From an uncultured Actinomycetes bacterium (GTDB taxonomy: Bacteria; Actinomycetota; Humimicrobiia; Humimicrobiales; Humimicrobiaceae), in assembly GCA_963847665.1 (NCBI GenBank), contig CAWKAO010000003.1:569362-633361 (forward strand): DNA of 64,000 nt, written 5' to 3'. The notes under the pieces were generated by a model that worked only from the letters and a program-made list of their open reading frames with translations, was not told where the DNA came from and ran no database searches. The position numbers were made by a program, and so were the translations under genes. Shown piece by piece: positions 1-64,000 of the stretch (its first letter is position 1; each line of letters starts with the position of its first letter).

Positions 1-1
1 A

Positions 2-349
2 TGCGAAGCAGAAGTAAATACATATAATTTTTCAGAGGCCTGGCTTGCCACCAATACAAAATGCACTTCTGAAGCGATTAGGTATTCAAATTGTGTCAAG
101 ATGAAAGTGATCGCCTGGCACTATCCCCATAAAGACAATCTTGAGTATTTAATTGAAAGTAAAAAATTATACCCGGTTTCCATTTTGCCTGGACTTAGGG
201 ATCAACAAAAAATAAGATTGTTTGAAATTGATATACTGACTGTACAGGACCTGCTCAAAAATACCCCCGAAGAGATAGCAAAAATCATATTGACAGATGA
301 CCTGAGAGCTAATAGGGTATTTACAGAAGCAGCATTGCTCTTATCCTGA
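2..349 (+). CDS. C-terminal fragment of a protein entering from upstream of the window; helix-hairpin-helix-like motif (LPGLRDQQKIRLFEIDILTVQDLLKNTPEEIAKI)
   Basis: Frame 2 is open from base 2 to the stop at 349, with no stop upstream inside the window. An HhH-like motif is visible in the translation. Confidence 0.3.
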   Translation, partial: CEAEVNTYNFSEAWLATNTKCTSEAIRYSNCVKMKVIAWHYPHKDNLEYLIESKKLYPVSILPGLRDQQKIRLFEIDILTVQDLLKNTPEEIAKIILTDDLRANRVFTEAALLLS

Positions 350-459
350 GCCTGACTTTAAATCTATTGTGGATTTGATCACAATTAGAGAGGGATTTTA
401 AAGATTTGTAATTGTAAAATGGTAAAAATACAATTTTGAGTAAAATATAAGGATAAATA

Positions 460-780
460 ATGAATACGGGACCGACAAAAAATAATAATATAGAAATAAA
501 ATGCGATAAGTGCGGAAATATTATTGATTTAAGTTTGTCAGATCTGGCAAAACAACTTGATGACCTTAAAAGAAAAACACGAGAACTGGAAAAAGAGATA
601 AATACTAAGGACAGGGCTTTAAACGATACAAAGAATGTACTGACCTCGCTACAGGAGGAAATGAAAAATTGCCAGGAGTTGAAAGTTAAAATAGACCAGG
701 AAGTCGAGAAAAGAATAGAGAAACTGCTCTATAAAGGTTTTGCAGGTTGTGGGCGCTGTTCAAAGCCAAGTTATAAGTAA
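460..780 (+). CDS. hypothetical coiled-coil protein with CxxC pairs at both ends (zinc-ribbon-like)
   Basis: 106-aa ORF. CDKCGN near the N-terminus and GCGRCSK near the C-terminus flank a heptad-rich K/E segment. Confidence 0.4.
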   Translation: MNTGPTKNNNIEIKCDKCGNIIDLSLSDLAKQLDDLKRKTRELEKEINTKDRALNDTKNVLTSLQEEMKNCQELKVKIDQEVEKRIEKLLYKGFAGCGRCSKPSYK

Positions 781-831
781 GCATGGAAATGACCAGTCTA
801 ATAAAAAGTATCTAAGAGTAGATTCGTTAAA

Positions 832-859
832 TTGACATAAAAGTAAAATTTTGTATACT
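832..859 (+). promoter_or_regulatory. sigma70-like promoter (TTGACA, 16 nt, TATACT)
   Basis: TTGACA at 832-837 and TATACT at 854-859, upstream of the structured leader of the 1027 gene. Confidence 0.3.
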
Positions 860-939
860 GATTGTGATTTATTTTTTTTTAAAATAGATTAAAAACTGAA
901 TATTGCCGGGAGCAAAGGGGCTCCTGAAAAAGCAGTGTT

Positions 940-995
940 GCACAACAATACAGGCATTGTAAGCCTGGTGTTATTGTTGTGCTTTTTTATTTTTA
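940..995 (+). terminator. intrinsic-terminator-like hairpin plus U-run, 30 nt upstream of the RBS of the glutamate-synthase-like gene (candidate attenuator)
   Basis: GCACAACAATA (940-950) pairs with TATTGTTGTGC (972-982). An inner hairpin CAGGC/GCCTG sits at 951-967. A T-run follows at 983-995. Confidence 0.45.
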
Positions 996-1026
996 AAAAT
1001 GTATATAATCAAAAAAGGAGAGCAAA

Positions 1027-2616
1027 ATGACCTATTCACGATTAAATGCGTCAGCTGCTACAGGCACAAGGAATCTTTATGGAAATGATTACAGCCCTGT
1101 TTCAGGGTTATGCGTAGCGTGTATAGAAGGGTGCCTTGGCTTGTGCGAGGTAGGGAAATCAGCATATAGAGGGACCGAAGTAATATATCCCCAGCCTTTC
1201 GGGGAGATCACAGCAGCATCACAGAAAGACAACCCGATAGACTTCTCACATTTCAATATCATGGGCAGTGCTTTTGGTGCATATGGTATTGAATCTGACA
1301 GCGATACAGCCATATTTACAAATGTAAACACTGAGACCAGAATAGGCAGAAATAAAGACCTGAAATTAAGATCACCTATAATCATACCGGGGCTTGGCTC
1401 AACAGATGTCGCAAAAAATAACTGGGAAGGGCTTGCAATAGGTTCAGCCATTGCAGGTGTTGTTCTTACTATTGGGGAAAATGTCTGTGGAGTGGATTCC
1501 GCATCTGAATTTGACAACAAAGGAAAAATAAAAAAGTCCCCTGAACTGGAAAGAAGGGTCAAACTCTACAGGGACTGGCAGGATGGTTATGGGGACATAG
1601 TGGTCCAGGCAAATGTAGAGGACACAAGGTTTGAGGTCCTTGAATATGCAATAAGAGAGCTCGGTGTAGAAACCGTTGAACTTAAATGGGGACAGGGTGC
1701 AAAGAACATCGGTGGCGAGATCAAGATAAATGACCTGGAAAAAGCAATGGAACTGAAAAGAAGAGGTTATATAGTGCTTCCGGATCCGCTTGACCCTTAT
1801 GTACAGAATGCTTTTAAAAATGGAGACTTTAAGGAATTTGAAAGGCATTCAAGGATTGGAATGGTCAACAGGGATGATTTCCATGCTGCTGTTGCTGCTT
1901 TAAGAAAAGCTGGAGCTAAAAGAGTCTTTTTAAAGACTGGAGCTTACAGACCATCGGTTCTTGCAAGGGCAATAAAGTATTCTTCTGAAGCAGAAATAGA
2001 CCTTCTTACAATCGATGGAGCCGGCGGTGGTACAGGTATGAGCCCCTGGCGGATGATGAACGAGTGGGGCATACCGACAGTTTATCTGCAGTGTCTTGCC
2101 TATAGAATGGTAAAAGAACTTGCAGACAGGGGAAAGTATATTCCTGACCTGGCAATTGCAGGTGGTTTTGCTCTCGAAGACCAGATATATAAAGGCCTAG
2201 CTCTTGGCGCTCCTTATTTCAAAATTGTCGGTATGGCGCGTTCTCCGATTACAGCTTGTATGGTCGGCAAAACCATATCTAATAAGATCAGTGGGAATGA
2301 AATACCTGCTTCCATTAAAAAATATGGAGAGAATATGGAGACCATATTTATAGAAGCCTCAAACCTCAGTAAAAAGTATGGATCAAGATTTAAGGACATA
2401 CCGGGTTCGGCAATAGGGCTCGTGACATACTTTAAAAGACTTGACCAGGGCTTAAAGCAGCTAATGTGCGGCGCAAGAAAATTTTCTCTTGAGTTTGTAA
2501 ACAGAGATGACCTGGTAGCACTCACAACAGAGGCAAGTGGTATCTCTGGAATCCCATATGTGATGGACATGGACAACAATGAAGTAAGCGCAATACTTAA
2601 TTATGATATAGGATAG
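1027..2616 (+). CDS. glutamate synthase domain-2-like FMN-dependent oxidoreductase (GltB-related), with an N-terminal Cys cluster
   Basis: Motif IDGAGGGTGMSPW...GIPT matches the conserved GltB FMN-domain signature (DG..GGTGA.P). N-terminal CVACIEGCLGLCEV is a candidate Fe-S site. RBS AAAGGAG sits upstream. Confidence 0.7.
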   Translation: MTYSRLNASAATGTRNLYGNDYSPVSGLCVACIEGCLGLCEVGKSAYRGTEVIYPQPFGEITAASQKDNPIDFSHFNIMGSAFGAYGIESDSDTAIFTNVNTETRIGRNKDLKLRSPIIIPGLGSTDVAKNNWEGLAIGSAIAGVVLTIGENVCGVDSASEFDNKGKIKKSPELERRVKLYRDWQDGYGDIVVQANVEDTRFEVLEYAIRELGVETVELKWGQGAKNIGGEIKINDLEKAMELKRRGYIVLPDPLDPYVQNAFKNGDFKEFERHSRIGMVNRDDFHAAVAALRKAGAKRVFLKTGAYRPSVLARAIKYSSEAEIDLLTIDGAGGGTGMSPWRMMNEWGIPTVYLQCLAYRMVKELADRGKYIPDLAIAGGFALEDQIYKGLALGAPYFKIVGMARSPITACMVGKTISNKISGNEIPASIKKYGENMETIFIEASNLSKKYGSRFKDIPGSAIGLVTYFKRLDQGLKQLMCGARKFSLEFVNRDDLVALTTEASGISGIPYVMDMDNNEVSAILNYDIG

Positions 2617-2785
2617 TATTTACCTGAGACCTTTTCGTATTGACAAAAAATGATATTAATAATAACATTTTTATGAGATTCAAAAAAACGTTTTTCTGAT
2701 TAATATCTTATTAATAATTAATATTTTTATTTATTCTATTAAAAAAATACATTATTAATTAATAATAGTAAGGCATAAAATTAGA

Positions 2786-4315
2786 ATGTCTGAATTGATC
2801 TCAAACAATGTATTTCTTCAGATGAACAGCATCACGAAAGTATTTCCTGGCGTAGTCGCATTAAAAAATGTTGATTTTGAGGTCAATCATGGAGAGGTCC
2901 ATGCGCTGGTCGGTGAAAATGGTGCTGGAAAATCTACACTTATCAAGATCCTTGGGGGACTTTACAGACCTGATTCCGGTGATATTTACCTGGGAGGGAA
3001 AAAAGTACTTTTCACAAATACTTCCCAGGCACAGCAAAATAAGATCGCAGTTATCTATCAGGAATTCAATCTTGTTCCGGACCTGTCTGTTGCAGAAAAT
3101 ATTTTTATTGGAAGGGAGCCCAAAGCATTCGCAAAAATTTTCATTAAATGGAAAAAACTCAATGCTGATGCAAAAATGATCCTTGACAGGCTGGATATCG
3201 AACTTGACTGCAAGAGGTTCGTTTCGGATCTTTCAGTTGCTGAAAGACAGATGGTCGAGATCGCAAAAGCATTATCACTTGATGCAAAACTGATAATCAT
3301 GGATGAGCCGACTGCTACCCTTACAGAAAAAGAAGTCGTAAAGCTTTTTGAAATAATAGAGGAATTGAAAAAAAATGGAGTATCAATAATCTATATATCG
3401 CACCGCCTGGAAGAAGCTTTTAAGCTGTCAGACAGGATAACTGTCCTGCGTGATGGTGAAAAAATAGACACAAAACTTACCACAAAAACAAACCAGGATG
3501 AGATCGTATCGATGATGGTAGGTAAAATAGTGAAAGATTATTTTGCTGGCGACAAAGTTTCCAGTGCAACTAAAAAAGTAGTACTGGAGGTAAAAGATTA
3601 TTATATTGCTGATAATGTATATGATGTTGGTTTTAAATTGCATGAAGGCGAGATCCTGGGTTTTGCCGGGGTCCTGGGTTCGGGTATCCATCATCTTTTA
3701 AGGTCTATATATGGTGTCTCACCAAAAACCAGGGGGGATATTTATTTCGAAGATAAGAAAGTCAATATCAATAGCACTAAAGATGCTATTAAGCTCGGCA
3801 TAGGATTTGTCACTGACGATCGAAAAGGGGAAGGCCTCCTATATGATATGTCAGTCATGCAAAATCTTACAATAATAATAGTCAAGACCCTGACTTTCTT
3901 TAAGGGATTATTTATCAGGGCAAGAGAAGAAAAAAAAGCGTTTCTAAAAATGAGCAAAGAGCTTGATATAAAATTTGCAAATTTAAATCAGAGAATAATA
4001 TTTCTAAGCGGCGGCAATCAACAAAAAGTAATAATAGGCAGGACCCTCTTATCAAATTGTAAGGTGCTTATATTACTTGAACCGACAAGAGGTATTGATG
4101 TAGGCGCAAAAGCAGAGATACACAGGATCTTAAAAGAGCTTACAAATAAAGGGATCTCTATAATCCTATCTTCGTCAGAACTTCCAGAGATAGTCAACCT
4201 TACGGACAGGTGCATTGTCTTGTACAAAGGCAAGATAGCAGCAGAATTTAACAGGGAAAACCTGGATGAAGAGAAACTTGTTGCAGCCCAGATCGGTCAG
4301 TCTATTAGTTTATGA
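2786..4315 (+). CDS. sugar ABC transporter ATP-binding protein, two fused ATPase domains (RbsA/MglA-like)
   Basis: Walker A GENGAGKST and signature LSVAERQ in the first half. A second ATPase domain has LSGGNQQKV. Length is 509 aa. Confidence 0.85.
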   Translation: MSELISNNVFLQMNSITKVFPGVVALKNVDFEVNHGEVHALVGENGAGKSTLIKILGGLYRPDSGDIYLGGKKVLFTNTSQAQQNKIAVIYQEFNLVPDLSVAENIFIGREPKAFAKIFIKWKKLNADAKMILDRLDIELDCKRFVSDLSVAERQMVEIAKALSLDAKLIIMDEPTATLTEKEVVKLFEIIEELKKNGVSIIYISHRLEEAFKLSDRITVLRDGEKIDTKLTTKTNQDEIVSMMVGKIVKDYFAGDKVSSATKKVVLEVKDYYIADNVYDVGFKLHEGEILGFAGVLGSGIHHLLRSIYGVSPKTRGDIYFEDKKVNINSTKDAIKLGIGFVTDDRKGEGLLYDMSVMQNLTIIIVKTLTFFKGLFIRAREEKKAFLKMSKELDIKFANLNQRIIFLSGGNQQKVIIGRTLLSNCKVLILLEPTRGIDVGAKAEIHRILKELTNKGISIILSSSELPEIVNLTDRCIVLYKGKIAAEFNRENLDEEKLVAAQIGQSISL

Positions 4316-4370
4316 TCATTAAGATCTTAATTATTAAATGCTGGATTGATATAAATATAAAGGGATAAAA

Positions 4371-5333
4371 ATGATTAAGTTCCTGAAATTATATGAAAAG
4401 ATAGGAATCTTTATATTAATAGTGCTGGCAAGTATTTTTCTTGCTATTGCGAGCCCAAATTTTTTAAAAGCCGATACAATCCTCAATATAATCACCCAGG
4501 GTACTTATGGAGCCATTGTCGGTTTTGGGATGGTGCTGGCAATAACCAGCGGTGGTTTTGACCTTTCAGTCGATGCAGTAGTAGCGTTGACAAGTGTTTT
4601 TTTATCAATACTGATCCCAAATATCGGTATTCCTATGGCTATAATAGTATCTATCCTAATAAGCTGTTTTGTAGGGTTTTTAAATGGGGTGATAATAACA
4701 AAATTTGGTGTAAATCCACTTATTACCACTCTTTCCATGGCGACTATTATAAGGGGAGTATCTCTTCTGGTAGCAAATGGAAAACAGATCCCGATAAGCG
4801 AGACAAAGTTTACAGTTATAGGAACTGGAAAATTACTTGGAGTTCCTATCCCCATATATATAATGATAGTTCTTTTTATTATATTTTATTTACTGCTCTA
4901 CCAGACACCTCTTGGAAGGCATATCAGCGCAGTAGGTTCAAATGAAAATGCTGCAAGGATCTCAGGCTTGAATGTAGTATTTGTAAAGATAATGGTCTAT
5001 GTGCTTGTCTCATTTACTGCTGCCATAAATGGAGTTATAAGAACCTCCCAGGCTATGATCGGCATACCGAGCATGGCTCCAGGTTTTACCCTGCTTGTCA
5101 TAACTATTACTATTTTAGGCGGGACCAGCCTTGCAGGTGGAAAGGGTAATCTTACCGGTGCAGTCTTTGCAGGTATTTTTATTTCAATGGTCTATTATGG
5201 ATTAAACCTTATAAAGGTACAGTATTTTTATCAGCTGTTATCTGTAGGGCTGATATTGATCTTTGCACTTTTTGTTGATGGGCTTCGGCAGAGATACCTC
5301 GAAACTGCAAAGATCAAAGGTATCAAGGTGTAA
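4371..5333 (+). CDS. ABC transporter permease (ribose/monosaccharide type)
   Basis: 320-aa polytopic membrane protein typical of the RbsC family, located within an ABC operon. Confidence 0.8.
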   Translation: MIKFLKLYEKIGIFILIVLASIFLAIASPNFLKADTILNIITQGTYGAIVGFGMVLAITSGGFDLSVDAVVALTSVFLSILIPNIGIPMAIIVSILISCFVGFLNGVIITKFGVNPLITTLSMATIIRGVSLLVANGKQIPISETKFTVIGTGKLLGVPIPIYIMIVLFIIFYLLLYQTPLGRHISAVGSNENAARISGLNVVFVKIMVYVLVSFTAAINGVIRTSQAMIGIPSMAPGFTLLVITITILGGTSLAGGKGNLTGAVFAGIFISMVYYGLNLIKVQYFYQLLSVGLILIFALFVDGLRQRYLETAKIKGIKV

Positions 5334-5370
5334 AATTATATAAACTTTTTTAAGGGCAAGGATATTTTAA

Positions 5371-6348
5371 ATGGATGGTTTAAGATCCAGGCGAATAAAA
5401 CAGAAGCTGGGTACAGTATGGGGAAATTTTGGATTACCTGCAATATTTGCGATAATAATCGTTGTTTTTACTATTTCAAATCCCAATTTTGCGACAAGCT
5501 ATAACTTGCTCAGTAACTTTGGATTTGCGTCCTATGTCGGCATTGCAGCTATCGGGATGACATTTGTAATAATGACCGGGAATTTTGATATTTCAATCGG
5601 CTCAATGCTTGCGCTTGTCGCCGTACTGGGTTCTTCCTTTATTCCAAAGATAGGAGGAGTCGCAGGGGTTTTAGCTACAATTGCGATCGCAAGTTTTCTT
5701 GGCTTTTTAAATGGGATATTTGTGACAAAACTCAGGATTCCTGCATTTATTACAACTTTAGGGATGCTTTATGTATTCAGGGCTCTTGCGTTTATTTATA
5801 CAAATAATGTACCGGTTTATATTAGTGATAAATTCTGGCTTTATCTTGGAAATGGAAAATTATTTGGAGTAATACCTTTTCCGATCATTTTGATGATAGT
5901 CTGCTATGGCATTGCATATCTTATTTTAAGAAAAAGTCCAGTGGGCAGATATATAATCTCTGTCGGGACCAATGCAAAGGCTGCTGCCCTTTCCGGAATA
6001 AATGTAGATAATATAAAAATACTGGTATTTACGCTGCTTGGTTTATTTGTAGGGATAGCCGCAATTGTCAATTCTGCTAATCTGGGAGCTGCGAACCCTG
6101 GGCTCATGGGCACTAATTATGAGTTCCAGGTCATCACTGCAGTAGTTCTGGGTGGGACCGCACTAAGTGGTGGAAACGGCAGCCTCGGAGGTTCCCTTAT
6201 TGCAGCACTAATAGTGACTTTTCTTCAAAATGGCATGGGACTTATGCAGATCAACTCGTACTGGCAGCTTGTCGCAACCGGCCTGGTAATGATATTTGCA
6301 GTGTCATTGAACAAATTAAAATTTTATCTGCTTGGGCAGGGAGAGTGA
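5371..6348 (+). CDS. ABC transporter permease (second, paralogous)
   Basis: 325 aa, paralogous to the preceding permease. Confidence 0.8.
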   Translation: MDGLRSRRIKQKLGTVWGNFGLPAIFAIIIVVFTISNPNFATSYNLLSNFGFASYVGIAAIGMTFVIMTGNFDISIGSMLALVAVLGSSFIPKIGGVAGVLATIAIASFLGFLNGIFVTKLRIPAFITTLGMLYVFRALAFIYTNNVPVYISDKFWLYLGNGKLFGVIPFPIILMIVCYGIAYLILRKSPVGRYIISVGTNAKAAALSGINVDNIKILVFTLLGLFVGIAAIVNSANLGAANPGLMGTNYEFQVITAVVLGGTALSGGNGSLGGSLIAALIVTFLQNGMGLMQINSYWQLVATGLVMIFAVSLNKLKFYLLGQGE

Positions 6349-6484
6349 TCACTTATAAATAATAGATCATTAAAACTTTTCTTTTTAACCCGTCTTGAAA
6401 AATATATAGGGAGGAGGGATGCTTATTTGATATCCACTGTTTTATTAAACAAAAACTATAACAAAGATCACTAAGGAGGAAAAA

Positions 6485-7510
6485 ATGAAAATCAGATTTC
6501 TAAAAATTGCTTTTATAGCAACAGTCTGCCTTGCACTGGTACTGTCGGTATCATTTTTCGGATGCAAGCAAGCAGCAGCTGAGGATGAAGGAGGAATGTC
6601 TGTAACTACTTATGCAAAAGCTGAGGATATCACCATAGGCTATTCACTCTGGACAATGCAGTATACTTTTTTCCAGAATCTTGAAAAAGGCGTAAAAGAT
6701 GCATGTGCTGATTTTGGATTTAAGTATGTAATGATCGACCAGAACAGTGACGCCACAAAAATGGTCCAGGATATGAATTCACTAGTTGGCCAGAAAGTAA
6801 GCGGAATAGTTTCTACACCGGTCGATCCGGGAGCAATGGGTCCTGCAGTAGAAAATGCAAGGCAGAACGGTATTCCTGTTGTCTGCGCTGATATCGGAAA
6901 ATCAGGTCCCGTAAATGCTCTGATGATCTCTAACAATTTCAAGGGCGGCGAGCTTGCAGCAGAATTCCTGGCTGGCAAGATAAATGATAATACTAAAACT
7001 CTTGGACTTGGCAACCTTCTTCCGCAATGGACATATGCAAGGCAGAGAGGTGAAGGTTTTCTGTCAAAAGCACTGGAACTTGAATATCCTGTAGGTGCAA
7101 ATATAATCGTCCAGAATCCAAGTGCTGAAGGTGGATATGATACTATGCAGCAGATACTTTCAGCAATTCCAGATGTTGCCGGTGTTTACTTTACCAGTGG
7201 TAGAGAAGCTGTAGGTGCTGCACAGGCAATCCAGGCAGCAGGTAAGGATATATGGTCCGTAGGATATAACGGTGACCCGGAAGAATTCCAGGCAATTAAA
7301 GACGGAGTCCTGGATGCAACAATACTTCAGGAACCTTACTTTATAGGTTATAGATCTGTTGAGATCCTGAAAGAGATTCTTCTTGACGGTGCATTCTATG
7401 AAAACGTTGAGGTGCCTGTAGATGTAAAATTGGTCACTCCTGAGAATATGGACCAGATTGCAGCAGACATTCTTGAAAAGACAGGTAATTCAGCATTTCC
7501 AGCTGAATAA
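6485..7510 (+). CDS. periplasmic sugar-binding lipoprotein (RbsB/LacI-type fold) of the ABC transporter
   Basis: Signal peptide with lipobox FFGC at residue 26. Typical periplasmic-binding-protein domain. RBS AAGGAGG upstream. Confidence 0.8.
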   Translation: MKIRFLKIAFIATVCLALVLSVSFFGCKQAAAEDEGGMSVTTYAKAEDITIGYSLWTMQYTFFQNLEKGVKDACADFGFKYVMIDQNSDATKMVQDMNSLVGQKVSGIVSTPVDPGAMGPAVENARQNGIPVVCADIGKSGPVNALMISNNFKGGELAAEFLAGKINDNTKTLGLGNLLPQWTYARQRGEGFLSKALELEYPVGANIIVQNPSAEGGYDTMQQILSAIPDVAGVYFTSGREAVGAAQAIQAAGKDIWSVGYNGDPEEFQAIKDGVLDATILQEPYFIGYRSVEILKEILLDGAFYENVEVPVDVKLVTPENMDQIAADILEKTGNSAFPAE

Positions 7511-7562
7511 TATTAGATAGATAACTGAAACAACTAAATTCTAGATCTAGGATTTAGAGAAA

Positions 7563-7594
7563 CTGGCAGAGACAAGTCCTCTGCCAGTTTTTTA
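7563..7594 (+). terminator. Rho-independent terminator of the sugar ABC operon
   Basis: CTGGCAGAG (7563-7571) pairs with CTCTGCCAG (7579-7587) around a 7-nt loop, followed by TTTTTTATT. Confidence 0.6.
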
Positions 7595-7634
7595 TTGCTT
7601 TCTACTCCCTGACAATATTTTTCCTGGGTTTAAA

Positions 7635-7659
7635 AATTGTGATGCTTAAGATCACAATT
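7635..7659 (+). promoter_or_regulatory. 25-bp inverted repeat AATTGTGAT-N7-ATCACAATT, candidate operator upstream of the flavinylation operon
   Basis: Perfect 9-bp arms with TGTGA/TCACA cores, about 100 nt upstream of the 7757 start. Spacing does not match canonical CRP or Rex sites. Confidence 0.3.
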
Positions 7660-7756
7660 AAGACCTCTTTCATAAATTCTTCATTTTTATCCAATATAAT
7701 CTGATTAAAAGATATAAATTTATCTTAAAAACAAATAGAAGAAAGAGAAAAAAATA

Positions 7757-8470
7757 ATGAAGATACATTTTAAAAAAATACTGGTCTCATTCATTGCGAT
7801 AGTAGGGTTTGTGGTATATGCGCTTTACCAGCGTAATATTGGTACCGGACAGGAACTTATAGGTGCAGTACCGGAAATGACCACTACTACTGTTGCCCAA
7901 ACATCAGCGGATAATCCAGCGGTAACGACCGAAATACAAACAGCTGCTTCAAACCCACCCCTGGATACATCTAACGGTGATGTAGCATATGAAAGTCAGG
8001 ACAGCAATGAATATGGTGATGGGGAAGACGGTGAAGATGAAGAAGATGGGTATTCCAGCAGCCAGACAACGCAAACAACAGTAAATAATACGACAACAAC
8101 TGCTCCTGCAACTACAGATACTGCCAGTTCAGGTACTACAACAAATAATACATCCGGTTCCAGCAGCACAACCACTTCGGCCGGTCTTTATAAAGACGGC
8201 CAGTTCGATGGCATTTCTGCAGATGCTTATTATGGCTTTGTACAGGTAAGGGCTATTGTACAGAACGGAAACCTTACAGATGTACAATTTTTAAGCTATC
8301 CGAATGACAGAAGCTATTCGGTCCAGATAAATACTTATGCAATGCCCCTTCTTAAATCGGAGGCAATAAAAGTCCAGAGTGCCCAGGTCAACATTATCTC
8401 TGGAGCAACAAATACAAGCAGGGCATTTATGACTTCATTATCTTCTGCCCTAACTCAGGCTCAGGTGTGA
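7757..8470 (+). CDS. membrane-anchored FMN-binding-domain protein (FMN_bind) with flavinylation motif SGAT and a long S/T/N/D/E-rich linker
   Basis: N-terminal TM helix, low-complexity T/S/N linker, and a C-terminal FMN_bind-like domain containing ISGATNTS. This matches the ApbE target motif [S/T]GA[T/S]. Confidence 0.7.
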   Translation: MKIHFKKILVSFIAIVGFVVYALYQRNIGTGQELIGAVPEMTTTTVAQTSADNPAVTTEIQTAASNPPLDTSNGDVAYESQDSNEYGDGEDGEDEEDGYSSSQTTQTTVNNTTTTAPATTDTASSGTTTNNTSGSSSTTTSAGLYKDGQFDGISADAYYGFVQVRAIVQNGNLTDVQFLSYPNDRSYSVQINTYAMPLLKSEAIKVQSAQVNIISGATNTSRAFMTSLSSALTQAQV

Positions 8471-9229
8471 ACATGAAATATATAAGAGATATGATGGGGA
8501 CCACAGTGACAATCGAGGTTGTTGACCCCGACATCACAAAAGGAGATATTGATAAAGTATTTTTATATTTTGAAAGTGTTGAAAACAGGTTTAGCGTGTT
8601 TAAACCTGATAGTGAAATATCCCTGATAAATGATGGCAAAGTTGAAAAGAAACATTGGAGTAACGATATGAAGACTATATTTGGACTTGCAGAAAAGACA
8701 AAAAAGGAAACAAGAGGATTTTTTAATATTGTCACAACTGATGGAAAATACAATCCCTCAGGTATTGTAAAGGGATGGGCAATATATAATGCTTCCAGAC
8801 TATTGCTTGCCCGGGGTTTTAAAAATTTCTACATAGATGCAGGCGGAGATATACAGGTCCATGGCCTGAATCCTGAGAATAAATACTGGAGCATCGGGAT
8901 CAAAAATCCTTTTGACCAGTCGACAGATTGTAAAAGTCATCTACCTGAAAGATTGTGGTATTGCGACTTCCGGGACATATATAAGGGGACAGCATATTTA
9001 TAATCCTCTGGAGATAAATAAGCCCTCCAGTGAGATCGTCAGCATAAGTGTTATAGGTCCCGATGTTTATGAGGCCGACAGGTTTGCAACTGCTGCTTTT
9101 GCTATGGGAAACCAGGGAATAGACTTTATTGAAGACCTGGATGGTTTTGAAGGATACCAGATAGATAAAAATGGCGCTGGTACAGAGACCAGTGGATTTG
9201 AAAAATATACTTTTTATCAAAAAATATGA
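8467..9229 (+). pseudogene. apbE: ApbE-family FAD:protein FMN transferase, interrupted by a frameshift near 8905-8935
   Basis: ORF 8467-9003 carries the ApbE N-terminal half (GTTVTIEV...YIDAGGDI). ORF 8912-9229 in the +1 frame carries the C-terminal half (IATSGTYIRGQHIYNP...ADRFATAAF). The junction lies at the A5/T4 homopolymers at 8902-8913. No signal peptide is present. Confidence 0.75.
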
Positions 9230-9242
9230 TTTGGATAATATT

Positions 9243-10769
9243 ATGAAAATAATTAAAAAAATTGATGGATTTTTAAATGGAATAACGATGTACAGGACAG
9301 TATTATACAGTCTGCTGTTAATGCTTGCAGCAGCACTTGCCTTTAGTGCCTTCGGTTTGATGCCTTTTAACCCGCTTGCTCTTATCCTTTCGACCGGATT
9401 TATTCTAGCAGTCTCTGTTCTTTCCAATGCTGTTTTTGCATGGGCCTTTAATGCGCCCAGTAATATTGAATCGGTCTATATAACAGCATTGATTTTAGCA
9501 CTGATCATAACTCCAGTTGACGGGTTGGTTAATATTGTTTTTTTAAGCTGGGTATCAGTCCTTGCCATGGCATCTAAATATATACTGGCTATTGGTAAAA
9601 AACATCTTTTTAATCCCGTAGCCATTTCCCTCGTGATCGTGAGTCTGGCTACGGCTCAGGCAGCAAGCTGGTGGGTCGCAAACCTTTTCATGATGCCATT
9701 TGTAGTTATCAGCGGGTTGCTTCTGGTCAGGAAATTAAAAAGATTTGACCTGGTCCTGGCTTTTCTTACTGTTATGCTTGCTACAAGCTCGATATTCAGT
9801 CTGATAAATGGGCAGGATCTATTGTCAGGGTTACAGAGGGCATTAGTCTATTCTCCCATGCTGTTTTTTGCCTTTATAATGCTGACAGAACCGATGACTG
9901 TACCTCCCGGGAGGTTAACAAGAATATTATATGGTGCAATTGTAGGGTTTTTATTTGCTCCCCAGATCCATATAGGTTCGTTCTATCTTTCTCCTGAACT
10001 GGTTTTGCTCATGGGGAATGTTTTTGCTTATATTGTAAGTCCCGATAATAAACTGATATTGACATTGAATAAGAAAGAAGAGATAGCATCAAATATTTAT
10101 AATTTTGAGTTTGAGCCTGACAGGAAACTGTCATTTAAACCCGGACAGTATATGGAATTTACATTGGAGCATCCTTCACAGGACAGCCGCGGCATAAGAC
10201 GTTTTTTGACAATAGCATCATCACCAACTGAAGAAAAACTGGATCTGGGTATTAAATTTTATGATAGACCCAGCAGTTTTAAAAAATATTTGATGGCTGC
10301 AGGAACGGGCCATAAAATGGTTGCATCCCAGCTGGCAGGCGATTTCACACTGCCCGAGGATAAAAATAAGAAACTGGTATTCATTGCAGGCGGGATCGGC
10401 ATAACACCATTCAGGAGCATGATAAAGTATCTTCTTGACAGGAGTGAAAAGAGAGACATAGTCCTGTTTTACTCCAATTGGACCTGTGATGATATTTCAT
10501 ACAAGGAAATTTTTGATGAAGCAGAAAAGAAACTAGACATAAAAGTAGTATATTCGATTGTCAATGATCCGTCTGTCGTGCCAGATAACCATATACGCTG
10601 TGGATTATTAAATGAAAGAGATATTATTGAAGAGGTACCGGATTATAGGGAAAGGCTCTTCTTTATTTCGGGTCCACCTTCCATGGTAAATACTTTTGTG
10701 GCTTCCCTGAAAAAGATCGGTGTAGGAAAGAATAATATTAAAACTGATTATTTTCCGGGTTTTGCTTAA
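9243..10769 (+). CDS. membrane-anchored FNR-like oxidoreductase: N-terminal polytopic domain plus C-terminal FAD-binding and NAD(P)-binding domains
   Basis: Roughly 6 TM helices are followed by RRFLTIASSP (a flavin-binding RxYS-like motif) and GGIGITPF (NAD(P)-binding). The upstream in-frame start at 9171 overlaps apbE. No His pairs suggesting b-type haem are present. Confidence 0.7.
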   Translation: MKIIKKIDGFLNGITMYRTVLYSLLLMLAAALAFSAFGLMPFNPLALILSTGFILAVSVLSNAVFAWAFNAPSNIESVYITALILALIITPVDGLVNIVFLSWVSVLAMASKYILAIGKKHLFNPVAISLVIVSLATAQAASWWVANLFMMPFVVISGLLLVRKLKRFDLVLAFLTVMLATSSIFSLINGQDLLSGLQRALVYSPMLFFAFIMLTEPMTVPPGRLTRILYGAIVGFLFAPQIHIGSFYLSPELVLLMGNVFAYIVSPDNKLILTLNKKEEIASNIYNFEFEPDRKLSFKPGQYMEFTLEHPSQDSRGIRRFLTIASSPTEEKLDLGIKFYDRPSSFKKYLMAAGTGHKMVASQLAGDFTLPEDKNKKLVFIAGGIGITPFRSMIKYLLDRSEKRDIVLFYSNWTCDDISYKEIFDEAEKKLDIKVVYSIVNDPSVVPDNHIRCGLLNERDIIEEVPDYRERLFFISGPPSMVNTFVASLKKIGVGKNNIKTDYFPGFA

Positions 10770-10843
10770 AAAAGAAAGTAATGGCTAAAATCATTTATTT
10801 CAGATTTTCTTTTATTAATCTTAAAAAATGATATAAATTTAGG

Positions 10844-11563
10844 ATGAATGAAATAGATGGTTTAAAGCAAAGCAATCAGAATAGTCTTATGAAGATCATA
10901 ATCATTGAAGATTCAGAAAAATTAGCAGGTTTTTTAAAGAAAGGCCTTGAAAATGAAGGTTATGCTGTCGATTGTTTTTATGATGGCATAAGCGGTGAGA
11001 AGCATATCCTGTTTAATTTCGAGGATTATGACCTGGTAATCCTGGACCTGATGCTTCCGGATAAAAACGGCCTGGATATCTGCAGGAATATAAGAGAGAA
11101 AAATATCAAGATCCCAGTACTGATGCTGACCGCAAAGGACTCGACAATGGATAAGGTCACAGGGCTTGACAGCGGGGCAGATGATTACCTGGTAAAACCT
11201 TTTGAGTTTGAAGAATTACTTGCAAGGATCAGGGCACTTTTCAGGAGGCCAAATAATAGCCTACCCCTTGAGCTCAGGGTAAGGGACCTTGTTTTAAATC
11301 CTTCCACAAAGAAGGTGTTCAGGGGAGATAAGGAAATAACCCTGACCCTGAAAGAATTCAGGATGTTAGAATACCTTATGAGAAATGCCGGTATAACGAT
11401 TTCGCGTGATAAGATACTGGACAGTCTCTGGGATTTTGATTTTGATTCCTTCAGTAATGTCGTTGATGTCCATATGAAGAACTTAAGAAAAAAGGTGGAC
11501 GGAAATTATAAGGAAAAGCTGATCGAAACTGTTTTTGGAATTGGGTACAGGCTTAAAAAATGA
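10844..11563 (+). CDS. OmpR-family response regulator
   Basis: Receiver domain (DLMLPD...K) plus a C-terminal winged-helix domain (TLTLKEFRMLEYLM...VFGIGYRL). Confidence 0.85.
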   Translation: MNEIDGLKQSNQNSLMKIIIIEDSEKLAGFLKKGLENEGYAVDCFYDGISGEKHILFNFEDYDLVILDLMLPDKNGLDICRNIREKNIKIPVLMLTAKDSTMDKVTGLDSGADDYLVKPFEFEELLARIRALFRRPNNSLPLELRVRDLVLNPSTKKVFRGDKEITLTLKEFRMLEYLMRNAGITISRDKILDSLWDFDFDSFSNVVDVHMKNLRKKVDGNYKEKLIETVFGIGYRLKK

Positions 11564-12684
11564 CTGATAACAGAATTAATAAAAAAAACAATAAAACAGG
11601 AGACAGCAAGAGCAATATTTTCCTTCTGGCCAGGATAAAATTGACTATTTTTTATACAGCTTTCATTGCTGTTCTTGTTTTTATTTTCAGCATTGCCATT
11701 TATTTTAGCTATTCCTATTATCTGCAGGGCAGCTTCCAGGAAGAACTTACAGAGATAGAAAATGAAAATCAAACAACACTGGATTCTGGAGATGATGGTG
11801 AGCATATTGCAAATAATACTATAACTCCTGAACAGATAAGGAAGAGTGCTTCCAGCCGTCTCAGCAATATTATACTTATCGCAGACGGAGCAATAATCAT
11901 AATCGCTGCTTTTCTGGGATATACCCTTGCAGGGGTAACTCTTCGCCCCATCCAGAAAAACCATGAGATACAGAAAAGATTTATGTCAGACACCTCCCAC
12001 GAATTGCGGACACCGCTCAGTATTATGAAAACAGGGCTGGAAGTCCAGATGAGGAATCCAACCTGTCCACCTGAATGCAAACCTGTATTGAGCAGTAACC
12101 TGGAAGAGGTAAATAGAATGTCAGGGTTGGTCAAGGACCTCCTGTTGATCTCACGGATGGATTCGGGAAGTGAGGTCTTCACTTCTGAAGAGATCGACCT
12201 TGAAAAGCTGCTTGATTGCGCCCTTCATAGTATCCAGGATTATGCAAAGGAGAAAAAGATAGAGATAAAATCAAATGGCAGAAACACTATATTGCCTGAA
12301 GGTAATGATAAAAAAACCAATGGATCGGTATTTATTATTGGAGACCCTGATAAATTAAAACAGGCTTTTTTTAATATTCTTAAGAACGCTGTCGATTATT
12401 CTGATGAAGGCGGAAAAATAGACATCACTACGACCAGACAGCCGCGTTTTATCCAGGTAGAAATAATGGATAATGGTCCGGGTATACCGGAAGACGAGCT
12501 GCAATATATTTTTGAAAGATTTTACAGGGCAAAAAATGCAGCATCCTTATCCAAAGAAGGAAGTGGACTGGGACTTGCCATCACAAAAGAAATAATACTG
12601 AATCACAGGGGGAGTATTAAAATCGAAAGCCTGTATGGAAGCTGGACAAAAGCAATAGTGATCCTTCCTGTCAGTAACCGATGA
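11560..12684 (+). CDS. sensor histidine kinase
   Basis: Two TM helices flank a periplasmic loop. H-box SHELRTPL and HATPase_c motifs (NAVDYS, DNGPGI, GSGLGL) are present. Overlaps the response regulator by 4 nt. Confidence 0.85.
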   Translation: MTDNRINKKNNKTGDSKSNIFLLARIKLTIFYTAFIAVLVFIFSIAIYFSYSYYLQGSFQEELTEIENENQTTLDSGDDGEHIANNTITPEQIRKSASSRLSNIILIADGAIIIIAAFLGYTLAGVTLRPIQKNHEIQKRFMSDTSHELRTPLSIMKTGLEVQMRNPTCPPECKPVLSSNLEEVNRMSGLVKDLLLISRMDSGSEVFTSEEIDLEKLLDCALHSIQDYAKEKKIEIKSNGRNTILPEGNDKKTNGSVFIIGDPDKLKQAFFNILKNAVDYSDEGGKIDITTTRQPRFIQVEIMDNGPGIPEDELQYIFERFYRAKNAASLSKEGSGLGLAITKEIILNHRGSIKIESLYGSWTKAIVILPVSNR

Positions 12685-12687
12685 TAC

Positions 12688-14238
12688 TTAGATCCTATTC
12701 TGCAGTTCTGCAAGAGAAGTAAATACGCCTTTTTCTTCAAGCCCTTCGTAGATCCTGCAGTAAATGTCATAAAGCTCGTTATATATCTTTGCATTTTTGG
12801 GATCAGGTCTATATCTTGTATCAGTTTTTACCATCCTGCCCACGCCTTCCCTGATATCCTTAAAGATGCCGACTCCAACGCCACCCATAACGGCTGCCCC
12901 AATAACGGCTGCATCTTTTACTTTTAGAGTGTCCACTTCCAGACCGTACACATCTGACTGAAGCTGGTTCCATAAGGGTGAATTTGTAGCACCACCCATG
13001 ATCCTTATATGCTCGATTTTTACACCTGAATCTGTCATTGAGGTCAATATATCTTTCATCTCAAGGGTGATGCCTTCGAGAAATGCTCTTGCTACGCACC
13101 ATCTGTCATGCCCGAATGCAAGACCTGCAAGAATGCCTCTTGCATTTACATTCCAACGTGGAGCAGTAGAAGAAGCAAGGTATGGAAGAAGTACAAGGCC
13201 CTTTGAACCGGCCGGGACCTTTGATATCTGCTCATCAAGGACTTTATATACATCCGTTCCTTCTTTTAATGCCTGCTGTTTTTCCAACCTTGTGATCTCA
13301 TCCCTGAACCATCTGAAAACACCGGCCGCTCCTGCCTGATGTCCCTCTATCTGCCATTTTCCATAAATGGAATGGTTCACTATCATGTTTTTACCTGCAG
13401 GGTCCCTGAAAGAGCTCTCCAGAAACGCATTTGCATTCCCTGCTGTCCCCATTGAAACAGAGGCAATCCCTTCGTACACGACCCCTGCTCCTGTAGCAGC
13501 ACTGTTCTGGTCCCCTGCACCCACACAAATCGGCATGCCCTGTGCAAACCCTGATTTCCGGGACACTTCAGGAGTTATTTTACCCACAACTGTACCCGAG
13601 GGAGTGGGAACAGGGAGAAGACTTTTGTCAATCTCAAAAAGAGAAAGTATCTTTTCGCTCCATTCAAATTTGCTGGTATCCCACATACCCGAGAAGCCTG
13701 TGTCTGAGATATCATTAACAAAGCCTTCCGCACCGAATGCACGCAGGGTGAAATCCTGGAGCTGTATTATTTTGTGAGTTTGTTCCCAGACCTGTGGTTC
13801 GTTTTTTCTTACCCATAATATCTCTGGAAGAATCCATGTCGTATTGATGGGAAAGCCTGTTATCTTATAAAACTCTTCTGCAGAAATCTTTAAAAGGATG
13901 TCATCTATTTCCTTTGTACATCTTGAGTCCTGCCAGGAAATCATAGGCCTTAAAAGCTTTCCATTTTTATCAATGAAGTTTGCACAGCTTCTCTGTGTCG
14001 AAAAGCCAAGTGAGGCTATGTCTCCAGGGTCCACCCTGGATTTTGCTATTGCTTCCCCGGAAGCTTCCATTGCTGCCGATACAAGCTGATCAGGGTCCTG
14101 TTCTATCCAGTTTGGCTTGGGGTAAGAGCAGGAATACTCACGGTATCCGCTGCCAAGCATGTTTCCTTCAAGATCAAAAATAGCTGCTTTTGAACCTGTG
14201 GTCCCGATATCTATTCCTGCAAGATATTTACCAGACAT
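12688..14238 (-). CDS. FGGY-family carbohydrate kinase (xylulokinase/glycerol-kinase-like)
   Basis: N-terminal GIDIGTTGSKA motif and FGGY N- and C-terminal domains. Length is 516 aa. Confidence 0.8.
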   Translation of the reverse strand: MSGKYLAGIDIGTTGSKAAIFDLEGNMLGSGYREYSCSYPKPNWIEQDPDQLVSAAMEASGEAIAKSRVDPGDIASLGFSTQRSCANFIDKNGKLLRPMISWQDSRCTKEIDDILLKISAEEFYKITGFPINTTWILPEILWVRKNEPQVWEQTHKIIQLQDFTLRAFGAEGFVNDISDTGFSGMWDTSKFEWSEKILSLFEIDKSLLPVPTPSGTVVGKITPEVSRKSGFAQGMPICVGAGDQNSAATGAGVVYEGIASVSMGTAGNANAFLESSFRDPAGKNMIVNHSIYGKWQIEGHQAGAAGVFRWFRDEITRLEKQQALKEGTDVYKVLDEQISKVPAGSKGLVLLPYLASSTAPRWNVNARGILAGLAFGHDRWCVARAFLEGITLEMKDILTSMTDSGVKIEHIRIMGGATNSPLWNQLQSDVYGLEVDTLKVKDAAVIGAAVMGGVGVGIFKDIREGVGRMVKTDTRYRPDPKNAKIYNELYDIYCRIYEGLEEKGVFTSLAELQNRI

Positions 14239-14373
14239 GGTTATTGCCTCCTGTAGAAAAAATGTGAGTAATTAAAAATATAAGACATTTTATCATATAA
14301 TATTACAAAATTTAATTTGAGTGGAGCTGTAAAAACTTATTAGGAAAAGTCTATATTGAAAGGACAGGTCATA

Positions 14374-14790
14374 ATGAAGAGTTTCAGGAAAGAATTATGG
14401 TTTCAGATAAGCAAAAGAAGGGAACTGATAAATATCACAGATGAAGTACGGAGCTGTCTTTCTGAAAGCGGTATAAAAGAGGGTCTCCTTCTTTGCAACG
14501 CCATGCACATAACTGCAAGTGTCTTTATTAATGATGATGAAAGCGGGCTGCACCAGGATCTTGAAAAATGGCTCGAGAAGCTGGCTCCAGAAAAACCATA
14601 CGACCAGTACAGGCACAATGGCTATGAAGACAATGCCGATGCACATCTGAAAAGGACTATTATGGGAAGGGAAGTCGTCATAGCGGTCACTGGTGGCAAA
14701 CTCGATCTTGGCCCATGGGAACAGATATTCTATGGAGAATTCGATGGAAAGAGAAAAAAAAGGGTACTGGTAAAAATCATAGGAGAGTAA
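14374..14790 (+). CDS. YjbQ/UPF0047 family protein (secondary thiamine-phosphate synthase-like)
   Basis: About 138 aa with a typical UPF0047 sequence profile. Start taken at the internal Met MKSF. Confidence 0.65.
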
Positions 14791-14816
14791 AAATCATTAC
14801 CATAAATTGACTGTTA

Positions 14817-15710
14817 TTATGTGTCTTTAAAGTGGAATTTAAACCCCTCTACACCTTCTAAGTCGTAGTAAGTAAACGGCTGGTGCCTGAGACTGTTTAT
14901 CAGCTTGAACTCATAGATTATTCCGAGCTCATCCAGCAGCTTATTGAAGTTATAATTATTTTGAAGTGTAAAATCTTCGGAGCCATTTATCATTTTTATC
15001 TTAAGGTTTGATTTTATTTTTTCCCTGTTTTTTTCTGCCAGAATATATGGGCTGTTCTTTTGGAAATATTCTTTATTGTTACCGAACATTGCTTCAAACA
15101 CCTCAGGCCTTTTACCTGACACACTCTCAAGGTCATGAAAGGAGCCTGCATAAGCGACTGCTGTTGAAAAAATTTCCGGGTATTTGAAAGCAAGCTTTAT
15201 TGCTCCAAATCCTCCCATTGAAAACCCCTCGATACCCGTGCACTTCCCGGTCCCTATTGTCTTATAGGTAGCATCTATCAAAGGTATGAGTTCCTTGACC
15301 AGGATAGTCTCACCCATGATAGAACGATCAAAGGAGTCGGAAAACATCGAATAATTACCGCAGTTTGGGAACACCATGATCGCAGGCCCTATAATATCTA
15401 CAGTTATTGCTTTATGAAAAATAGCTGGTATGCCCACCCTGAACCCTGTTGATTCATCTCCTCCTTTCCCGTGAAGCCAGTATATTACAGGATAGTTTTT
15501 CTTCTCATGAGAGCCTCGGCTTGAACCGGATATGTAATCCGGTGGAAGATAAACAGCGAAACCCACATCCCTTTTCATCGACCTGCTGAAAAATGTATCG
15601 TGGGTAAGTCCAGGGATATCAGATTCAAATCTATTTATCCATGAATTTTCTTTCAACGTCTTAAAGCGCTTTTCCAACTGGTGGTCTGTCCTTTCTAAAA
15701 ATAAACCCAT
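14817..15710 (-). CDS. alpha/beta-hydrolase esterase (putative esterase family)
   Basis: GFSMGG nucleophile elbow, with an HGKGG segment upstream. Confidence 0.7.
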   Translation of the reverse strand: MGLFLERTDHQLEKRFKTLKENSWINRFESDIPGLTHDTFFSRSMKRDVGFAVYLPPDYISGSSRGSHEKKNYPVIYWLHGKGGDESTGFRVGIPAIFHKAITVDIIGPAIMVFPNCGNYSMFSDSFDRSIMGETILVKELIPLIDATYKTIGTGKCTGIEGFSMGGFGAIKLAFKYPEIFSTAVAYAGSFHDLESVSGKRPEVFEAMFGNNKEYFQKNSPYILAEKNREKIKSNLKIKMINGSEDFTLQNNYNFNKLLDELGIIYEFKLINSLRHQPFTYYDLEGVEGFKFHFKDT

Positions 15711-15763
15711 GACACTGCAAGTGGCGATCTTTATTGGATATTTTATAAAAAACTATAAAAATC

Positions 15764-16303
15764 CTAAAGAATATTGAAGTGAAAAACACATCTATTTGAA
15801 GAGCCGCTGCAGATCTGTTTTTCTACAGAGACTTTTATATTGGCTCCAAACTCTTTTGCAAATGCAGTGTATTCTGCCAGGCATATTACAGAACCGATTT
15901 CTTTGCTCAGGTCCTCCCTGCCGGCCTTTATCATTATATTATGCCACGGACATCTATTGATGGAAACTGTGGCAGAATCACATCCGGCTGCGGCATTATC
16001 GGTTCCGGCTGAGTCTTTGCCGGATTTCCCTTTATTTTTTATATTGATTTTTGTTTCAAAACCGTCGATATGCATTTTTTCCCTTAGTGCGACGGTAAGG
16101 TTATCGATGCCATCACCGAGAGCAAGCTTTTTCTTAAGAAATCTTGCCTGCATCTTTGGAAGGACTTTCCATACCTCTCTGTCTATTTCTAGCGCCTTAT
16201 CAAAACCAAACTGTTCTTCTACTTTTACAAACCATAATCCGTCAGTTTTGATATAGTTCTTGTAAAGATACTCTATTTTATCTTTATCCGTCAGTTTTTT
16301 CAT
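15764..16303 (-). CDS. hypothetical protein
   Basis: 179-aa ORF directly upstream of the esterase on the same strand. No confident family assignment from sequence alone. Confidence 0.4.
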   Translation of the reverse strand: MKKLTDKDKIEYLYKNYIKTDGLWFVKVEEQFGFDKALEIDREVWKVLPKMQARFLKKKLALGDGIDNLTVALREKMHIDGFETKINIKNKGKSGKDSAGTDNAAAGCDSATVSINRCPWHNIMIKAGREDLSKEIGSVICLAEYTAFAKEFGANIKVSVEKQICSGSSNRCVFHFNIL

Positions 16304-16390
16304 TATTCCTAAAATTCCTGGATTTAATTGATTCTCAAATTAAATTATAATATTTTTAAAAAAATCATATGTCTTATAAAATAATATGAT

Positions 16391-17344
16391 ATGAGAAATA
16401 AAAAAAGAGTAAAAATATTTTTTTTAAAAAAATTACTAAACTTTTTTTTAACTACTTTGATCATAATAGTGTTGTTCACTTCCATTTCTTTGCTGGGCGC
16501 GTGCAGCTTTGTCGATAATTATATCGTAAAAAGGGCAGATTATGATTCACTTGAGAAAAACTATTTGGACCTGCAACAGGAATATGAAGATCTTTTAAAA
16601 GATTTCGATATTAAGACTGTTGAGCTTGAAAAAGAAATACAGGCAAATAACAGTCTTCAAGAAAAAGCTGTGCTTGCAGAACAAGAAATCGATGAGCTCC
16701 AGGAAGAAATCGTTATGCTTTCAGATGAGAATGCATCTCTTACAGAAGAGGTCGAAAGTCTGTCATCCGGTGAGAAGATGAGCCAGCTACGGGATCAGAT
16801 AAAAAGATTAAAAAAACTTCTCAACAGCATTAACTCCCTATTAAAATACTCCTACATAGGTTCTTCAGACCCTGAAGCGATGCAATATACTTTTACAGCG
16901 TTTGGCATCGAGTACAGGGGGAAATATTATTTAGTGACAGCCGGTCATTGCGTTGCTGATAATTTCGGCAAGGATGGAAGATTTAAGTTTAAGGCAAATT
17001 TTTCTGATACATGGATATATCCCGATCTTATAGGGTATAAGGCTGCCTTCTGGGCCCTGGATGACTATGCTGTTTTTTATTCTGATTCGATCGATAAAGG
17101 ACTTCCAGTAAATGGCCTGGAGACAGAAGATAACTACCTTGTAGGAAGCATAGAAAAAGGTTTGAGTATATTCAGAAATCTTGGAGCCCCGTCTGTAAGG
17201 GGTGAGAGCGGAAGTCCAGTATTAAATGAATATGGTGAAGTCATCGGGATCTATGTCATTTACGGGCTTGTCTATACTCCCATACAGCTTGTCCTTGACC
17301 TGATAGACGAATATGAGGTAGGGGAGATCTCTTCACAAGAATAG
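16391..17344 (+). CDS. membrane-anchored coiled-coil protein with a C-terminal trypsin-like serine protease domain
   Basis: N-terminal TM helix, a long E/L-rich coiled coil, TAGHCV (catalytic His) and GESGSPV (catalytic Ser, GDSGGP-like). Confidence 0.65.
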   Translation: MRNKKRVKIFFLKKLLNFFLTTLIIIVLFTSISLLGACSFVDNYIVKRADYDSLEKNYLDLQQEYEDLLKDFDIKTVELEKEIQANNSLQEKAVLAEQEIDELQEEIVMLSDENASLTEEVESLSSGEKMSQLRDQIKRLKKLLNSINSLLKYSYIGSSDPEAMQYTFTAFGIEYRGKYYLVTAGHCVADNFGKDGRFKFKANFSDTWIYPDLIGYKAAFWALDDYAVFYSDSIDKGLPVNGLETEDNYLVGSIEKGLSIFRNLGAPSVRGESGSPVLNEYGEVIGIYVIYGLVYTPIQLVLDLIDEYEVGEISSQE

Positions 17345-17403
17345 GTAAATGTAAAATTTCAGGTAAATTCTGAATATTACCCGGCAGACCCTAAAATCTG
17401 GTT

Positions 17404-18462
17404 TTATTTGAGGTTATCATAAAATTGAACCGGAGCAAGCTCTTTAAATTCATCAGTTTCTTTTATGAGTCTCATCCTTATATCGATGCAGAGGTGGCAT
17501 TTCGATATATAACCGTTTTCGTTTTCCCTGTATCCAAACTTTTTTCCTAATTCAAGCAGGCTGGAAAGACCTGTTGCCAGAGCTTTTAAAACCGGCCTTC
17601 TGGCAAGATCTATGCCGTTCATAAAAATTGAGTCATACTGTCTGAAATCTCCAAGAGAAATACCCGCACAAAACCTTGGTATGTAATTGCAGTAATTATC
17701 TATATGGTTGTGCCAGTTTTCTGTTAACTCAGTGTAACAGTTTTGTTCAAGAAACAAATCAGCCGGATATTTTTTAAAAAGGGTCCCCAGCGAGTATGGG
17801 GTGCGGCCCATCGGAAGAAGTTCTATATAACTGGAGAAATCTTTAATATCTATTTTTTTTAATAGTCCACTAAATGATATTTTTCCTTCAAGGCCCATCG
17901 ATCTAAAAAGTGAGAGATAGAAGTCCTGGTAGACTGTAAGATTCCCCTTAAATACCGCGTGCCCTATCCTTGCTGCCCTGTCTATCCTTTCAAATGGCAC
18001 ACTTTCCAGGATAAAAGGGTTTACACTGACAAGCAATCCGGCAAGCCCTGCATCTTTTAACACTCTCATTTTTTTCTCAGAAGTCTCATCATCCTTTACC
18101 CAGAAACAGTTGGTCTCAACAAATGGAAAGGGTATTTTAAATTTTAGTGCGAGTTTTGTCAGTTCCAGTAATAATTTATAATTAAGAAAAGGTTCCCCTC
18201 CTGTAAAATGCAGGCCGTATCCAAAACTGATAACCCCGGGACCATTTTTGGGGTGATCTTTAAGCCGGGGATAGACCTCGCTGTAAATCCTTGCAAGATT
18301 TTCAAATATGACCTCAGCATCAGAGATATCTATCCAGTCATTGCTCCATTTCGGGGAGCAGGCATAAATGCAGTAGCTGCAGGAAGCATTGCATCTGTAA
18401 CCGAGTAAAAGTCCAACAGAAACGGGGGGTTTAGGTTTTAATAGATCAAGTTTAATTCTCAT
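17404..18462 (-). CDS. radical SAM protein of unknown function with a C-terminal Cys-rich region
   Basis: CNASCSYC (CxxxCxxC) near the N-terminus. Additional Cys residues in the C-terminal third. Length is 352 aa. Confidence 0.75.
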   Translation of the reverse strand: MRIKLDLLKPKPPVSVGLLLGYRCNASCSYCIYACSPKWSNDWIDISDAEVIFENLARIYSEVYPRLKDHPKNGPGVISFGYGLHFTGGEPFLNYKLLLELTKLALKFKIPFPFVETNCFWVKDDETSEKKMRVLKDAGLAGLLVSVNPFILESVPFERIDRAARIGHAVFKGNLTVYQDFYLSLFRSMGLEGKISFSGLLKKIDIKDFSSYIELLPMGRTPYSLGTLFKKYPADLFLEQNCYTELTENWHNHIDNYCNYIPRFCAGISLGDFRQYDSIFMNGIDLARRPVLKALATGLSSLLELGKKFGYRENENGYISKCHLCIDIRMRLIKETDEFKELAPVQFYDNLK

Positions 18463-18715
18463 CCTTACTTCAATTTATTAAAATATTAAAAAGAATACAA
18501 GAAATACTTGAATAAGCCTGCTCTGTTTATCCTGTGTTTTTTAGATAAAGATAAACCAGCTGTAAAACTAAATAAAAACAGTGTTAATATTTCCCTGGCT
18601 GCTTTATAATAAATCCTTGATAAGGACTTGAGATATGGCCTTATTTAGTGCATTTATGATATTTGAAGGTGTGCACATTTTGTATAATATCTCACAGATG
18701 ACAAGGAGAAAAAAG

Positions 18716-19813
18716 ATGGCACAGGTAACACTGAAGAATCTGACAAAGAAGTTTGACGAGGTGATGGCAGTTGATGATATGAACGTCACCATAGAGGACC
18801 GGCAGTTTGTGGTGCTGGTTGGCCCTTCAGGTTGTGGAAAGACCACGACACTGCGAATGATAGCAGGACTTGAAGAAGCTACAGGTGGAGAGATAATGAT
18901 AGGGGAAAGGATAGTGAACAACGTCCCCCCAAAAGACCGTGATATCGCAATGGTGTTCCAGAATTATGCGCTTTATCCCCACATGAATGTCTATGACAAC
19001 ATGGCTTTTGGCTTGAAGCTGAGAAAGACCCCTAAACCTGAGATCGCAAGAAGGGTTGCTGAAGCTGCAAGGATACTGAAAATAGAGGAGCTTCTAAAAA
19101 GAAGGCCCAAACAGCTTTCCGGCGGACAGAGGCAGCGTGTGGCTCTTGGCCGTGCAATAGTGCGGGATCCAAAGGTATTTTTAATGGACGAACCTCTCTC
19201 AAACCTTGATGCAAAACTTCGTGTGGAGATGAGGACTGAAATAGCAAAGCTTCATGAAAGATTAAATGCCACAATTGTGTACGTCACCCATGACCAGACA
19301 GAAGCAATGACAATGGCTGACAAGATGATAATTATGAAGGACGGACTTGTCCAGCAGGAAGGCGATCCGCAGACAGTTTATGACCATCCAAAAAATATGT
19401 TTGTAGCAGGATTTATTGGGAGCCCCGCGATGAACTTTTTAGACGCAAAAGTCACCGATGATTATAGCCTTACAAATCCTATCTATACTATATCTACAGC
19501 TGCTAATGTAAGGAAAGTAATCGATGACAACGACTTAAAAGGCAAGGATATAGTTATCGGAATAAGGCCGGAGGATCTAGAGGACGAATTATTTGTACAT
19601 AATAAGCAGGATAAAGCATTGATCACTGCAAATGTCGAAGTCACTGAACCAATGGGTTCTGAGATATATGTTTATGTGGATATCGATGGCGTTCTGGTCA
19701 CAGCGCGGGTAAATCCTAGAAGTGCTGCCCGGGTAGGAAAACCCATAGACCTGCATGTCGATCTTGAAAAGATCCACCTGTTTGATAAGGTGACGGAGAA
19801 AGCATACATATAA
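18716..19813 (+). CDS. MalK/MsmK-type sugar ABC transporter ATP-binding protein
   Basis: GPSGCGKTT, LSGGQRQRVA and a C-terminal MalK-like regulatory/TOBE domain. SD AAGGAG sits 7 nt upstream of the ATG at 18716. Confidence 0.85.
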   Translation: MAQVTLKNLTKKFDEVMAVDDMNVTIEDRQFVVLVGPSGCGKTTTLRMIAGLEEATGGEIMIGERIVNNVPPKDRDIAMVFQNYALYPHMNVYDNMAFGLKLRKTPKPEIARRVAEAARILKIEELLKRRPKQLSGGQRQRVALGRAIVRDPKVFLMDEPLSNLDAKLRVEMRTEIAKLHERLNATIVYVTHDQTEAMTMADKMIIMKDGLVQQEGDPQTVYDHPKNMFVAGFIGSPAMNFLDAKVTDDYSLTNPIYTISTAANVRKVIDDNDLKGKDIVIGIRPEDLEDELFVHNKQDKALITANVEVTEPMGSEIYVYVDIDGVLVTARVNPRSAARVGKPIDLHVDLEKIHLFDKVTEKAYI

Positions 19814-19895
19814 AAGAAAATGTTTATATAAGGGGATAATTTGTTCCAGTTATACTAAGTGCTCCAGTTGACGATACAGCTTAGCTTCAATGTTA

Positions 19896-19946
19896 AAACA
19901 AGCGCAGGCATATTTAATGATATAATACCTGCGCTTGTTTATTTGG
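19896..19946 (+). terminator. Rho-independent terminator after the MalK-like gene
   Basis: 13-bp stem: AAACAAGCGCAGG (19896-19908) pairs with CCTGCGCTTGTTT (19928-19940). A weak T-rich tail follows. Confidence 0.45.
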
Positions 19947-20030
19947 ATAAACTATATATGAAATAGTCTTTTAATGATAAAATTTGCGTTTTTACCTATA
20001 GATTTAATAAATTCATTTTGAGAGGGCCTC

Positions 20031-20828
20031 TTGATTAAGTTAGTTTCAATCGACCTTGACGGTACATTATTTGACACAAGCTCAAAAATAAGCAAAAAAA
20101 ACAGGAGAGCCATTCAGTGGTGTCTTGAAAATGGTATCAAGGTAATAATAACTACAGCTAAAACGACTTACTGGGTAAAAAAGCTCATTACTTTACTGAA
20201 ACTTAAAGATCCCCAGATAGCATCTGCAGGAGCAGCGATCATAGATGCATGGTTTGAACCGTTGTACATCAAAAGGATACCCGCCAGTTATTTTAGAAAA
20301 ATGGTAATACTGGCAAGAAGCTATGAGGTCGGTTTCTGTGCAAGTTGTTTAGATGGTTTTGTATACTATGAAAACGACCATCCGAGCTTAAAGTATGTCT
20401 GGGAAACTGGAGAACTGCCAAAACACGTAAGTGATCTTCTTGACGAAAAAATTTTAAAACAGGTGCTGATGATCACTGTTACTGTTGATGAAAACCATAT
20501 TTTTAATAAAGTATTGTCTGAAACATTCAGGACAAGGCTAAAAGTCCGTCGTGCTGGGACATGTTTTCTGGTAGCATATAGTAAAAATGCCGGGAAGACC
20601 GTTGCCCTTAAGAAAGTTTTAAAAATTTTAAATATCAGAAGCAATAATATAATGGCGATCGGGGACAGCGAATCTGACCTAGGGATGATAAAACTGGCTG
20701 GGATAGGAGTTGCCATGGGTAATGCTTCTGAAATAATAAAAGCTTCTGCAGACCATATTGTCGGTGACAATGATAATGATGGTGTTTCCGAGGCAATAGA
20801 AAAATTTATAAAAAAAGGAGTGATTTAA
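20031..20828 (+). CDS. HAD-superfamily Cof-type (IIB) hydrolase
   Basis: Motif I SIDLDGTLF and C-terminal GDSESD...N.S motifs. Confidence 0.8.
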   Translation: MIKLVSIDLDGTLFDTSSKISKKNRRAIQWCLENGIKVIITTAKTTYWVKKLITLLKLKDPQIASAGAAIIDAWFEPLYIKRIPASYFRKMVILARSYEVGFCASCLDGFVYYENDHPSLKYVWETGELPKHVSDLLDEKILKQVLMITVTVDENHIFNKVLSETFRTRLKVRRAGTCFLVAYSKNAGKTVALKKVLKILNIRSNNIMAIGDSESDLGMIKLAGIGVAMGNASEIIKASADHIVGDNDNDGVSEAIEKFIKKGVI

Positions 20829-21398
20829 GTGAAAAGAGATGAGGCGCTTATACTTGTCAAAGACAATGTAACAAATAAGAATCTTTTTAAGCACTGTCTT
20901 GCAGTCGAAGCTATCATGAGGGGTGTTGCACAGGAATTAAACTTTGATTCAGACATCCATTATGATGAGGAGAAATGGGCTATGGCAGGGCTTGTGCATG
21001 ATATTGACTATGATCTTACAGTACAGGATCCTGAAAAGCATGCTATTGAGGGTGCAAGAATGCTTCAGGAGAATGGTTTCAGCGAAGACATCATATATGC
21101 AGTAAAGGCCCATAACAGCTTCCACGGCTTGGAATTAAAAAGTTCTATGGATATTGCCCTTTTTGCTGCGGACCCGCTATCGGGCCTGATCGTGGCGGCT
21201 GCGCTGATAAGTCCGGACAAAAAATTAAGATCCATTGATAAAAAATTTGTCATAAACAGGTTCAATGAAAAACTTTTTGCCAAAGGCGCCAACAGGGACC
21301 AGGTAATGACATGCACGAAATTAGGCCTCAGTCTTGAAAGATTTGTAGATATTGCACTGAGTGCCATGCAATCTATTGATGAGGCACTTGGGCTGTAG
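20829..21398 (+). CDS. HD-domain phosphohydrolase
   Basis: H...HD metal-binding signature (HCLAV...LVHDIDY). Translationally coupled to the HAD gene. Confidence 0.65.
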   Translation: MKRDEALILVKDNVTNKNLFKHCLAVEAIMRGVAQELNFDSDIHYDEEKWAMAGLVHDIDYDLTVQDPEKHAIEGARMLQENGFSEDIIYAVKAHNSFHGLELKSSMDIALFAADPLSGLIVAAALISPDKKLRSIDKKFVINRFNEKLFAKGANRDQVMTCTKLGLSLERFVDIALSAMQSIDEALGL

Positions 21399-21529
21399 CA
21401 TTCCTTTTCCCAGGCACATCCACCGCAATTGATGCCGCCGTATTTATACAATTCAAATAATACTGTATATTAATAAGTGAGTAGTTATTTTTACTTGTTA
21501 TGTTATCGCATTAAAATTAGGAGATTTAG

Positions 21530-22681
21530 ATGCATAAAAAATATAAAAGACCAGGCCGGGCCAGGTCAGTTTTTGTAAAGATAATCGCACCTGTATTTGT
21601 GACTATTATAGCAACAATGTTCATTGTGACAGGCTGTATAACGATAGACTCCGGCAGTATTCTGGAACAGTTTAAAAAGATAGAAGAGTCTGTCAGGGAC
21701 ATCAGCAAACAACCAGTAAAAATAAAACAATCCCCGCTTGAAAATATTCAGCTTGAAAAGTTCAATGAAGAAGTAAGCGCCCTTGTCGAGAGGGTAACTC
21801 CTTCTGTAGCATTTATTCTTGTCTCCGCCCTCCGGGAGGATTTTTTTGGTAACCAGCAGGTCGCACAGGGTGTCGGCTCAGGAGTCATATATTCCCGGGA
21901 TGGGTATATCATAACCAACAGCCATGTTGCAGGCGGGGCACTTGAGCTCGGAGTGACCCTTTCAGATGGTTCTGAATATCCTGCTACTTTAGTCGGGGCA
22001 AGCATCGAAACAGATATTGCTGTAATAAAGATAGACGCCACAGGCCTGCAACCAGCTGATTTTGCCACAATAGAGGGTCAGGATGTCGGTGATTTTGTTA
22101 TGGCAATAGGAAGCCCGTTTGGAATAGAACAGACAGTCACAACCGGAATAATAAGCGGCAAGAACAGGAATCTTACAGTCTCATCCGACAGCTATCCTAT
22201 CGTCGATCTCATACAGACAGATGCGGCAATAAATCCAGGAAACAGTGGGGGACCGCTTATAAATATCTACGGGGAAGTCATCGGCATCAATACCCTTATA
22301 TATTCACCCTCAGGTGGAAGTTCCGGAATAGGTTTTGCTATTCCTACTGATACCGCAGTAAATATAGCGGAGCAGATCATAAAATATGGAGAGCCAAAGA
22401 TACCTTTCATCGGGATAGAAATAGGGATCAACGAGACCGAAATACCAGGGGTGCTTGTCGCCGGCATCCTGCCTGATACACCTGCAGAAAAATCAGGCCT
22501 GCAGACTGGTGACATAATAGTCAAGCTTGGAGAAAGGGATATAATAACTGCATTCGATCTATTGACAGAGATAATCAGGAGTAACTGCGGTGAGGTGATA
22601 GAGACCACAGTCTACAGGAACGGTGAATACCTAAAATTCAGGCTCCAGCTTGAGGAGTGCCCCCTTGAACTGAAGCAGTGA
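21530..22681 (+). CDS. HtrA/DegP-family serine protease with PDZ domain
   Basis: TNSHV (His), GNSGGPL (Ser), an N-terminal TM helix and a C-terminal PDZ domain. Confidence 0.85.
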   Translation: MHKKYKRPGRARSVFVKIIAPVFVTIIATMFIVTGCITIDSGSILEQFKKIEESVRDISKQPVKIKQSPLENIQLEKFNEEVSALVERVTPSVAFILVSALREDFFGNQQVAQGVGSGVIYSRDGYIITNSHVAGGALELGVTLSDGSEYPATLVGASIETDIAVIKIDATGLQPADFATIEGQDVGDFVMAIGSPFGIEQTVTTGIISGKNRNLTVSSDSYPIVDLIQTDAAINPGNSGGPLINIYGEVIGINTLIYSPSGGSSGIGFAIPTDTAVNIAEQIIKYGEPKIPFIGIEIGINETEIPGVLVAGILPDTPAEKSGLQTGDIIVKLGERDIITAFDLLTEIIRSNCGEVIETTVYRNGEYLKFRLQLEECPLELKQ

Positions 22682-22706
22682 TTTATAAAGTTAATAGTTT
22701 TTTATA

Positions 22707-23201
22707 ATGACTATGACAGCAAAAAATCACCAGGCAAAAGAAATAATAAAAAGGCTGGAAATGAAACCACTCCCCATGGAGGGTGGTTATTATATTGAGA
22801 CTTACCGGGCAGATGACAGGGTGGAAGGAAGACCACTATGCACTTGTATACTTTTTTTAATAACCAGGGAAAACTTCTCAAAGCTGCACAGGCTGCGATT
22901 TGCTGAAATATACCATTTCTATTATGGTGATCCTGTGACAATGCTTAATATAACTGATGAGGGTAAGACTTCAGTACTGACACTGGGCAGCGACCTGTTT
23001 AAAGGAGAGAGAGTACAGCATATAGTCCCCGCAAATTGCTGGCAGGGTTCCTTTCTTAAGGAGGGCGGGACTTTTGCACTGATGGGAGCGACTATGTCTC
23101 CAGGTTTTGAATTCAGGGACTATGAATCTGCAGAAGAATATAAAACGAGTCTGTCAAATGAATTTCCAGGGTTAAGTGATATGCTCTTTAAACTAATATA
23201 A
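22707..23201 (+). CDS. cupin-fold protein (DUF985-like)
   Basis: 164 aa with a small beta-barrel cupin pattern. Confidence 0.5.
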   Translation: MTMTAKNHQAKEIIKRLEMKPLPMEGGYYIETYRADDRVEGRPLCTCILFLITRENFSKLHRLRFAEIYHFYYGDPVTMLNITDEGKTSVLTLGSDLFKGERVQHIVPANCWQGSFLKEGGTFALMGATMSPGFEFRDYESAEEYKTSLSNEFPGLSDMLFKLI

Positions 23202-23214
23202 AGATTCCCGGTCC

Positions 23215-24033
23215 CTAACCAAGGAATACAATTACTGCAACAAACCTGTCATTATTAAAACTGACCCCGATACCGATCTGGGAGAAGTTTATGCTGAGGA
23301 TATTTGCCTTATGGGTGCTGCTTGACATCCAGGTAGAAAAATATAGCTGGGCAGATGCGGCAGAAGCCGGAGTCGAGTTCTGGATATTTTCCCCGGCAGA
23401 CATATATCCGATCCCGTTTTCCTGAAGGATAATAAAGATATTTTTACCTTCAGGTGTTGTGTGGGAAAAATAACCCCTATTCAGCATGTCAAGGCTTCTT
23501 GCTGTAGCAATTGCAGTCAGTGAAGGATTTAAATTAAGTGAGACGAGACCATTTTGATTTCTGGCATTATTGACAAGGTATAATAATGAACTGGTAAATT
23601 CGTCTGCACTAATAGAAGATTGTATTTGTTGCTGTTCCTGTTCTTTTTTGTCTGTATTATTTTCACTGGAATTATTTTCGGCTGCTGCATCTTCTTCAAT
23701 AGATACTGGCGTGGTCAAGCTATTTTCATACTCCCTGCAAGTCTCATCTATACTGTTCATGACATCTTTCAGGGACTGCTGCAGGATAGCTTTTTCGCTT
23801 AAAACTTTTTTTTGTCCTGGATCGGCTAATGTATTCAAGCTGGAGGGAGCACTGCCGTGTAAATAGGACTTTTTCAATGAAGTCAAAATATTTCTTGTTT
23901 TTGTGGATGAACAGGAAAAATTTATATTATTTATTTTACTGCAGGATATAAGATTAAAAAGAAGAGTGGAGAGGATGATAAATATTAGAGGAAAAAATAC
24001 ATATTTTAGTTTTCTTTTTCTATTATGATCCAT
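23215..24033 (-). CDS. CAP/SCP/PR-1-like extracellular domain protein with N-terminal signal/TM
   Basis: C-terminal SCP-like motifs (GYFSHTTPEG...HKANIL). Start taken at the Met preceding the hydrophobic segment. Confidence 0.6.
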   Translation of the reverse strand: MDHNRKRKLKYVFFPLIFIILSTLLFNLISCSKINNINFSCSSTKTRNILTSLKKSYLHGSAPSSLNTLADPGQKKVLSEKAILQQSLKDVMNSIDETCREYENSLTTPVSIEEDAAAENNSSENNTDKKEQEQQQIQSSISADEFTSSLLYLVNNARNQNGLVSLNLNPSLTAIATARSLDMLNRGYFSHTTPEGKNIFIILQENGIGYMSAGENIQNSTPASAASAQLYFSTWMSSSTHKANILSINFSQIGIGVSFNNDRFVAVIVFLG

Positions 24034-24946
24034 GTAACAATTCTGAGATCTTTCTGGTATGGTCAGGCGTGCTTCCACAGCATGTACCTATGATAGCTGG
24101 CGAGAACTGCAGTATTTTCCTGAAATTATTTACCATCATCTCCGGTGTCTCATTAAATACTGTAATGCCATCTACTACTGAAGGAAGTCCTGCGTTTGGC
24201 TGTATCAGGAGTCTTGCATCCGGGTTAGCTTTTCTTATTTTCTCTGTAATGCTTATCATGGTATCAGAACCTACGCTGCAATTTGCACCGATTATATCAC
24301 AACCCGCCTCAAGAAGTCTGCTGCCAAAATCTTCAGCTTTGTTTCCCATGACAGTCACACCATTGTCCCTGAAGGACATCGTACATGCAACGGGAATCCC
24401 AGAATCGACAGCTTTTACTGCTTCTATTGCTGCAACAGCCTCGTTCAGGTCTATTATGGTTTCTATCAAAATAAAATCTACGCCGTTTTTAAGCAATGAA
24501 CTGATCTGAAGCTTATAGGAGTCTACGATATCACTGAACTTTGTGTCGCCATAAGGTTCAAGCAGTCTCCCCGAAGTTCCGACATCGCCGGCAATATATA
24601 TGTCCTTATTATCATTTGTTTTTTCTCTGAATCTGTCAATTGCATCTTTCACAGATAACACTGCCTGCCTGTTTATTTCTTCGAGCTCTGAAGTCTTTCC
24701 AAGCTGCTCAAGCTTCAGAGGGTTTGAACCCAGGGAATTTGTAATTATTATATCGGCACCTGCCTCGATATATTGAAAGTGTATATCTTTTATGGTATCA
24801 ACAGCTTCAGGAATAAGATTAAGAAGATCAGTGGAACCCTGCAACCCATAGGACTGCAGCATTGTCCCCATGGCACCGTCACATAGTAAAACCTTTTTTT
24901 TAAGGACGGCTAACAGATCCTTTTGATTTTTTAAATTGGAATTCAT
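24023..24946 (-). CDS. homocysteine S-methyltransferase-domain protein (MetH N-terminal domain / MmuM family)
   Basis: Motifs LLCDGAMGT, GANC and a C-terminal GTCCGSTPDH (zinc/Hcy-binding cysteines). Confidence 0.75.
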   Translation of the reverse strand: MNSNLKNQKDLLAVLKKKVLLCDGAMGTMLQSYGLQGSTDLLNLIPEAVDTIKDIHFQYIEAGADIIITNSLGSNPLKLEQLGKTSELEEINRQAVLSVKDAIDRFREKTNDNKDIYIAGDVGTSGRLLEPYGDTKFSDIVDSYKLQISSLLKNGVDFILIETIIDLNEAVAAIEAVKAVDSGIPVACTMSFRDNGVTVMGNKAEDFGSRLLEAGCDIIGANCSVGSDTMISITEKIRKANPDARLLIQPNAGLPSVVDGITVFNETPEMMVNNFRKILQFSPAIIGTCCGSTPDHTRKISELLHGS

Positions 24947-24971
24947 TTAAAATAATTTACTTGCGTAATTA

Positions 24972-25034
24972 TTATTTATTTCTTCTTGCCCAACGGGTCT
25001 TCTTTAACATTTTTTTATGCTTTTTCTTACGCAT
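24972..25034 (-). CDS. very small, highly basic ORF (MRKKKHKKMLKKTRWARRNK), uncertain
   Basis: 20-codon ORF (about 31 codons from an upstream GTG with a GAGGAG SD). It lies 24 nt upstream of the methyltransferase start on the same strand and is below the ORF-track length cutoff. Confidence 0.15.
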   Translation of the reverse strand: MRKKKHKKMLKKTRWARRNK

Positions 25035-25188
25035 TTTTTTTCGGCGCTTTTTTATTATGGAACTCACGTCCTGCGTTCTCCTCAGCTAATCGATTTATAT
25101 TCTCAATAGGTTTTGTAAAGAAAGTATTATAACAGAATAAATATAAAATGCTAATAAAAATAATTTGATGAAAAAGATTAATTTTTAA

Positions 25189-25216
25189 TTGACAACACTA
25201 TATGTAGTGTTATAGT
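25189..25216 (+). promoter_or_regulatory. promoter of the class II RNR gene (TTGACA, 16 nt, TATAGT)
   Basis: TTGACA at 25189-25194 and TATAGT at 25211-25216. The 16-nt spacer is exactly the NrdR box. Confidence 0.5.
25195..25210 (+). promoter_or_regulatory. NrdR box ACACTATATGTAGTGT
   Basis: 15 of 16 positions match the NrdR-box consensus acaCwAtATaTwGtgt. A degenerate second box (ACACAAGATGTACCAG, 25227-25242) lies 32 bp centre-to-centre downstream. Confidence 0.6.
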
Positions 25217-25315
25217 ATAAATCTATACACAAGATGTACCAGTCTCATCTACTGTTTTACTTATTTTCTGCTTATTTGTAATAAAACAACCAGCGACTTT
25301 ATGGAAGGAAATTAG

Positions 25316-27811
25316 ATGGAAGAAATAATAAAAAAGAGCATAAAAGAAAACGGCAATGGCACGGGTTTAGCCGGTGGAGATAAAAATGCCGGTGGAAACA
25401 CAAAAGGGCAATACAGTAAAAATAAAAAGCTGGATGAATATTACAAAAACAAGGAAATAAACCTTTCAAAAAATGCTATCAAAGTCCTGGAAAAACGATA
25501 CCTGAAGAGGGATGAAGAGGGTGTGCTGCTTGAGACGCCCAGGGAGATGTTTTTAAGAGTAGCACGCAATATTGCCACGGCTGAACAAAAATACGTCAAT
25601 TCTGAAAAAGACCAGGAAGAAGTAGAAAGACAATTTTTTGATATAATGTCTGATCTTGATTTCCTCCCAAATTCACCAACGCTGATGAATGCAGGCAAAG
25701 AACTTCAGCAGCTTGCAGCATGCTTCGTCCTTCCTGTGGGCGATTCAATGGAGAAGATATTCGAAGCTTTAAAGGAAACAGCCCTGATACAGAAATCAGG
25801 TGGCGGGGTCGGCTATTCCTTTTCAAATATCAGGCCCAAAAATGATGTTGTACTATCGACCAAAGGTGTCTCCAGCGGCCCGATCTCATTCATGACTGTT
25901 TTTAATGCAGCGACAGACACGATAAAACAGGGTGGGACAAGACGTGGGGCCAACATGGGGATTTTGCGTATCGACCATCCGGATATACTTGAGTTTATAA
26001 GAGCCAAGGAAGACAATTCCAAACTCAATAATTTTAATCTGTCTGTCGGGGTCACTGAAAACTTTATGAAAGCGGTAGAGAATAATGATATCTATGAAGT
26101 ATTCAACCCCCGTACAAAACAGGTGGTCGACAGATATAATGCAAGGGAGATATTTAAAAAAATAATATTTCATGCATGGAAGAATGGGGACCCCGGAATA
26201 ATTTTTTTGGACAGGTTAAACAGGGATAATCCCACACCACATATTGGGGTCATAGAAAGCACCAATCCCTGTGGCGAACAGCCTCTTTTGCCATATGAAG
26301 CATGCAATCTGGGATCCATAAATCTTTCACATATGGTCAGGTATGAAGAAGGAGTCCCGGGGGTAGACTATGAAAAGCTCAGGGGAGTCATAGAGACCGC
26401 TGTAAGGTTTCTTGATGATGTAATAGATATGAGCAAATACCCTCTTGAAAAAATAAGGGAGATGGTAGACAGAAACAGAAAGATCGGCCTGGGAGTCATG
26501 GGCTGGGCTGACCTCCTGATAATACTGGGCATACCTTACGACAGCGAGCAGGCGCTTGAGCTTGGAAAAGAATTGATGGGATTCATACAGGAAGAATCCA
26601 AAAGATGTTCAAGGGGACTTGCAGAAGAGCGGGGTAGTTTCCCGAACTTTAAGGGGAGCATATACGATACCCCTGATGGCTACGAGGTCCGTAATGCCAC
26701 CACGACCACAATAGCACCTACAGGCACACTCAGTATTATTGCAAATTGCTCCAGCGGGGTAGAACCCATTTTTGCTGTTTCATTTATAAAAAATGTAATG
26801 GACAACGACAGGCTTTTGGAAGTAAATCCTTATTTTGAGGAAGCGGCAAAAGAAATGGGCTTTTACAGCAAGGAACTTATGGAAGAAATTGCCGGAGCTG
26901 GAAACCTTGAAGGATTTGAAGAGATCCCAGGGTCCATAAAAAGAATATTTGTTACAGCTCACCAGATCTCACCGGTCTGGCATGTCAGGACCCAGGCAGC
27001 ATTTCAGGAATATGTTGATAATGCTGTTTCAAAGACTGTCAATTTCTCCAATGATGCGACCGAACAGAATGTAGAAGATGTATTTATGCTTGCCTACAGG
27101 CTGGGGTGTAAGGGAATAACCATCTACAGGGATGGCAGCAGAGAAAATCAGGTATTGCAGGTGGAGAAAAAGAAGGGTACAGAAATTGCAGATCAAAAAG
27201 AAACAACTGGTGTAGGCAATAAAACTGAACAAGTACCTCTAAAAATAGAGAGCAAGGCCAAAAATAAAGAAGAACAAAAAGATATAGAACAAAAAGATAT
27301 TAAAGATATAGAAACTCCCGGCACCGATCCCATGGAGATGCCAAAGATAAAACCCAGGCCAAGACCGGATGTCACAAGCGGCCTTACCAAGAAATACGAT
27401 ATCGGCGGGTGCGGTAAGTTGTATGTTACTGTAAATTCAGATGACCATGGGATATGCGAAGTCTTTACGAATACCGGCGAGGAGGGCTGCTCAGCGTTAT
27501 CAGAAGCAATAAGCCGGTTGATAAGTGTATCAATAAGGTCAGGCATCGATATCGATGCGATCCTAAAACAGGTAGAGGGTATTAGGTGTATTACGTGTAT
27601 TGCTGACGAATCCACACATGTTCTCTCGTGTCCGGATGCAATAGGAAAGGCACTTGAATTTATGCTCAAAGGTTCGAATAAATTTGACCTTAATGTAACA
27701 TCAGGACCAAAATCTATCATGATATGTCCGGAAGAGGGCTGTGGTGGTATAATGCAGCCTGAAGGGGGCTGCTATGTCTGCCGGGCATGCGGTTACTCAA
27801 AGTGCTCCTGA
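25316..27811 (+). CDS. nrdJ: class II (adenosylcobalamin-dependent) ribonucleoside reductase
   Basis: 831 aa with the RNR catalytic barrel and the active-site stretch ESTNPCGEQPL. C-terminal Cys-rich zinc-ribbon tail (CPEEGCGG...CYVCRACG). A K/E-rich insertion is present near the C-terminus. Confidence 0.9.
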   Translation: MEEIIKKSIKENGNGTGLAGGDKNAGGNTKGQYSKNKKLDEYYKNKEINLSKNAIKVLEKRYLKRDEEGVLLETPREMFLRVARNIATAEQKYVNSEKDQEEVERQFFDIMSDLDFLPNSPTLMNAGKELQQLAACFVLPVGDSMEKIFEALKETALIQKSGGGVGYSFSNIRPKNDVVLSTKGVSSGPISFMTVFNAATDTIKQGGTRRGANMGILRIDHPDILEFIRAKEDNSKLNNFNLSVGVTENFMKAVENNDIYEVFNPRTKQVVDRYNAREIFKKIIFHAWKNGDPGIIFLDRLNRDNPTPHIGVIESTNPCGEQPLLPYEACNLGSINLSHMVRYEEGVPGVDYEKLRGVIETAVRFLDDVIDMSKYPLEKIREMVDRNRKIGLGVMGWADLLIILGIPYDSEQALELGKELMGFIQEESKRCSRGLAEERGSFPNFKGSIYDTPDGYEVRNATTTTIAPTGTLSIIANCSSGVEPIFAVSFIKNVMDNDRLLEVNPYFEEAAKEMGFYSKELMEEIAGAGNLEGFEEIPGSIKRIFVTAHQISPVWHVRTQAAFQEYVDNAVSKTVNFSNDATEQNVEDVFMLAYRLGCKGITIYRDGSRENQVLQVEKKKGTEIADQKETTGVGNKTEQVPLKIESKAKNKEEQKDIEQKDIKDIETPGTDPMEMPKIKPRPRPDVTSGLTKKYDIGGCGKLYVTVNSDDHGICEVFTNTGEEGCSALSEAISRLISVSIRSGIDIDAILKQVEGIRCITCIADESTHVLSCPDAIGKALEFMLKGSNKFDLNVTSGPKSIMICPEEGCGGIMQPEGGCYVCRACGYSKCS

Positions 27812-27900
27812 GAGAGCTTACCAGAAGCTCTAAAATCCCTAAACTGCAAAAACAAGTATTTATATCCAGATGATAAAATACAGGATCAAAGGAGAGTCTT

Positions 27901-28938
27901 ATGAAAGGCAAAATGAAAGCACAGCTTTTTTATGGACCGGGTGATGTCAGGCTTGAAGAAATCGATATTCCTGAAGTAAGGGCCGGTGAGGCACTGGTCA
28001 GGATCAAGAGCGCATTGACCTGTGGTTCTGACCTGAAGACTTATAAGAGGGGACACCCGACGATGATAAAAGATGGTTCGGTTTTCGGGCATGAATGGTC
28101 CGGAGATATAGTAGAAGTAGGAAGTGGAGTAGAGGGATTTAAAGAGGGGGACAGAGTAGTCGCAATGAATTCTGCACCCTGTTTTCAATGTTATTACTGC
28201 AAATTGCAGCGCTACTCGATGTGTGAAAACTTCGTTTATAATAACGGAGCCTATGCGGAATATATCAAGATACCTGAAAATATTTTAAAAATAAACACGA
28301 TCAAATTACCAGATGGTCTGAGCTATAAAGAAGCAGCACTGACGGAACCTTTTGCCTGTGTGGTCCATGGTGTAGATGTATCCGATATAAAAGAAGGAGA
28401 TATTGTAGCAATAAACGGAGCAGGCCCTATAGGTCTTTTCTGGGTGGCTATGGCAAAACTCAAAGGTGCAATAGTCATTTCGACAGACCTTTCCGAAGAT
28501 AGGCTCAAAGTCGCAAAAGGATTTGGTGCAGATTTCATAATAGATGCATCCATCGTCGAAGACCAGGTAGCAGAAGTCAAAAAACTTACCGATGGTGGCA
28601 GAGGAGTCGATGTCGCTGTGGATGCAAGCGGTTTTCCGAAAGTTTGGGAAATGTCTGTAAACATGGGCAGGAAAGGTGCGACTATAAATCTTTTCGGGGG
28701 ATGTCCCTCCGGCACTTCCATCAGTCTTGACACGGGTCTTCTGCATTATTCCGAGTTATCCATCATAGGCGTATATCACCATACCCCATATTATGTGAAG
28801 AGGGCATTTAAATTAATCGAGAACAAGCAGATAGATGCTTTAAGATTTATAACTGATGACATGCCTCTTGAAGATCTTGTCGATGCCCTGGAATTAATGG
28901 GTAAACAAAAAGGGATAAAATATAATATAGTGATGTAA
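27901..28938 (+). CDS. zinc-dependent alcohol/polyol dehydrogenase (MDR family)
   Basis: CGSDLKTY...GHE catalytic zinc motif and a structural-zinc Cys cluster (CFQCYYC...C). Confidence 0.8.
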   Translation: MKGKMKAQLFYGPGDVRLEEIDIPEVRAGEALVRIKSALTCGSDLKTYKRGHPTMIKDGSVFGHEWSGDIVEVGSGVEGFKEGDRVVAMNSAPCFQCYYCKLQRYSMCENFVYNNGAYAEYIKIPENILKINTIKLPDGLSYKEAALTEPFACVVHGVDVSDIKEGDIVAINGAGPIGLFWVAMAKLKGAIVISTDLSEDRLKVAKGFGADFIIDASIVEDQVAEVKKLTDGGRGVDVAVDASGFPKVWEMSVNMGRKGATINLFGGCPSGTSISLDTGLLHYSELSIIGVYHHTPYYVKRAFKLIENKQIDALRFITDDMPLEDLVDALELMGKQKGIKYNIVM

Positions 28939-28959
28939 TATAAGTCTGGGAAACAAATT

Positions 28960-29983
28960 ATGAAGGCATTATATTGTTATAATGATAAGGACTTCAGGAT
29001 AGAAGAAGTGAAAAAGCCGTCCATTGATGATGATGAAATGCTGATAGAGATGCTTTATTGCAGTCTTTGTGGTTCTGATGTCATAAAGATCTTCGATCCA
29101 GGTCTAAAAAAACCCGATATATACGGTCATGAAGTCGTAGGAAAAATCGTAGAAGTCGGGGCCAGGGTGACAAGATTTAAAATCGGGGACACAGTAATCG
29201 CTGCACACCATATACCATGCGGCAAATGTAACTACTGTAAGCATGGAAACCATACTATGTGTGACCAGTTTAAAAAAACCAATATTGTACCAGGCGGTTT
29301 TTCACAGTACATAAAACTTTCGGAAAAACATATAAACAATACTACTTTTAAACTTCCGGAAGGATTTGATCTTCTCAAAGCCCTGTTTATTGAGCCGCTT
29401 GCCTGCTGCATAAGAGCAATGGATCGCATTCAAAGGCTTCCCGGGGATATATTTTCAGTCACAGGTGCAGGTGCAATAGGGATTTTATTTCTTCTACTGA
29501 TAAAGTTTGAAGGTTTAAAATCCGTAGTGATCGATATGGATCCTGAACGTCTTGAACTGGCTAAATCACTGGGTGCAGATATTATAATAGACCCTTCAGA
29601 TAATGAGAGTACTGTGTCACAAAAGATCAGAGATGTATTTCCTGCAGGAATAGATGCAGCCATTCTTACCGTAACAAATGTCATATACAGTCTCCGATGC
29701 GATCACATACATAAGGCCAGGCGGAAGCATAAATATATTCGGTGTATCAGAAAAAAACAGTGTAATACCCGTTGATTTCGGAAAGTTATATAAAAATGAA
29801 CTTACAATAAAAAGCACATATTCTGCGACACCAGATACTCTTGCAAGAGCATACGATCTAATAACTACAGGTAAAATCGAAGTTGCACCACTTATTTCTG
29901 ATGTCTTTTCCCTTGATGAATTCAAAAAAGGTCTTGATATGATGCTCAGCAGGAAGATCTATAAAGCTTTTTATAGACTGTAG
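28960..29983 (+). pseudogene. second MDR zinc alcohol dehydrogenase, frameshifted near 29670-29690
   Basis: ORF 28960-29775 is ADH-like through AAILTVTNV, then becomes nonsense. ORF 29678-29983 in the +1 frame carries the ADH C-terminus (IRPGGSINIFG...). It is paralogous to the intact upstream ADH. Confidence 0.7.
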
Positions 29984-30040
29984 TGAGCTGTAGTTAGCTA
30001 TTCATAGATGCAGTATAGCACTCCCTCTTTTGCGCCTATT

Positions 30041-31018
30041 TTATGCACCATTATCTGGTCTCTTCCTGGAGTAAGGTGATTTTTCAAGCAGGGACTTACG
30101 GACTAAAGGGCCAAGTAATTTGATCATGTACCTTTTAAAACCGATCAATTTTTTTATCTCTGCTATGTAATCATCGAATGTCCTTGTCTGGTACTGAAGG
30201 AGTGATTGGCTCTCAGTCGTATCCATCCAATCAGTATAATATGGTTTTGTTGAAAACGCACTGTCAGGAAGCATTCCGATCCCATTGATATCAAGAAACT
30301 TAGATATAAATTCTCTCTGATAGAGCTGGCATCTCTTTCCACCTCCGATGAGAAGTATTTTTCCGGCGCAATCACTGCACTTTGCAGCATTTGCAAGTGC
30401 AAGCCCGACATCCATAGTGTGTACAAATTCCAGCCTGTTATCAAGAGGGATCTCAAAGATTATCGGATCGAATTCAGATGAGATCACAAGTGGCGGCACC
30501 ACTCCGAACCTGCAAACAACCCATTTGCCCCTGTATTCCTTTAGCATTTTTTCACACTCGATCTTGTGGGAAGTGTAATTATCGGTTGCGTGCACTGCAT
30601 CAGATGATTTCCATGGAGGTTTTTTATCAGGATCCATTGGTCCAAAAATAGACACTGAAGAAGCAAAAACGATCATGGGGTTTTTATCCTGTTCTTCTGC
30701 TGCTTTCAGTAAGTCTTTAGTGCCTCCAACATTTATTGCTTTTGCAAGATCTGGTTTTGATTCAGAGAGCGGGGGCAGCAGGAAAGCAAGATGAATTATT
30801 ACATCCTGGCCTTTTACTGCATGTAAGATCTCTTCCTGGTTACGAAGGTCTCCCCAGATCAGGTCGACTTTATCTGAAAATTCGCTGGATTTTTTTAGAT
30901 TTGCATCATTTTTTATATCGAAACAGCTCAATTTTATATTCAAGTCATTATTGGAAAGAAAATTCTTTATTGCGCTTGTCCCGACATTTCCAAAAGCTCC
31001 TGTTATGAGTACTTTCAT
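30041..31018 (-). CDS. NAD-dependent epimerase/dehydratase (extended SDR)
   Basis: N-terminal GAFGNVG Rossmann motif (GxxGxxG) followed by a catalytic YxxxK. Confidence 0.75.
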   Translation of the reverse strand: MKVLITGAFGNVGTSAIKNFLSNNDLNIKLSCFDIKNDANLKKSSEFSDKVDLIWGDLRNQEEILHAVKGQDVIIHLAFLLPPLSESKPDLAKAINVGGTKDLLKAAEEQDKNPMIVFASSVSIFGPMDPDKKPPWKSSDAVHATDNYTSHKIECEKMLKEYRGKWVVCRFGVVPPLVISSEFDPIIFEIPLDNRLEFVHTMDVGLALANAAKCSDCAGKILLIGGGKRCQLYQREFISKFLDINGIGMLPDSAFSTKPYYTDWMDTTESQSLLQYQTRTFDDYIAEIKKLIGFKRYMIKLLGPLVRKSLLEKSPYSRKRPDNGA

Positions 31019-31121
31019 TTTTTACCGGTCCTTTCTTTTAAAAAATTTGAATAAAAAAGTCATTTAAGAATGCAATTAAAAACAAACCATTTCTCTCACT
31101 AATTATAGCACTTGTTGTTTA

Positions 31122-31661
31122 TTAATAAGATCCTGTCAGTGTTGTTCTGGCAGCCCTGACGTAGGACTGAAAATCAGGGTCGCTAAAAAGAATGACCTGC
31201 ACAAGTTCTATTCCTGTATTATTTTTAAGATATTGCCAGATAGTCTTTATTGCGATATTGGCTGCATCTTCTACAGGATAACCAAATATCCCTGTACTTA
31301 TCGACGGAAATGATATACTTTTCAGGCCATTTTCTTCTGCGACCCTTAGGCTATTATAATAACAGTTTTTAAGGTCTTCCGGGTCATCAGGGTTTCCATT
31401 GTAAACAGGCCCGACGGTATGTATGACATGACTTGAAGGAAGATGGTAACCATATGTTATTTTAGCTTCACCTGTAAGGCAGCCACCCAGCTTTCTACAT
31501 TCTTCCCAGAGTCTGGGGCCCGCAGCCCTGTGTATCGCACCAGATACACCCCCGCCTGGGGTCAGTTCACTGTTTGCTGCATTGACTATTGCATCTGTTT
31601 CCTGCTTTGCAATATCTCCCCTGGACAGGATTAATCTGGATCTGTTTATATCATATTCCAT
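31122..31661 (-). CDS. macro-domain protein (O-acetyl-ADP-ribose deacetylase-like)
   Basis: Macro-domain motifs DAIVNAAN and GGGVSGAIH. Confidence 0.8.
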   Translation of the reverse strand: MEYDINRSRLILSRGDIAKQETDAIVNAANSELTPGGGVSGAIHRAAGPRLWEECRKLGGCLTGEAKITYGYHLPSSHVIHTVGPVYNGNPDDPEDLKNCYYNSLRVAEENGLKSISFPSISTGIFGYPVEDAANIAIKTIWQYLKNNTGIELVQVILFSDPDFQSYVRAARTTLTGSY

Positions 31662-31751
31662 AAACGATTTATCTCCTGTAAAAGATGTCTAAAGAGCCAG
31701 TGGCGGAGTAACAGGTTATGAACAGACAACAATACTAAGTAAATTATACTA

Positions 31752-33015
31752 CTATATTCTTATATTTTTAATCCTGGGTGTTTTCAGGAATAAAAGCATA
31801 AAAATCGATACAAGAGAAAGTGAGGCTCCTGTTATAAAAGCCGCTTTGAAACCGGCAAATTGCCAAATAAGTCCAAATATTATCGAAGCTGGAAGTGCTG
31901 CAATACCGATAGAGAAGTTATAAAACCCATATGCAAGTCCACGGTTCTCCATTGATAAGATCGCCGACAAGGGCTTTTTCTGTCCCCTCAGTAAAGCCAA
32001 AGAACAGTCCATAGAAACCAAACAAAGCCCAGATATGCCATAATGAATCTGCGAATGCAAAACCGATATATGTGATAAAATACACTGACCACCCGATCGA
32101 TATCATCGATTTCCTGCCGGTTTTATCAGAAAGGTAACCGCCCGCTATGCTGAACAGTGATTTTGACAGATGAAGTACTGCCCATAACAGCGGAATATAT
32201 GCTGTTTTAATACCCAGATCCGAAGCCCTTAAAAGAAGAAAGGCGTCCGTTGAATTTCCAAGAGTAAAGATTATTATAATGGATAAGAAATACGAATAGT
32301 TTTTACCTAATTTTTTGAAATCCCTGAATCTAAGTACAGGTTCTTTTATTTTGGGTTCTTTTGTTTTGGTGGTTTCAGCATTTATATCATTATTATTGCA
32401 GACACTGTTTTCTTTTGTCTTTTTATATTCTTTTACGCCAAAGATGACCAGAAGAACTGCAATAGCCCCGGGAATATATGAGAAGAGAAAAACTGTCTTG
32501 AGATCCAGCAGCAGGAGAGTCAGAAGAGCACTTGCTATAAGCGGTCCTACGACTGCACCAGCGTGGTCCATGGATCTTTGGAAGCCGAAAGCAAAACCCC
32601 TCTTGTTTTCAGGTGCAAGATCACATATCATAGCATCCCTCGGGGAAGACCTTATTCCTTTGCCCAACCGGTCTGATATCCTGAACCCGAGGAGAACCCC
32701 CCAGGAGTTAGCAATACCTATCAGGGGTCTTAAGAGATTTGAAAAAGTGTAACCCGATGCGACAAGGACTTTTCTTTTCTGGGTCTTATCAGAAAGCCAC
32801 CCGGAAAATAATTTTAAGAAGCTGTTTAAGCTCTCCGCCACTCCTTCGATTATGCCTATTACTGCAGAACCCATACCTAAAACTGTTTTTATGAATATGG
32901 GAATCAGTGGGTAAATCATCTCAGAAGCGATATCATTAAAAAAGCTTACGAGCCCCAGGATATAAATGCTTATCCAGTTTCTTCTGAGATTGTTTTTTAC
33001 TTCATTACTTACCAA
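31752..33015 (-). pseudogene. MFS transporter, frameshifted near 31975-31995
   Basis: ORF 31918-33015 carries MFS TM helices 1-11 and ends TEGTEKALVGDLINGEPW*. ORF 31752-32060 in another frame continues ENRGLAYGFYNFSIG... (TM12). Confidence 0.7.
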
Positions 33016-33033
33016 TATACGAGACCGATCTTC

Positions 33034-35952
33034 TTATTTTTTACCTGCCGTACGAATCTTCTTTTTTCGAAAATATAGTATTTCATTGATGACATTTATT
33101 AAGATTACCGAGAGAACAGAGCTTGCAATTATGACCAGCCATTGGTAGAGACCAAGTCCGGTTGTGCTGAATATATTCTGCAGGAAAGGTACATATATCA
33201 ATGCGACCTGAAGAAGTATCGAGCCGATGATGGAAATATTTAAAAATCTATTACCAAAGATTCCTTTCCTGAATATGCCCCTGTCGTCAAAGCGGTAATT
33301 GAACGAGTGCAGAAGCTGGGTGAGGACAAGGGTCGTAAAAACACATGTATGGAAGACATCCACATCATGTACAATATCGTGAGTATCAAAAAGCAGAGGA
33401 CCTATAAAATAGACAAAAAGTGCACCGACAGTCAGGATAAGGCCCTGCCATGTGATCTGCAGCAACCTATTTTTTGAGAGTATTCTTTCCCTTCTTTTTG
33501 TGGCCTGCCTGTCCATTATATTGGGCTCGGCTGGATTTATTCCCAGCGCAAAAGCTGGCAATCCATCAGTAATAAGGTTCATCCATAATATCTGTACAGG
33601 CAGCAGCGGGATATATGCAGCGTTAAAGTCCAGGCCAAGTAGCCTGAATATGAAGCTGCCCAGCACTATCGCGACAAACATCAGGAATACTTCCGAAATA
33701 TTGCATGAAAGTAGAAAAAGTATAAATTTTTTCAGGTTATCATAGATGACCCTTCCCTCTTTTATTGCTTTGACAATAGTCGCGAAATTATCATCCGTCA
33801 GTATCATGTCACTTGCTTCCTTGCTGACATCTGTACCGGTTATTCCCATAGACAGCCCTATATCTGCCCTCTTTAAAGAAGGAGCGTCGTTGATACCATC
33901 TCCGGTCATGGCGACAATATGGTCATTTTTTTTAAGTGCATCGACTATTGTGACTTTATGTTCTGGTGATACTCTTGAAAATACCTTTATCTTTTCTATT
34001 TCTTCTGCAAGCTTCTCTTCTGTGAGCCCGGTAAATTCTTCTTCATCCAGAATAAGGTCATTTTCCCCAAGTATTCCAAGTTCTGTGCCGATAGCTTTGG
34101 CAGTCAGCCTGTGATCCCCTGTGACCATTATTATATTTATATTTGCATTCTTGCATTTTGCAACAGCATCAAAGACCTCGGGTCTTGGAGGGTCAATCAT
34201 GCCGACCATACCGCTGAAAACAAGGTCATTTTCTATCTCTAGAAGTTTCTTTTCATCCGGTATCTCTGACAGGTATTTGAATGCAAATGCCAGGTTGCGC
34301 ATTGCTCCATTTGCAAGTGCCGTATTTATTTCACCTATCTTCTGCCTGTCGTCACTGGTCAGCTTTTCTATCCTGTTGTTTTTGATGACCCTGCTGCATT
34401 TTCTTTCGATCATTTCTGGAGCGCCTTTTGAAAACATTATATATTTTGGAATGCCTTCAGGACTCAAGTCATCATAAAACAATAAAGGGGATCCACTGCC
34501 AGCTCCCGCTATATCTTTTTGGGAAAGATAACCTTCTGAAATCCAGTGTACTGTAGTCATCATCTTCCTTATTGAATCAAAAGGCTCCTCAAACTGGCGT
34601 GGCAGTACTGCTTCCATATTATCCTTATCAAGTGAGTAGGCAGTGCCAAGTTCTATCAATGCTGTTTCTGTCGGATCACCGGAAAGCTGGCGGGTGCTTT
34701 TATCCATATAGTAGGCATCATTACAGAGAACGGCACTTTCAAGAAGGAATTTTAAAGAAATATCGCTTTCCGCTATATTATATTTCTGGACATCACATTC
34801 AAGCGGATTATTATCTGAGGAATATTTATAGGCCCTGTTTTCAATAAGCCCCTCATATAATTTTCTAACGGCCATTTTATTCTGGGTAAGGGTACCTGTC
34901 TTATCAGTGCATATGACAGAAACTCCCCCGAGTGTCTCTACAGAACTCAGCTTCCTGACTATCGCATTATTTTTTGCCATTTTTTGGACCCCAAGGGCAA
35001 GAGAAATGGTGACAATAGCAGGGAGCCCTTCAGGTATTGATGCTACTGCAAGTGCGACAGCGACAAGAAACATATCAGAAATGATATCAGCTCTTGTTGA
35101 TGTTATTAACCCCTGTGAGATCGCAAGAAAACCTTTTATTATTCCTGCTACAAATACTATTGCACTGACTGAAAGACATATGATCCCTATTCTTGTACCA
35201 ACAGTTTTTAATTCCTTCTGCAGTGGTGTAAGCTCTTCTTTTTCCTGGACGAGGCTTGCTATTTTTCCGACTTCGGTATTATTGCCTGTGCCTATCACAA
35301 TAGCGGTGCACCTTCCTTTTGAGACTGTGGTACCGGCAAACAAAAGGTTTATCCTGTCACCTAGAGGGATATTTTCTCTGTCAAGACTTAAAGGCGTTTT
35401 ATCGACTGCCATCGATTCCCCTGTAATAGGAGCTTCATTTGTCTGTAGATTTGTGGAAGTAATAACACGGCAGTCTGCTGGTATCATATTACCGCTGCTG
35501 AGCCTGACCATATCCCCAGGGACAAGCAGTTTTGAGCTGATATTTTTTTCATGTCCTGCCCGCATGACAAGAGCAGTAGGAGCAGCAAGCTCCTTTAATG
35601 CTGCAAGGGCTTTTTCGGCCCTGTATTCCTGTACAAATCCCAGTACGGAGTTGATTATCAGGATGACTATGATGACTATTGCATCTGTGATCTCCCGGAG
35701 GACTATACCGGATATCAATGCAGCAGCAATGAGGATCCATATCATGAAATCATTAAACTGGGAAATGAATATCCTAAAGGGAGATTTACTTTTCTTTTCT
35801 TCAAGCTCGTTGGGGCCTACTTCTTCCAGTCTTTTTAACGCATCTTTTTCACTTAGACCGTTTTTTGCATCGCTGCCGAGCTTCTGGAGTATGTCTTCAG
35901 TATCCAGAACATGCCATGGAGTAGTATTTGAATTATCAGTTACCAGTTTCAT
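33034..35952 (-). CDS. P-type cation-transporting ATPase (P2-type, Ca2+-ATPase-like)
   Basis: DKTGTLT phosphorylation site, PEGLP, TGDGINDAPSL, 10 TM segments. Length is 972 aa. Confidence 0.9.
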   Translation of the reverse strand: MKLVTDNSNTTPWHVLDTEDILQKLGSDAKNGLSEKDALKRLEEVGPNELEEKKSKSPFRIFISQFNDFMIWILIAAALISGIVLREITDAIVIIVILIINSVLGFVQEYRAEKALAALKELAAPTALVMRAGHEKNISSKLLVPGDMVRLSSGNMIPADCRVITSTNLQTNEAPITGESMAVDKTPLSLDRENIPLGDRINLLFAGTTVSKGRCTAIVIGTGNNTEVGKIASLVQEKEELTPLQKELKTVGTRIGIICLSVSAIVFVAGIIKGFLAISQGLITSTRADIISDMFLVAVALAVASIPEGLPAIVTISLALGVQKMAKNNAIVRKLSSVETLGGVSVICTDKTGTLTQNKMAVRKLYEGLIENRAYKYSSDNNPLECDVQKYNIAESDISLKFLLESAVLCNDAYYMDKSTRQLSGDPTETALIELGTAYSLDKDNMEAVLPRQFEEPFDSIRKMMTTVHWISEGYLSQKDIAGAGSGSPLLFYDDLSPEGIPKYIMFSKGAPEMIERKCSRVIKNNRIEKLTSDDRQKIGEINTALANGAMRNLAFAFKYLSEIPDEKKLLEIENDLVFSGMVGMIDPPRPEVFDAVAKCKNANINIIMVTGDHRLTAKAIGTELGILGENDLILDEEEFTGLTEEKLAEEIEKIKVFSRVSPEHKVTIVDALKKNDHIVAMTGDGINDAPSLKRADIGLSMGITGTDVSKEASDMILTDDNFATIVKAIKEGRVIYDNLKKFILFLLSCNISEVFLMFVAIVLGSFIFRLLGLDFNAAYIPLLPVQILWMNLITDGLPAFALGINPAEPNIMDRQATKRRERILSKNRLLQITWQGLILTVGALFVYFIGPLLFDTHDIVHDVDVFHTCVFTTLVLTQLLHSFNYRFDDRGIFRKGIFGNRFLNISIIGSILLQVALIYVPFLQNIFSTTGLGLYQWLVIIASSVLSVILINVINEILYFRKKKIRTAGKK

Positions 35953-36000
35953 AATATATCATTTTGGATCAACATATATTTAATAAGGTGACCTTTCTCT

Positions 36001-36855
36001 CTAAGCCCAGATATCGTGAAACATCTCCCATTCTTCAATATGCCCTCTGATATAATTTTCCAATATACCTATTATGATTTTATTGTTTGACCTTACAAGC
36101 GCTTTATGCTCGCCGTCTCTTTTGATATCCAAAGCTTTGTCTATTACCTGAAAATAATTGTATTTACCCTTTCTCCATATAAAGCTCGGAAGTATTGGTG
36201 CCCCTGATTTTAATGCAAGCTCGATCGCCCCTGAAGGTATACATGCCTTCTTGCCGAAAAAATTAAAGAACTGAGATGTCCCGGTCGGATTGAAGTCAGT
36301 AGGTATTGCAATCACTTCATTTCTTCTCAAAAGCCTGAATATCTCAAGCATAGTCTTGTTTACATAAATCGTGTAGAGGCCCTTCGATGACCTTCTGTTT
36401 TCAAAAAAAAGATTGGTTTTTTCATACGGCCGTGAAAGGGCAGTGGCCCAGATCTTAAAGCCTTCTATGCCTACCCTGCAGGCACCCCACTCAATATTTC
36501 CAAGATGGGCAGTAAATATGATAGCACCTTTACCACCCTTTAGAGCTTCCTTTAGATTATCAAAACCTTCTACATGCACTCTTTTTTTAAAGTTTTCGCC
36601 TTTCACCATTGGATGCTTTAGAAAATCCACAACAGTTTTGAACCAGTTGATATAGATCCTTTTGACTATCCTGGATACTTTCTTATCTTTTATATCAATA
36701 CCCAACACCATGGATACATTCTTTTTCATGATAGGAACGTATATATTTAGCAGATATGACAACTTGCCGATAACTGTTGCTATAAAATATGAAACAGGAT
36801 AAGGTGTAATAAATGCTAAAAATGCTGCAAATTTGTATCCTATATAAATATACAT
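36001..36855 (-). CDS. LpxL/HtrB-family lipid A biosynthesis (lauroyl/myristoyl) acyltransferase-like
   Basis: N-terminal TM helix and a lysophospholipid-acyltransferase (LPLAT) profile with a HLGNIEW-type H-box. Confidence 0.65.
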   Translation of the reverse strand: MYIYIGYKFAAFLAFITPYPVSYFIATVIGKLSYLLNIYVPIMKKNVSMVLGIDIKDKKVSRIVKRIYINWFKTVVDFLKHPMVKGENFKKRVHVEGFDNLKEALKGGKGAIIFTAHLGNIEWGACRVGIEGFKIWATALSRPYEKTNLFFENRRSSKGLYTIYVNKTMLEIFRLLRRNEVIAIPTDFNPTGTSQFFNFFGKKACIPSGAIELALKSGAPILPSFIWRKGKYNYFQVIDKALDIKRDGEHKALVRSNNKIIIGILENYIRGHIEEWEMFHDIWA

Positions 36856-37010
36856 CGGCTTACTAATTTATATTTGGTTAAAAAATATATAAAATATAAT
36901 AATATTTAATTAACAGACAGGGTATTCATTTTACATTATTTTAATGAAATTTTAATTTGTTTTTAGGATTTTTTTAAAAAATTTTCTATCTGGGGACAAA
37001 AGGAGTAAAA

Positions 37011-38169
37011 ATGAATGATATAAGTGATCTTTCAAGGGACATGAAAAGCATACTTGATTATAAAGCTACAGATAAAATGATGATAAGCCTCTATCTGAAC
37101 GTAGATGCTGCCAGGGTCTTGAAAAAAGATTTTTTAACTAGCCTTAATTCAATGATTGTAAATACGAGATCTGAAATAGAAAAATATGGTAATTACAGCA
37201 AAAGCCAGAAGAAGAACATTTCAGACCTGATGGAAAAGATAAAGGTATATATAAATGAGACATTTTTACCTGGGACAGCAAAGACATTATTGCTATACGT
37301 GGGTGAGGATGGTACCTGGAGCGAAGTAAAGCTTCCGATCATACTGAAGGACAAGATCATAATAGATCCTAAACCACATACCCAGGTCCTAAGGTCATTT
37401 CTAAATAATGTAATAAGATACGGTATCCTTTTGATTGATAGAGAAAAGGCCCAGATATATCTTGCATATCTTGGTGAGATCAAAGGATATCTTGGAGCTT
37501 TTATAAGTGATGTGCCGCCAAAAGTGAACTTCAGGAGGGAGGCTGCATTCAAGGAAAAAAATATCCTCAGCAGGATAGAGGAAAAACTTCATCATTTTTT
37601 TAAAGCCATCAATAGCCGGACCATGCAGCTTTTAAGGGAAGGAAAATTCGATAACCTGATACTTGCTGGCAGAAGTGACGTACTTTCGCAATTCAATAAT
37701 TACATGCACAGTTTCCTTCAGCAGAAATGCATAGGCAGTATCCTTGCAGAACCTGATGACGCACCTCGTGAAATCAGCGAGAAGGCGAAGGTGCTTATAC
37801 AGGAATACGAAACCGGGTTAAAAAGTGACATGATAGACAGGCTTATTAGACGAATACAATCCTAATGGAACAGGTGTTCTTGGTGTAAAGGCAGTGATCG
37901 GTTCCCTGATGCTTGAACAGGTAAGGACCCTTTTAATCGATGCAGATTTCTCTACACCGGGTTATGTCTGCGAGAGCTGTGGTTTTATCACAGTAGAAAA
38001 AAAAGAGGAGTGCCCTTACTGCAAGGGAGATCTTTTATTCTATAATGATATAACCGATGAAATAATAGAGGTCGCACTTAAACAAAACTGCGAAGTATTT
38101 GACGTATCTGCAAACCAGAGGCTTATAGAAGCAGGGAACATCGGGGCGATCTTGCGGTTTAAGCTGTAA
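37011..38169 (+). pseudogene. bacterial eRF1/Pelota-like (baeRF1-type) protein with C-terminal zinc ribbon, interrupted by an apparent +1 frame break at about 37838-37846
   Basis: The central domain resembles eRF1/Pelota domain 2 but lacks GGQ. After DMIDRL (frame 3) the conserved continuation LLDEYNPNGTGVLGVKAVIGSL... is in frame 1, paralleling eRF1 [23 protein letters not shown]. A CxxC...CxxC ribbon is inserted in the C-terminal domain. Confidence 0.55.
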
Positions 38170-38191
38170 TTCGGATTACTCTTGATTTTTT

Positions 38192-38650
38192 TTACTCAGG
38201 TGGTTTTTTAAGCTCGGTAAGTTCAGCTGTAAATTGTTTTATGCTGTCGAACTGCTTATATACAGATGCAAATCTTATATATGCGACTTTATCGAGGTTC
38301 CTTAATTTACTGAGGACCATATCACCGATATCTTTTGAACTTATTTCATTTGCATGAAAATTCCTGATCTCGGATTCTATGTCATCTACAATACTTTCAA
38401 GCTGAGAGGTTGTGATATCCCTTTTAACACAAGCCCTTATGAGTCCACTTAAGATCTTGTTTCTGTCAAAAGGCTCGCGCGTATTATCCCTCTTTATCAC
38501 TGCTATAGGTGTGTTTTCTATTCTCTCAAAAGTCGTAAACCTTTTCCCACATTTTTCGCACTCACGCCTTCGCCGTATGCTCAGGTCAGAATCGGTTATT
38601 CTTGTCTCTATTACTTTTGAATCAGGGTCCGAACAGTAGGGGCACTTCAT
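38192..38650 (-). CDS. nrdR: NrdR transcriptional repressor of ribonucleotide reductase genes
   Basis: N-terminal zinc ribbon (MKCPYC...CEKCGKRFTT) plus an ATP-cone domain. Start taken at the internal MKCPYC Met. Confidence 0.85.
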   Translation of the reverse strand: MKCPYCSDPDSKVIETRITDSDLSIRRRRECEKCGKRFTTFERIENTPIAVIKRDNTREPFDRNKILSGLIRACVKRDITTSQLESIVDDIESEIRNFHANEISSKDIGDMVLSKLRNLDKVAYIRFASVYKQFDSIKQFTAELTELKKPPE

Positions 38651-38694
38651 GTCAGACCACCACCGGCAAATCGGTACCAATAGGTTTAAAAGTA

Positions 38695-39375
38695 TTAAAC
38701 ATTTTTAAAAAATGGTTTGAATATCTTTTTGATGATCGGGCTTATGTCGCGTCTGTCTTCTTTAAAATATGATATATATAATCCGAGGCATTTAAGGCTG
38801 TACACAATAGCTGCCAGTATTAAAAAAATACACCAGTAGTAACTGTCTTCCCTGTACCACATAAAAAATGAAAAGAAAAAAATCGCGATCCCGGTAGAAA
38901 GATAAGAATCTTTTAGCAATATCAATGCTGCAGGAACAAAAAGCAGGTACAAAAAAAGAACTGAGAAAGGTGATAAGAACAGCAGCGCTCCCAGAAGGAC
39001 CGAGATGCCCTTGCCCCCCTTAAACCCAATATATATCATCCAGTTATGGCCGATTATTGCAAATACCACAGCAAGAAGCGGGATAAAAGGATGGCTATCT
39101 GAAAGAAAAGTTGCAAGCCATGCTACAAGTGCTCCCTTTCCTATATCAACGATTGCGACAATAATACCTGCAAGTTTTCCTACACTGGAAAATGTATTCA
39201 TACCCCCAACGTCTTTACTGCCAGTTTTGCGGATATCGATTTTTTTTAGCCTGCCGGCAATATATGCTGATGGTATAGCGCCAATAAGATAAGACAGTAT
39301 CAGTATCAGTGCAGTATTAGCATAAAAATTACCAAGAAGCAACGCTGCCTCCTCCCGATGAATATAATGTTTCAA
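38695..39375 (-). CDS. plsY: glycerol-3-phosphate acyltransferase PlsY
   Basis: Small polytopic membrane protein with PlsY motifs (GSKDVGGMN, GHNWMIYIGFKGGKGIS). Confidence 0.75.
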   Translation of the reverse strand: MKHYIHREEAALLLGNFYANTALILILSYLIGAIPSAYIAGRLKKIDIRKTGSKDVGGMNTFSSVGKLAGIIVAIVDIGKGALVAWLATFLSDSHPFIPLLAVVFAIIGHNWMIYIGFKGGKGISVLLGALLFLSPFSVLFLYLLFVPAALILLKDSYLSTGIAIFFFSFFMWYREDSYYWCIFLILAAIVYSLKCLGLYISYFKEDRRDISPIIKKIFKPFFKNV

Positions 39376-39544
39376 AAATTATATCATAAAAAAATCCATC
39401 TAAAAAAGAACCTGCAAACTATATGAGTTTTTTTATCCATCGGATGTTCGAGCCTATAAGAAAAAAAGGAACCAGGATGAAGCCCTGGAAGAACTTAAAA
39501 AAATGCCGGAAAACAATTTGATTCGGAACTTGTCGATCTTTTTG

Positions 39545-40599
39545 CTAATTGATCTTTCTTACTGAACCCCTTATTACGAGGTGAGGGTCAAAGACTATTT
39601 TTTCAATCACCTTTTTGTTTGGGTTCTCGATATTTTCTATCAATATCCTTGCACTCTGTATGCCTATCCTTCTCTGGGCTGGTGGATAGTTGTGAGCGGA
39701 GGGGTTAATGCGCTCGTGACTTTGATATTGTCATAGCCTATGATGCTGTAATTTACTGGAATATTAAAATGAAGTTCATTTGCTACACTGTAGACTCCCA
39801 GGGCTAAAAGGTCACTGATTGTCAGTATACTGGTAAAATCCAGGCTTAAGTTCTGTTCATTCTCAGTAAGCAGGTTTTTAAAGACTCCATAACCGCCATC
39901 CATTGAGAGTTCTTTTGCCCTCAGTATCAGATCTTCCCGCGGTTTCAGGCCATGCTTTTTCATGGTCCTGAAAAATGATTCGACATACTGTCCGGCAAGG
40001 GAAGTATCGTAAGGGCCGATAAAAAGCAGGATGTTTTTATGGCCATTATTTATTAAATATTCAAGAGCGATTTCGGCACCCTTCCCATGGTCGGTATATA
40101 CATAGCTGATATTTTCATATCTGGGTAGACAGTCCAGTATAACGGTGTTTATGTTGTTTTCTATCAGAAATTCTATATTTTTACTTTTATCATCAATGGG
40201 TGAAATAATTATCCCGTCTACTCTTTTGGAAAGCATAGACAAGATATTTCTTCGCTCACGTTCATTGTCATAGTTCGAATAGCTCACAAGCATTGAGAAT
40301 TTTTGCTCATTTAACACTTCCCCTATAGAGCTTAAGACTTCTGTATAAAAAGGGTTGTTGAGGTCGTTTAAAATAACGCCTATGGTATTTGTCCTGTTCT
40401 GCCTTAGTCCCCTTGCAAGTGAATCCGGATAATAGTTATATTCTTCTGCCAGCTTTGTTATTTTTTCTATTGTCTCCGGGCTGGTCCTCGGGTCATTTGA
40501 TAGAGCCCTTGAGACAGTTGAAGGGGCGACCCCTGCGATTTTTGCGAGATATTTAATAGTGACTTTTTGGTGGTTTAAATTTTCATCTGTACTTGACAT
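39545..40599 (-). pseudogene. LacI-family transcriptional regulator, frameshifted near 39660-39670
   Basis: N-terminal HTH (IKYLAKIAGVAPSTVSRALSN) and a sugar-binding domain run through TTIHQPREG*. The conserved LacI C-terminus (GIQSARILIENI...VIRGSVRKIN) continues in another frame to 39545. Confidence 0.75.
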
Positions 40600-40630
40600 A
40601 AAAAAAGTAAGATCCTATAATACAATCGTT

Positions 40631-40644
40631 TCCACAATTGTGGA
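40631..40644 (+). promoter_or_regulatory. 14-bp perfect palindrome TCCACAATTGTGGA in the divergent LacI/methyltransferase intergenic region (candidate operator)
   Basis: Perfect dyad flanked by partial AATCG..CGATT symmetry. It lies between the divergent LacI-family gene and the methyltransferase operon. Confidence 0.35.
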
Positions 40645-40730
40645 ATCGATTTAAATTCTATATTTCATTGTATGTTTTGTCAATAAATCTTTTATCTACA
40701 GTAATTAATATTAAAAGAAGGTATAACAAA

Positions 40731-41819
40731 ATGCAATTTGAGAATCTAGGTTTTACCCCCGACAAGAAAAGACTGCTTTCAGCTTTAGGAGACGAGATAC
40801 CTGATAAGGTCCCGCTTTTTGACAACTATATCGATGATAAGATCGTAGAAAACATACTCGGTTATAATGCTGGTAATACCTGTGCAGCAGTCGGTGATCC
40901 ATTCAGAGGTGATGAGAGGGCAATAGTCGAAGGTGATGTCTGTGTTCCCATGGATCCTAAGGATTTTATAAAGCTCTGCAATACAATCTGCCAGGATACG
41001 ATCATGCTTGAGCATGCATTCGTTCCTTACAGGATAATAGGTAAAAGCGGCAGGCCCGAAATTATAAATGATGGCAGGATAAAAAACAGGAAAGACTGGG
41101 CAAAAGTCATAATACCCTCAGATGATGATATCAATGAGAGGCTGTTTTACCTGAAAAATTATTTAGAAGCCGTAAAAGGAACTGAAATAGCGGTTACCCT
41201 CCAGACTGGTAATTTTTTTCTCACACATTATCATAACCTGAATGGCTCAGATTTCTTTTCACTTATCTATGACGACCCTGCTCTTGTCCAGGAGATGCTT
41301 ACAGTATCGACAGACTATTTTTCAAAATATGTAAAGGAAGCGCTAAAGCTGGGTTTTGATGTTTTTATGGCCGGTGATGATGTCGCATATAAGAACGGAC
41401 TAATGATAAACCCGGAACATTTCAAGAAGCTTTATAAACCTTTAGCCGAAAAAATATATGAACCGGTACTTAACGCAAATATCCCGATCATGTTTGATTG
41501 CGACGGAAATCCTGAAGAAATAATAGGTATGATAATCGAGCTTGGGTGCAGCTGCCTGTTCCCGATAGATGCAAATGGCATGGATTATAGAGCTGCCAAG
41601 AAAAAATATGGCAAGAAGCTCTGCCTCTATGGAGCAATAGACACGGACCCTCTAATAAGAAATTCAGCCAAAGAAGTCGAGGCTTATGTAAAAGAAGTCG
41701 TCGAAACGATGAAAGTAGGAGGTAAGTATATTGCAGGGACAGTCAGTTCGGTAAACGAGATACCGTTTGAAAACTATGTAACAATGATAAATACAATACA
41801 TAAATACGGGCAATATTAA
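40731..41819 (+). CDS. URO-D superfamily methyltransferase (MtaA/MtbA/CmuA-like corrinoid-dependent methyltransferase)
   Basis: About 360 aa after the internal start MQFENLGF. The profile matches uroporphyrinogen-decarboxylase-like methylcobamide methyltransferases, and the gene sits first in an operon with MttB homologs and a corrinoid protein. Confidence 0.65.
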   Translation: MQFENLGFTPDKKRLLSALGDEIPDKVPLFDNYIDDKIVENILGYNAGNTCAAVGDPFRGDERAIVEGDVCVPMDPKDFIKLCNTICQDTIMLEHAFVPYRIIGKSGRPEIINDGRIKNRKDWAKVIIPSDDDINERLFYLKNYLEAVKGTEIAVTLQTGNFFLTHYHNLNGSDFFSLIYDDPALVQEMLTVSTDYFSKYVKEALKLGFDVFMAGDDVAYKNGLMINPEHFKKLYKPLAEKIYEPVLNANIPIMFDCDGNPEEIIGMIIELGCSCLFPIDANGMDYRAAKKKYGKKLCLYGAIDTDPLIRNSAKEVEAYVKEVVETMKVGGKYIAGTVSSVNEIPFENYVTMINTIHKYGQY

Positions 41820-41839
41820 GATAAAGGGAAAGGACACAG

Positions 41840-43270
41840 ATGGCAAAAATGGAAGATTACAGGCTTGAAGGTGGCCTGTCAAAACAACAGATGGACCTGA
41901 TGCATGAGAAGGCACTGTGGCTTGTAGAAAATGAAGGGATTCATGTTCCTCACAGGGGTATTTTAAGTCTGCTTTCAGACCATGATGGAGTGAAGATAGA
42001 GGGGGAGACTGTTAAATTTAAATCCGATCTTGTAATGGCCGCTTTAAAGAATGCAAAGTTTCCACTTCCTGAATATGCAAAAGGACCTGATAATTGGGTC
42101 ATCTCTGCGGGTGCACACCAGACAAAGATCTTTGATCTGGAAACAAGAGTATTACGGGAAGCTAAGTTATCTGATCTGGTCGACATGATAAAACTAGGAG
42201 ATGCTTGCGACACAGTGGGTTCAGCTCCTCTTGTACCACTGGATGTACCCCCATATCTTGCAGAGATCTATATGCACAAAACTGCTTATGAATATTCCAG
42301 GTTTAGGGCTAATGATATGTTTGAACATGACCCCAGGCCAACTATAGAAGCTGCAGAGTATATATATGAGATGTCAAAAGTGGCTAAAAAATGGTTTGCG
42401 ATAGGTCTCTATATGATAAGCCCAAGGGGGTTTGATAAAAAAGAACTGGATATAGTCTACAGGTTTTTGGACCGGGGTGTACCGATGTGGGCAGGGACAC
42501 TACCTATTGCAGGAGTAAATGCCCCCATTACGATGATAGGAGCAATGATCCAGAGCATGTTTGAGACTTTTGGATGCCTTGCAATGTTGAACCTGATAAA
42601 TACAAAATCATATAATTACATCCAGGTCATAGACAGTTTTATTGCTCATCCTTTTGATATGAAATATTCGACATTTACCTATGGTTCTGCTGAAGACATA
42701 CAGGGAGCCCTATACAAGATTTCTCTCCATAAATATTACGGTATTCCGATTTCTATAAAATCACTCCTCACCAATGGCAAAGAACCTGGAGATGCACAAT
42801 CTGCATTTGAAATAGCCGCTTTTACTCTTTCAGCAGCCCTGGCAGGAGCAAGGATATTCAGGTGTGCAGGCCTGATGTCAAGTGGCGAGACATATTCTGG
42901 AGAGCAGGTCGTGATTGCCAAAGAGACCGTCGATTATATTAAGAACCTTATAAAATCAAGGGAGTTCTCTGATGAAAGACTGATGGTAGAAGAAATTGCT
43001 GCAGTAAAAGCTGGGCAAAGCTTCATCGGAAGAAAAAGCACCATAGACCATTACAGGACAGAATACTGGCAGCCGGACCTGTTTACGCATTCAAATCTTG
43101 GTCAGTGGCAGGAAATGGGTTCCAGGTCCCTCTGGGATAATGCAAATGCTAAGGTAAAAAAACTGATTAAAGAACACTCTTATATGATAGAAATGGATAA
43201 GAAGCAAGAACTGGATAAGATACTTGAAACAGCGAAAAAAGATACAAAACTTATGGCTGCATATAACTAA
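41840..43270 (+). CDS. MttB-superfamily (trimethylamine-methyltransferase-like) substrate:corrinoid methyltransferase, non-pyrrolysine type
   Basis: 476 aa, the length of MttB/MtgB-family proteins. Uninterrupted ORF with no in-frame TAG. Adjacent to a B12-binding corrinoid protein. About 50-60% identical to the next ORF by eye. Confidence 0.7.
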   Translation: MAKMEDYRLEGGLSKQQMDLMHEKALWLVENEGIHVPHRGILSLLSDHDGVKIEGETVKFKSDLVMAALKNAKFPLPEYAKGPDNWVISAGAHQTKIFDLETRVLREAKLSDLVDMIKLGDACDTVGSAPLVPLDVPPYLAEIYMHKTAYEYSRFRANDMFEHDPRPTIEAAEYIYEMSKVAKKWFAIGLYMISPRGFDKKELDIVYRFLDRGVPMWAGTLPIAGVNAPITMIGAMIQSMFETFGCLAMLNLINTKSYNYIQVIDSFIAHPFDMKYSTFTYGSAEDIQGALYKISLHKYYGIPISIKSLLTNGKEPGDAQSAFEIAAFTLSAALAGARIFRCAGLMSSGETYSGEQVVIAKETVDYIKNLIKSREFSDERLMVEEIAAVKAGQSFIGRKSTIDHYRTEYWQPDLFTHSNLGQWQEMGSRSLWDNANAKVKKLIKEHSYMIEMDKKQELDKILETAKKDTKLMAAYN

Positions 43271-43307
43271 AGTGTTTTGATTTAAAAGTCTTGGAATCAA
43301 GGGAGGT

Positions 43308-44744
43308 TTGATGAAGTTAGAAGAATATAAAGTGAGTGGAGGTTTAAATAAGGAGCAGCTTGATAAGATGAATGAAAATGCATTGTGGTTGTGTGAACAT
43401 GTCGGGATAAATATACCACATGCTGGCATAATAGATATCCTTTCAAGCTATGAAGGAGTAAAGGTCGAAAGTGGAAATTATGTAAGATTCAGTCCAGACC
43501 TTGTAATAAATGCTTTAAAAGAAGCCAAATATGACCTTCCAGAATATGCAAAAGATGAATGGATAATCTCTGCAGGAGCCCACCAGACTGCATGCTATGA
43601 CCTCGATAATATAGGGAGGCTTAAAGAGGCTGAGACAAAGGATCTGATTAATTTTATAAAATTAGGAGATGCTTTAGATACTGTAGGCTCTGCACCTGTT
43701 GTACCACTGGATGTACCTACTCATCTACAGCATATATTGATGCATAAAGTCGCATATGAGAATTCAAGAAGAAGATGCAATGATATTTTTGAGCATATGG
43801 ATAAGCCTACATACGAGTGTGCCATGTATGTCAATGAAATGGCCAAAGTTGCAGGAAAGAGATTTGCGTTTGGAATATGGATGATAAGTCCGCAATCCTT
43901 TGATGCAAAGAATCTGGAGGTTGCTTACAAGATGCTAGATAAAGGTGTACCTATGTGGGTCGCAACAATGCCTGTTGCAGGGGTATCGGCACCGATTACC
44001 ATGCTAGGTGCAGTACAGCAGAGTGTTTTTGAGTATCTCGCAGGTCTTACCATGCTTAATCTAATAAATAAAAAATCCTTTAATTACATTTCTCCTAACG
44101 ATGCATTTGAAGCAGATGCATTTGATATGAAATATTCCACTTTTGTCTATGGTTCAGTCGAATATACGGAACATACTTTATACCAGATCCCGCTCTGCAA
44201 TTACTATAATGTACCTGTTATGACCAAGGCCGCTCTGACAAATTCAAAGCAACCTGATGGCCAGGCAGCAGCAGAGATAGGCATGCATACGCTGATAGCA
44301 TCACTTATGGGGGCCAGAGCGTTCAGATGTGCCGGACTTCTTTCAAGCGGTGAAATATATTCAGGAGAATGGCTGGTTATAAATAAAGAGATAGTCGACT
44401 ATGTAAAAACTATACTTAAACCGCAGGAATTTTCCGAGGAAAGGTTATTAATCGATGAAATAGCTGCAGTAAAGGCTGGAGGTAGTTTTATAGGAAGAAA
44501 GAGCACAATGCAGCTTTTCAGGCAGGAATACTGGATGCCCGAGCTCTTTACCCATATGAACCTTGGACAATGGCAGGAAGCCGGTTCGAAGACGATGTGG
44601 CAGTACGCTCTCGACAGGGCCAAGAAATTAATAAAAGAGCACACTTATCAGATAGATCCTGATAAGAAAAAAGAGCTGGATAAGATATATGAAGCTGCAA
44701 AAAAAGATGCCAAGCTTGAAGATTCTTTCAGAATAAAAGTATAG
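43308..44744 (+). CDS. MttB-superfamily methyltransferase, second tandem paralog
   Basis: 478 aa, colinear with the preceding ORF (shared blocks AGAHQT, LGDA.DTVGSAP.VPLDVP, GRKST...YW.P.LFTH.NLGQWQE). Confidence 0.7.
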   Translation: MMKLEEYKVSGGLNKEQLDKMNENALWLCEHVGINIPHAGIIDILSSYEGVKVESGNYVRFSPDLVINALKEAKYDLPEYAKDEWIISAGAHQTACYDLDNIGRLKEAETKDLINFIKLGDALDTVGSAPVVPLDVPTHLQHILMHKVAYENSRRRCNDIFEHMDKPTYECAMYVNEMAKVAGKRFAFGIWMISPQSFDAKNLEVAYKMLDKGVPMWVATMPVAGVSAPITMLGAVQQSVFEYLAGLTMLNLINKKSFNYISPNDAFEADAFDMKYSTFVYGSVEYTEHTLYQIPLCNYYNVPVMTKAALTNSKQPDGQAAAEIGMHTLIASLMGARAFRCAGLLSSGEIYSGEWLVINKEIVDYVKTILKPQEFSEERLLIDEIAAVKAGGSFIGRKSTMQLFRQEYWMPELFTHMNLGQWQEAGSKTMWQYALDRAKKLIKEHTYQIDPDKKKELDKIYEAAKKDAKLEDSFRIKV

Positions 44745-44822
44745 AAGATAAAAATATTATTTGAAAAAAATAGTTATAAAAAATCACTATTAATAACAGT
44801 TAAAAAAATATATGGGAGGTAA

Positions 44823-45446
44823 TTGATGTTCGAAGATCTACAGAAAGCAGTTATCGAAGGAAATGAGGAAGAGGGACTTGCCCTGACAAACAAATATTTA
44901 AAAGATGGAAATAAAGCTGAAGATATTATAAAAGAGGGACTGGTCACAGGAATGAATGTCGTGGGAACAAGGTTTAAAGCCTATGAGATGTATCTTCCTG
45001 AGGTAATAATGTCTGCTAATGCAATGAAAAAATCAATGGAGGTGCTAAAACCTCTTATTGCCGAAGGCAGTGTCACTTCACTGGGAAAAATAGTCATAGC
45101 CACAATAGAAGGTGACCTGCATGATATTGGAAAAAATCTTGTATCGATGATGCTTGAAGGAGCCGGATTTGAACTTATAGATCTGGGAGTAGATGTACCG
45201 ATAGGTAAAATTGCGGATGCTGCAGTAAATAATAATGCAAAACTTGTGGCGATCTCCGCCCTGCTTACAACGACAATGATGGCTATGGAACCGGCGATCA
45301 AGGAGATCAAAAGACGGGATTCCGGAATAAAAGTCATGGTCGGCGGTGCGCCTCTTACAATAGATTTTGCGGAAAAAGCTGGAGCTGATGGTTTCGCACC
45401 TGACGCGCTTCGTGCAATAGACCTGGCAAAAAAATTATTAAACTAA
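44823..45446 (+). CDS. corrinoid (cobalamin-binding) protein of methyltransferase systems (MtgC/MtqC/MttC-like)
   Basis: N-terminal B12-binding helical cap plus a Rossmann B12-binding domain with the DxHxxG motif (GDLHDIGKN). Confidence 0.8.
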   Translation: MMFEDLQKAVIEGNEEEGLALTNKYLKDGNKAEDIIKEGLVTGMNVVGTRFKAYEMYLPEVIMSANAMKKSMEVLKPLIAEGSVTSLGKIVIATIEGDLHDIGKNLVSMMLEGAGFELIDLGVDVPIGKIADAAVNNNAKLVAISALLTTTMMAMEPAIKEIKRRDSGIKVMVGGAPLTIDFAEKAGADGFAPDALRAIDLAKKLLN

Positions 45447-45549
45447 TAAATGGCGATCTCGCAAGAAAATAATTTGATATTTTCATAATAGGGAGGTGAT
45501 GGAAAAAAGATTATTTTGGATTTAATATTACTAAGAAAAGGAGGAAACA

Positions 45550-46977
45550 ATGAAGAAAGCATTACTTATCATTTTGGTAATAGTTTTCACAGTTTCAATG
45601 GTTGCATTCGGAGTAGGCTGCAAACAGCAAGCTGCAGAGATAACTGCAGCTGAGTCGATGAGTGAAGAGACTACTACAGCCGAGACAATGGCTGAAGAAA
45701 CAACTGCAGCAGAAGCCGTAGAACAGAAAGTCTGCAGACTCTGGTTCTGGGGAGAAGATGAAGCTCCGGGGCTTACTGATTTTATGCAGGAAGTCGGGGA
45801 TATGTATACCGAGCAAATCGACCCCAATGTTACATGGGAGATAACACATGTGGATATTGACCAGCTTTATACAGGTTTTTATGCTGCTATAGAGGCAAAA
45901 GATGCACCTGAACTGCATTTGTTATGGGGCGGAGTCTTAGGTCTGGAACCTGCCTGGGCAGGTCTTCTGGCACCTATAAGCGATTATGTATCAGAGGACA
46001 CCCTATCCCACATCAGGCCGATCAACAGACAGGAAGGTTACTGGAACGGACAGCAATGGCTCGTACCCCTTTACCTGGATCCATGGCCATTAGCAATAAA
46101 CAGGCAGGTGTGGACCGACTCAGGTCTTGATCCTGACAATCTACCGGCTACATATGCAGAATTTGTAGAAGCAGTTATAAAAATAAAGGATGCAGGATTT
46201 ACTCCATGGGCTGTTGGTATAAAGGATGGTTACTATGGCGGCTGGTTTCCATCAATTCTTCAGTATCAGTTCTATAACAGCCCAAGTGATTACCACAGAG
46301 CTATAGCTGGTATGGAAGACCTTGGAGCAGCACCACATAGCGACTGGTGGTATCTGCTTGAAGAGCTCTATACTGTAGGTGCTTTTAATTCTGATGTAAA
46401 TTCTTTGAGCCTTGCAGAAGGTCAGGACCTTTTCCTTCAGGGAGATGTCGGAATGGTAATGAATGTTCAACCATCAATATCCTACTACTCTAGGGAGATG
46501 GGCGAAGACATGATAGATGTATTTATTCCACCTGTGGATTCCACAGCGTTTTATGCAGGAAAATGTCCAATACCTATGCAGGCACTTTCTATTCCTGCAG
46601 TAGCTAAGTACAAAGAAGAAGCCGGAAAATTCCTCGAGTTTTTCTACACTGAGGAGATCCAGAATATGCTTTATGAAAAAACTAGCGTATTTCCGGGTTC
46701 TGATTGGCTGGACGGAAATCTTATGAAGAATCCTACTGATGTTAAGCTGTATGACTGGCTCAACAATAATGCTGCAATGACATACGTATGGCAGCATCCA
46801 GGGGCTCTTGAAGAAGCAGCTTACGCTATTACGCAGGAACTGCTTGCAGGAGATATAGATGCGGACCAGGCAGCTCAGAAATATGCAGATGCAGGAGAAA
46901 AGTGGAGAACTGAGAATCCTGAAGCAGTCAAAAACTTTGAGATCTGGGCAAATGAAGATATGCCGTTTATGCCTTAA
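45550..46977 (+). CDS. extracellular solute-binding lipoprotein, ABC family 1 (CUT1-type)
   Basis: Lipobox GVGC, an acidic A/E/T-rich linker, and an SBP_bac_1-like domain. Followed by two MalF/MalG-type permeases. Confidence 0.8.
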   Translation: MKKALLIILVIVFTVSMVAFGVGCKQQAAEITAAESMSEETTTAETMAEETTAAEAVEQKVCRLWFWGEDEAPGLTDFMQEVGDMYTEQIDPNVTWEITHVDIDQLYTGFYAAIEAKDAPELHLLWGGVLGLEPAWAGLLAPISDYVSEDTLSHIRPINRQEGYWNGQQWLVPLYLDPWPLAINRQVWTDSGLDPDNLPATYAEFVEAVIKIKDAGFTPWAVGIKDGYYGGWFPSILQYQFYNSPSDYHRAIAGMEDLGAAPHSDWWYLLEELYTVGAFNSDVNSLSLAEGQDLFLQGDVGMVMNVQPSISYYSREMGEDMIDVFIPPVDSTAFYAGKCPIPMQALSIPAVAKYKEEAGKFLEFFYTEEIQNMLYEKTSVFPGSDWLDGNLMKNPTDVKLYDWLNNNAAMTYVWQHPGALEEAAYAITQELLAGDIDADQAAQKYADAGEKWRTENPEAVKNFEIWANEDMPFMP

Positions 46978-47006
46978 TCTCTATTCAAAGTCAAAAGAAC
47001 TTTAGC

Positions 47007-47036
47007 AGGAAAAGATCTGGTACCGGTAGAATATTA
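47007..47036 (+). terminator. intercistronic stem-loop (12-bp perfect stem) between the SBP and permease genes; partial terminator/attenuator
   Basis: CTGGTACCGGTA gaatat TACCGGTACCAG, followed by a T-rich but interrupted tail. Confidence 0.4.
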
Positions 47037-47081
47037 CCGGTACCAGAAAGAAGTTTGTAGTTTTATTTGGTTATTTAATAT

Positions 47082-47963
47082 ATGAAGAATAAAAAAAGAG
47101 AAAATCTAAAAGGTTTTTTATTTATTGGTCCTACGTTGGTATTTATACTGATAGTATATTTTTATCCACTTGTCCAGAATTTTATTTACAGCCTTAGAGA
47201 CCTGAGTCTTCCCGGAAGGCCTTTTTCAGGTTTCAGGAACTATTACCTTATGTTTAATGATGAGATCTTCTGGATATCCATTAGAAACAATGCAATATTG
47301 ATCTTTGTATTGGTACCTTTACTTGTATTTATATCACTTATATTTTCAGTACTTCTTTTTGAAAGGATAAAAGGTTGGAAGTTTTACCGCGGTACACTGC
47401 TTCTTCCATATATAACATCTATAACTGCAGTCGGTCTTTTCTTTTCCCTCTTTTTCCAGGGTAGAGGAATGCTAAACACTTTCTTCAAATTTATCCATCT
47501 AGACTTCCTGGTAGTAGACTGGCTCGGTTCAACTAAATTCGCCCTGCCTGCGATTATGCTTGTGATTCTATGGAGAGAGTTTGGATTTGGTACGATGCTC
47601 TTTCTTGCAAGGCTGACTACTGTGTCAGAAGAACTTTTTGATGCTGCAAAGATAGATGGTGCAAACTGGTTCCAAAGGCTGATACATGTAGTGATACCAC
47701 AGCTCGGTACTGTTATAGAGTTCTATGTATTCATTATGATAGTCACAATGCTTAGCTGGGTGTTCAATTATGTTTATGTAATGACCCTGGGAGGACCTGC
47801 AAGGAGTACATATGTGACTGAACTTTATATATTCCTGGAGGCATTTAAGATGAACAGGATGGGAGTCGCTGCGGCAGTTTCAATAATGCTTTTTATAATC
47901 ACTGCAGTACTTGCATTTGCATCCTATAAGTTCAGGACGAGGCTTTATCGTGAATACGATTAA
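47082..47963 (+). CDS. ABC transporter permease (MalF/UgpA-like)
   Basis: 6 TM helices with the EAA-loop region (LFDAAKIDGAN). Confidence 0.85.
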   Translation: MKNKKRENLKGFLFIGPTLVFILIVYFYPLVQNFIYSLRDLSLPGRPFSGFRNYYLMFNDEIFWISIRNNAILIFVLVPLLVFISLIFSVLLFERIKGWKFYRGTLLLPYITSITAVGLFFSLFFQGRGMLNTFFKFIHLDFLVVDWLGSTKFALPAIMLVILWREFGFGTMLFLARLTTVSEELFDAAKIDGANWFQRLIHVVIPQLGTVIEFYVFIMIVTMLSWVFNYVYVMTLGGPARSTYVTELYIFLEAFKMNRMGVAAAVSIMLFIITAVLAFASYKFRTRLYREYD

Positions 47964-47977
47964 AGAAAGTTAAATCT

Positions 47978-48847
47978 ATGAAAGACGCAAAAATTAAGAA
48001 AGTAAAACAAAAAATAACAGCCAGAAGAGTCTTTGCAGAGATACTAAGGCAGTTTTTACTTATTGTTGCGGTAGGTATTGTGCTTACTCCAATTGCCTAT
48101 ATTATAATAGCATCTTTCAAGACAAAAATGGATTATGTCAAAAACCAGATCGGATTGCCAAATCCATTTGTCCTGGATAACTACAAAGCACTCTTTGCAG
48201 ATGGCCAGTTACTTATCTGGTTTAAAAATTCAGCAATAGTCACAATAATCTCTGTTGCTTTATCTATTATAATTGCAGCGATAGCTGCATATGCATTTAG
48301 CAGGATAAATTTTATCGGTAGAGAAAAAATATTTAATTTTATAATCGCACTTATGATAATACCGCCAATCGTTATGATAATACCTCTTTTCGTGCTTGCT
48401 ACAAGAGCACACCTTGTAAACACTTACTGGAGCGCAATATTGATCTATACGGGACTTATGCTTCCATTTAACATTTATCTCTTGCGTAATTTCTTTGTGA
48501 CCATCCCTGAGTCTATAGTAGATTCTGCCAGGATGGACGGGTGTGGTGACTGGGGGATCTTCATGAGGATAATAATCCCCCTGTCAAGGTCAGCACTGAT
48601 CACCCTTATAGTCGTCAGTGTGCTCTGGGTCTGGAACGAGCTTCTTATTGCACTTATATTTCTACAGAGAGAAGAGCTTACTACTCTTATGGTAGGCCTG
48701 ATTAGATTTCAGGGAAGGTTCAGGGTAAACCAGCCTGTAATACTTGCTGGCATTTTTGCTTCTATGGTGCCAATGATAATAATCTATCTTATCGGTCAGA
48801 GATTCTTTGTAAGAGGTCTGACAGCTGGTGCCTTGAAGGGTGAATAA
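47978..48847 (+). CDS. ABC transporter permease (MalG/UgpE-like)
   Basis: 6 TM helices with EAA-like DSARMDGCG. Confidence 0.85.
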   Translation: MKDAKIKKVKQKITARRVFAEILRQFLLIVAVGIVLTPIAYIIIASFKTKMDYVKNQIGLPNPFVLDNYKALFADGQLLIWFKNSAIVTIISVALSIIIAAIAAYAFSRINFIGREKIFNFIIALMIIPPIVMIIPLFVLATRAHLVNTYWSAILIYTGLMLPFNIYLLRNFFVTIPESIVDSARMDGCGDWGIFMRIIIPLSRSALITLIVVSVLWVWNELLIALIFLQREELTTLMVGLIRFQGRFRVNQPVILAGIFASMVPMIIIYLIGQRFFVRGLTAGALKGE

Positions 48848-48920
48848 AAAGAAAAAATAATAAAATGTCCGATTTTTGTGATTTAGAATAAAATATCTAA
48901 AAAAAATTCCTGGAGGAGAA

Positions 48921-50046
48921 ATGAAAAAGGATAATAAAAGGACTGTAGAGATCGAAATAAAGATAAAACAGGTTAGGGAAGTCATAGGATCTAATGATCT
49001 TTCAGGAATCCTGCTAACACAACAGTATAATATTTACTGGCTGACGGCGGGAGGCAATAACCATGTCCTCTGGGATGATCAGTATGGTATTATCGGTATC
49101 CTTATAACCAATGACAGAGCTATAGTACTGGCTGAAAACGGTGATATCTGGAGGGTAAGGGATGAGGAATTTTTTAATTATCCTTTCGAATATATTAAAT
49201 ACGAATGGTATGCTTCAAACCATGCAGCTGAAGCAAAAAAGATCGCAGGGAATGGCAGGTTTGGAACTGATTCTTTCAATCCCGGATTTGATGACCAGGT
49301 AGATATCAATCCGTTATTGAGCCCATACAGGTCAGTCTTTCAGCCATATGAGGCCGAGAGGTATTTAAAACATGGCAGGTTCATTGCAAGAGTGATAACA
49401 GATGTATGTATGTCATCCAAACCTGGAATGCGGGAAAACGAGATCGCTGCAATGTTTGCATCTGAAAGCATAAAAAATAACTATACTATATTTGTCCAGC
49501 TTCTAGGCAGCGATGAAAGATCACTCAAATACAGGCATCAGGTCGTTACGGATAAAAGAATGGAAAAGCATTACAGTTTTTGTGGAGTAGCAAGATACCA
49601 GGGATTTACCTATCCTGTCAACAGGGTCGTATCATTTGGAGAGCCGGATAAAAAACTTCAGGAAAACAACAGGAAAATAGAGACTGTTTATGCACTTCTT
49701 AATAAAAATGCGAAAATAGGCACAAACCTCAGTGAAATATATAAAAAACTGCCAGATATTTATGAGACGGCTGGAATTGAAGAAAGATGAATGGAGGAAC
49801 CATTCTATAGGTGGCACAACAGGATACATGCCGCGTGAAAACCAGCTTATGGATGGTGTAGACTACGAAATAAGGGAAAACAATATGATAGGCTGGAACC
49901 CTTCCCTTCCGGGAGTAATGGCTGAAGATGTCTATTTCAGGACTAAAGATGATATGGAGTTTGTCACCTGGGACGACAGGTGGCCCTCACAAAAAGTAGA
50001 TGCTGAAGGTGAAGAGGTGATCCGTCCTGCAATACTGGTCTTATAG
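48921..50046 (+). pseudogene. M24-family creatinase/prolidase-like hydrolase, frameshifted at about 49785 (extra A in an A-run)
   Basis: ORF 48921-49790 has a creatinase-N-like domain plus the start of the pita-bread domain. ORF 49732-50046 carries the C-terminus (WRNHSIGG...). Removing one A from GAAGAAAGATG restores AGIEEDEWRNHSIGG. The canonical metal-binding His/Glu residues are only partly conserved. Confidence 0.7.
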
Positions 50047-50116
50047 CTCAATGATCATAAATAATTAAAATGTTCGTTATTTTATACTAGTAAGAAAATA
50101 AGAAAGCAGGCTGTTA

Positions 50117-50497
50117 ATGAGGTTGATAGATTCAAGATTTTTAAGAGATGGCGCTGTAGATCATCCTTATGAGGATAATCCCGGTTTTATTGCAAAGATC
50201 AATACATTCTTTTACTCCAGGGATAAAAAATCTGTCATGGGATACTGGGAAGCACCGGTGGGCTGGTTTACTGCTGAGATAGGGGAGCAGAGTGAATTAA
50301 ACTATATTGTTGAGGGTAGCATAGAGTTGATCGATCTCAAAACGCAAGAAAAGAAGATCACTGCTAAAAAAGGAGATGTTTTTCTTGTAGAACCGGGTGA
50401 TGATCTTAAGTGGGTCGTGACAGACCCGATCAGGACGATCTTCTTCATCTATCCCGCTTCTAAGGAAATTGTAGATTTTTTCAAAAGTTTAAAATAA
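50117..50497 (+). CDS. small cupin-fold protein
   Basis: 126 aa with a typical cupin beta-barrel pattern (GDVFLVEPGDDLKW). Confidence 0.5.
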   Translation: MRLIDSRFLRDGAVDHPYEDNPGFIAKINTFFYSRDKKSVMGYWEAPVGWFTAEIGEQSELNYIVEGSIELIDLKTQEKKITAKKGDVFLVEPGDDLKWVVTDPIRTIFFIYPASKEIVDFFKSLK

Positions 50498-50527
50498 CTA
50501 TATGATCATCAAAAAGAGGTGAAAAAA

Positions 50528-51553
50528 ATGCTTAAAATGGGAATCATAGGTATGGGGAAAATGGCGGTAGCGCATGCTGATTGGATCATAGCCAATAAGG
50601 ATATGGAACTTGTAGCAATATGTGAAAAGAACGAAGCAAGGCATGAAGAGATAAAAAAGCAGTACAATGTACCTGTTTTTTCTGATGTAGATGAAATGCT
50701 GAAAACTACCGGTCTTGACATGGTGGTGATAGTCACCACAAATGAGGTACATGAGATGCTGACCATAAAAGCACTCAACAGTGGAAAAGATGTAATCGTT
50801 GAAAAACCCATGAGCATATCTTATGAGAGTACCCAAAAGATGATAAAAGCAGCAGAAAAAAATAAAAAACAGATCTTTGTCCACCAGTCAAGCCGATGGG
50901 ACAGGGATTTTCTTTTAATAAAAGACATGATAGCTTCAGGACTTATAGGCGATATCCTGGTCTTAAAGACTTTTGTGATGTACTGTGATGAAGGATGGCC
51001 CAGCTGGGGAATAGACGGTATGGGGAATCCATGGAGGATAAAAAAAGAATTTTACGGAGGCATGCTTCTTGACTGGGGTCCTCATCTTGTGGACCAGACA
51101 ATCCAGATAATGGGAAAAGACCCTGCAGGAGTCTATGGCATTCTCCAGAATGCAGTCTGGTCAAAAGAAGTGGACGATCATTTTTTGGCAATTCTTAAAT
51201 ATGATAATAATGTGTACTGCCAGCTTGAATGCAGTAATAACAGCAGGATAACACTTCCAAGATGGCATATCATAGGTACAAAGGGCACCATTGAAGTCAA
51301 GGGCAAACCCGAACCATTCTGGGATGAAGTCGAAATCAATTATATTAAAAAGAACGGAAAAAATGACATCCAGACCACAAAACTGGTCGGTATTAAAGAA
51401 TCAGGTCTTGAAGGCGGTTTTTATGATGACCTGATACCATATATGAAAGGCAAAAAGAAGGCTTTTGTCACGATGTATGAAGCAAGTAAGGTCATAAGGG
51501 TACTTGACCTTATCAGGGAGTCCAGCGAAAAAGGTGCTTTTATAAAATTTTGA
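50528..51553 (+). CDS. Gfo/Idh/MocA-family NAD(P)-dependent oxidoreductase
   Basis: N-terminal Rossmann GIIGMGKMA and a C-terminal Gfo/Idh/MocA domain. ATG at 50528 is preceded by SD AGAGGTG. Confidence 0.8.
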   Translation: MLKMGIIGMGKMAVAHADWIIANKDMELVAICEKNEARHEEIKKQYNVPVFSDVDEMLKTTGLDMVVIVTTNEVHEMLTIKALNSGKDVIVEKPMSISYESTQKMIKAAEKNKKQIFVHQSSRWDRDFLLIKDMIASGLIGDILVLKTFVMYCDEGWPSWGIDGMGNPWRIKKEFYGGMLLDWGPHLVDQTIQIMGKDPAGVYGILQNAVWSKEVDDHFLAILKYDNNVYCQLECSNNSRITLPRWHIIGTKGTIEVKGKPEPFWDEVEINYIKKNGKNDIQTTKLVGIKESGLEGGFYDDLIPYMKGKKKAFVTMYEASKVIRVLDLIRESSEKGAFIKF

Positions 51554-51584
51554 TAAATATTTTTCAGAAAGAGGAGCAGATAAA

Positions 51585-52941
51585 ATGTCAAAGAGAGCGG
51601 CACAATGGGGCGAGGAAGCAAAGACAATTTCAAAAATACTTGAGAAATCTCCTGATATAGACAAATCAAAGAGGATAACAACAGCAGAATTTAAAAAGCG
51701 ACAGCAGAATGTCATGGATGCTCTTTCTGCAAATGGAATAGACTGTGCATTTGTATACTCGAATGAACATTATAACGGGGATGTACCCTATCTGGGGGGA
51801 AATACAAACATCTCTATAGAACCGGTTGCAGGTGTTATCGGTAAGGGTGGTTTTCATATGCTTGCAGGACTGGAGGGCGGTTATGTAGCTGAGCAGCTTG
51901 CCGGAAGGGCAGGGATCAAGGTCCATAAAGTAGAGATGCTCAAGCTTGCTGATGAGGAATATCCGGTGGACGCAGAAAAGTTCGAGGATGTCATTGAAGA
52001 GGCAGCTGGAGGAAGGCCAAAAGTAGTAGGGTTGCTTACACCAAGGGCGGTCTTTCCGGTAGATATGTATGAATTCATTCTTGAATATCTTGGCAGTTCA
52101 GGAAAAGTGGTCGATGCCCAGGAACTTTACTATAAGATCAAATATGAAAAAAGTGAAATGGAAATGGACCTTATAAGGGATGCAAGCCTCATCTGTGATG
52201 AGATGCTAAAAGGGATGCTTGCAGTATTAAAACCCGGGATGCTGGAAACGGAAGTAGCGGGCTGGGGATATGCAATAGGCCAGGAGCTTGGTTCTGAAGA
52301 ATTTGGATTTGATGTAATGGTGACAGCAAATGAGGCAAACAGGACCCTTATAGGCAAAGCTTTAAACCGCCCGATAATCGAAGGTGATATTGTACATCTC
52401 GGAGTTGCCCCAAAAAGAGATGGACTTACCGCTTGTGAGCGGGTAAGCGTTGTCGCAACATCATGACCCTAAAAATATAACATCGCAGCAGAAATACTGG
52501 ATCAGTTTTATTGAAGAAGCTTTTAAAGTCGGTCTTGAAGCATATAAAAAAGTCGCTGCTGAAAATCTTCCTGCAAAACTGCAGGAGCAGGCTCTTGAAA
52601 ACTATTTTAAATCCAGGGAAGAAGAAGTGTCAAAAATGATCGGGAAAAAGATAGACCTGGTAAGGCAAAAACCATATACAGGCACACATAATGCGGGTTA
52701 TACAGAATGCCAGGAATTCTATGGTGCAATAACCCTTAACTCAGAAGAACCGCTTGGTAACAGGATAGTGACAATGCTCGATGTCGCTGTAAGGGGAGTC
52801 GGAAATAAATGGGATGATATCGTCATCCCTGGTCTTGATTTTGTACTTGTAGAAAAGACTCTCGGTAAGTTCGGTAAACAGGTGGAAGTATTAAATAAGT
52901 TACCAATAAATGTACAGCATCTGGTCGGGGCAAGGTATTGA
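51585..52941 (+). pseudogene. second M24-family creatinase-like hydrolase, frameshifted near 52450-52462
   Basis: ORF 51585-52466 has the creatinase-N domain plus the first half of the pita-bread fold. ORF 52450-52941 in the +1 frame carries the remainder (YTGTHNAGYTECQEF...). Confidence 0.7.
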
Positions 52942-52981
52942 AAAGAAATTATAGAATTATTAGTCAGGAGGAAAATAAAAA

Positions 52982-53944
52982 ATGGGTGAAGAACTTAAAA
53001 AGGAATTGCTGTTAAGTCTCTATGAGGGAATGCTGAAAATAAGACTATTTGAACGGACACAGTCAAAAGTCTATAAAACCGAACAGGAAGGTTTTACGCA
53101 TCTTTATATCGGGGAAGAGGCCATAGCCACTGGTGTCTGCGCAAATCTAAATAAAGATGATTACATCACAAGCACACATAGAGGGCACGGGCATATGATT
53201 GCCAAAGGTGGAAATATGAAAAAGATGATGGCTGAACTCTATGGAAGGATCGACGGCACCTGCAAGGGTAAAAGCGGCTCCCTGCACATAGCCGACTTCA
53301 GTATCGGGGTGCTTGGTGCAAACGGGATTGTAAGTGCAGGGATTCCTATAGCGACAGGAGCCGGGTATTCCATAAAATATAGAAATACAAAACAGGTGGC
53401 AGTTGCATTTTTTGGTGATGGTGCGACAACCCAGGGAGGTTTTCATGAAGCTGTAAATATGGCAGCAGCTTGGGAGCTACCGGTAGTCTTTGTAATAGAG
53501 AACAACATGTATCTTGTCGGAACCCGTTTTGACAGGGTCTGCAAGGTCTGTGACAATCTTGCCGCCAAAGCAGCAGGTTATGGCATACCGGGTTTTAACC
53601 TCGATGGAAACGATGTTGAAGAAGTATACAAGTTTTCAAAAGAAGCAATAGAAAGAGCAAGGAGCGGAAATGGTCCGACACTTCTTAACTGCTTTACATA
53701 CAGACAGCATACCCATTTTGAAGGAGACCTTGATGTGAGGGATAAAAAAGAAGTCGAGGAATGGCTTGCAATGGACCCGGTAAAGAGATTTGAGGAAAAA
53801 TTGCTTAAAGAAAAGGTAGTGGATGAAAAAACCATCAAGGATTACAGGGAGAGGGTTCAGAAAATGGTCGATGAAGCGGTAGACTTTGCAAGAAAGAGCC
53901 CAAAACCCACACCGGATATTGCGGTTGAAGACGCATATGTTTAA
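52982..53944 (+). CDS. TPP-dependent 2-oxoacid/acetoin dehydrogenase E1 alpha subunit
   Basis: TPP-binding motif GDGATTQG...NN and an E1 alpha fold. Length is 320 aa. Confidence 0.85.
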   Translation: MGEELKKELLLSLYEGMLKIRLFERTQSKVYKTEQEGFTHLYIGEEAIATGVCANLNKDDYITSTHRGHGHMIAKGGNMKKMMAELYGRIDGTCKGKSGSLHIADFSIGVLGANGIVSAGIPIATGAGYSIKYRNTKQVAVAFFGDGATTQGGFHEAVNMAAAWELPVVFVIENNMYLVGTRFDRVCKVCDNLAAKAAGYGIPGFNLDGNDVEEVYKFSKEAIERARSGNGPTLLNCFTYRQHTHFEGDLDVRDKKEVEEWLAMDPVKRFEEKLLKEKVVDEKTIKDYRERVQKMVDEAVDFARKSPKPTPDIAVEDAYV

Positions 53945-53983
53945 AAAAATATTCTTAAGAATTTTTATCAGGGAGGATAAATA

Positions 53984-54958
53984 ATGATAGAGCTATCTTA
54001 CAGAGAAGTGATCAGGGAAGCAATGCGGGAAGAAATGAGAAGGGATAAAAGTATCTTCATTCTGGGGACAGATGTCGGGCCCTATGGTGGAGAGTTCAGG
54101 GTAACGGGTGATCTCCATTCTGAATTTGGTGAATGGCGCGTAAAGGACACACCCATATCGGAGCAGGCTATAATCGGCTGCAGTCTTGGTGCTGCGGTTA
54201 CAGGTCTGCGTCCTATTGCTGAAATACCTTTTAATGATTTTATCGCCATGCCGATGGATCAGATCGTCAACCAGGTCGCAAAATTCCGCCATACTTTTGG
54301 GGGCCAGTGCACAGTCCCGCTGGTAATAAGGACTGCGATCGGAGGGTATATCAGGGCTGCCCAGCAGCATTCGCAGTGCCTTGAAGCGTGGTTTGTACAT
54401 GTGCCCGGTTTAAAAGTCGTTGCGCCTTCTACCCACTACGATGCAAAGGGCCTGCTTAAGACAGCTATCCGTGATGATAACCCGATTATTTTTATAGAAC
54501 ATAAATATATGTATCCCATGAAAGGTATGGTACCCGAGGAAGAGTATACTATCCCACTTGGTGTCGCTGATATCAAGAAAGAAGGAAAAGATGTCACACT
54601 TATATCCTACTCATATCTTATCCATAAATGTTTAAGTGTTGCAAATAAACTGGAGAAAGAAGGTATTTCTGTTGAGGTGGTCGATCCAAGGACACTATCT
54701 CCTCTTGATAAGGATACCATACTGGGCTCGGTTAAAAAGACTGGTAGAGCGGTTGTAGCGCATGAAGCCCATCTGAGGGGCGGAGTAGGCGCAGAGATTG
54801 CAGCGATCATCGCTGATGAAGGTTTTGAATATCTTGACGCGCCGGTAAAAAGAGTCGGTGCAAAGGATACACCGATACCATTTCCTTCTGTTCTTGAAGA
54901 TGTAGTACTTCCGCAGGAAGCAGATATCGAAAATGCAATAAGGGAAACATTAAAATAA
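53984..54958 (+). CDS. 2-oxoacid/acetoin dehydrogenase E1 beta subunit (transketolase-like)
   Basis: 324-aa transketolase Pyr and C-terminal domains. No E2 or E3 genes follow. Confidence 0.85.
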   Translation: MIELSYREVIREAMREEMRRDKSIFILGTDVGPYGGEFRVTGDLHSEFGEWRVKDTPISEQAIIGCSLGAAVTGLRPIAEIPFNDFIAMPMDQIVNQVAKFRHTFGGQCTVPLVIRTAIGGYIRAAQQHSQCLEAWFVHVPGLKVVAPSTHYDAKGLLKTAIRDDNPIIFIEHKYMYPMKGMVPEEEYTIPLGVADIKKEGKDVTLISYSYLIHKCLSVANKLEKEGISVEVVDPRTLSPLDKDTILGSVKKTGRAVVAHEAHLRGGVGAEIAAIIADEGFEYLDAPVKRVGAKDTPIPFPSVLEDVVLPQEADIENAIRETLK

Positions 54959-55162
54959 ATATGCAGTAATATTGTATTTTGCTAAATAGTTTTTAATTTC
55001 TTTTTATTGGAGTAGCTGGTCGTAAAAGAAATAATGATAGAAGATGACAAATGAAAATATATTATCTGCTATTTAAATACGAAAAAATTTAAAAGTGTAA
55101 ACCTCAAAAGGAAATTTCTTTGCTAATCTAAAATAGTCAAAATATATACTTTTCTAACTAAT

Positions 55163-55945
55163 ATGAACCCAGATATTTTAAACAAAAAACATCTTATTAA
55201 TAATCTTGAGAATAATATTTATAATTTCAAGCTGAATATCGCAAGGTCCTCAAATAAGATCGTCAATGTACAGCCTTTTTTCAAATGGGTAAATTGTGCT
55301 CCATCGAGATGGCCGAACCAGATACTCGATGTTAATATAAGTGATGACATCGTGGATGAAAAGATAGATTACATAAAAGAAAATATACTCAAAGGCGACG
55401 CTCCAAATTACCTCTTTCTCGGACCAAGGGCATATTCAAAAAGGTTTGAAACACAGCTGTTAAGAAAAGGTTTTACACAATTTACCCGCTGGTCCGGCAT
55501 GATATTGAAGCTGGAAGATAGAAATGTTTTTCCTGGATCCATAGAGGATTTCAAAATAAAGACTGTAAGTAGTATTGGTGAACTTAAAATATGGTCCTCA
55601 ATTCTTAATGAAGCTATGTTTGGCGGCGGTTTTGAGGGCGCGGATCTATTTGCTAACTTATATAAGACCAGTGATGTAATTCTATATCTGGGGATGTATG
55701 GGGATACGCCTGTTGCGACATCCTGTGTTTTTTTTGACTCAAAGATAGCAGGGCTTTTTCTTATATCGACAAGGCCGGAATACAGAAATAGGGGATTTGG
55801 AACAAGGATGACAGCTGCCCCATTGGATGCTGCCAGCAAGAAAGGCATTATCTACTCAGGTCTTTATGCAACTGTTTTGGGTGAGAGGGTATACAAAAAA
55901 TTAGGTTTTTCAAAATATTGTGATTTTTTTATATATTACATCTGA
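55163..55945 (+). CDS. GNAT-family N-acetyltransferase with an N-terminal extension
   Basis: C-terminal motif A RNRGFG and a GNAT fold. The N-terminal roughly 140 aa are of unknown function. Confidence 0.55.
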   Translation: MNPDILNKKHLINNLENNIYNFKLNIARSSNKIVNVQPFFKWVNCAPSRWPNQILDVNISDDIVDEKIDYIKENILKGDAPNYLFLGPRAYSKRFETQLLRKGFTQFTRWSGMILKLEDRNVFPGSIEDFKIKTVSSIGELKIWSSILNEAMFGGGFEGADLFANLYKTSDVILYLGMYGDTPVATSCVFFDSKIAGLFLISTRPEYRNRGFGTRMTAAPLDAASKKGIIYSGLYATVLGERVYKKLGFSKYCDFFIYYI

Positions 55946-56023
55946 TTAATATATTGGAGTTTATTAATAAGCTTTACAGTTATAAAATTAGCAGTATAGA
56001 AATATTAAGTAGTAGGGATATAA

Positions 56024-56863
56024 GTGGCTGGTCAAACAGATAAAATTATAATCAAAGACCCGGACCTGATAATGGATAACAAAAAAAAGGTGCATCTTCT
56101 GGATACCAGCAGCGACTTATATGATGATATAGCTTTAAGAATGATAAGCAAGTTAAAAGAAAACAATGATAAAAATAAAAGTACAGTATTTATCTTACCC
56201 GTCGGACCAAGGGGCCAATATGTCAGATTTGCCCGGAGATGCAATGAAGAGAATATCCCTTGCAGCAATCTGGTAACAATCAATATGGATGAATTTTTAG
56301 ATGAGAACGATAACTATTTTCCTGAATCCAGTCCTTTTAGCTTCAGGGGCTTTATGAAAAAAAACCTTTTTGATCTGCTGGAAGAAAATGTAAAAATAAA
56401 ACCAGAAAATATTATTTTTCCTGACCCAGTAGATCCAGGACGGATATATGAACTTCTAACCAATTTTAAAGGAGCTGATATCTGCTTTGCCGGTGTAGGG
56501 ATCAATGGCCATATAGCTTTCAATGAACCTTTATCGGAAAAGCAAATATCAGCTGTAGAATTTAAAAAACTAAGGACCAGGATCTTAGATCTTGATAAAG
56601 AGACTATTATAATGACCAGTTTAAAGCATGGGGGACATATAGAAAAAATCCCCGGAAGGTGTATTACGATCGGGATTGCAGAAATAATGTTATCAAAGGA
56701 GATCAGTATTTATCTTGAACATGCTCATCAGGCTGCTATTTTTGAAAAAATATTACACTATCAGCAGACACCCGAGTGTCCGGTCACACTATTAAAGGAT
56801 CACCCTGGTTTTTCCTTAACGATAACAAGAGAGGTCCTTGATAGTTTCAAAAAAAATAATTAA
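56024..56863 (+). CDS. glucosamine-6-phosphate deaminase/isomerase (NagB) family protein
   Basis: Motifs PVGPRG and GVGINGHIAFNEP are typical of the NagB / 6-phosphogluconolactonase family. Confidence 0.7.
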   Translation: MAGQTDKIIIKDPDLIMDNKKKVHLLDTSSDLYDDIALRMISKLKENNDKNKSTVFILPVGPRGQYVRFARRCNEENIPCSNLVTINMDEFLDENDNYFPESSPFSFRGFMKKNLFDLLEENVKIKPENIIFPDPVDPGRIYELLTNFKGADICFAGVGINGHIAFNEPLSEKQISAVEFKKLRTRILDLDKETIIMTSLKHGGHIEKIPGRCITIGIAEIMLSKEISIYLEHAHQAAIFEKILHYQQTPECPVTLLKDHPGFSLTITREVLDSFKKNN

Positions 56864-56879
56864 TTAAGGGAGGTTTATT

Positions 56880-57920
56880 ATGAGTGAAAAAATGAAAGCA
56901 TTGCGAAAGTTAAAAGAAGGTAAAGGAAATATGGCCATAGAAGAGGTGCCAATTCCTGATATAAAACCACATGAAGTCCTGATGAAAGTCTGGGCAGCCG
57001 GGGTATGCGGTAGTGACCTGCTTATAGAGGACGACAAGCATTTCTACAAAGCACCGGTCACGCTTGCCCATGAGTTTTCAGGGGTTGCTTACAGGGTAGG
57101 AAGCGATGTAAAAAATATAAAAGAAGGTGACCACATAGTCGCAGATATAGAAACTGAGACCGGGTGGCTTGGTGTCACGAGGGATGGTGCATATGCACCT
57201 TTTATGTCACTTCCAGAAAGAGTCGCATACAAGGTACCAGCTGATTTTAATCTTGACTATGCTGCGATGACAGAGCTTGTAACAGCGATCATACACATAA
57301 TGCAGGAACGTACAAATGTCAAAGCAGGGGATTTTGTCGTTGTGGTCGGCCCGGGGCCTATGGGACTTTTAGGGGTCCAGTTTGCAAAGATAAGGGGAGC
57401 TTCAAAAGTAGCATTAATAGGGCTTAAAAAGGACCAGAAGAGGCTTGATATCGGAAAGAAGACAGGTGCAGACTATATCCTTTATTCTGATGAAAACCCT
57501 GAGAAGAAAATAATGGAACTGACAGATGGCATGGGAGCTGATTATGTACTTGAAGCAGCAGGTGCAAGGAAAGGAAATAATATTGTTGGTGCACAGCATG
57601 CAATAGATTGCGCAAGGCGCGCATATGAAGGTCCCGGCGGTAAGGGTCAATGTGCATTTATAAGTCTCTGGGGTGAACCGATAGCACTTGATTTTGACCA
57701 GGTCTGCCTGGGCCAGCTTGAAATACATGGAAGCTGGAGCTGGAACGGTTCAGAGACATGGAAGAGGGCAGTTAATCTGATAACTGGTGGAGTATTTGAT
57801 CTTGAACCTTTGCTTACCGGCAGGTTTGAGCTGGATGAATGGAAAACTGCCTTCCAGAACCTTAGGGATGGAAAGGACATCAAGGCACTGATTTACCCGA
57901 ATGGAAAAGACTGGTTGTAA
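56880..57920 (+). CDS. zinc-dependent alcohol/polyol dehydrogenase (MDR family)
   Basis: GVCGSDL...HE motif and a GPGPMG Rossmann fold. Confidence 0.8.
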   Translation: MSEKMKALRKLKEGKGNMAIEEVPIPDIKPHEVLMKVWAAGVCGSDLLIEDDKHFYKAPVTLAHEFSGVAYRVGSDVKNIKEGDHIVADIETETGWLGVTRDGAYAPFMSLPERVAYKVPADFNLDYAAMTELVTAIIHIMQERTNVKAGDFVVVVGPGPMGLLGVQFAKIRGASKVALIGLKKDQKRLDIGKKTGADYILYSDENPEKKIMELTDGMGADYVLEAAGARKGNNIVGAQHAIDCARRAYEGPGGKGQCAFISLWGEPIALDFDQVCLGQLEIHGSWSWNGSETWKRAVNLITGGVFDLEPLLTGRFELDEWKTAFQNLRDGKDIKALIYPNGKDWL

Positions 57921-57974
57921 TTTAGGATTATAATATTTTTATATTTTGGAACCAGTGTAAACAAAATACTATGT

Positions 57975-59189
57975 TTATAAATAACACCAGCTGACTTTTT
58001 CAAGCCTGGAAAGTTTGGGTTCAAATGCGGCCGGCTTCCTGCCAAAGCATATTCCTGTTTTTTCATAAAATGATATCATAGCATCCTTGACGTGCCTTTG
58101 CCTGATAGCCTCCTCGGTGGGAATATACTCTACTATTCCATCATTGACACCAGTAACAGTGACACCTGTTATTCCGTTTACAAGAAGGACCACTGCGCCT
58201 GCACCGGTATCCTTACCGAAATTTGCATCAAGAGCGCTGGTGCTCCCTGAACGGACAAGATAACCCAGTACAGTCTCCCTGACCTGCGGGACCTCGTTCA
58301 TCTTTTCTACGTATAAGCCCTGGTCTTTCATGAACTGTATGAACTCAGGATCATTTTTTATCCTGTTTGTAAGGTTTTCCCGGACATATTTTCCTACTCC
58401 TGAAAGTTTCTTGTGTCCAAAAGAATCGACTGCCACAGAATCATCTATCACACATTCGCCCGTACAATCAGTCATACCTTCTGCAACAACGACCACATAT
58501 GTACCCGCCTTATAATCACTTTGACTCACGCGTCTGAAAAAAGTCTCCTTCAGATGTTTATATACAATATCAAAATCCATCGGGATCTCTGGTATAAGAA
58601 TACAATCAGCATCTGCTGCTATTCCTCCACGAAAAGCTGTATGTCCTGCATATCGGCCGAACACTTCTACTACCATGACCCTGTTGTGGCTGTTGCCTGT
58701 CGTTTTGAGCTCATTTATATATTGGGCAATCCTGTTTACAGCAGAATCTCCTCCGACAGAGTATGAATGGAGGTCCAGGTCCATAGTCTTGGGAACATGA
58801 ATGCAAGGTATGCCATTATTGTTAAGGTCCACTACTACACTTCCTGTGTCATCGCCGCCGGAGATTACAAGAGCTCCGATATTAAATTTTTTGAGGCCTG
58901 CAATGATCTTATCGTATTTATGGTCATCATCTATCTTTGATATCTTGACCCTGGAATTTCCAGCCTGGGAGCCTGCTGCCATGGATGGGATCTGTTCAAG
59001 TCTGTGAGTATCCATCTTTATGATGTTTCCGCTATCATAAAGGTTATATAGACCTGCATAGCCATTTGGGATCACATATGCTTCTATCCCGTAAGCAATA
59101 GCCATGCTTGCAGCACCCTTTACCACAGCGTTTAAGCCCCCGCAATCACCACCGCTTGTTATAATGCCTATTGATTTTTCCTTTAACAT
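57975..59189 (-). CDS. pfk: 6-phosphofructokinase (PFK-A family; ATP- or PPi-dependent)
   Basis: Motifs GIITSGGDCGGLN, GGDDT/GS and MVVEVFGRYAG. Length is 404 aa. Confidence 0.85.
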   Translation of the reverse strand: MLKEKSIGIITSGGDCGGLNAVVKGAASMAIAYGIEAYVIPNGYAGLYNLYDSGNIIKMDTHRLEQIPSMAAGSQAGNSRVKISKIDDDHKYDKIIAGLKKFNIGALVISGGDDTGSVVVDLNNNGIPCIHVPKTMDLDLHSYSVGGDSAVNRIAQYINELKTTGNSHNRVMVVEVFGRYAGHTAFRGGIAADADCILIPEIPMDFDIVYKHLKETFFRRVSQSDYKAGTYVVVVAEGMTDCTGECVIDDSVAVDSFGHKKLSGVGKYVRENLTNRIKNDPEFIQFMKDQGLYVEKMNEVPQVRETVLGYLVRSGSTSALDANFGKDTGAGAVVLLVNGITGVTVTGVNDGIVEYIPTEEAIRQRHVKDAMISFYEKTGICFGRKPAAFEPKLSRLEKVSWCYL

Positions 59190-59498
59190 CTTTGTCCTCT
59201 CTTTGCCTATATATTCTAGATCAGATTATTTTTTATTCTATTTAATATTTAAGCCTGTTTTTAAGCCATTTTAATATAGAAAAATATTTCTAAATAAATA
59301 TAGCATAAATCCTTTAAAAATTATGAAATTCTGCTGAAAAAATAAATATATTATAAATTACGGGATCCTATAAATAGCTATGATTTGTTTCAGGAGCTGG
59401 TATAAACTCAGAACACACTTTCAGGATATTAAAATCGGCTTTCACCAAAGGCTATAACAGAGTTGTCTATTAAATGGATCATAAGTTTTTGAAAACCC

Positions 59499-59529
59499 TT
59501 GACAATAATGTAGGTTAAAATGCTATAAT
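59499..59529 (+). promoter_or_regulatory. promoter of the ROK regulator gene (TTGACA ... extended -10 TGCTATAAT)
   Basis: TTGACA at 59499-59504 and TGnTATAAT at 59521-59529. Confidence 0.45.
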
Positions 59530-59536
59530 TATAAAC

Positions 59537-59559
59537 AACTTAGTTAATTTAACTAAGTT
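59537..59559 (+). promoter_or_regulatory. 23-bp palindromic operator AACTTAGTTAA-T-TTAACTAAGTT (XylR/ROK-type)
   Basis: Perfect 11-bp arms immediately downstream of the -10 element. Resembles known XylR-type operator half-sites (..TTAGTT / AACTAA..). Confidence 0.45.
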
Positions 59560-59608
59560 ATATTCTGATTTTGGAAATCACTGATTATTTTACTTTAATA
59601 ATTATATT

Positions 59609-60859
59609 ATGATTTCAAACTTAAAAGTTTTAAATACACTTAGCTCTAAACATCAGCTCTTGATCAATAAATCTATAATACTCAATTATTTAATGGAAAA
59701 CACTTCTGTCTCAAGAGCCAAAATAGCAACTGACCTTCAAATAAGCCCACCAACTGTATCCAAAATAATCGATGAGTTGATCTCGGAGGGATTTGTCATT
59801 GAAATAGGAAAAGACCTTTCCACTGGCGGGAAAAAAGCCATTAGGCTAAGTTTTAATAATAAAAGTGGAAGTGTTATTGGTGTTGACCTTGGTAAGGATA
59901 AAATAAGGATAGTAAGAAGCGACATGGGGGGCCAGGTGCTTGAAAAACATGTAGGATTTGATATTTATTATAAGGATAAGGACTTATTAGAAAAAGTAAT
60001 AAATGAGATTCAAATGTTTATTGATGGCATTGATTTAAATGATGAAAATGGTAATGTTGAATTAAAGGGTATATGTATAGGAATTCCTGCTGATATAAAT
60101 TCAGAAAGTGGTAAAGTGATCAGTTCATCTCTTTTTGCAGACTGGCAGGATTTAAATCTGAAGGAAATATTTTCAAAATATTTCGATATAGAAATATTTA
60201 TTGAAAACAGTAAAAATATGGCAGCTATTGGTGAGAAAAACCGTGGCGTAGGCCAACAATATAAGGATTTTGTGATTGTAGAAGTCGGAGAAGGTATTGG
60301 TGCTGGGATAATACTTGATGACCAGCTTTTCAGGGGATCGAGTTTTTCAGCTGGTGAAGTCGGTTTTATCATTGATAATAAAAAACAGATGTACTCTACC
60401 TATAAGATAAAAGGTGCCATGGAAAAAACGGCTTCTCCGAATATTTTAAAACAGAACATGATTAATGTAATTAAATCCAATAAAAGAACACTTGTCACTG
60501 AATTATCAGGGAATAATATTAATGATATCAACCCTTCAATTGTTTGTAAGGCAGCACTCCTTGGGGATAAGCCTTCAAAAAAAATAATTAAAAATGTTGT
60601 TGAAAATTTATCGATTATAATATTAAACCTTACATTGATACTAAATCCTGAAATCATAGTAATCGGTGGAGACCTGCTGGAACTTCCTGAGGTAGAAAAA
60701 TTGTTTATAGATCCCATTAAAGAATTAATAAAGAATATTGTACCGTTCAAAACTCCCATAGTTAAGTCAGCTTCTCTTGGGGTAGACGCAGGAGTCCTTG
60801 GTTGTTCAATTTTTGCAATAAGTAATATTTTAGGTACCTTATATCCTTATAAGATCTAA
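59609..60859 (+). CDS. ROK-family transcriptional regulator (NagC/XylR-like)
   Basis: N-terminal winged HTH, then a ROK sugar-kinase-like domain (GVDLG...GEGIGAGII, Cys/His zinc motif). Length is 416 aa. Confidence 0.8.
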   Translation: MISNLKVLNTLSSKHQLLINKSIILNYLMENTSVSRAKIATDLQISPPTVSKIIDELISEGFVIEIGKDLSTGGKKAIRLSFNNKSGSVIGVDLGKDKIRIVRSDMGGQVLEKHVGFDIYYKDKDLLEKVINEIQMFIDGIDLNDENGNVELKGICIGIPADINSESGKVISSSLFADWQDLNLKEIFSKYFDIEIFIENSKNMAAIGEKNRGVGQQYKDFVIVEVGEGIGAGIILDDQLFRGSSFSAGEVGFIIDNKKQMYSTYKIKGAMEKTASPNILKQNMINVIKSNKRTLVTELSGNNINDINPSIVCKAALLGDKPSKKIIKNVVENLSIIILNLTLILNPEIIVIGGDLLELPEVEKLFIDPIKELIKNIVPFKTPIVKSASLGVDAGVLGCSIFAISNILGTLYPYKI

Positions 60860-61002
60860 GGGCTGAGAAGAAATAGTTTTAAGGAGGTGATAGTTTGGTA
60901 TTCTTAATTTATTAATAAAAAAGGAGGTGATTTTTATAAATTAGTAGTGGGTAGTACGAACTTGGATTTTACATTAAATATTTTAGAGGAGGCAAATCTA
61001 TA

Positions 61003-63148
61003 ATGAAAGAAGATAAGTACCCAAATCTTTTTAAACCACTAAGGATCGGAAGTGTAGTTGCTAAAAATAGGATTAACTTTGAGCCTACAGCCATTAGTTG
61101 TTCCAATGCTGACGGTTCTGTAAGTGAACTGGATATAGCAGTATATTCAGAGATAGCCAAGGGTGGCTACAGTATGATCAATATTGGCGGGTGTACTCCA
61201 GATTCAAAGACCGGCCGGGTGACCGTTACCGGTGTAATCATCGATGAGGATAATATGATACCTGGAATGGCAAGGCTGGCAAAAAGTATCCAGAAATATG
61301 GAGCACTTGCTATACCTCAGATACAACACCCGGGGAGGCAGTGCCCCATGCCTAAAGGTAGCTACATGTCTACCAACGATCAGGTGGTCAAGCTTCCATG
61401 GTCTGCGGGACATGAGATCGTTTTTGCAAATGCAGAAGAAAAAGGTAAAGAGATTAAAGCAATGTCCACACAGGAGATCCTCGAACAGGTTGAATTATGG
61501 TCTCTGGCCGCCTGGAGATGCCAGGCAGCAGGGTTTGATGCAGTATGCCTGCACGCTGCGCACGGTTATCTTATGTCAGCATTCCTGAGCCCATATCTAA
61601 ATCGTCGTATCGACCGTTTTGGAGGAAACTTTGAAAATCGTATGCTTTTCCCATTATCAATCATCAAAGAGATCCACAATAAGTGCGGAAATGATTTTCC
61701 GGTTATTGTACGTTTTTCTGCTAATGAATGGGTTCCTGGTGGAATAGATATTGAAGAAAGCAAAAGAATTGCAGTAGCACTGGAGGAAGGTGGAGCTGCT
61801 GCGCTTGATTTAAGCCAGTGTATTCAGGAGACTCCTGGCGCTGGTTTTGACCCTATGCATTATCAGGAGGGCTGGACAATATATTCTGCTGAAGCAGTAA
61901 AACCGCTCGTAAAGATACCGGTAATCATAAGCCATGCTCTAAGGCATCCGGATGTCTGCGAGAAAATAATTGCTGATGGCAAAGCTGATATGATCGGTAT
62001 GTGTCGACAGGCACTCGCTGATCCTTATTGGCCTCTAAAAGTCCAGCAGGGCAAAGAAGAAAAAATCAGGAAGTGCATATCATGTCTTACAGGTTGCTGG
62101 CAGGAATCCCTCATGGCTAAGAAAGACATAGCATGTGCTGTCAACCCGAGTCTGTGGTGATCTGAACTTCTATAATATGGATAAAAGCCCGGCTAAGAAG
62201 TCCTTAAAGATAGCAATCGTAGGTGGCGGTCCGGCTGGTATGGAAGCTGCACGATGGGCAGTCCTTCGTGGTCACAAGCCCATTATTTTTGAGAAGAAAA
62301 ACGAACTTGGTGGAGCCATATTAGGTTGCTGCCTTGTTCCTGACAAAGACAAGATGAAATGGCAGGCTGACTGGTTAAGGTATGAGATCCGAGACCTTGG
62401 TGTTGAGGTTAAAATGGAACATGTGCCTACTGCAGAAGAGCTAAAGAAATATGATGTGGTCTTAAATGCCACAGGTGCAGTAAGTTATGTACCTGAAGCC
62501 AATGGATTAAAAGACAAAGTCATCTCGATGGAAGCAGCGTTCTCATGTCCAAAAGCCACATGTGAGTTTTATCCAAAAGGAAGTGGAAGAAAGGGTGTCA
62601 AGCTTGGAGAGAAAGTAATAATCTGGGGTGATCATTATGGCGCTGCAGACCTTGTTGCTTTCCTGGGTGCAGCCGGTAAAGATGTGACCGTTGTAACAGA
62701 CAGGAAAGAATTTGGTTCAAGTGTAGAAGTAATACATATGTATGTACTTAGGAAACGTATGGCCCAGGGTGATGCTGAAGCTCTCCATTCAAAACCATAT
62801 AAATACCCGGTCAAGGTATTCCAGGGCTCGACCTTATATAACATCGGTGAAAAAGAAGTCCAGATCATAAGTAATAACTTAAACATCACAAAAGTCCAAG
62901 CCGATGATATCGTAACATGCTACACGAGACCGAATACAGAACTTGCTGGAGTATTTGAAAAAGTCGAAGCTGCAGGAATACCAGTTGTAACAGTTGGAGA
63001 TGCTAAGAGCCCAAGAAATCTTCATGCTGCAATTAAAGAAGCTGCATCCTTTATCCTTCAGCTTGAGCCTGATCATGTAATAAAGAATCCTAATGGTGCC
63101 CTTATTGATGATCTACCGATAGATGTTAAAGGACAGCTTGGTTTTTAA
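61003..63148 (+). pseudogene. OYE-family Fe-S flavoenzyme (2-enoate reductase / 2,4-dienoyl-CoA reductase-like), split by a 1-nt frameshift at about 62155
   Basis: ORF 61003-62160 has an Old Yellow Enzyme TIM barrel plus the Cys cluster CISCLTGCWQ and ends CAVNPSLW*. ORF 62135-63148 in the +1 frame carries the FAD/NAD(P)-binding domain (IAIVGGGPAGMEAA). Skipping T62155 gives CAVNPSLGDLNFYN..., colinear with FadH. Confidence 0.7.
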
Positions 63149-63320
63149 TACAAAGGATCAAGCTGGAAAGTTAATAGTATTATTAATTAGTTTTGTTATA
63201 ATTTTATAGGAATGTTGTTAGAGAATATAGATGCTTAAAAAGAAATCAAAATGAAGTGTTTTTACTCTGACAGCAGAATACAGGAAATAAAAACAGTAAA
63301 AAACTCTTAAAGGAGGAAAA

Positions 63321-64000
63321 ATGAAAAGATCACTATTAATATTAGTAGTAGTGTCAGTGGTTATAGCTATGCTGGTAACCATCGGACTCAGTGGATGTAA
63401 GCAGCAATCTGCAGAGACTACAGCTGCAGAGACTACAGCTGCAGAGACTACAGCTGCCGAGACCACTGCTGCCGAGACCACTGCGGCAGAAACAACAGCT
63501 GGAAAGACATTGGTTTTTGGTAACCTTCCTACTGCGCTTTCAGATGAATGGAACGGTTACAGTGTTGAAAACTTTGAGTTTGCAGCAAAGACCAAAGGTG
63601 TAGATGTTCAGGTCATCGATGCAGGTTGGGATGGCGCAAAACAATTAGCTGATATGGAAGACCTGATAAGTAAGGGAGTAGATGCGATAGGAGTATTTAT
63701 CTGGACACCTGAAAGTGGAGAGCAATACGCAACTATGGCAAAAGAAGCCGGAATACCTATTGCCTTTGAAAACACCAAACTGAGTTCTGACCTGATCGGG
63801 TATACATTCCAGGGAGATTATCTTTTCAACGTAGCCTGTGAATATGATAATATCGGTTATGAAGCTATAAAATGGCTCGATGAAAACTATCCTGGCGCGA
63901 AGATACTATATGTAAGAGGTATGCCTGGAATGGGTATTGTTGAAGCCTATGAAGCAGGTGTAGAAAAAGCTCTTGCTGAATCAACAAGTGGTACGACAGT
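63321..64000 (+). CDS. sugar-binding lipoprotein (periplasmic-binding-protein type I), 3'-truncated by the window end
   Basis: RBS AGGAGG at 63311-63316 and ATG at 63321. Lipobox LSGC, then an (AETTA)6 linker, then a PBP domain. Open to the end of the window. The ORF-track entries 63218-63481(-) and 63391-63603(+) are out-of-frame readings of the repeat. Confidence 0.75.
   Translation, partial: MKRSLLILVVVSVVIAMLVTIGLSGCKQQSAETTAAETTAAETTAAETTAAETTAAETTAGKTLVFGNLPTALSDEWNGYSVENFEFAAKTKGVDVQVIDAGWDGAKQLADMEDLISKGVDAIGVFIWTPESGEQYATMAKEAGIPIAFENTKLSSDLIGYTFQGDYLFNVACEYDNIGYEAIKWLDENYPGAKILYVRGMPGMGIVEAYEAGVEKALAESTSGTT
63411..63500 (+). repeat. 15-bp tandem repeat x6 encoding (AETTA)n
   Basis: GCAGAGACTACAGCT x3, GCCGAGACCACTGCT/GCG x2, and one degenerate unit, all in phase with the SBP reading frame. 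Confidence 0.8.

Follow-up and report, generated by a model that had tools for sequence, protein, structure and literature searches.

The 64,000-nucleotide stretch of DNA analysed here, referred to as the window, carries genes for two proteins of the M24 fold beside a set of corrinoid methyltransferase genes, and the question raised by this locus is what kind of compound such a combination would break down. A reading of the sequence alone had placed at 48921-54958 a catabolic module headed by two creatinase-like hydrolases, whose N-methylated product, such as sarcosine, would pass to the methyltransferases. The observation behind this proposal was confirmed in part: the genes are real, with unchanged coordinates (Table 1), and all those named are present, but the two M24 genes do not both come first, the order being small M24, cupin, Gfo/Idh/MocA dehydrogenase (Gfo), large M24, E1 alpha and E1 beta. 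The module also reaches past 54958, as the Zn-dependent dehydrogenase beyond it is a conserved member in relatives. The interpretation, likewise, is only partly supported.

Table 1. Features of the predicted operon and its control region
Feature	Coordinates	Strand	Basis or remark
LacI-family repressor	39664-40599	-	divergent from operon; NCBIfam RbsR/PurR-type, E 5e-62
Consensus sigma-70 promoter, TTGACA-17-TATAAT	40593-40621	+	12/12 match
Perfect 16-bp palindrome, TTCCACAATTGTGGAA	40630-40645	+	after promoter; one exact copy in window
URO-D/MtaA-family protein	40731-41819	+	NCBIfam MtaA/CmuA E 2e-13, far under cut-off
MttB-superfamily methyltransferase 1 (MttB1), non-pyrrolysine	41840-43270	+	TIGR02369 E 5e-50, under equivalog cut-off
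MttB-superfamily methyltransferase 2 (MttB2)	43308-44744	+	60% identical to MttB1
Cognate corrinoid protein	44823-45446	+	NCBIfam MtgC-like E 1e-57, pyl_corrinoid E 2e-52
CUT1-type sugar ABC importer	45550-48847	+	binding protein and two permeases
SBP_bac_1 binding protein	45550-46977	+	Pfam SBP_bac_1, E 2e-21
Importer permeases, two	47082-47963, 47978-48847	+	
Small M24B-fold protein	48921-50046	+	split 48921-49790 plus 49732-50046, +1 frame
EutQ-like Cupin_3 protein	50117-50497	+	Pfam Cupin_3 E 2.6e-10
Gfo/Idh/MocA NAD(P) oxidoreductase, inositol or sugar dehydrogenase type	50519-51553	+	Pfam E 5e-30
Large M24B-fold protein	51585-52941	+	split 51585-52466 plus 52450-52941, +1 frame
TPP-dependent E1 alpha, 2-oxoacid/acetoin dehydrogenase type	52982-53944	+	Pfam E1_dh 1e-85
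TPP-dependent E1 beta	53984-54958	+	Pfam Transket_pyr and Transketolase_C 1e-41
GNAT acetyltransferase	55163-55945	+	Pfam GNAT matches around 1e-6
NagB-like glucosamine-6-phosphate deaminase homolog	56024-56863	+	NCBIfam nagB 2e-27, under cut-off; PDB NagB 1e-17
Zn-dependent dehydrogenase, Tdh / scyllo-inosose 3-dehydrogenase IolM-like	56880-57920	+	NCBIfam tdh 7e-51, IolM 4e-47, both under cut-offs

The genes of the run follow a single consensus promoter and are all co-oriented, with intergenic gaps of 14-204 nt, and no convincing plus-strand terminator was found between them; a hairpin with a 13-bp stem lies at 47016-47047, between the binding-protein gene and the permease genes. The palindrome downstream of the promoter is likely to be a LacI-type operator. 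On our estimate there is an even chance that 48921-54958 forms the distal portion of one catabolic operon under LacI control, at about 40.6-57.9 kb. The predicted operon would combine a corrinoid methyl-transfer set (the URO-D-like protein, the two non-pyrrolysine MttB paralogs and the corrinoid protein) with an importer and a “carbohydrate-type” breakdown module, consisting of the small M24-fold protein, the Gfo dehydrogenase, the large M24-fold protein, the E1 pair and the Zn-dehydrogenase. Genes for a ROK-family protein and a phosphofructokinase flank the operon. The importer comes without a dedicated ATPase gene, and the ligands of the closest solved binding proteins are xylo-oligosaccharides or other sugars (4g68, E 3e-17). 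Its type varies by locus (CUT1, CUT2 or Opp-type); therefore the transported molecule may differ too, and in some lineages it may resemble a peptide.

The linkage of M24 genes to MttB/corrinoid genes holds well beyond this window, with an operon-like layout and synteny across two phyla despite rearrangement. In each of the seven informative loci bearing an ortholog of the small M24 protein of at least 48% identity (L001, L006/L011, L007, L009, L010, L012 and L013), MttB1, MttB2 and the corrinoid protein are encoded within 10 kb; these loci come from Humimicrobiia-like and Spirochaetota MAGs and their gene order is shuffled. Distant homologs (25-33% identity) show no methyltransferase link. Orthologs of the repressor (53-64% identity) lie beside the cluster in L004, L006, L007, L009, L012 and L013, those of Gfo (59-80%) occur in 8 related loci and those of the Zn-dehydrogenase (55-77%) in L001, L004, L006, L012, L013 and L089. 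A second, independent link of the large M24 protein to MttB is seen in L141 and L148, where Gfo, large M24, MttB, an amidohydrolase, a GH63/MGH-like hydrolase and URO-D occur together. A literature search yielded no publication describing the cluster or an M24–MttB/corrinoid coupling, as the sequence-only reading had supposed.

The module also exists in a version free of methyltransferases. Loci L089 and L090 carry LacI, small M24, Gfo, large M24, a CUT2 ABC importer of the monosaccharide type, E1 alpha, E1 beta and a lipoyl protein, together with Zn-ADH, an SIS enzyme and hexokinase; neither MttB nor the corrinoid protein is present in these module loci, and their small M24 protein is divergent (22% identical). 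The genes beside the module are of sugar type: a LacI regulator, importers of the sugar ABC class, dehydrogenases resembling IolG and IolM, NagB-like or SIS enzymes, and kinases. In a set of 46 metagenome loci, each 8 kb or longer, the genes around the large M24 included Gfo (11), PIG-L deacetylase (9), NagB-like (5) and ROK (4).

What, then, are the M24 proteins? They had been described as paralogs, yet they share only the fold (hhalign of small against large, probability 1.2%), and each belongs to its own uncharacterised subfamily. The small protein has 65 homologs, nearly all intact and of 372-374 aa, and carries the motifs H-S-x-G-G-x-T-G-Y and W-N-P-S; the large one, with A-N-R-T-L-I-G-K and Y-T-G-T-H-N-A-G-Y-T-E-C-Q-E-F, has more than 2199 homologs in a very conserved family, the best 120 listed being 70-86% identical and including Actinomycetota, Firmicutes and Clostridiaceae MAGs. 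Mapping onto the MetAP ligands upheld the claims that the metal ligands are incomplete and that these are not classical dinuclear Xaa-Pro peptidases, since the full set is absent in both. In the small protein D97/D108/H171/E204/E235 correspond to gap/P232/H294/N326/E335, and by these residues it is predicted not to be a dinuclear metallopeptidase. In the large protein an invariant Gly273 occupies the first Asp ligand and an invariant Cys284-Glu285 the second position; H368, D399 and E423 are invariant but were matched to ligand positions by motif alignment only, the hhalign comparison with MetAP (4% probability) covering just the N-terminal part.

A specific creatinase or ectoine-hydrolase identity found no support. 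Pfam Creatinase_N matches the small protein (E 3.4e-6) but not the large one, so that the creatinase-type N-terminal domain ascribed to both was recovered in one; furthermore, this domain is common to prolidases and aminopeptidase P and is therefore not diagnostic of creatinase. Among PDB sequences the matches were to prolidases and aminopeptidase P only, DoeA scoring just E 0.77, and neither this search at E<=1 nor NCBIfam gave a creatinase. The predicted structures (AF2 pLDDT 94.5 for the small protein and 83 for the large one, whose invariant loop 364-384 falls below 50) have the two-domain M24B fold, with TM 0.6-0.78 to prolidases and creatinases alike and about as good a match to DoeA and DddP, and creatinase is thus not singled out. 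As in creatinase and DoeA, an N-terminal creatinase/prolidase domain is joined to a pita-bread domain from which the dinuclear ligands have been lost; unlike them, the proteins here are just as near to prolidases in fold (TM about 0.7 either way), are more distant by sequence and lie in a carbohydrate-type genomic context.

The methyltransferases were compared with known non-pyrrolysine MttB systems (MtgB/MtgC for glycine betaine, MtpB, MtcB, MtyB and the choline system of Eubacterium limosum). Shared with these are an MttB-fold methyltransferase beside a cognate DxHxxG corrinoid protein (DLHDIG here), the lack of an in-frame UAG, the anaerobic bacterial setting and the presumed methyl transfer to Co(I). 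In contrast, the proteins here are distant from the solved members (E about 1e-20 for MttB1 against MttB and MtgB) and always form a tandem pair of paralogs, and the MtgB glycine-betaine residues Y97/R312/H348/F356, two of which hold the carboxylate, align with A/M/R/G. In no paper was such a system found in a LacI-regulated operon that also encodes a sugar importer, M24-fold enzymes, dehydrogenases and E1. Characterised non-pyrrolysine MttB enzymes act on small quaternary amines, and none is known to use a sugar derivative. In place of a pterin-binding second methyltransferase the partner here is a URO-D-like protein; neither the former nor a RamA activase was seen within the 64 kb window. 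This URO-D/MtaA-family protein, a possible corrinoid methyltransferase partner of uncertain role, has the chloromethane methyltransferase CdmB as its sole PDB sequence match (E 0.002) and, by eye, FDCDGN in place of the MtaA Zn motif H-x-C; its homologs adjoin large M24 genes with no corrinoid protein nearby in L005, L091 and L141.

The remaining enzymes resemble those of carbohydrate pathways. In the Thermotoga-type inositol pathway the Gfo-family IolG and the Zn-dehydrogenase IolM act before ring opening, and here too an IolG-like Gfo (NCBIfam 1e-32, beside UDP-GlcNAc 3-dehydrogenase at 7e-33 and levoglucosan dehydrogenase at 5e-19, all under cut-offs) accompanies an IolM-matching dehydrogenase, a LacI repressor and a sugar ABC importer. 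The scores are, however, far under the equivalog cut-offs, neither IolN nor IolO homologs were identified, and E1 and the M24 enzymes have no counterpart there. The E1 pair, with its intact thiamine motif GDG...NN and adjoining Zn-dehydrogenase, recalls the acetoin dehydrogenase complex with butanediol dehydrogenase (AcoA/AcoB/AcoC), a likeness that suggests TPP-dependent cleavage beside a carbonyl. Differences are that E1 alpha falls under the curated PDH cut-offs (NCBIfam), that E1 lies among Gfo, M24 and URO-D genes and that, as originally noted, E2 and E3 are missing: a Pfam scan of the larger ORFs of the window found neither these nor a lipoyl protein. Relatives add an E2 (L004, L006, L012, L013 and L097) or an 84-aa lipoyl protein (L089 and L090). 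E1 would presumably act on a hydroxyketone larger than acetoin. The cupin is a variable accessory gene (found in L010 and L093, missing from L001), and the GNAT and NagB-like genes are lineage-specific additions.

It is against this context that the creatinase-type pathway must be weighed, in which amidinohydrolases of the creatinase or ectoine-hydrolase type split an amidino or cyclic-amine substrate and yield an N-methylated product, such as sarcosine, for MttB/corrinoid demethylation, or the two steps run in reverse. Although the loss of the dinuclear ligands, the creatinases and DoeA among the structural neighbours, the conserved MttB linkage and a frequent PIG-L deacetylase beside the large M24 gene elsewhere (loosely like the hydrolase-plus-deacetylase logic of DoeA/DoeB) all speak for it, we consider it very unlikely. 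Prolidases score equally or higher by fold; the regulator, importer, dehydrogenases and downstream genes are of carbohydrate or amino-sugar type; the methyltransferase-free version pairs the divergent small M24 with an SIS enzyme and hexokinase; the MttB proteins lack the betaine-binding residues; and neither urease genes nor sarcosine or glycine-cleavage genes turned up near the cluster. Hardly better placed, though a little less improbable, is a peptide pathway in which unusual M24 peptidases act on N-methylated or betaine-type peptides and MttB demethylates the released amino acids. Opp/Dpp-type importers (SBP_bac_5, two permeases and two ATPases) do follow the cluster in L007, L009 and L010, the L141 cluster has an M18 aminopeptidase close by, and M24B is the classic fold of the Xaa-Pro peptidases, which handle tertiary amide bonds. 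But Opp-family binding proteins also transport oligosaccharides in several anaerobes, the peptidase ligand set is missing (two of five in the small protein, no first Asp in the large), the window and most relatives have a LacI repressor with sugar-type importers, and Gfo, Zn-ADH and E1 have no obvious role in peptide breakdown.

Both M24 genes are indeed frame-broken, as had been reported, each by one extra base (near 49782 in the small and near 52460-52464 in the large), and their conceptual repair gives 374 and 451 aa, the exact lengths of intact homologs. Such breaks also occur in other genes of the window. The M24 genes could be true pseudogenes, the cluster being a relic of a pathway decaying in this strain, which we regard as unlikely. 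In its favour, single-base insertions affect five of about 55 window genes, outside long homopolymers, and each of the five shifts the frame the same way, an oddity if they were random sequencing noise. However, conservation does not fall off past the breaks (identity 80-86% there against 72-76% ahead of them in the small protein, 78-85% against 77-86% in the large), no other stop interrupts the frame and every family-invariant residue is retained; at least three unrelated genes (ApbE, a Zn-ADH and an enoate-reductase-like gene), one of them likely housekeeping, are hit at a similar rate; and the Flye-style long ENA contigs L001 and L004 also have fragmented genes, where relatives from other projects are intact. 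Programmed +1 frameshifting at a zero-frame TGA, as in RF2, would account for the junctions AGA TGA A and TCA TGA C (and TGG TGA T in the enoate-reductase-like gene) but is extremely improbable: the closest orthologs (76-84% identity) have one unbroken frame at this position, no common slippery motif or upstream Shine-Dalgarno-like element was found on reading the junctions by eye, the ApbE and Zn-ADH breaks lie off stop codons, and a stop shortly past a random +1 shift is expected at 40% GC. A DNA alignment of the small M24 gene to L001 displays the single-nucleotide insertion directly. Since orthologs are intact, the parts after the breaks equally conserved and unrelated genes affected too, assembly consensus errors are the most likely cause, more so than decay.

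The best explanation as a whole, which we judge about as apt to be right as wrong, is a LacI-controlled operon for a methylated carbohydrate-like substrate with frame breaks from assembly error. The class of the substrate, probably such a compound rather than creatine, is read from genomic context: the RbsR-like LacI, the oligosaccharide-type binding protein, the IolG/IolM/Tdh-like dehydrogenases and the NagB-like gene. Candidates for the imported compound are an amino sugar, a cyclitol or inosamine, and a glycoside or glycated amine, bearing N- (possibly O-) methyl groups that the MttB pair would transfer to the corrinoid protein. Oxidation of neighbouring hydroxyl groups by the Gfo and Zn-dehydrogenases would give an alpha-hydroxyketone or diketone, whose adjacent C-C bond the E1 pair would cut as acetoin dehydrogenase does, passing the acyl unit to the lipoyl carrier or E2 that relatives encode in the cluster and this window does not. 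The M24-fold enzymes may hydrolyse a C-N bond of amide or amidine type, in a role other than that of peptidases which is purely conjectural, and the NagB-like deaminase with the flanking ROK-family protein and phosphofructokinase would channel what is left into glycolysis. The methyltransferase set is then best seen as an add-on that would fit a pre-existing pathway to the methylated form of its substrate.

The two M24 genes, of which the upstream one is called small M24 and the downstream one large M24 here, lie within a longer run that was delineated from the ORF listing and domain searches of the window. Every gene from 40731 to 57920 is co-oriented, with gaps of 14-204 nt, and beyond the Zn-dependent dehydrogenase there are a convergent phosphofructokinase gene and a ROK-family gene. 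The sequence-only reading was right about the coordinates and gene content of 48921-54958. It placed the two M24 genes side by side, however, and the order is in fact M24, cupin, Gfo/Idh/MocA oxidoreductase (Gfo), M24 and then E1 alpha and beta. Ahead of the run is a perfect TTGACA-17-TATAAT, a consensus sigma-70 promoter, directly followed by a perfect 16-bp palindrome, TTCCACAATTGTGGAA, which faces the divergent LacI gene. The palindrome has one exact copy in the window, embedded in a 26-bp near-palindrome; this putative operator is not kept in the relatives compared, and Spirochaetota loci have another palindrome, TGGCAACGTTGCCA, in the matching intergenic region. A terminator scan found no convincing + strand terminator between the genes of the run.

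Positions in the window of the genes and other features discussed
Feature	Position	Strand	Remark
ApbE gene	8467-9003 / 8912-9229		+1 split
MalK/MsiK-type ABC ATPase	18635-19813
S-methyl_trans protein	24023-24946	-
Zn-ADH gene	28960-29775 / 29678-29983		+1 split
baeRF_family10 protein	37011-37865
LacI-family repressor	39664-40599	-
Promoter	40593-40621
16-bp palindrome	40630-40645
URO-D/MtaA-family protein	40731-41819
MttB1	41840-43270		non-pyrrolysine; 60% identical to MttB2
MttB2	43308-44744		non-pyrrolysine
Corrinoid protein	44823-45446
SBP_bac_1 binding protein, two CUT1-type permeases	45550-48847
Hairpin	47016-47047
Small M24	48921-50046
EutQ-like cupin	50117-50497
Gfo/Idh/MocA oxidoreductase	50519-51553
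Large M24	51585-52941
E1 alpha	52982-53944
E1 beta	53984-54958
GNAT acetyltransferase	55163-55945
NagB-like protein	56024-56863
Zn-dependent dehydrogenase	56880-57920
Enoate-reductase-like gene	61003-62160 / 62135-63148		+1 split

Some other features of the region may be mentioned. A GC-rich hairpin with a 13-bp stem, scored by the terminator scan on the - strand only, is found in the gap between the genes for the binding protein and the first permease; such hairpins can prolong the life of the binding-protein message. The CUT1 importer lacks a dedicated ATPase gene and might rely on the product of a stand-alone MalK/MsiK-type gene (ABC_tran + OB_MalK + TOBE) located 27 kb upstream. A bacterial archaeo-eukaryotic release factor family 10 protein (E 4e-11) is encoded next to nrdR and plsY-like genes.

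Both M24 genes are frame-broken, as had been read from the sequence, each by one +1 shift. The joined frames give proteins of 374 aa and 451 aa, identical in length to the intact homologs, that align gap-free across the junctions; DNA alignment to the orthologs on a 351-kb contig, L001, places the extra bases near 49782 and near 52460-52464, outside long homopolymers. At least three unrelated genes of the window, for ApbE, a Zn-dependent alcohol dehydrogenase (Zn-ADH) and a two-domain Oxidored_FMN + Pyr_redox enoate-reductase-like protein, are likewise split, each by +1, bringing the breaks in the 64 kb to five, all of one direction, with no long homopolymer at any and, by eye, no motif common to the five insertion sites. 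The three breaks outside the M24 genes fall at about 8900-8950 (between IKNPFD and VKVIYL), 29670-29700 and 62150-62160. The segments after the breaks match orthologs as well as those before them, are free of additional stops and retain every family-invariant residue. L001 and L004, two long ENA-assembly contigs named in Flye style, also show fragmented genes, while the genes are not fragmented in relatives from other projects. Given the conserved post-break segments, the unrelated split genes and the fragmented Flye-style contigs, consensus error of the assembly is the most likely cause of the breaks. Recent pseudogenisation of the M24 genes is unlikely; programmed frameshifting is very unlikely, as the closest orthologs read through in a single frame. 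Such frequent single-base insertions matter to anyone annotating this assembly.

The link of the M24 genes to METHYLTRANSFERASES is real. Besides the co-oriented run, which bears out the linkage originally proposed, all 7 informative loci whose small-M24 ortholog is 48% or more identical (from Humimicrobiia-like Actinomycetota and Spirochaetota MAGs) also carry MttB1-MttB2-corrinoid protein, and most carry LacI, Gfo, large M24, E1 alpha/beta, URO-D and Zn-ADH genes too, in several gene orders. In a GTDB scan the closest genome matches, at 48-55% identity, came from Spirochaetota. The more distant homologs of small M24 (25-33% identity; cyanobacteria, Omnitrophota, Trueperaceae and others) lack these neighbours. 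The importers differ by locus, being of CUT1, CUT2 or Opp type, so the transported species may differ between lineages. One Spirochaetota MAG, L009, has an additional MttB homolog at 17738-19168, its third; this divergent protein shares 26% identity with MttB2, and its gene sits after an Opp-type importer downstream of the cluster.

AlphaFold2 models of the repaired M24 proteins (pLDDT 94.5 for small M24, 83.0 for large M24) have the two-domain M24B fold, a creatinase/prolidase N-domain plus a pita-bread domain, with TM 0.6-0.78 in Foldseek searches of the PDB. Their structural neighbours, at near-equal scores, are prolidases, aminopeptidase P, creatinases, DoeA and DddP. The top matches are prolidases (1wy2 at 7e-21 for small M24, 3q6d at 6e-22 for large M24) with similar scores for creatinases; the models align over 370-450 columns to the creatinases 7yto, 1kp0 and 1chm and equally to prolidases, and the DoeA chains rank 24-41 by fold. 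The creatinase-type N-terminal domain assigned to both proteins holds at the level of fold, but the Creatinase_N Pfam match, to a domain common to prolidases, is confined to small M24. With phmmer against the PDB (E at most 1) only prolidases and aminopeptidase P were returned, plus DoeA at E 0.77 for large M24, and neither protein matches an NCBIfam creatinase model. A creatinase or ectoine-hydrolase identity is therefore not upheld: prolidases are nearer than creatinases by sequence and near-equal by fold, and the DoeA entries 6twk and 6twj match large M24 at E 0.77-0.79 only and small M24 not at all. Nor can the two proteins be called paralogous, since hhalign gives a probability of 1.2% between their families, which have no detectable kinship beyond the fold. 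More than 2199 proteins belong to the large-M24 family, with 60-86% identity in the relatives examined.

With hhalign and family alignments, the metal ligands were mapped onto those of E. coli methionine aminopeptidase (MetAP), D97, D108, H171, E204 and E235. At these positions small M24 has a deletion, P232, H294, N326 and E335 (hhalign probability 85%), and its H206 aligns to MetAP H79, the histidine common to all M24B enzymes. In large M24 an invariant G273 replaces the first aspartate and an invariant C284-E285 stands at the second position; the invariant H368, D399 and E423 were placed at the other three by motif only, the hhalign probability of 4% between this family and MetAP being too weak for them. 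The dinuclear set is missing in both proteins, in agreement with the incomplete ligands noted before, and from these alignments a classical dinuclear site would be impossible in either; large M24 could retain a single, altered metal site. The invariant loop YTGTHNAGYTECQEF is the one part of large M24 that AlphaFold2 cannot place. Residues 364-384 of the repaired protein (YTGTHNAGYTECQEFYGAITL) are the most conserved stretch of the family, nearly invariant in 24 diverse sequences, and the only long region with pLDDT below 50, a combination that hints at a metal- or ligand-dependent loop. Two large families annotated as Xaa-Pro peptidases are very probably not such, and a peptide-type pathway for the cluster is quite improbable.

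Corrinoid methyltransferases of the MttB superfamily have so far been known for small free amines only, and most non-pyrrolysine MttB homologs lack a known substrate. MttB1 and MttB2 match TIGR02369 (E 5e-50 and 6e-56) and are only distantly related to the solved family members. The protein encoded next to them matches corrinoid protein models at E 1e-57 and has the B12-binding DxHxxG motif as DLHDIG, so that an MttB-fold enzyme and an adjacent corrinoid protein, the parts of such a system, are both predicted. The residues which bind glycine betaine in the solved homolog MtgB, Y97, R312, H348 and F356 (PMC13080624), align to A, M, R and G, with S for M in MttB1 as judged by eye; the pair is without all four, which speaks against glycine-betaine specificity. 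The URO-D-like protein has a weak MtaA/CmuA-family NCBIfam match (E 2e-13), far below the cut-off, and in the PDB it matches only the chloromethane methyltransferase CdmB (E 0.002). By eye it shows no evident MtaA zinc motif, and its homologs occur with large M24 also in loci that have no corrinoid protein close by. Neither a pterin-binding methyltransferase nor a RamA-type activase was found in the scanned ORFs of the window. In principle, methyl groups of the methyl-corrinoid protein could pass to a stand-alone protein with a homocysteine S-methyltransferase domain (Pfam S-methyl_trans, E 2e-60), which is encoded 16 kb away on the other strand.

Other parts of the cluster are of sugar type. 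The LacI repressor is RbsR-like, and the solved proteins closest to the binding protein are oligosaccharide binders. Gfo matches inositol and sugar 3-dehydrogenase models, and the Zn-dehydrogenase matches Tdh and the scyllo-inosose 3-dehydrogenase IolM; a NagB-like deaminase gene lies inside the co-oriented run, which the phosphofructokinase and ROK-family genes flank. The E1 pair is clear (Pfam E1_dh for alpha, E 1e-85; transketolase-like for beta, E 1e-41), with the thiamine diphosphate motif GDG-x26-NN in E1 alpha. E1 beta scores above the NF006667 subfamily cut-off and E1 alpha below both PDH equivalog cut-offs. As had been read, the pair stands without E2 and E3: neither these nor a lipoyl protein was found with Pfam among the larger window ORFs scanned. 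E2 is encoded within the cluster in related loci (L004, L006, L012, L013, L097) and a lipoyl-only protein in two others (L089/L090); E3 was seen in none of the clusters examined.

The gene set of the two latter loci comprises LacI, a small M24 of a divergent subtype (22% identical), Gfo, large M24, an ABC importer of monosaccharide type, E1 alpha, E1 beta, a lipoyl protein of 84 aa, Zn-ADH, a SIS enzyme and a hexokinase; MttB and the corrinoid protein are both absent from the module. In L089 it occupies 6692-20702, and is the same in L090; the free-standing 84-aa lipoyl protein replaces a full E2, and the kinase, alongside the SIS-domain enzyme, is of the eukaryote-type hexokinase family. Because this module stands alone without MttB, the methyltransferases look like an addition that serves a methylated version of its substrate. 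The large-M24 family is found in many carbohydrate-type loci: its neighbours in 46 metagenome loci, each 8 kb or longer, include Gfo (11), PIG-L deacetylase (9), E1 (5), MttB (5-6), NagB-like (5) and ROK (4) genes, and large-M24 loci also hold genes for DegT aminotransferases, RpiB and glycoside hydrolases. An MttB gene directly follows large M24 in L141/L148, which belong to an unrelated metagenome lineage of low GC, in a row (9004-16786 in L141) of Gfo, large M24, MttB, Amidohydro_2, a GH63/mannosylglycerate-hydrolase-like enzyme and URO-D. A corrinoid protein gene was not detected near this row, which is a second, independent link of large M24 and MttB.

What, then, might the cluster degrade? 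If a creatinase released sarcosine for demethylation, as the sequence-only reading had supposed, genes of sarcosine, urea or glycine metabolism would be expected around the M24 genes. Sarcosine oxidase and urease were not seen in the window or related loci, and the neighbours are instead LacI, a sugar ABC importer, Gfo, E1, a NagB-like gene and Zn-ADH; this model is highly improbable. The stand-alone module, the sugar-type parts and the large-M24 loci point to a carbohydrate-like substrate and away from one of the creatine or ectoine type. Catabolism of a methylated carbohydrate-like compound is accordingly the class of explanation that we favour, at about even chances. Such a compound would be imported, and the MttB pair would transfer its methyl groups to the corrinoid protein; Gfo and the Zn-dehydrogenase would oxidise vicinal hydroxyls, and the E1 pair could then cleave a C-C bond beside the new carbonyl in a TPP-dependent reaction, passing the acyl unit to a lipoyl carrier or E2, which is encoded in relatives and absent from the window. 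The M24-fold enzymes would hydrolyse C-N bonds, and the remainder would enter glycolysis.

O-methyl-inositols (pinitol), rhizopine-type inosamines, Amadori/Heyns compounds, mycosporine-like amino acids, glycerophosphocholine and guanidino-cyclitols each fit some components, and none is claimed. A more specific proposal is tentative, and we think it rather less likely to hold than to fail: that the MttB enzymes demethylate a methylated amino sugar, cyclitol or glycoside within an undescribed anaerobic pathway, in which the sugar skeleton is the target of an acetoin-dehydrogenase-like E1 and of two M24-fold enzymes poor in metal. If it did hold, the widespread 451-aa "M24 metallopeptidase" family would be a carbohydrate-pathway enzyme and not a peptidase.

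The component families are all known; their combination is conserved in two phyla and is undescribed as far as searched. Literature searches for MttB in an M24, creatinase, E1 or LacI context, or for pinitol with corrinoid demethylation, found nothing relevant, in line with the first suggestion that such a coupling had not been described. The "mlp" gene-cluster preprint of Kountz and Balskus (PMC10418091) was set aside as unrelated, as it mentions no M24, MttB or sugar genes. The cluster is a well-supported lead, though one that rests on an error-prone assembly. It provides a concrete case of a conserved MttB pair tied both to regulation and import of sugar type and to a breakdown module; that module also exists without methyltransferases, and comparing the versions should reveal the methylated and unmethylated forms of the substrate. 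If the favoured reading is true, MttB chemistry, whose substrates matter for methyl-group and methane-precursor cycling in anoxic habitats, would extend to a new substrate class and two "Xaa-Pro peptidase" families would be re-assigned.
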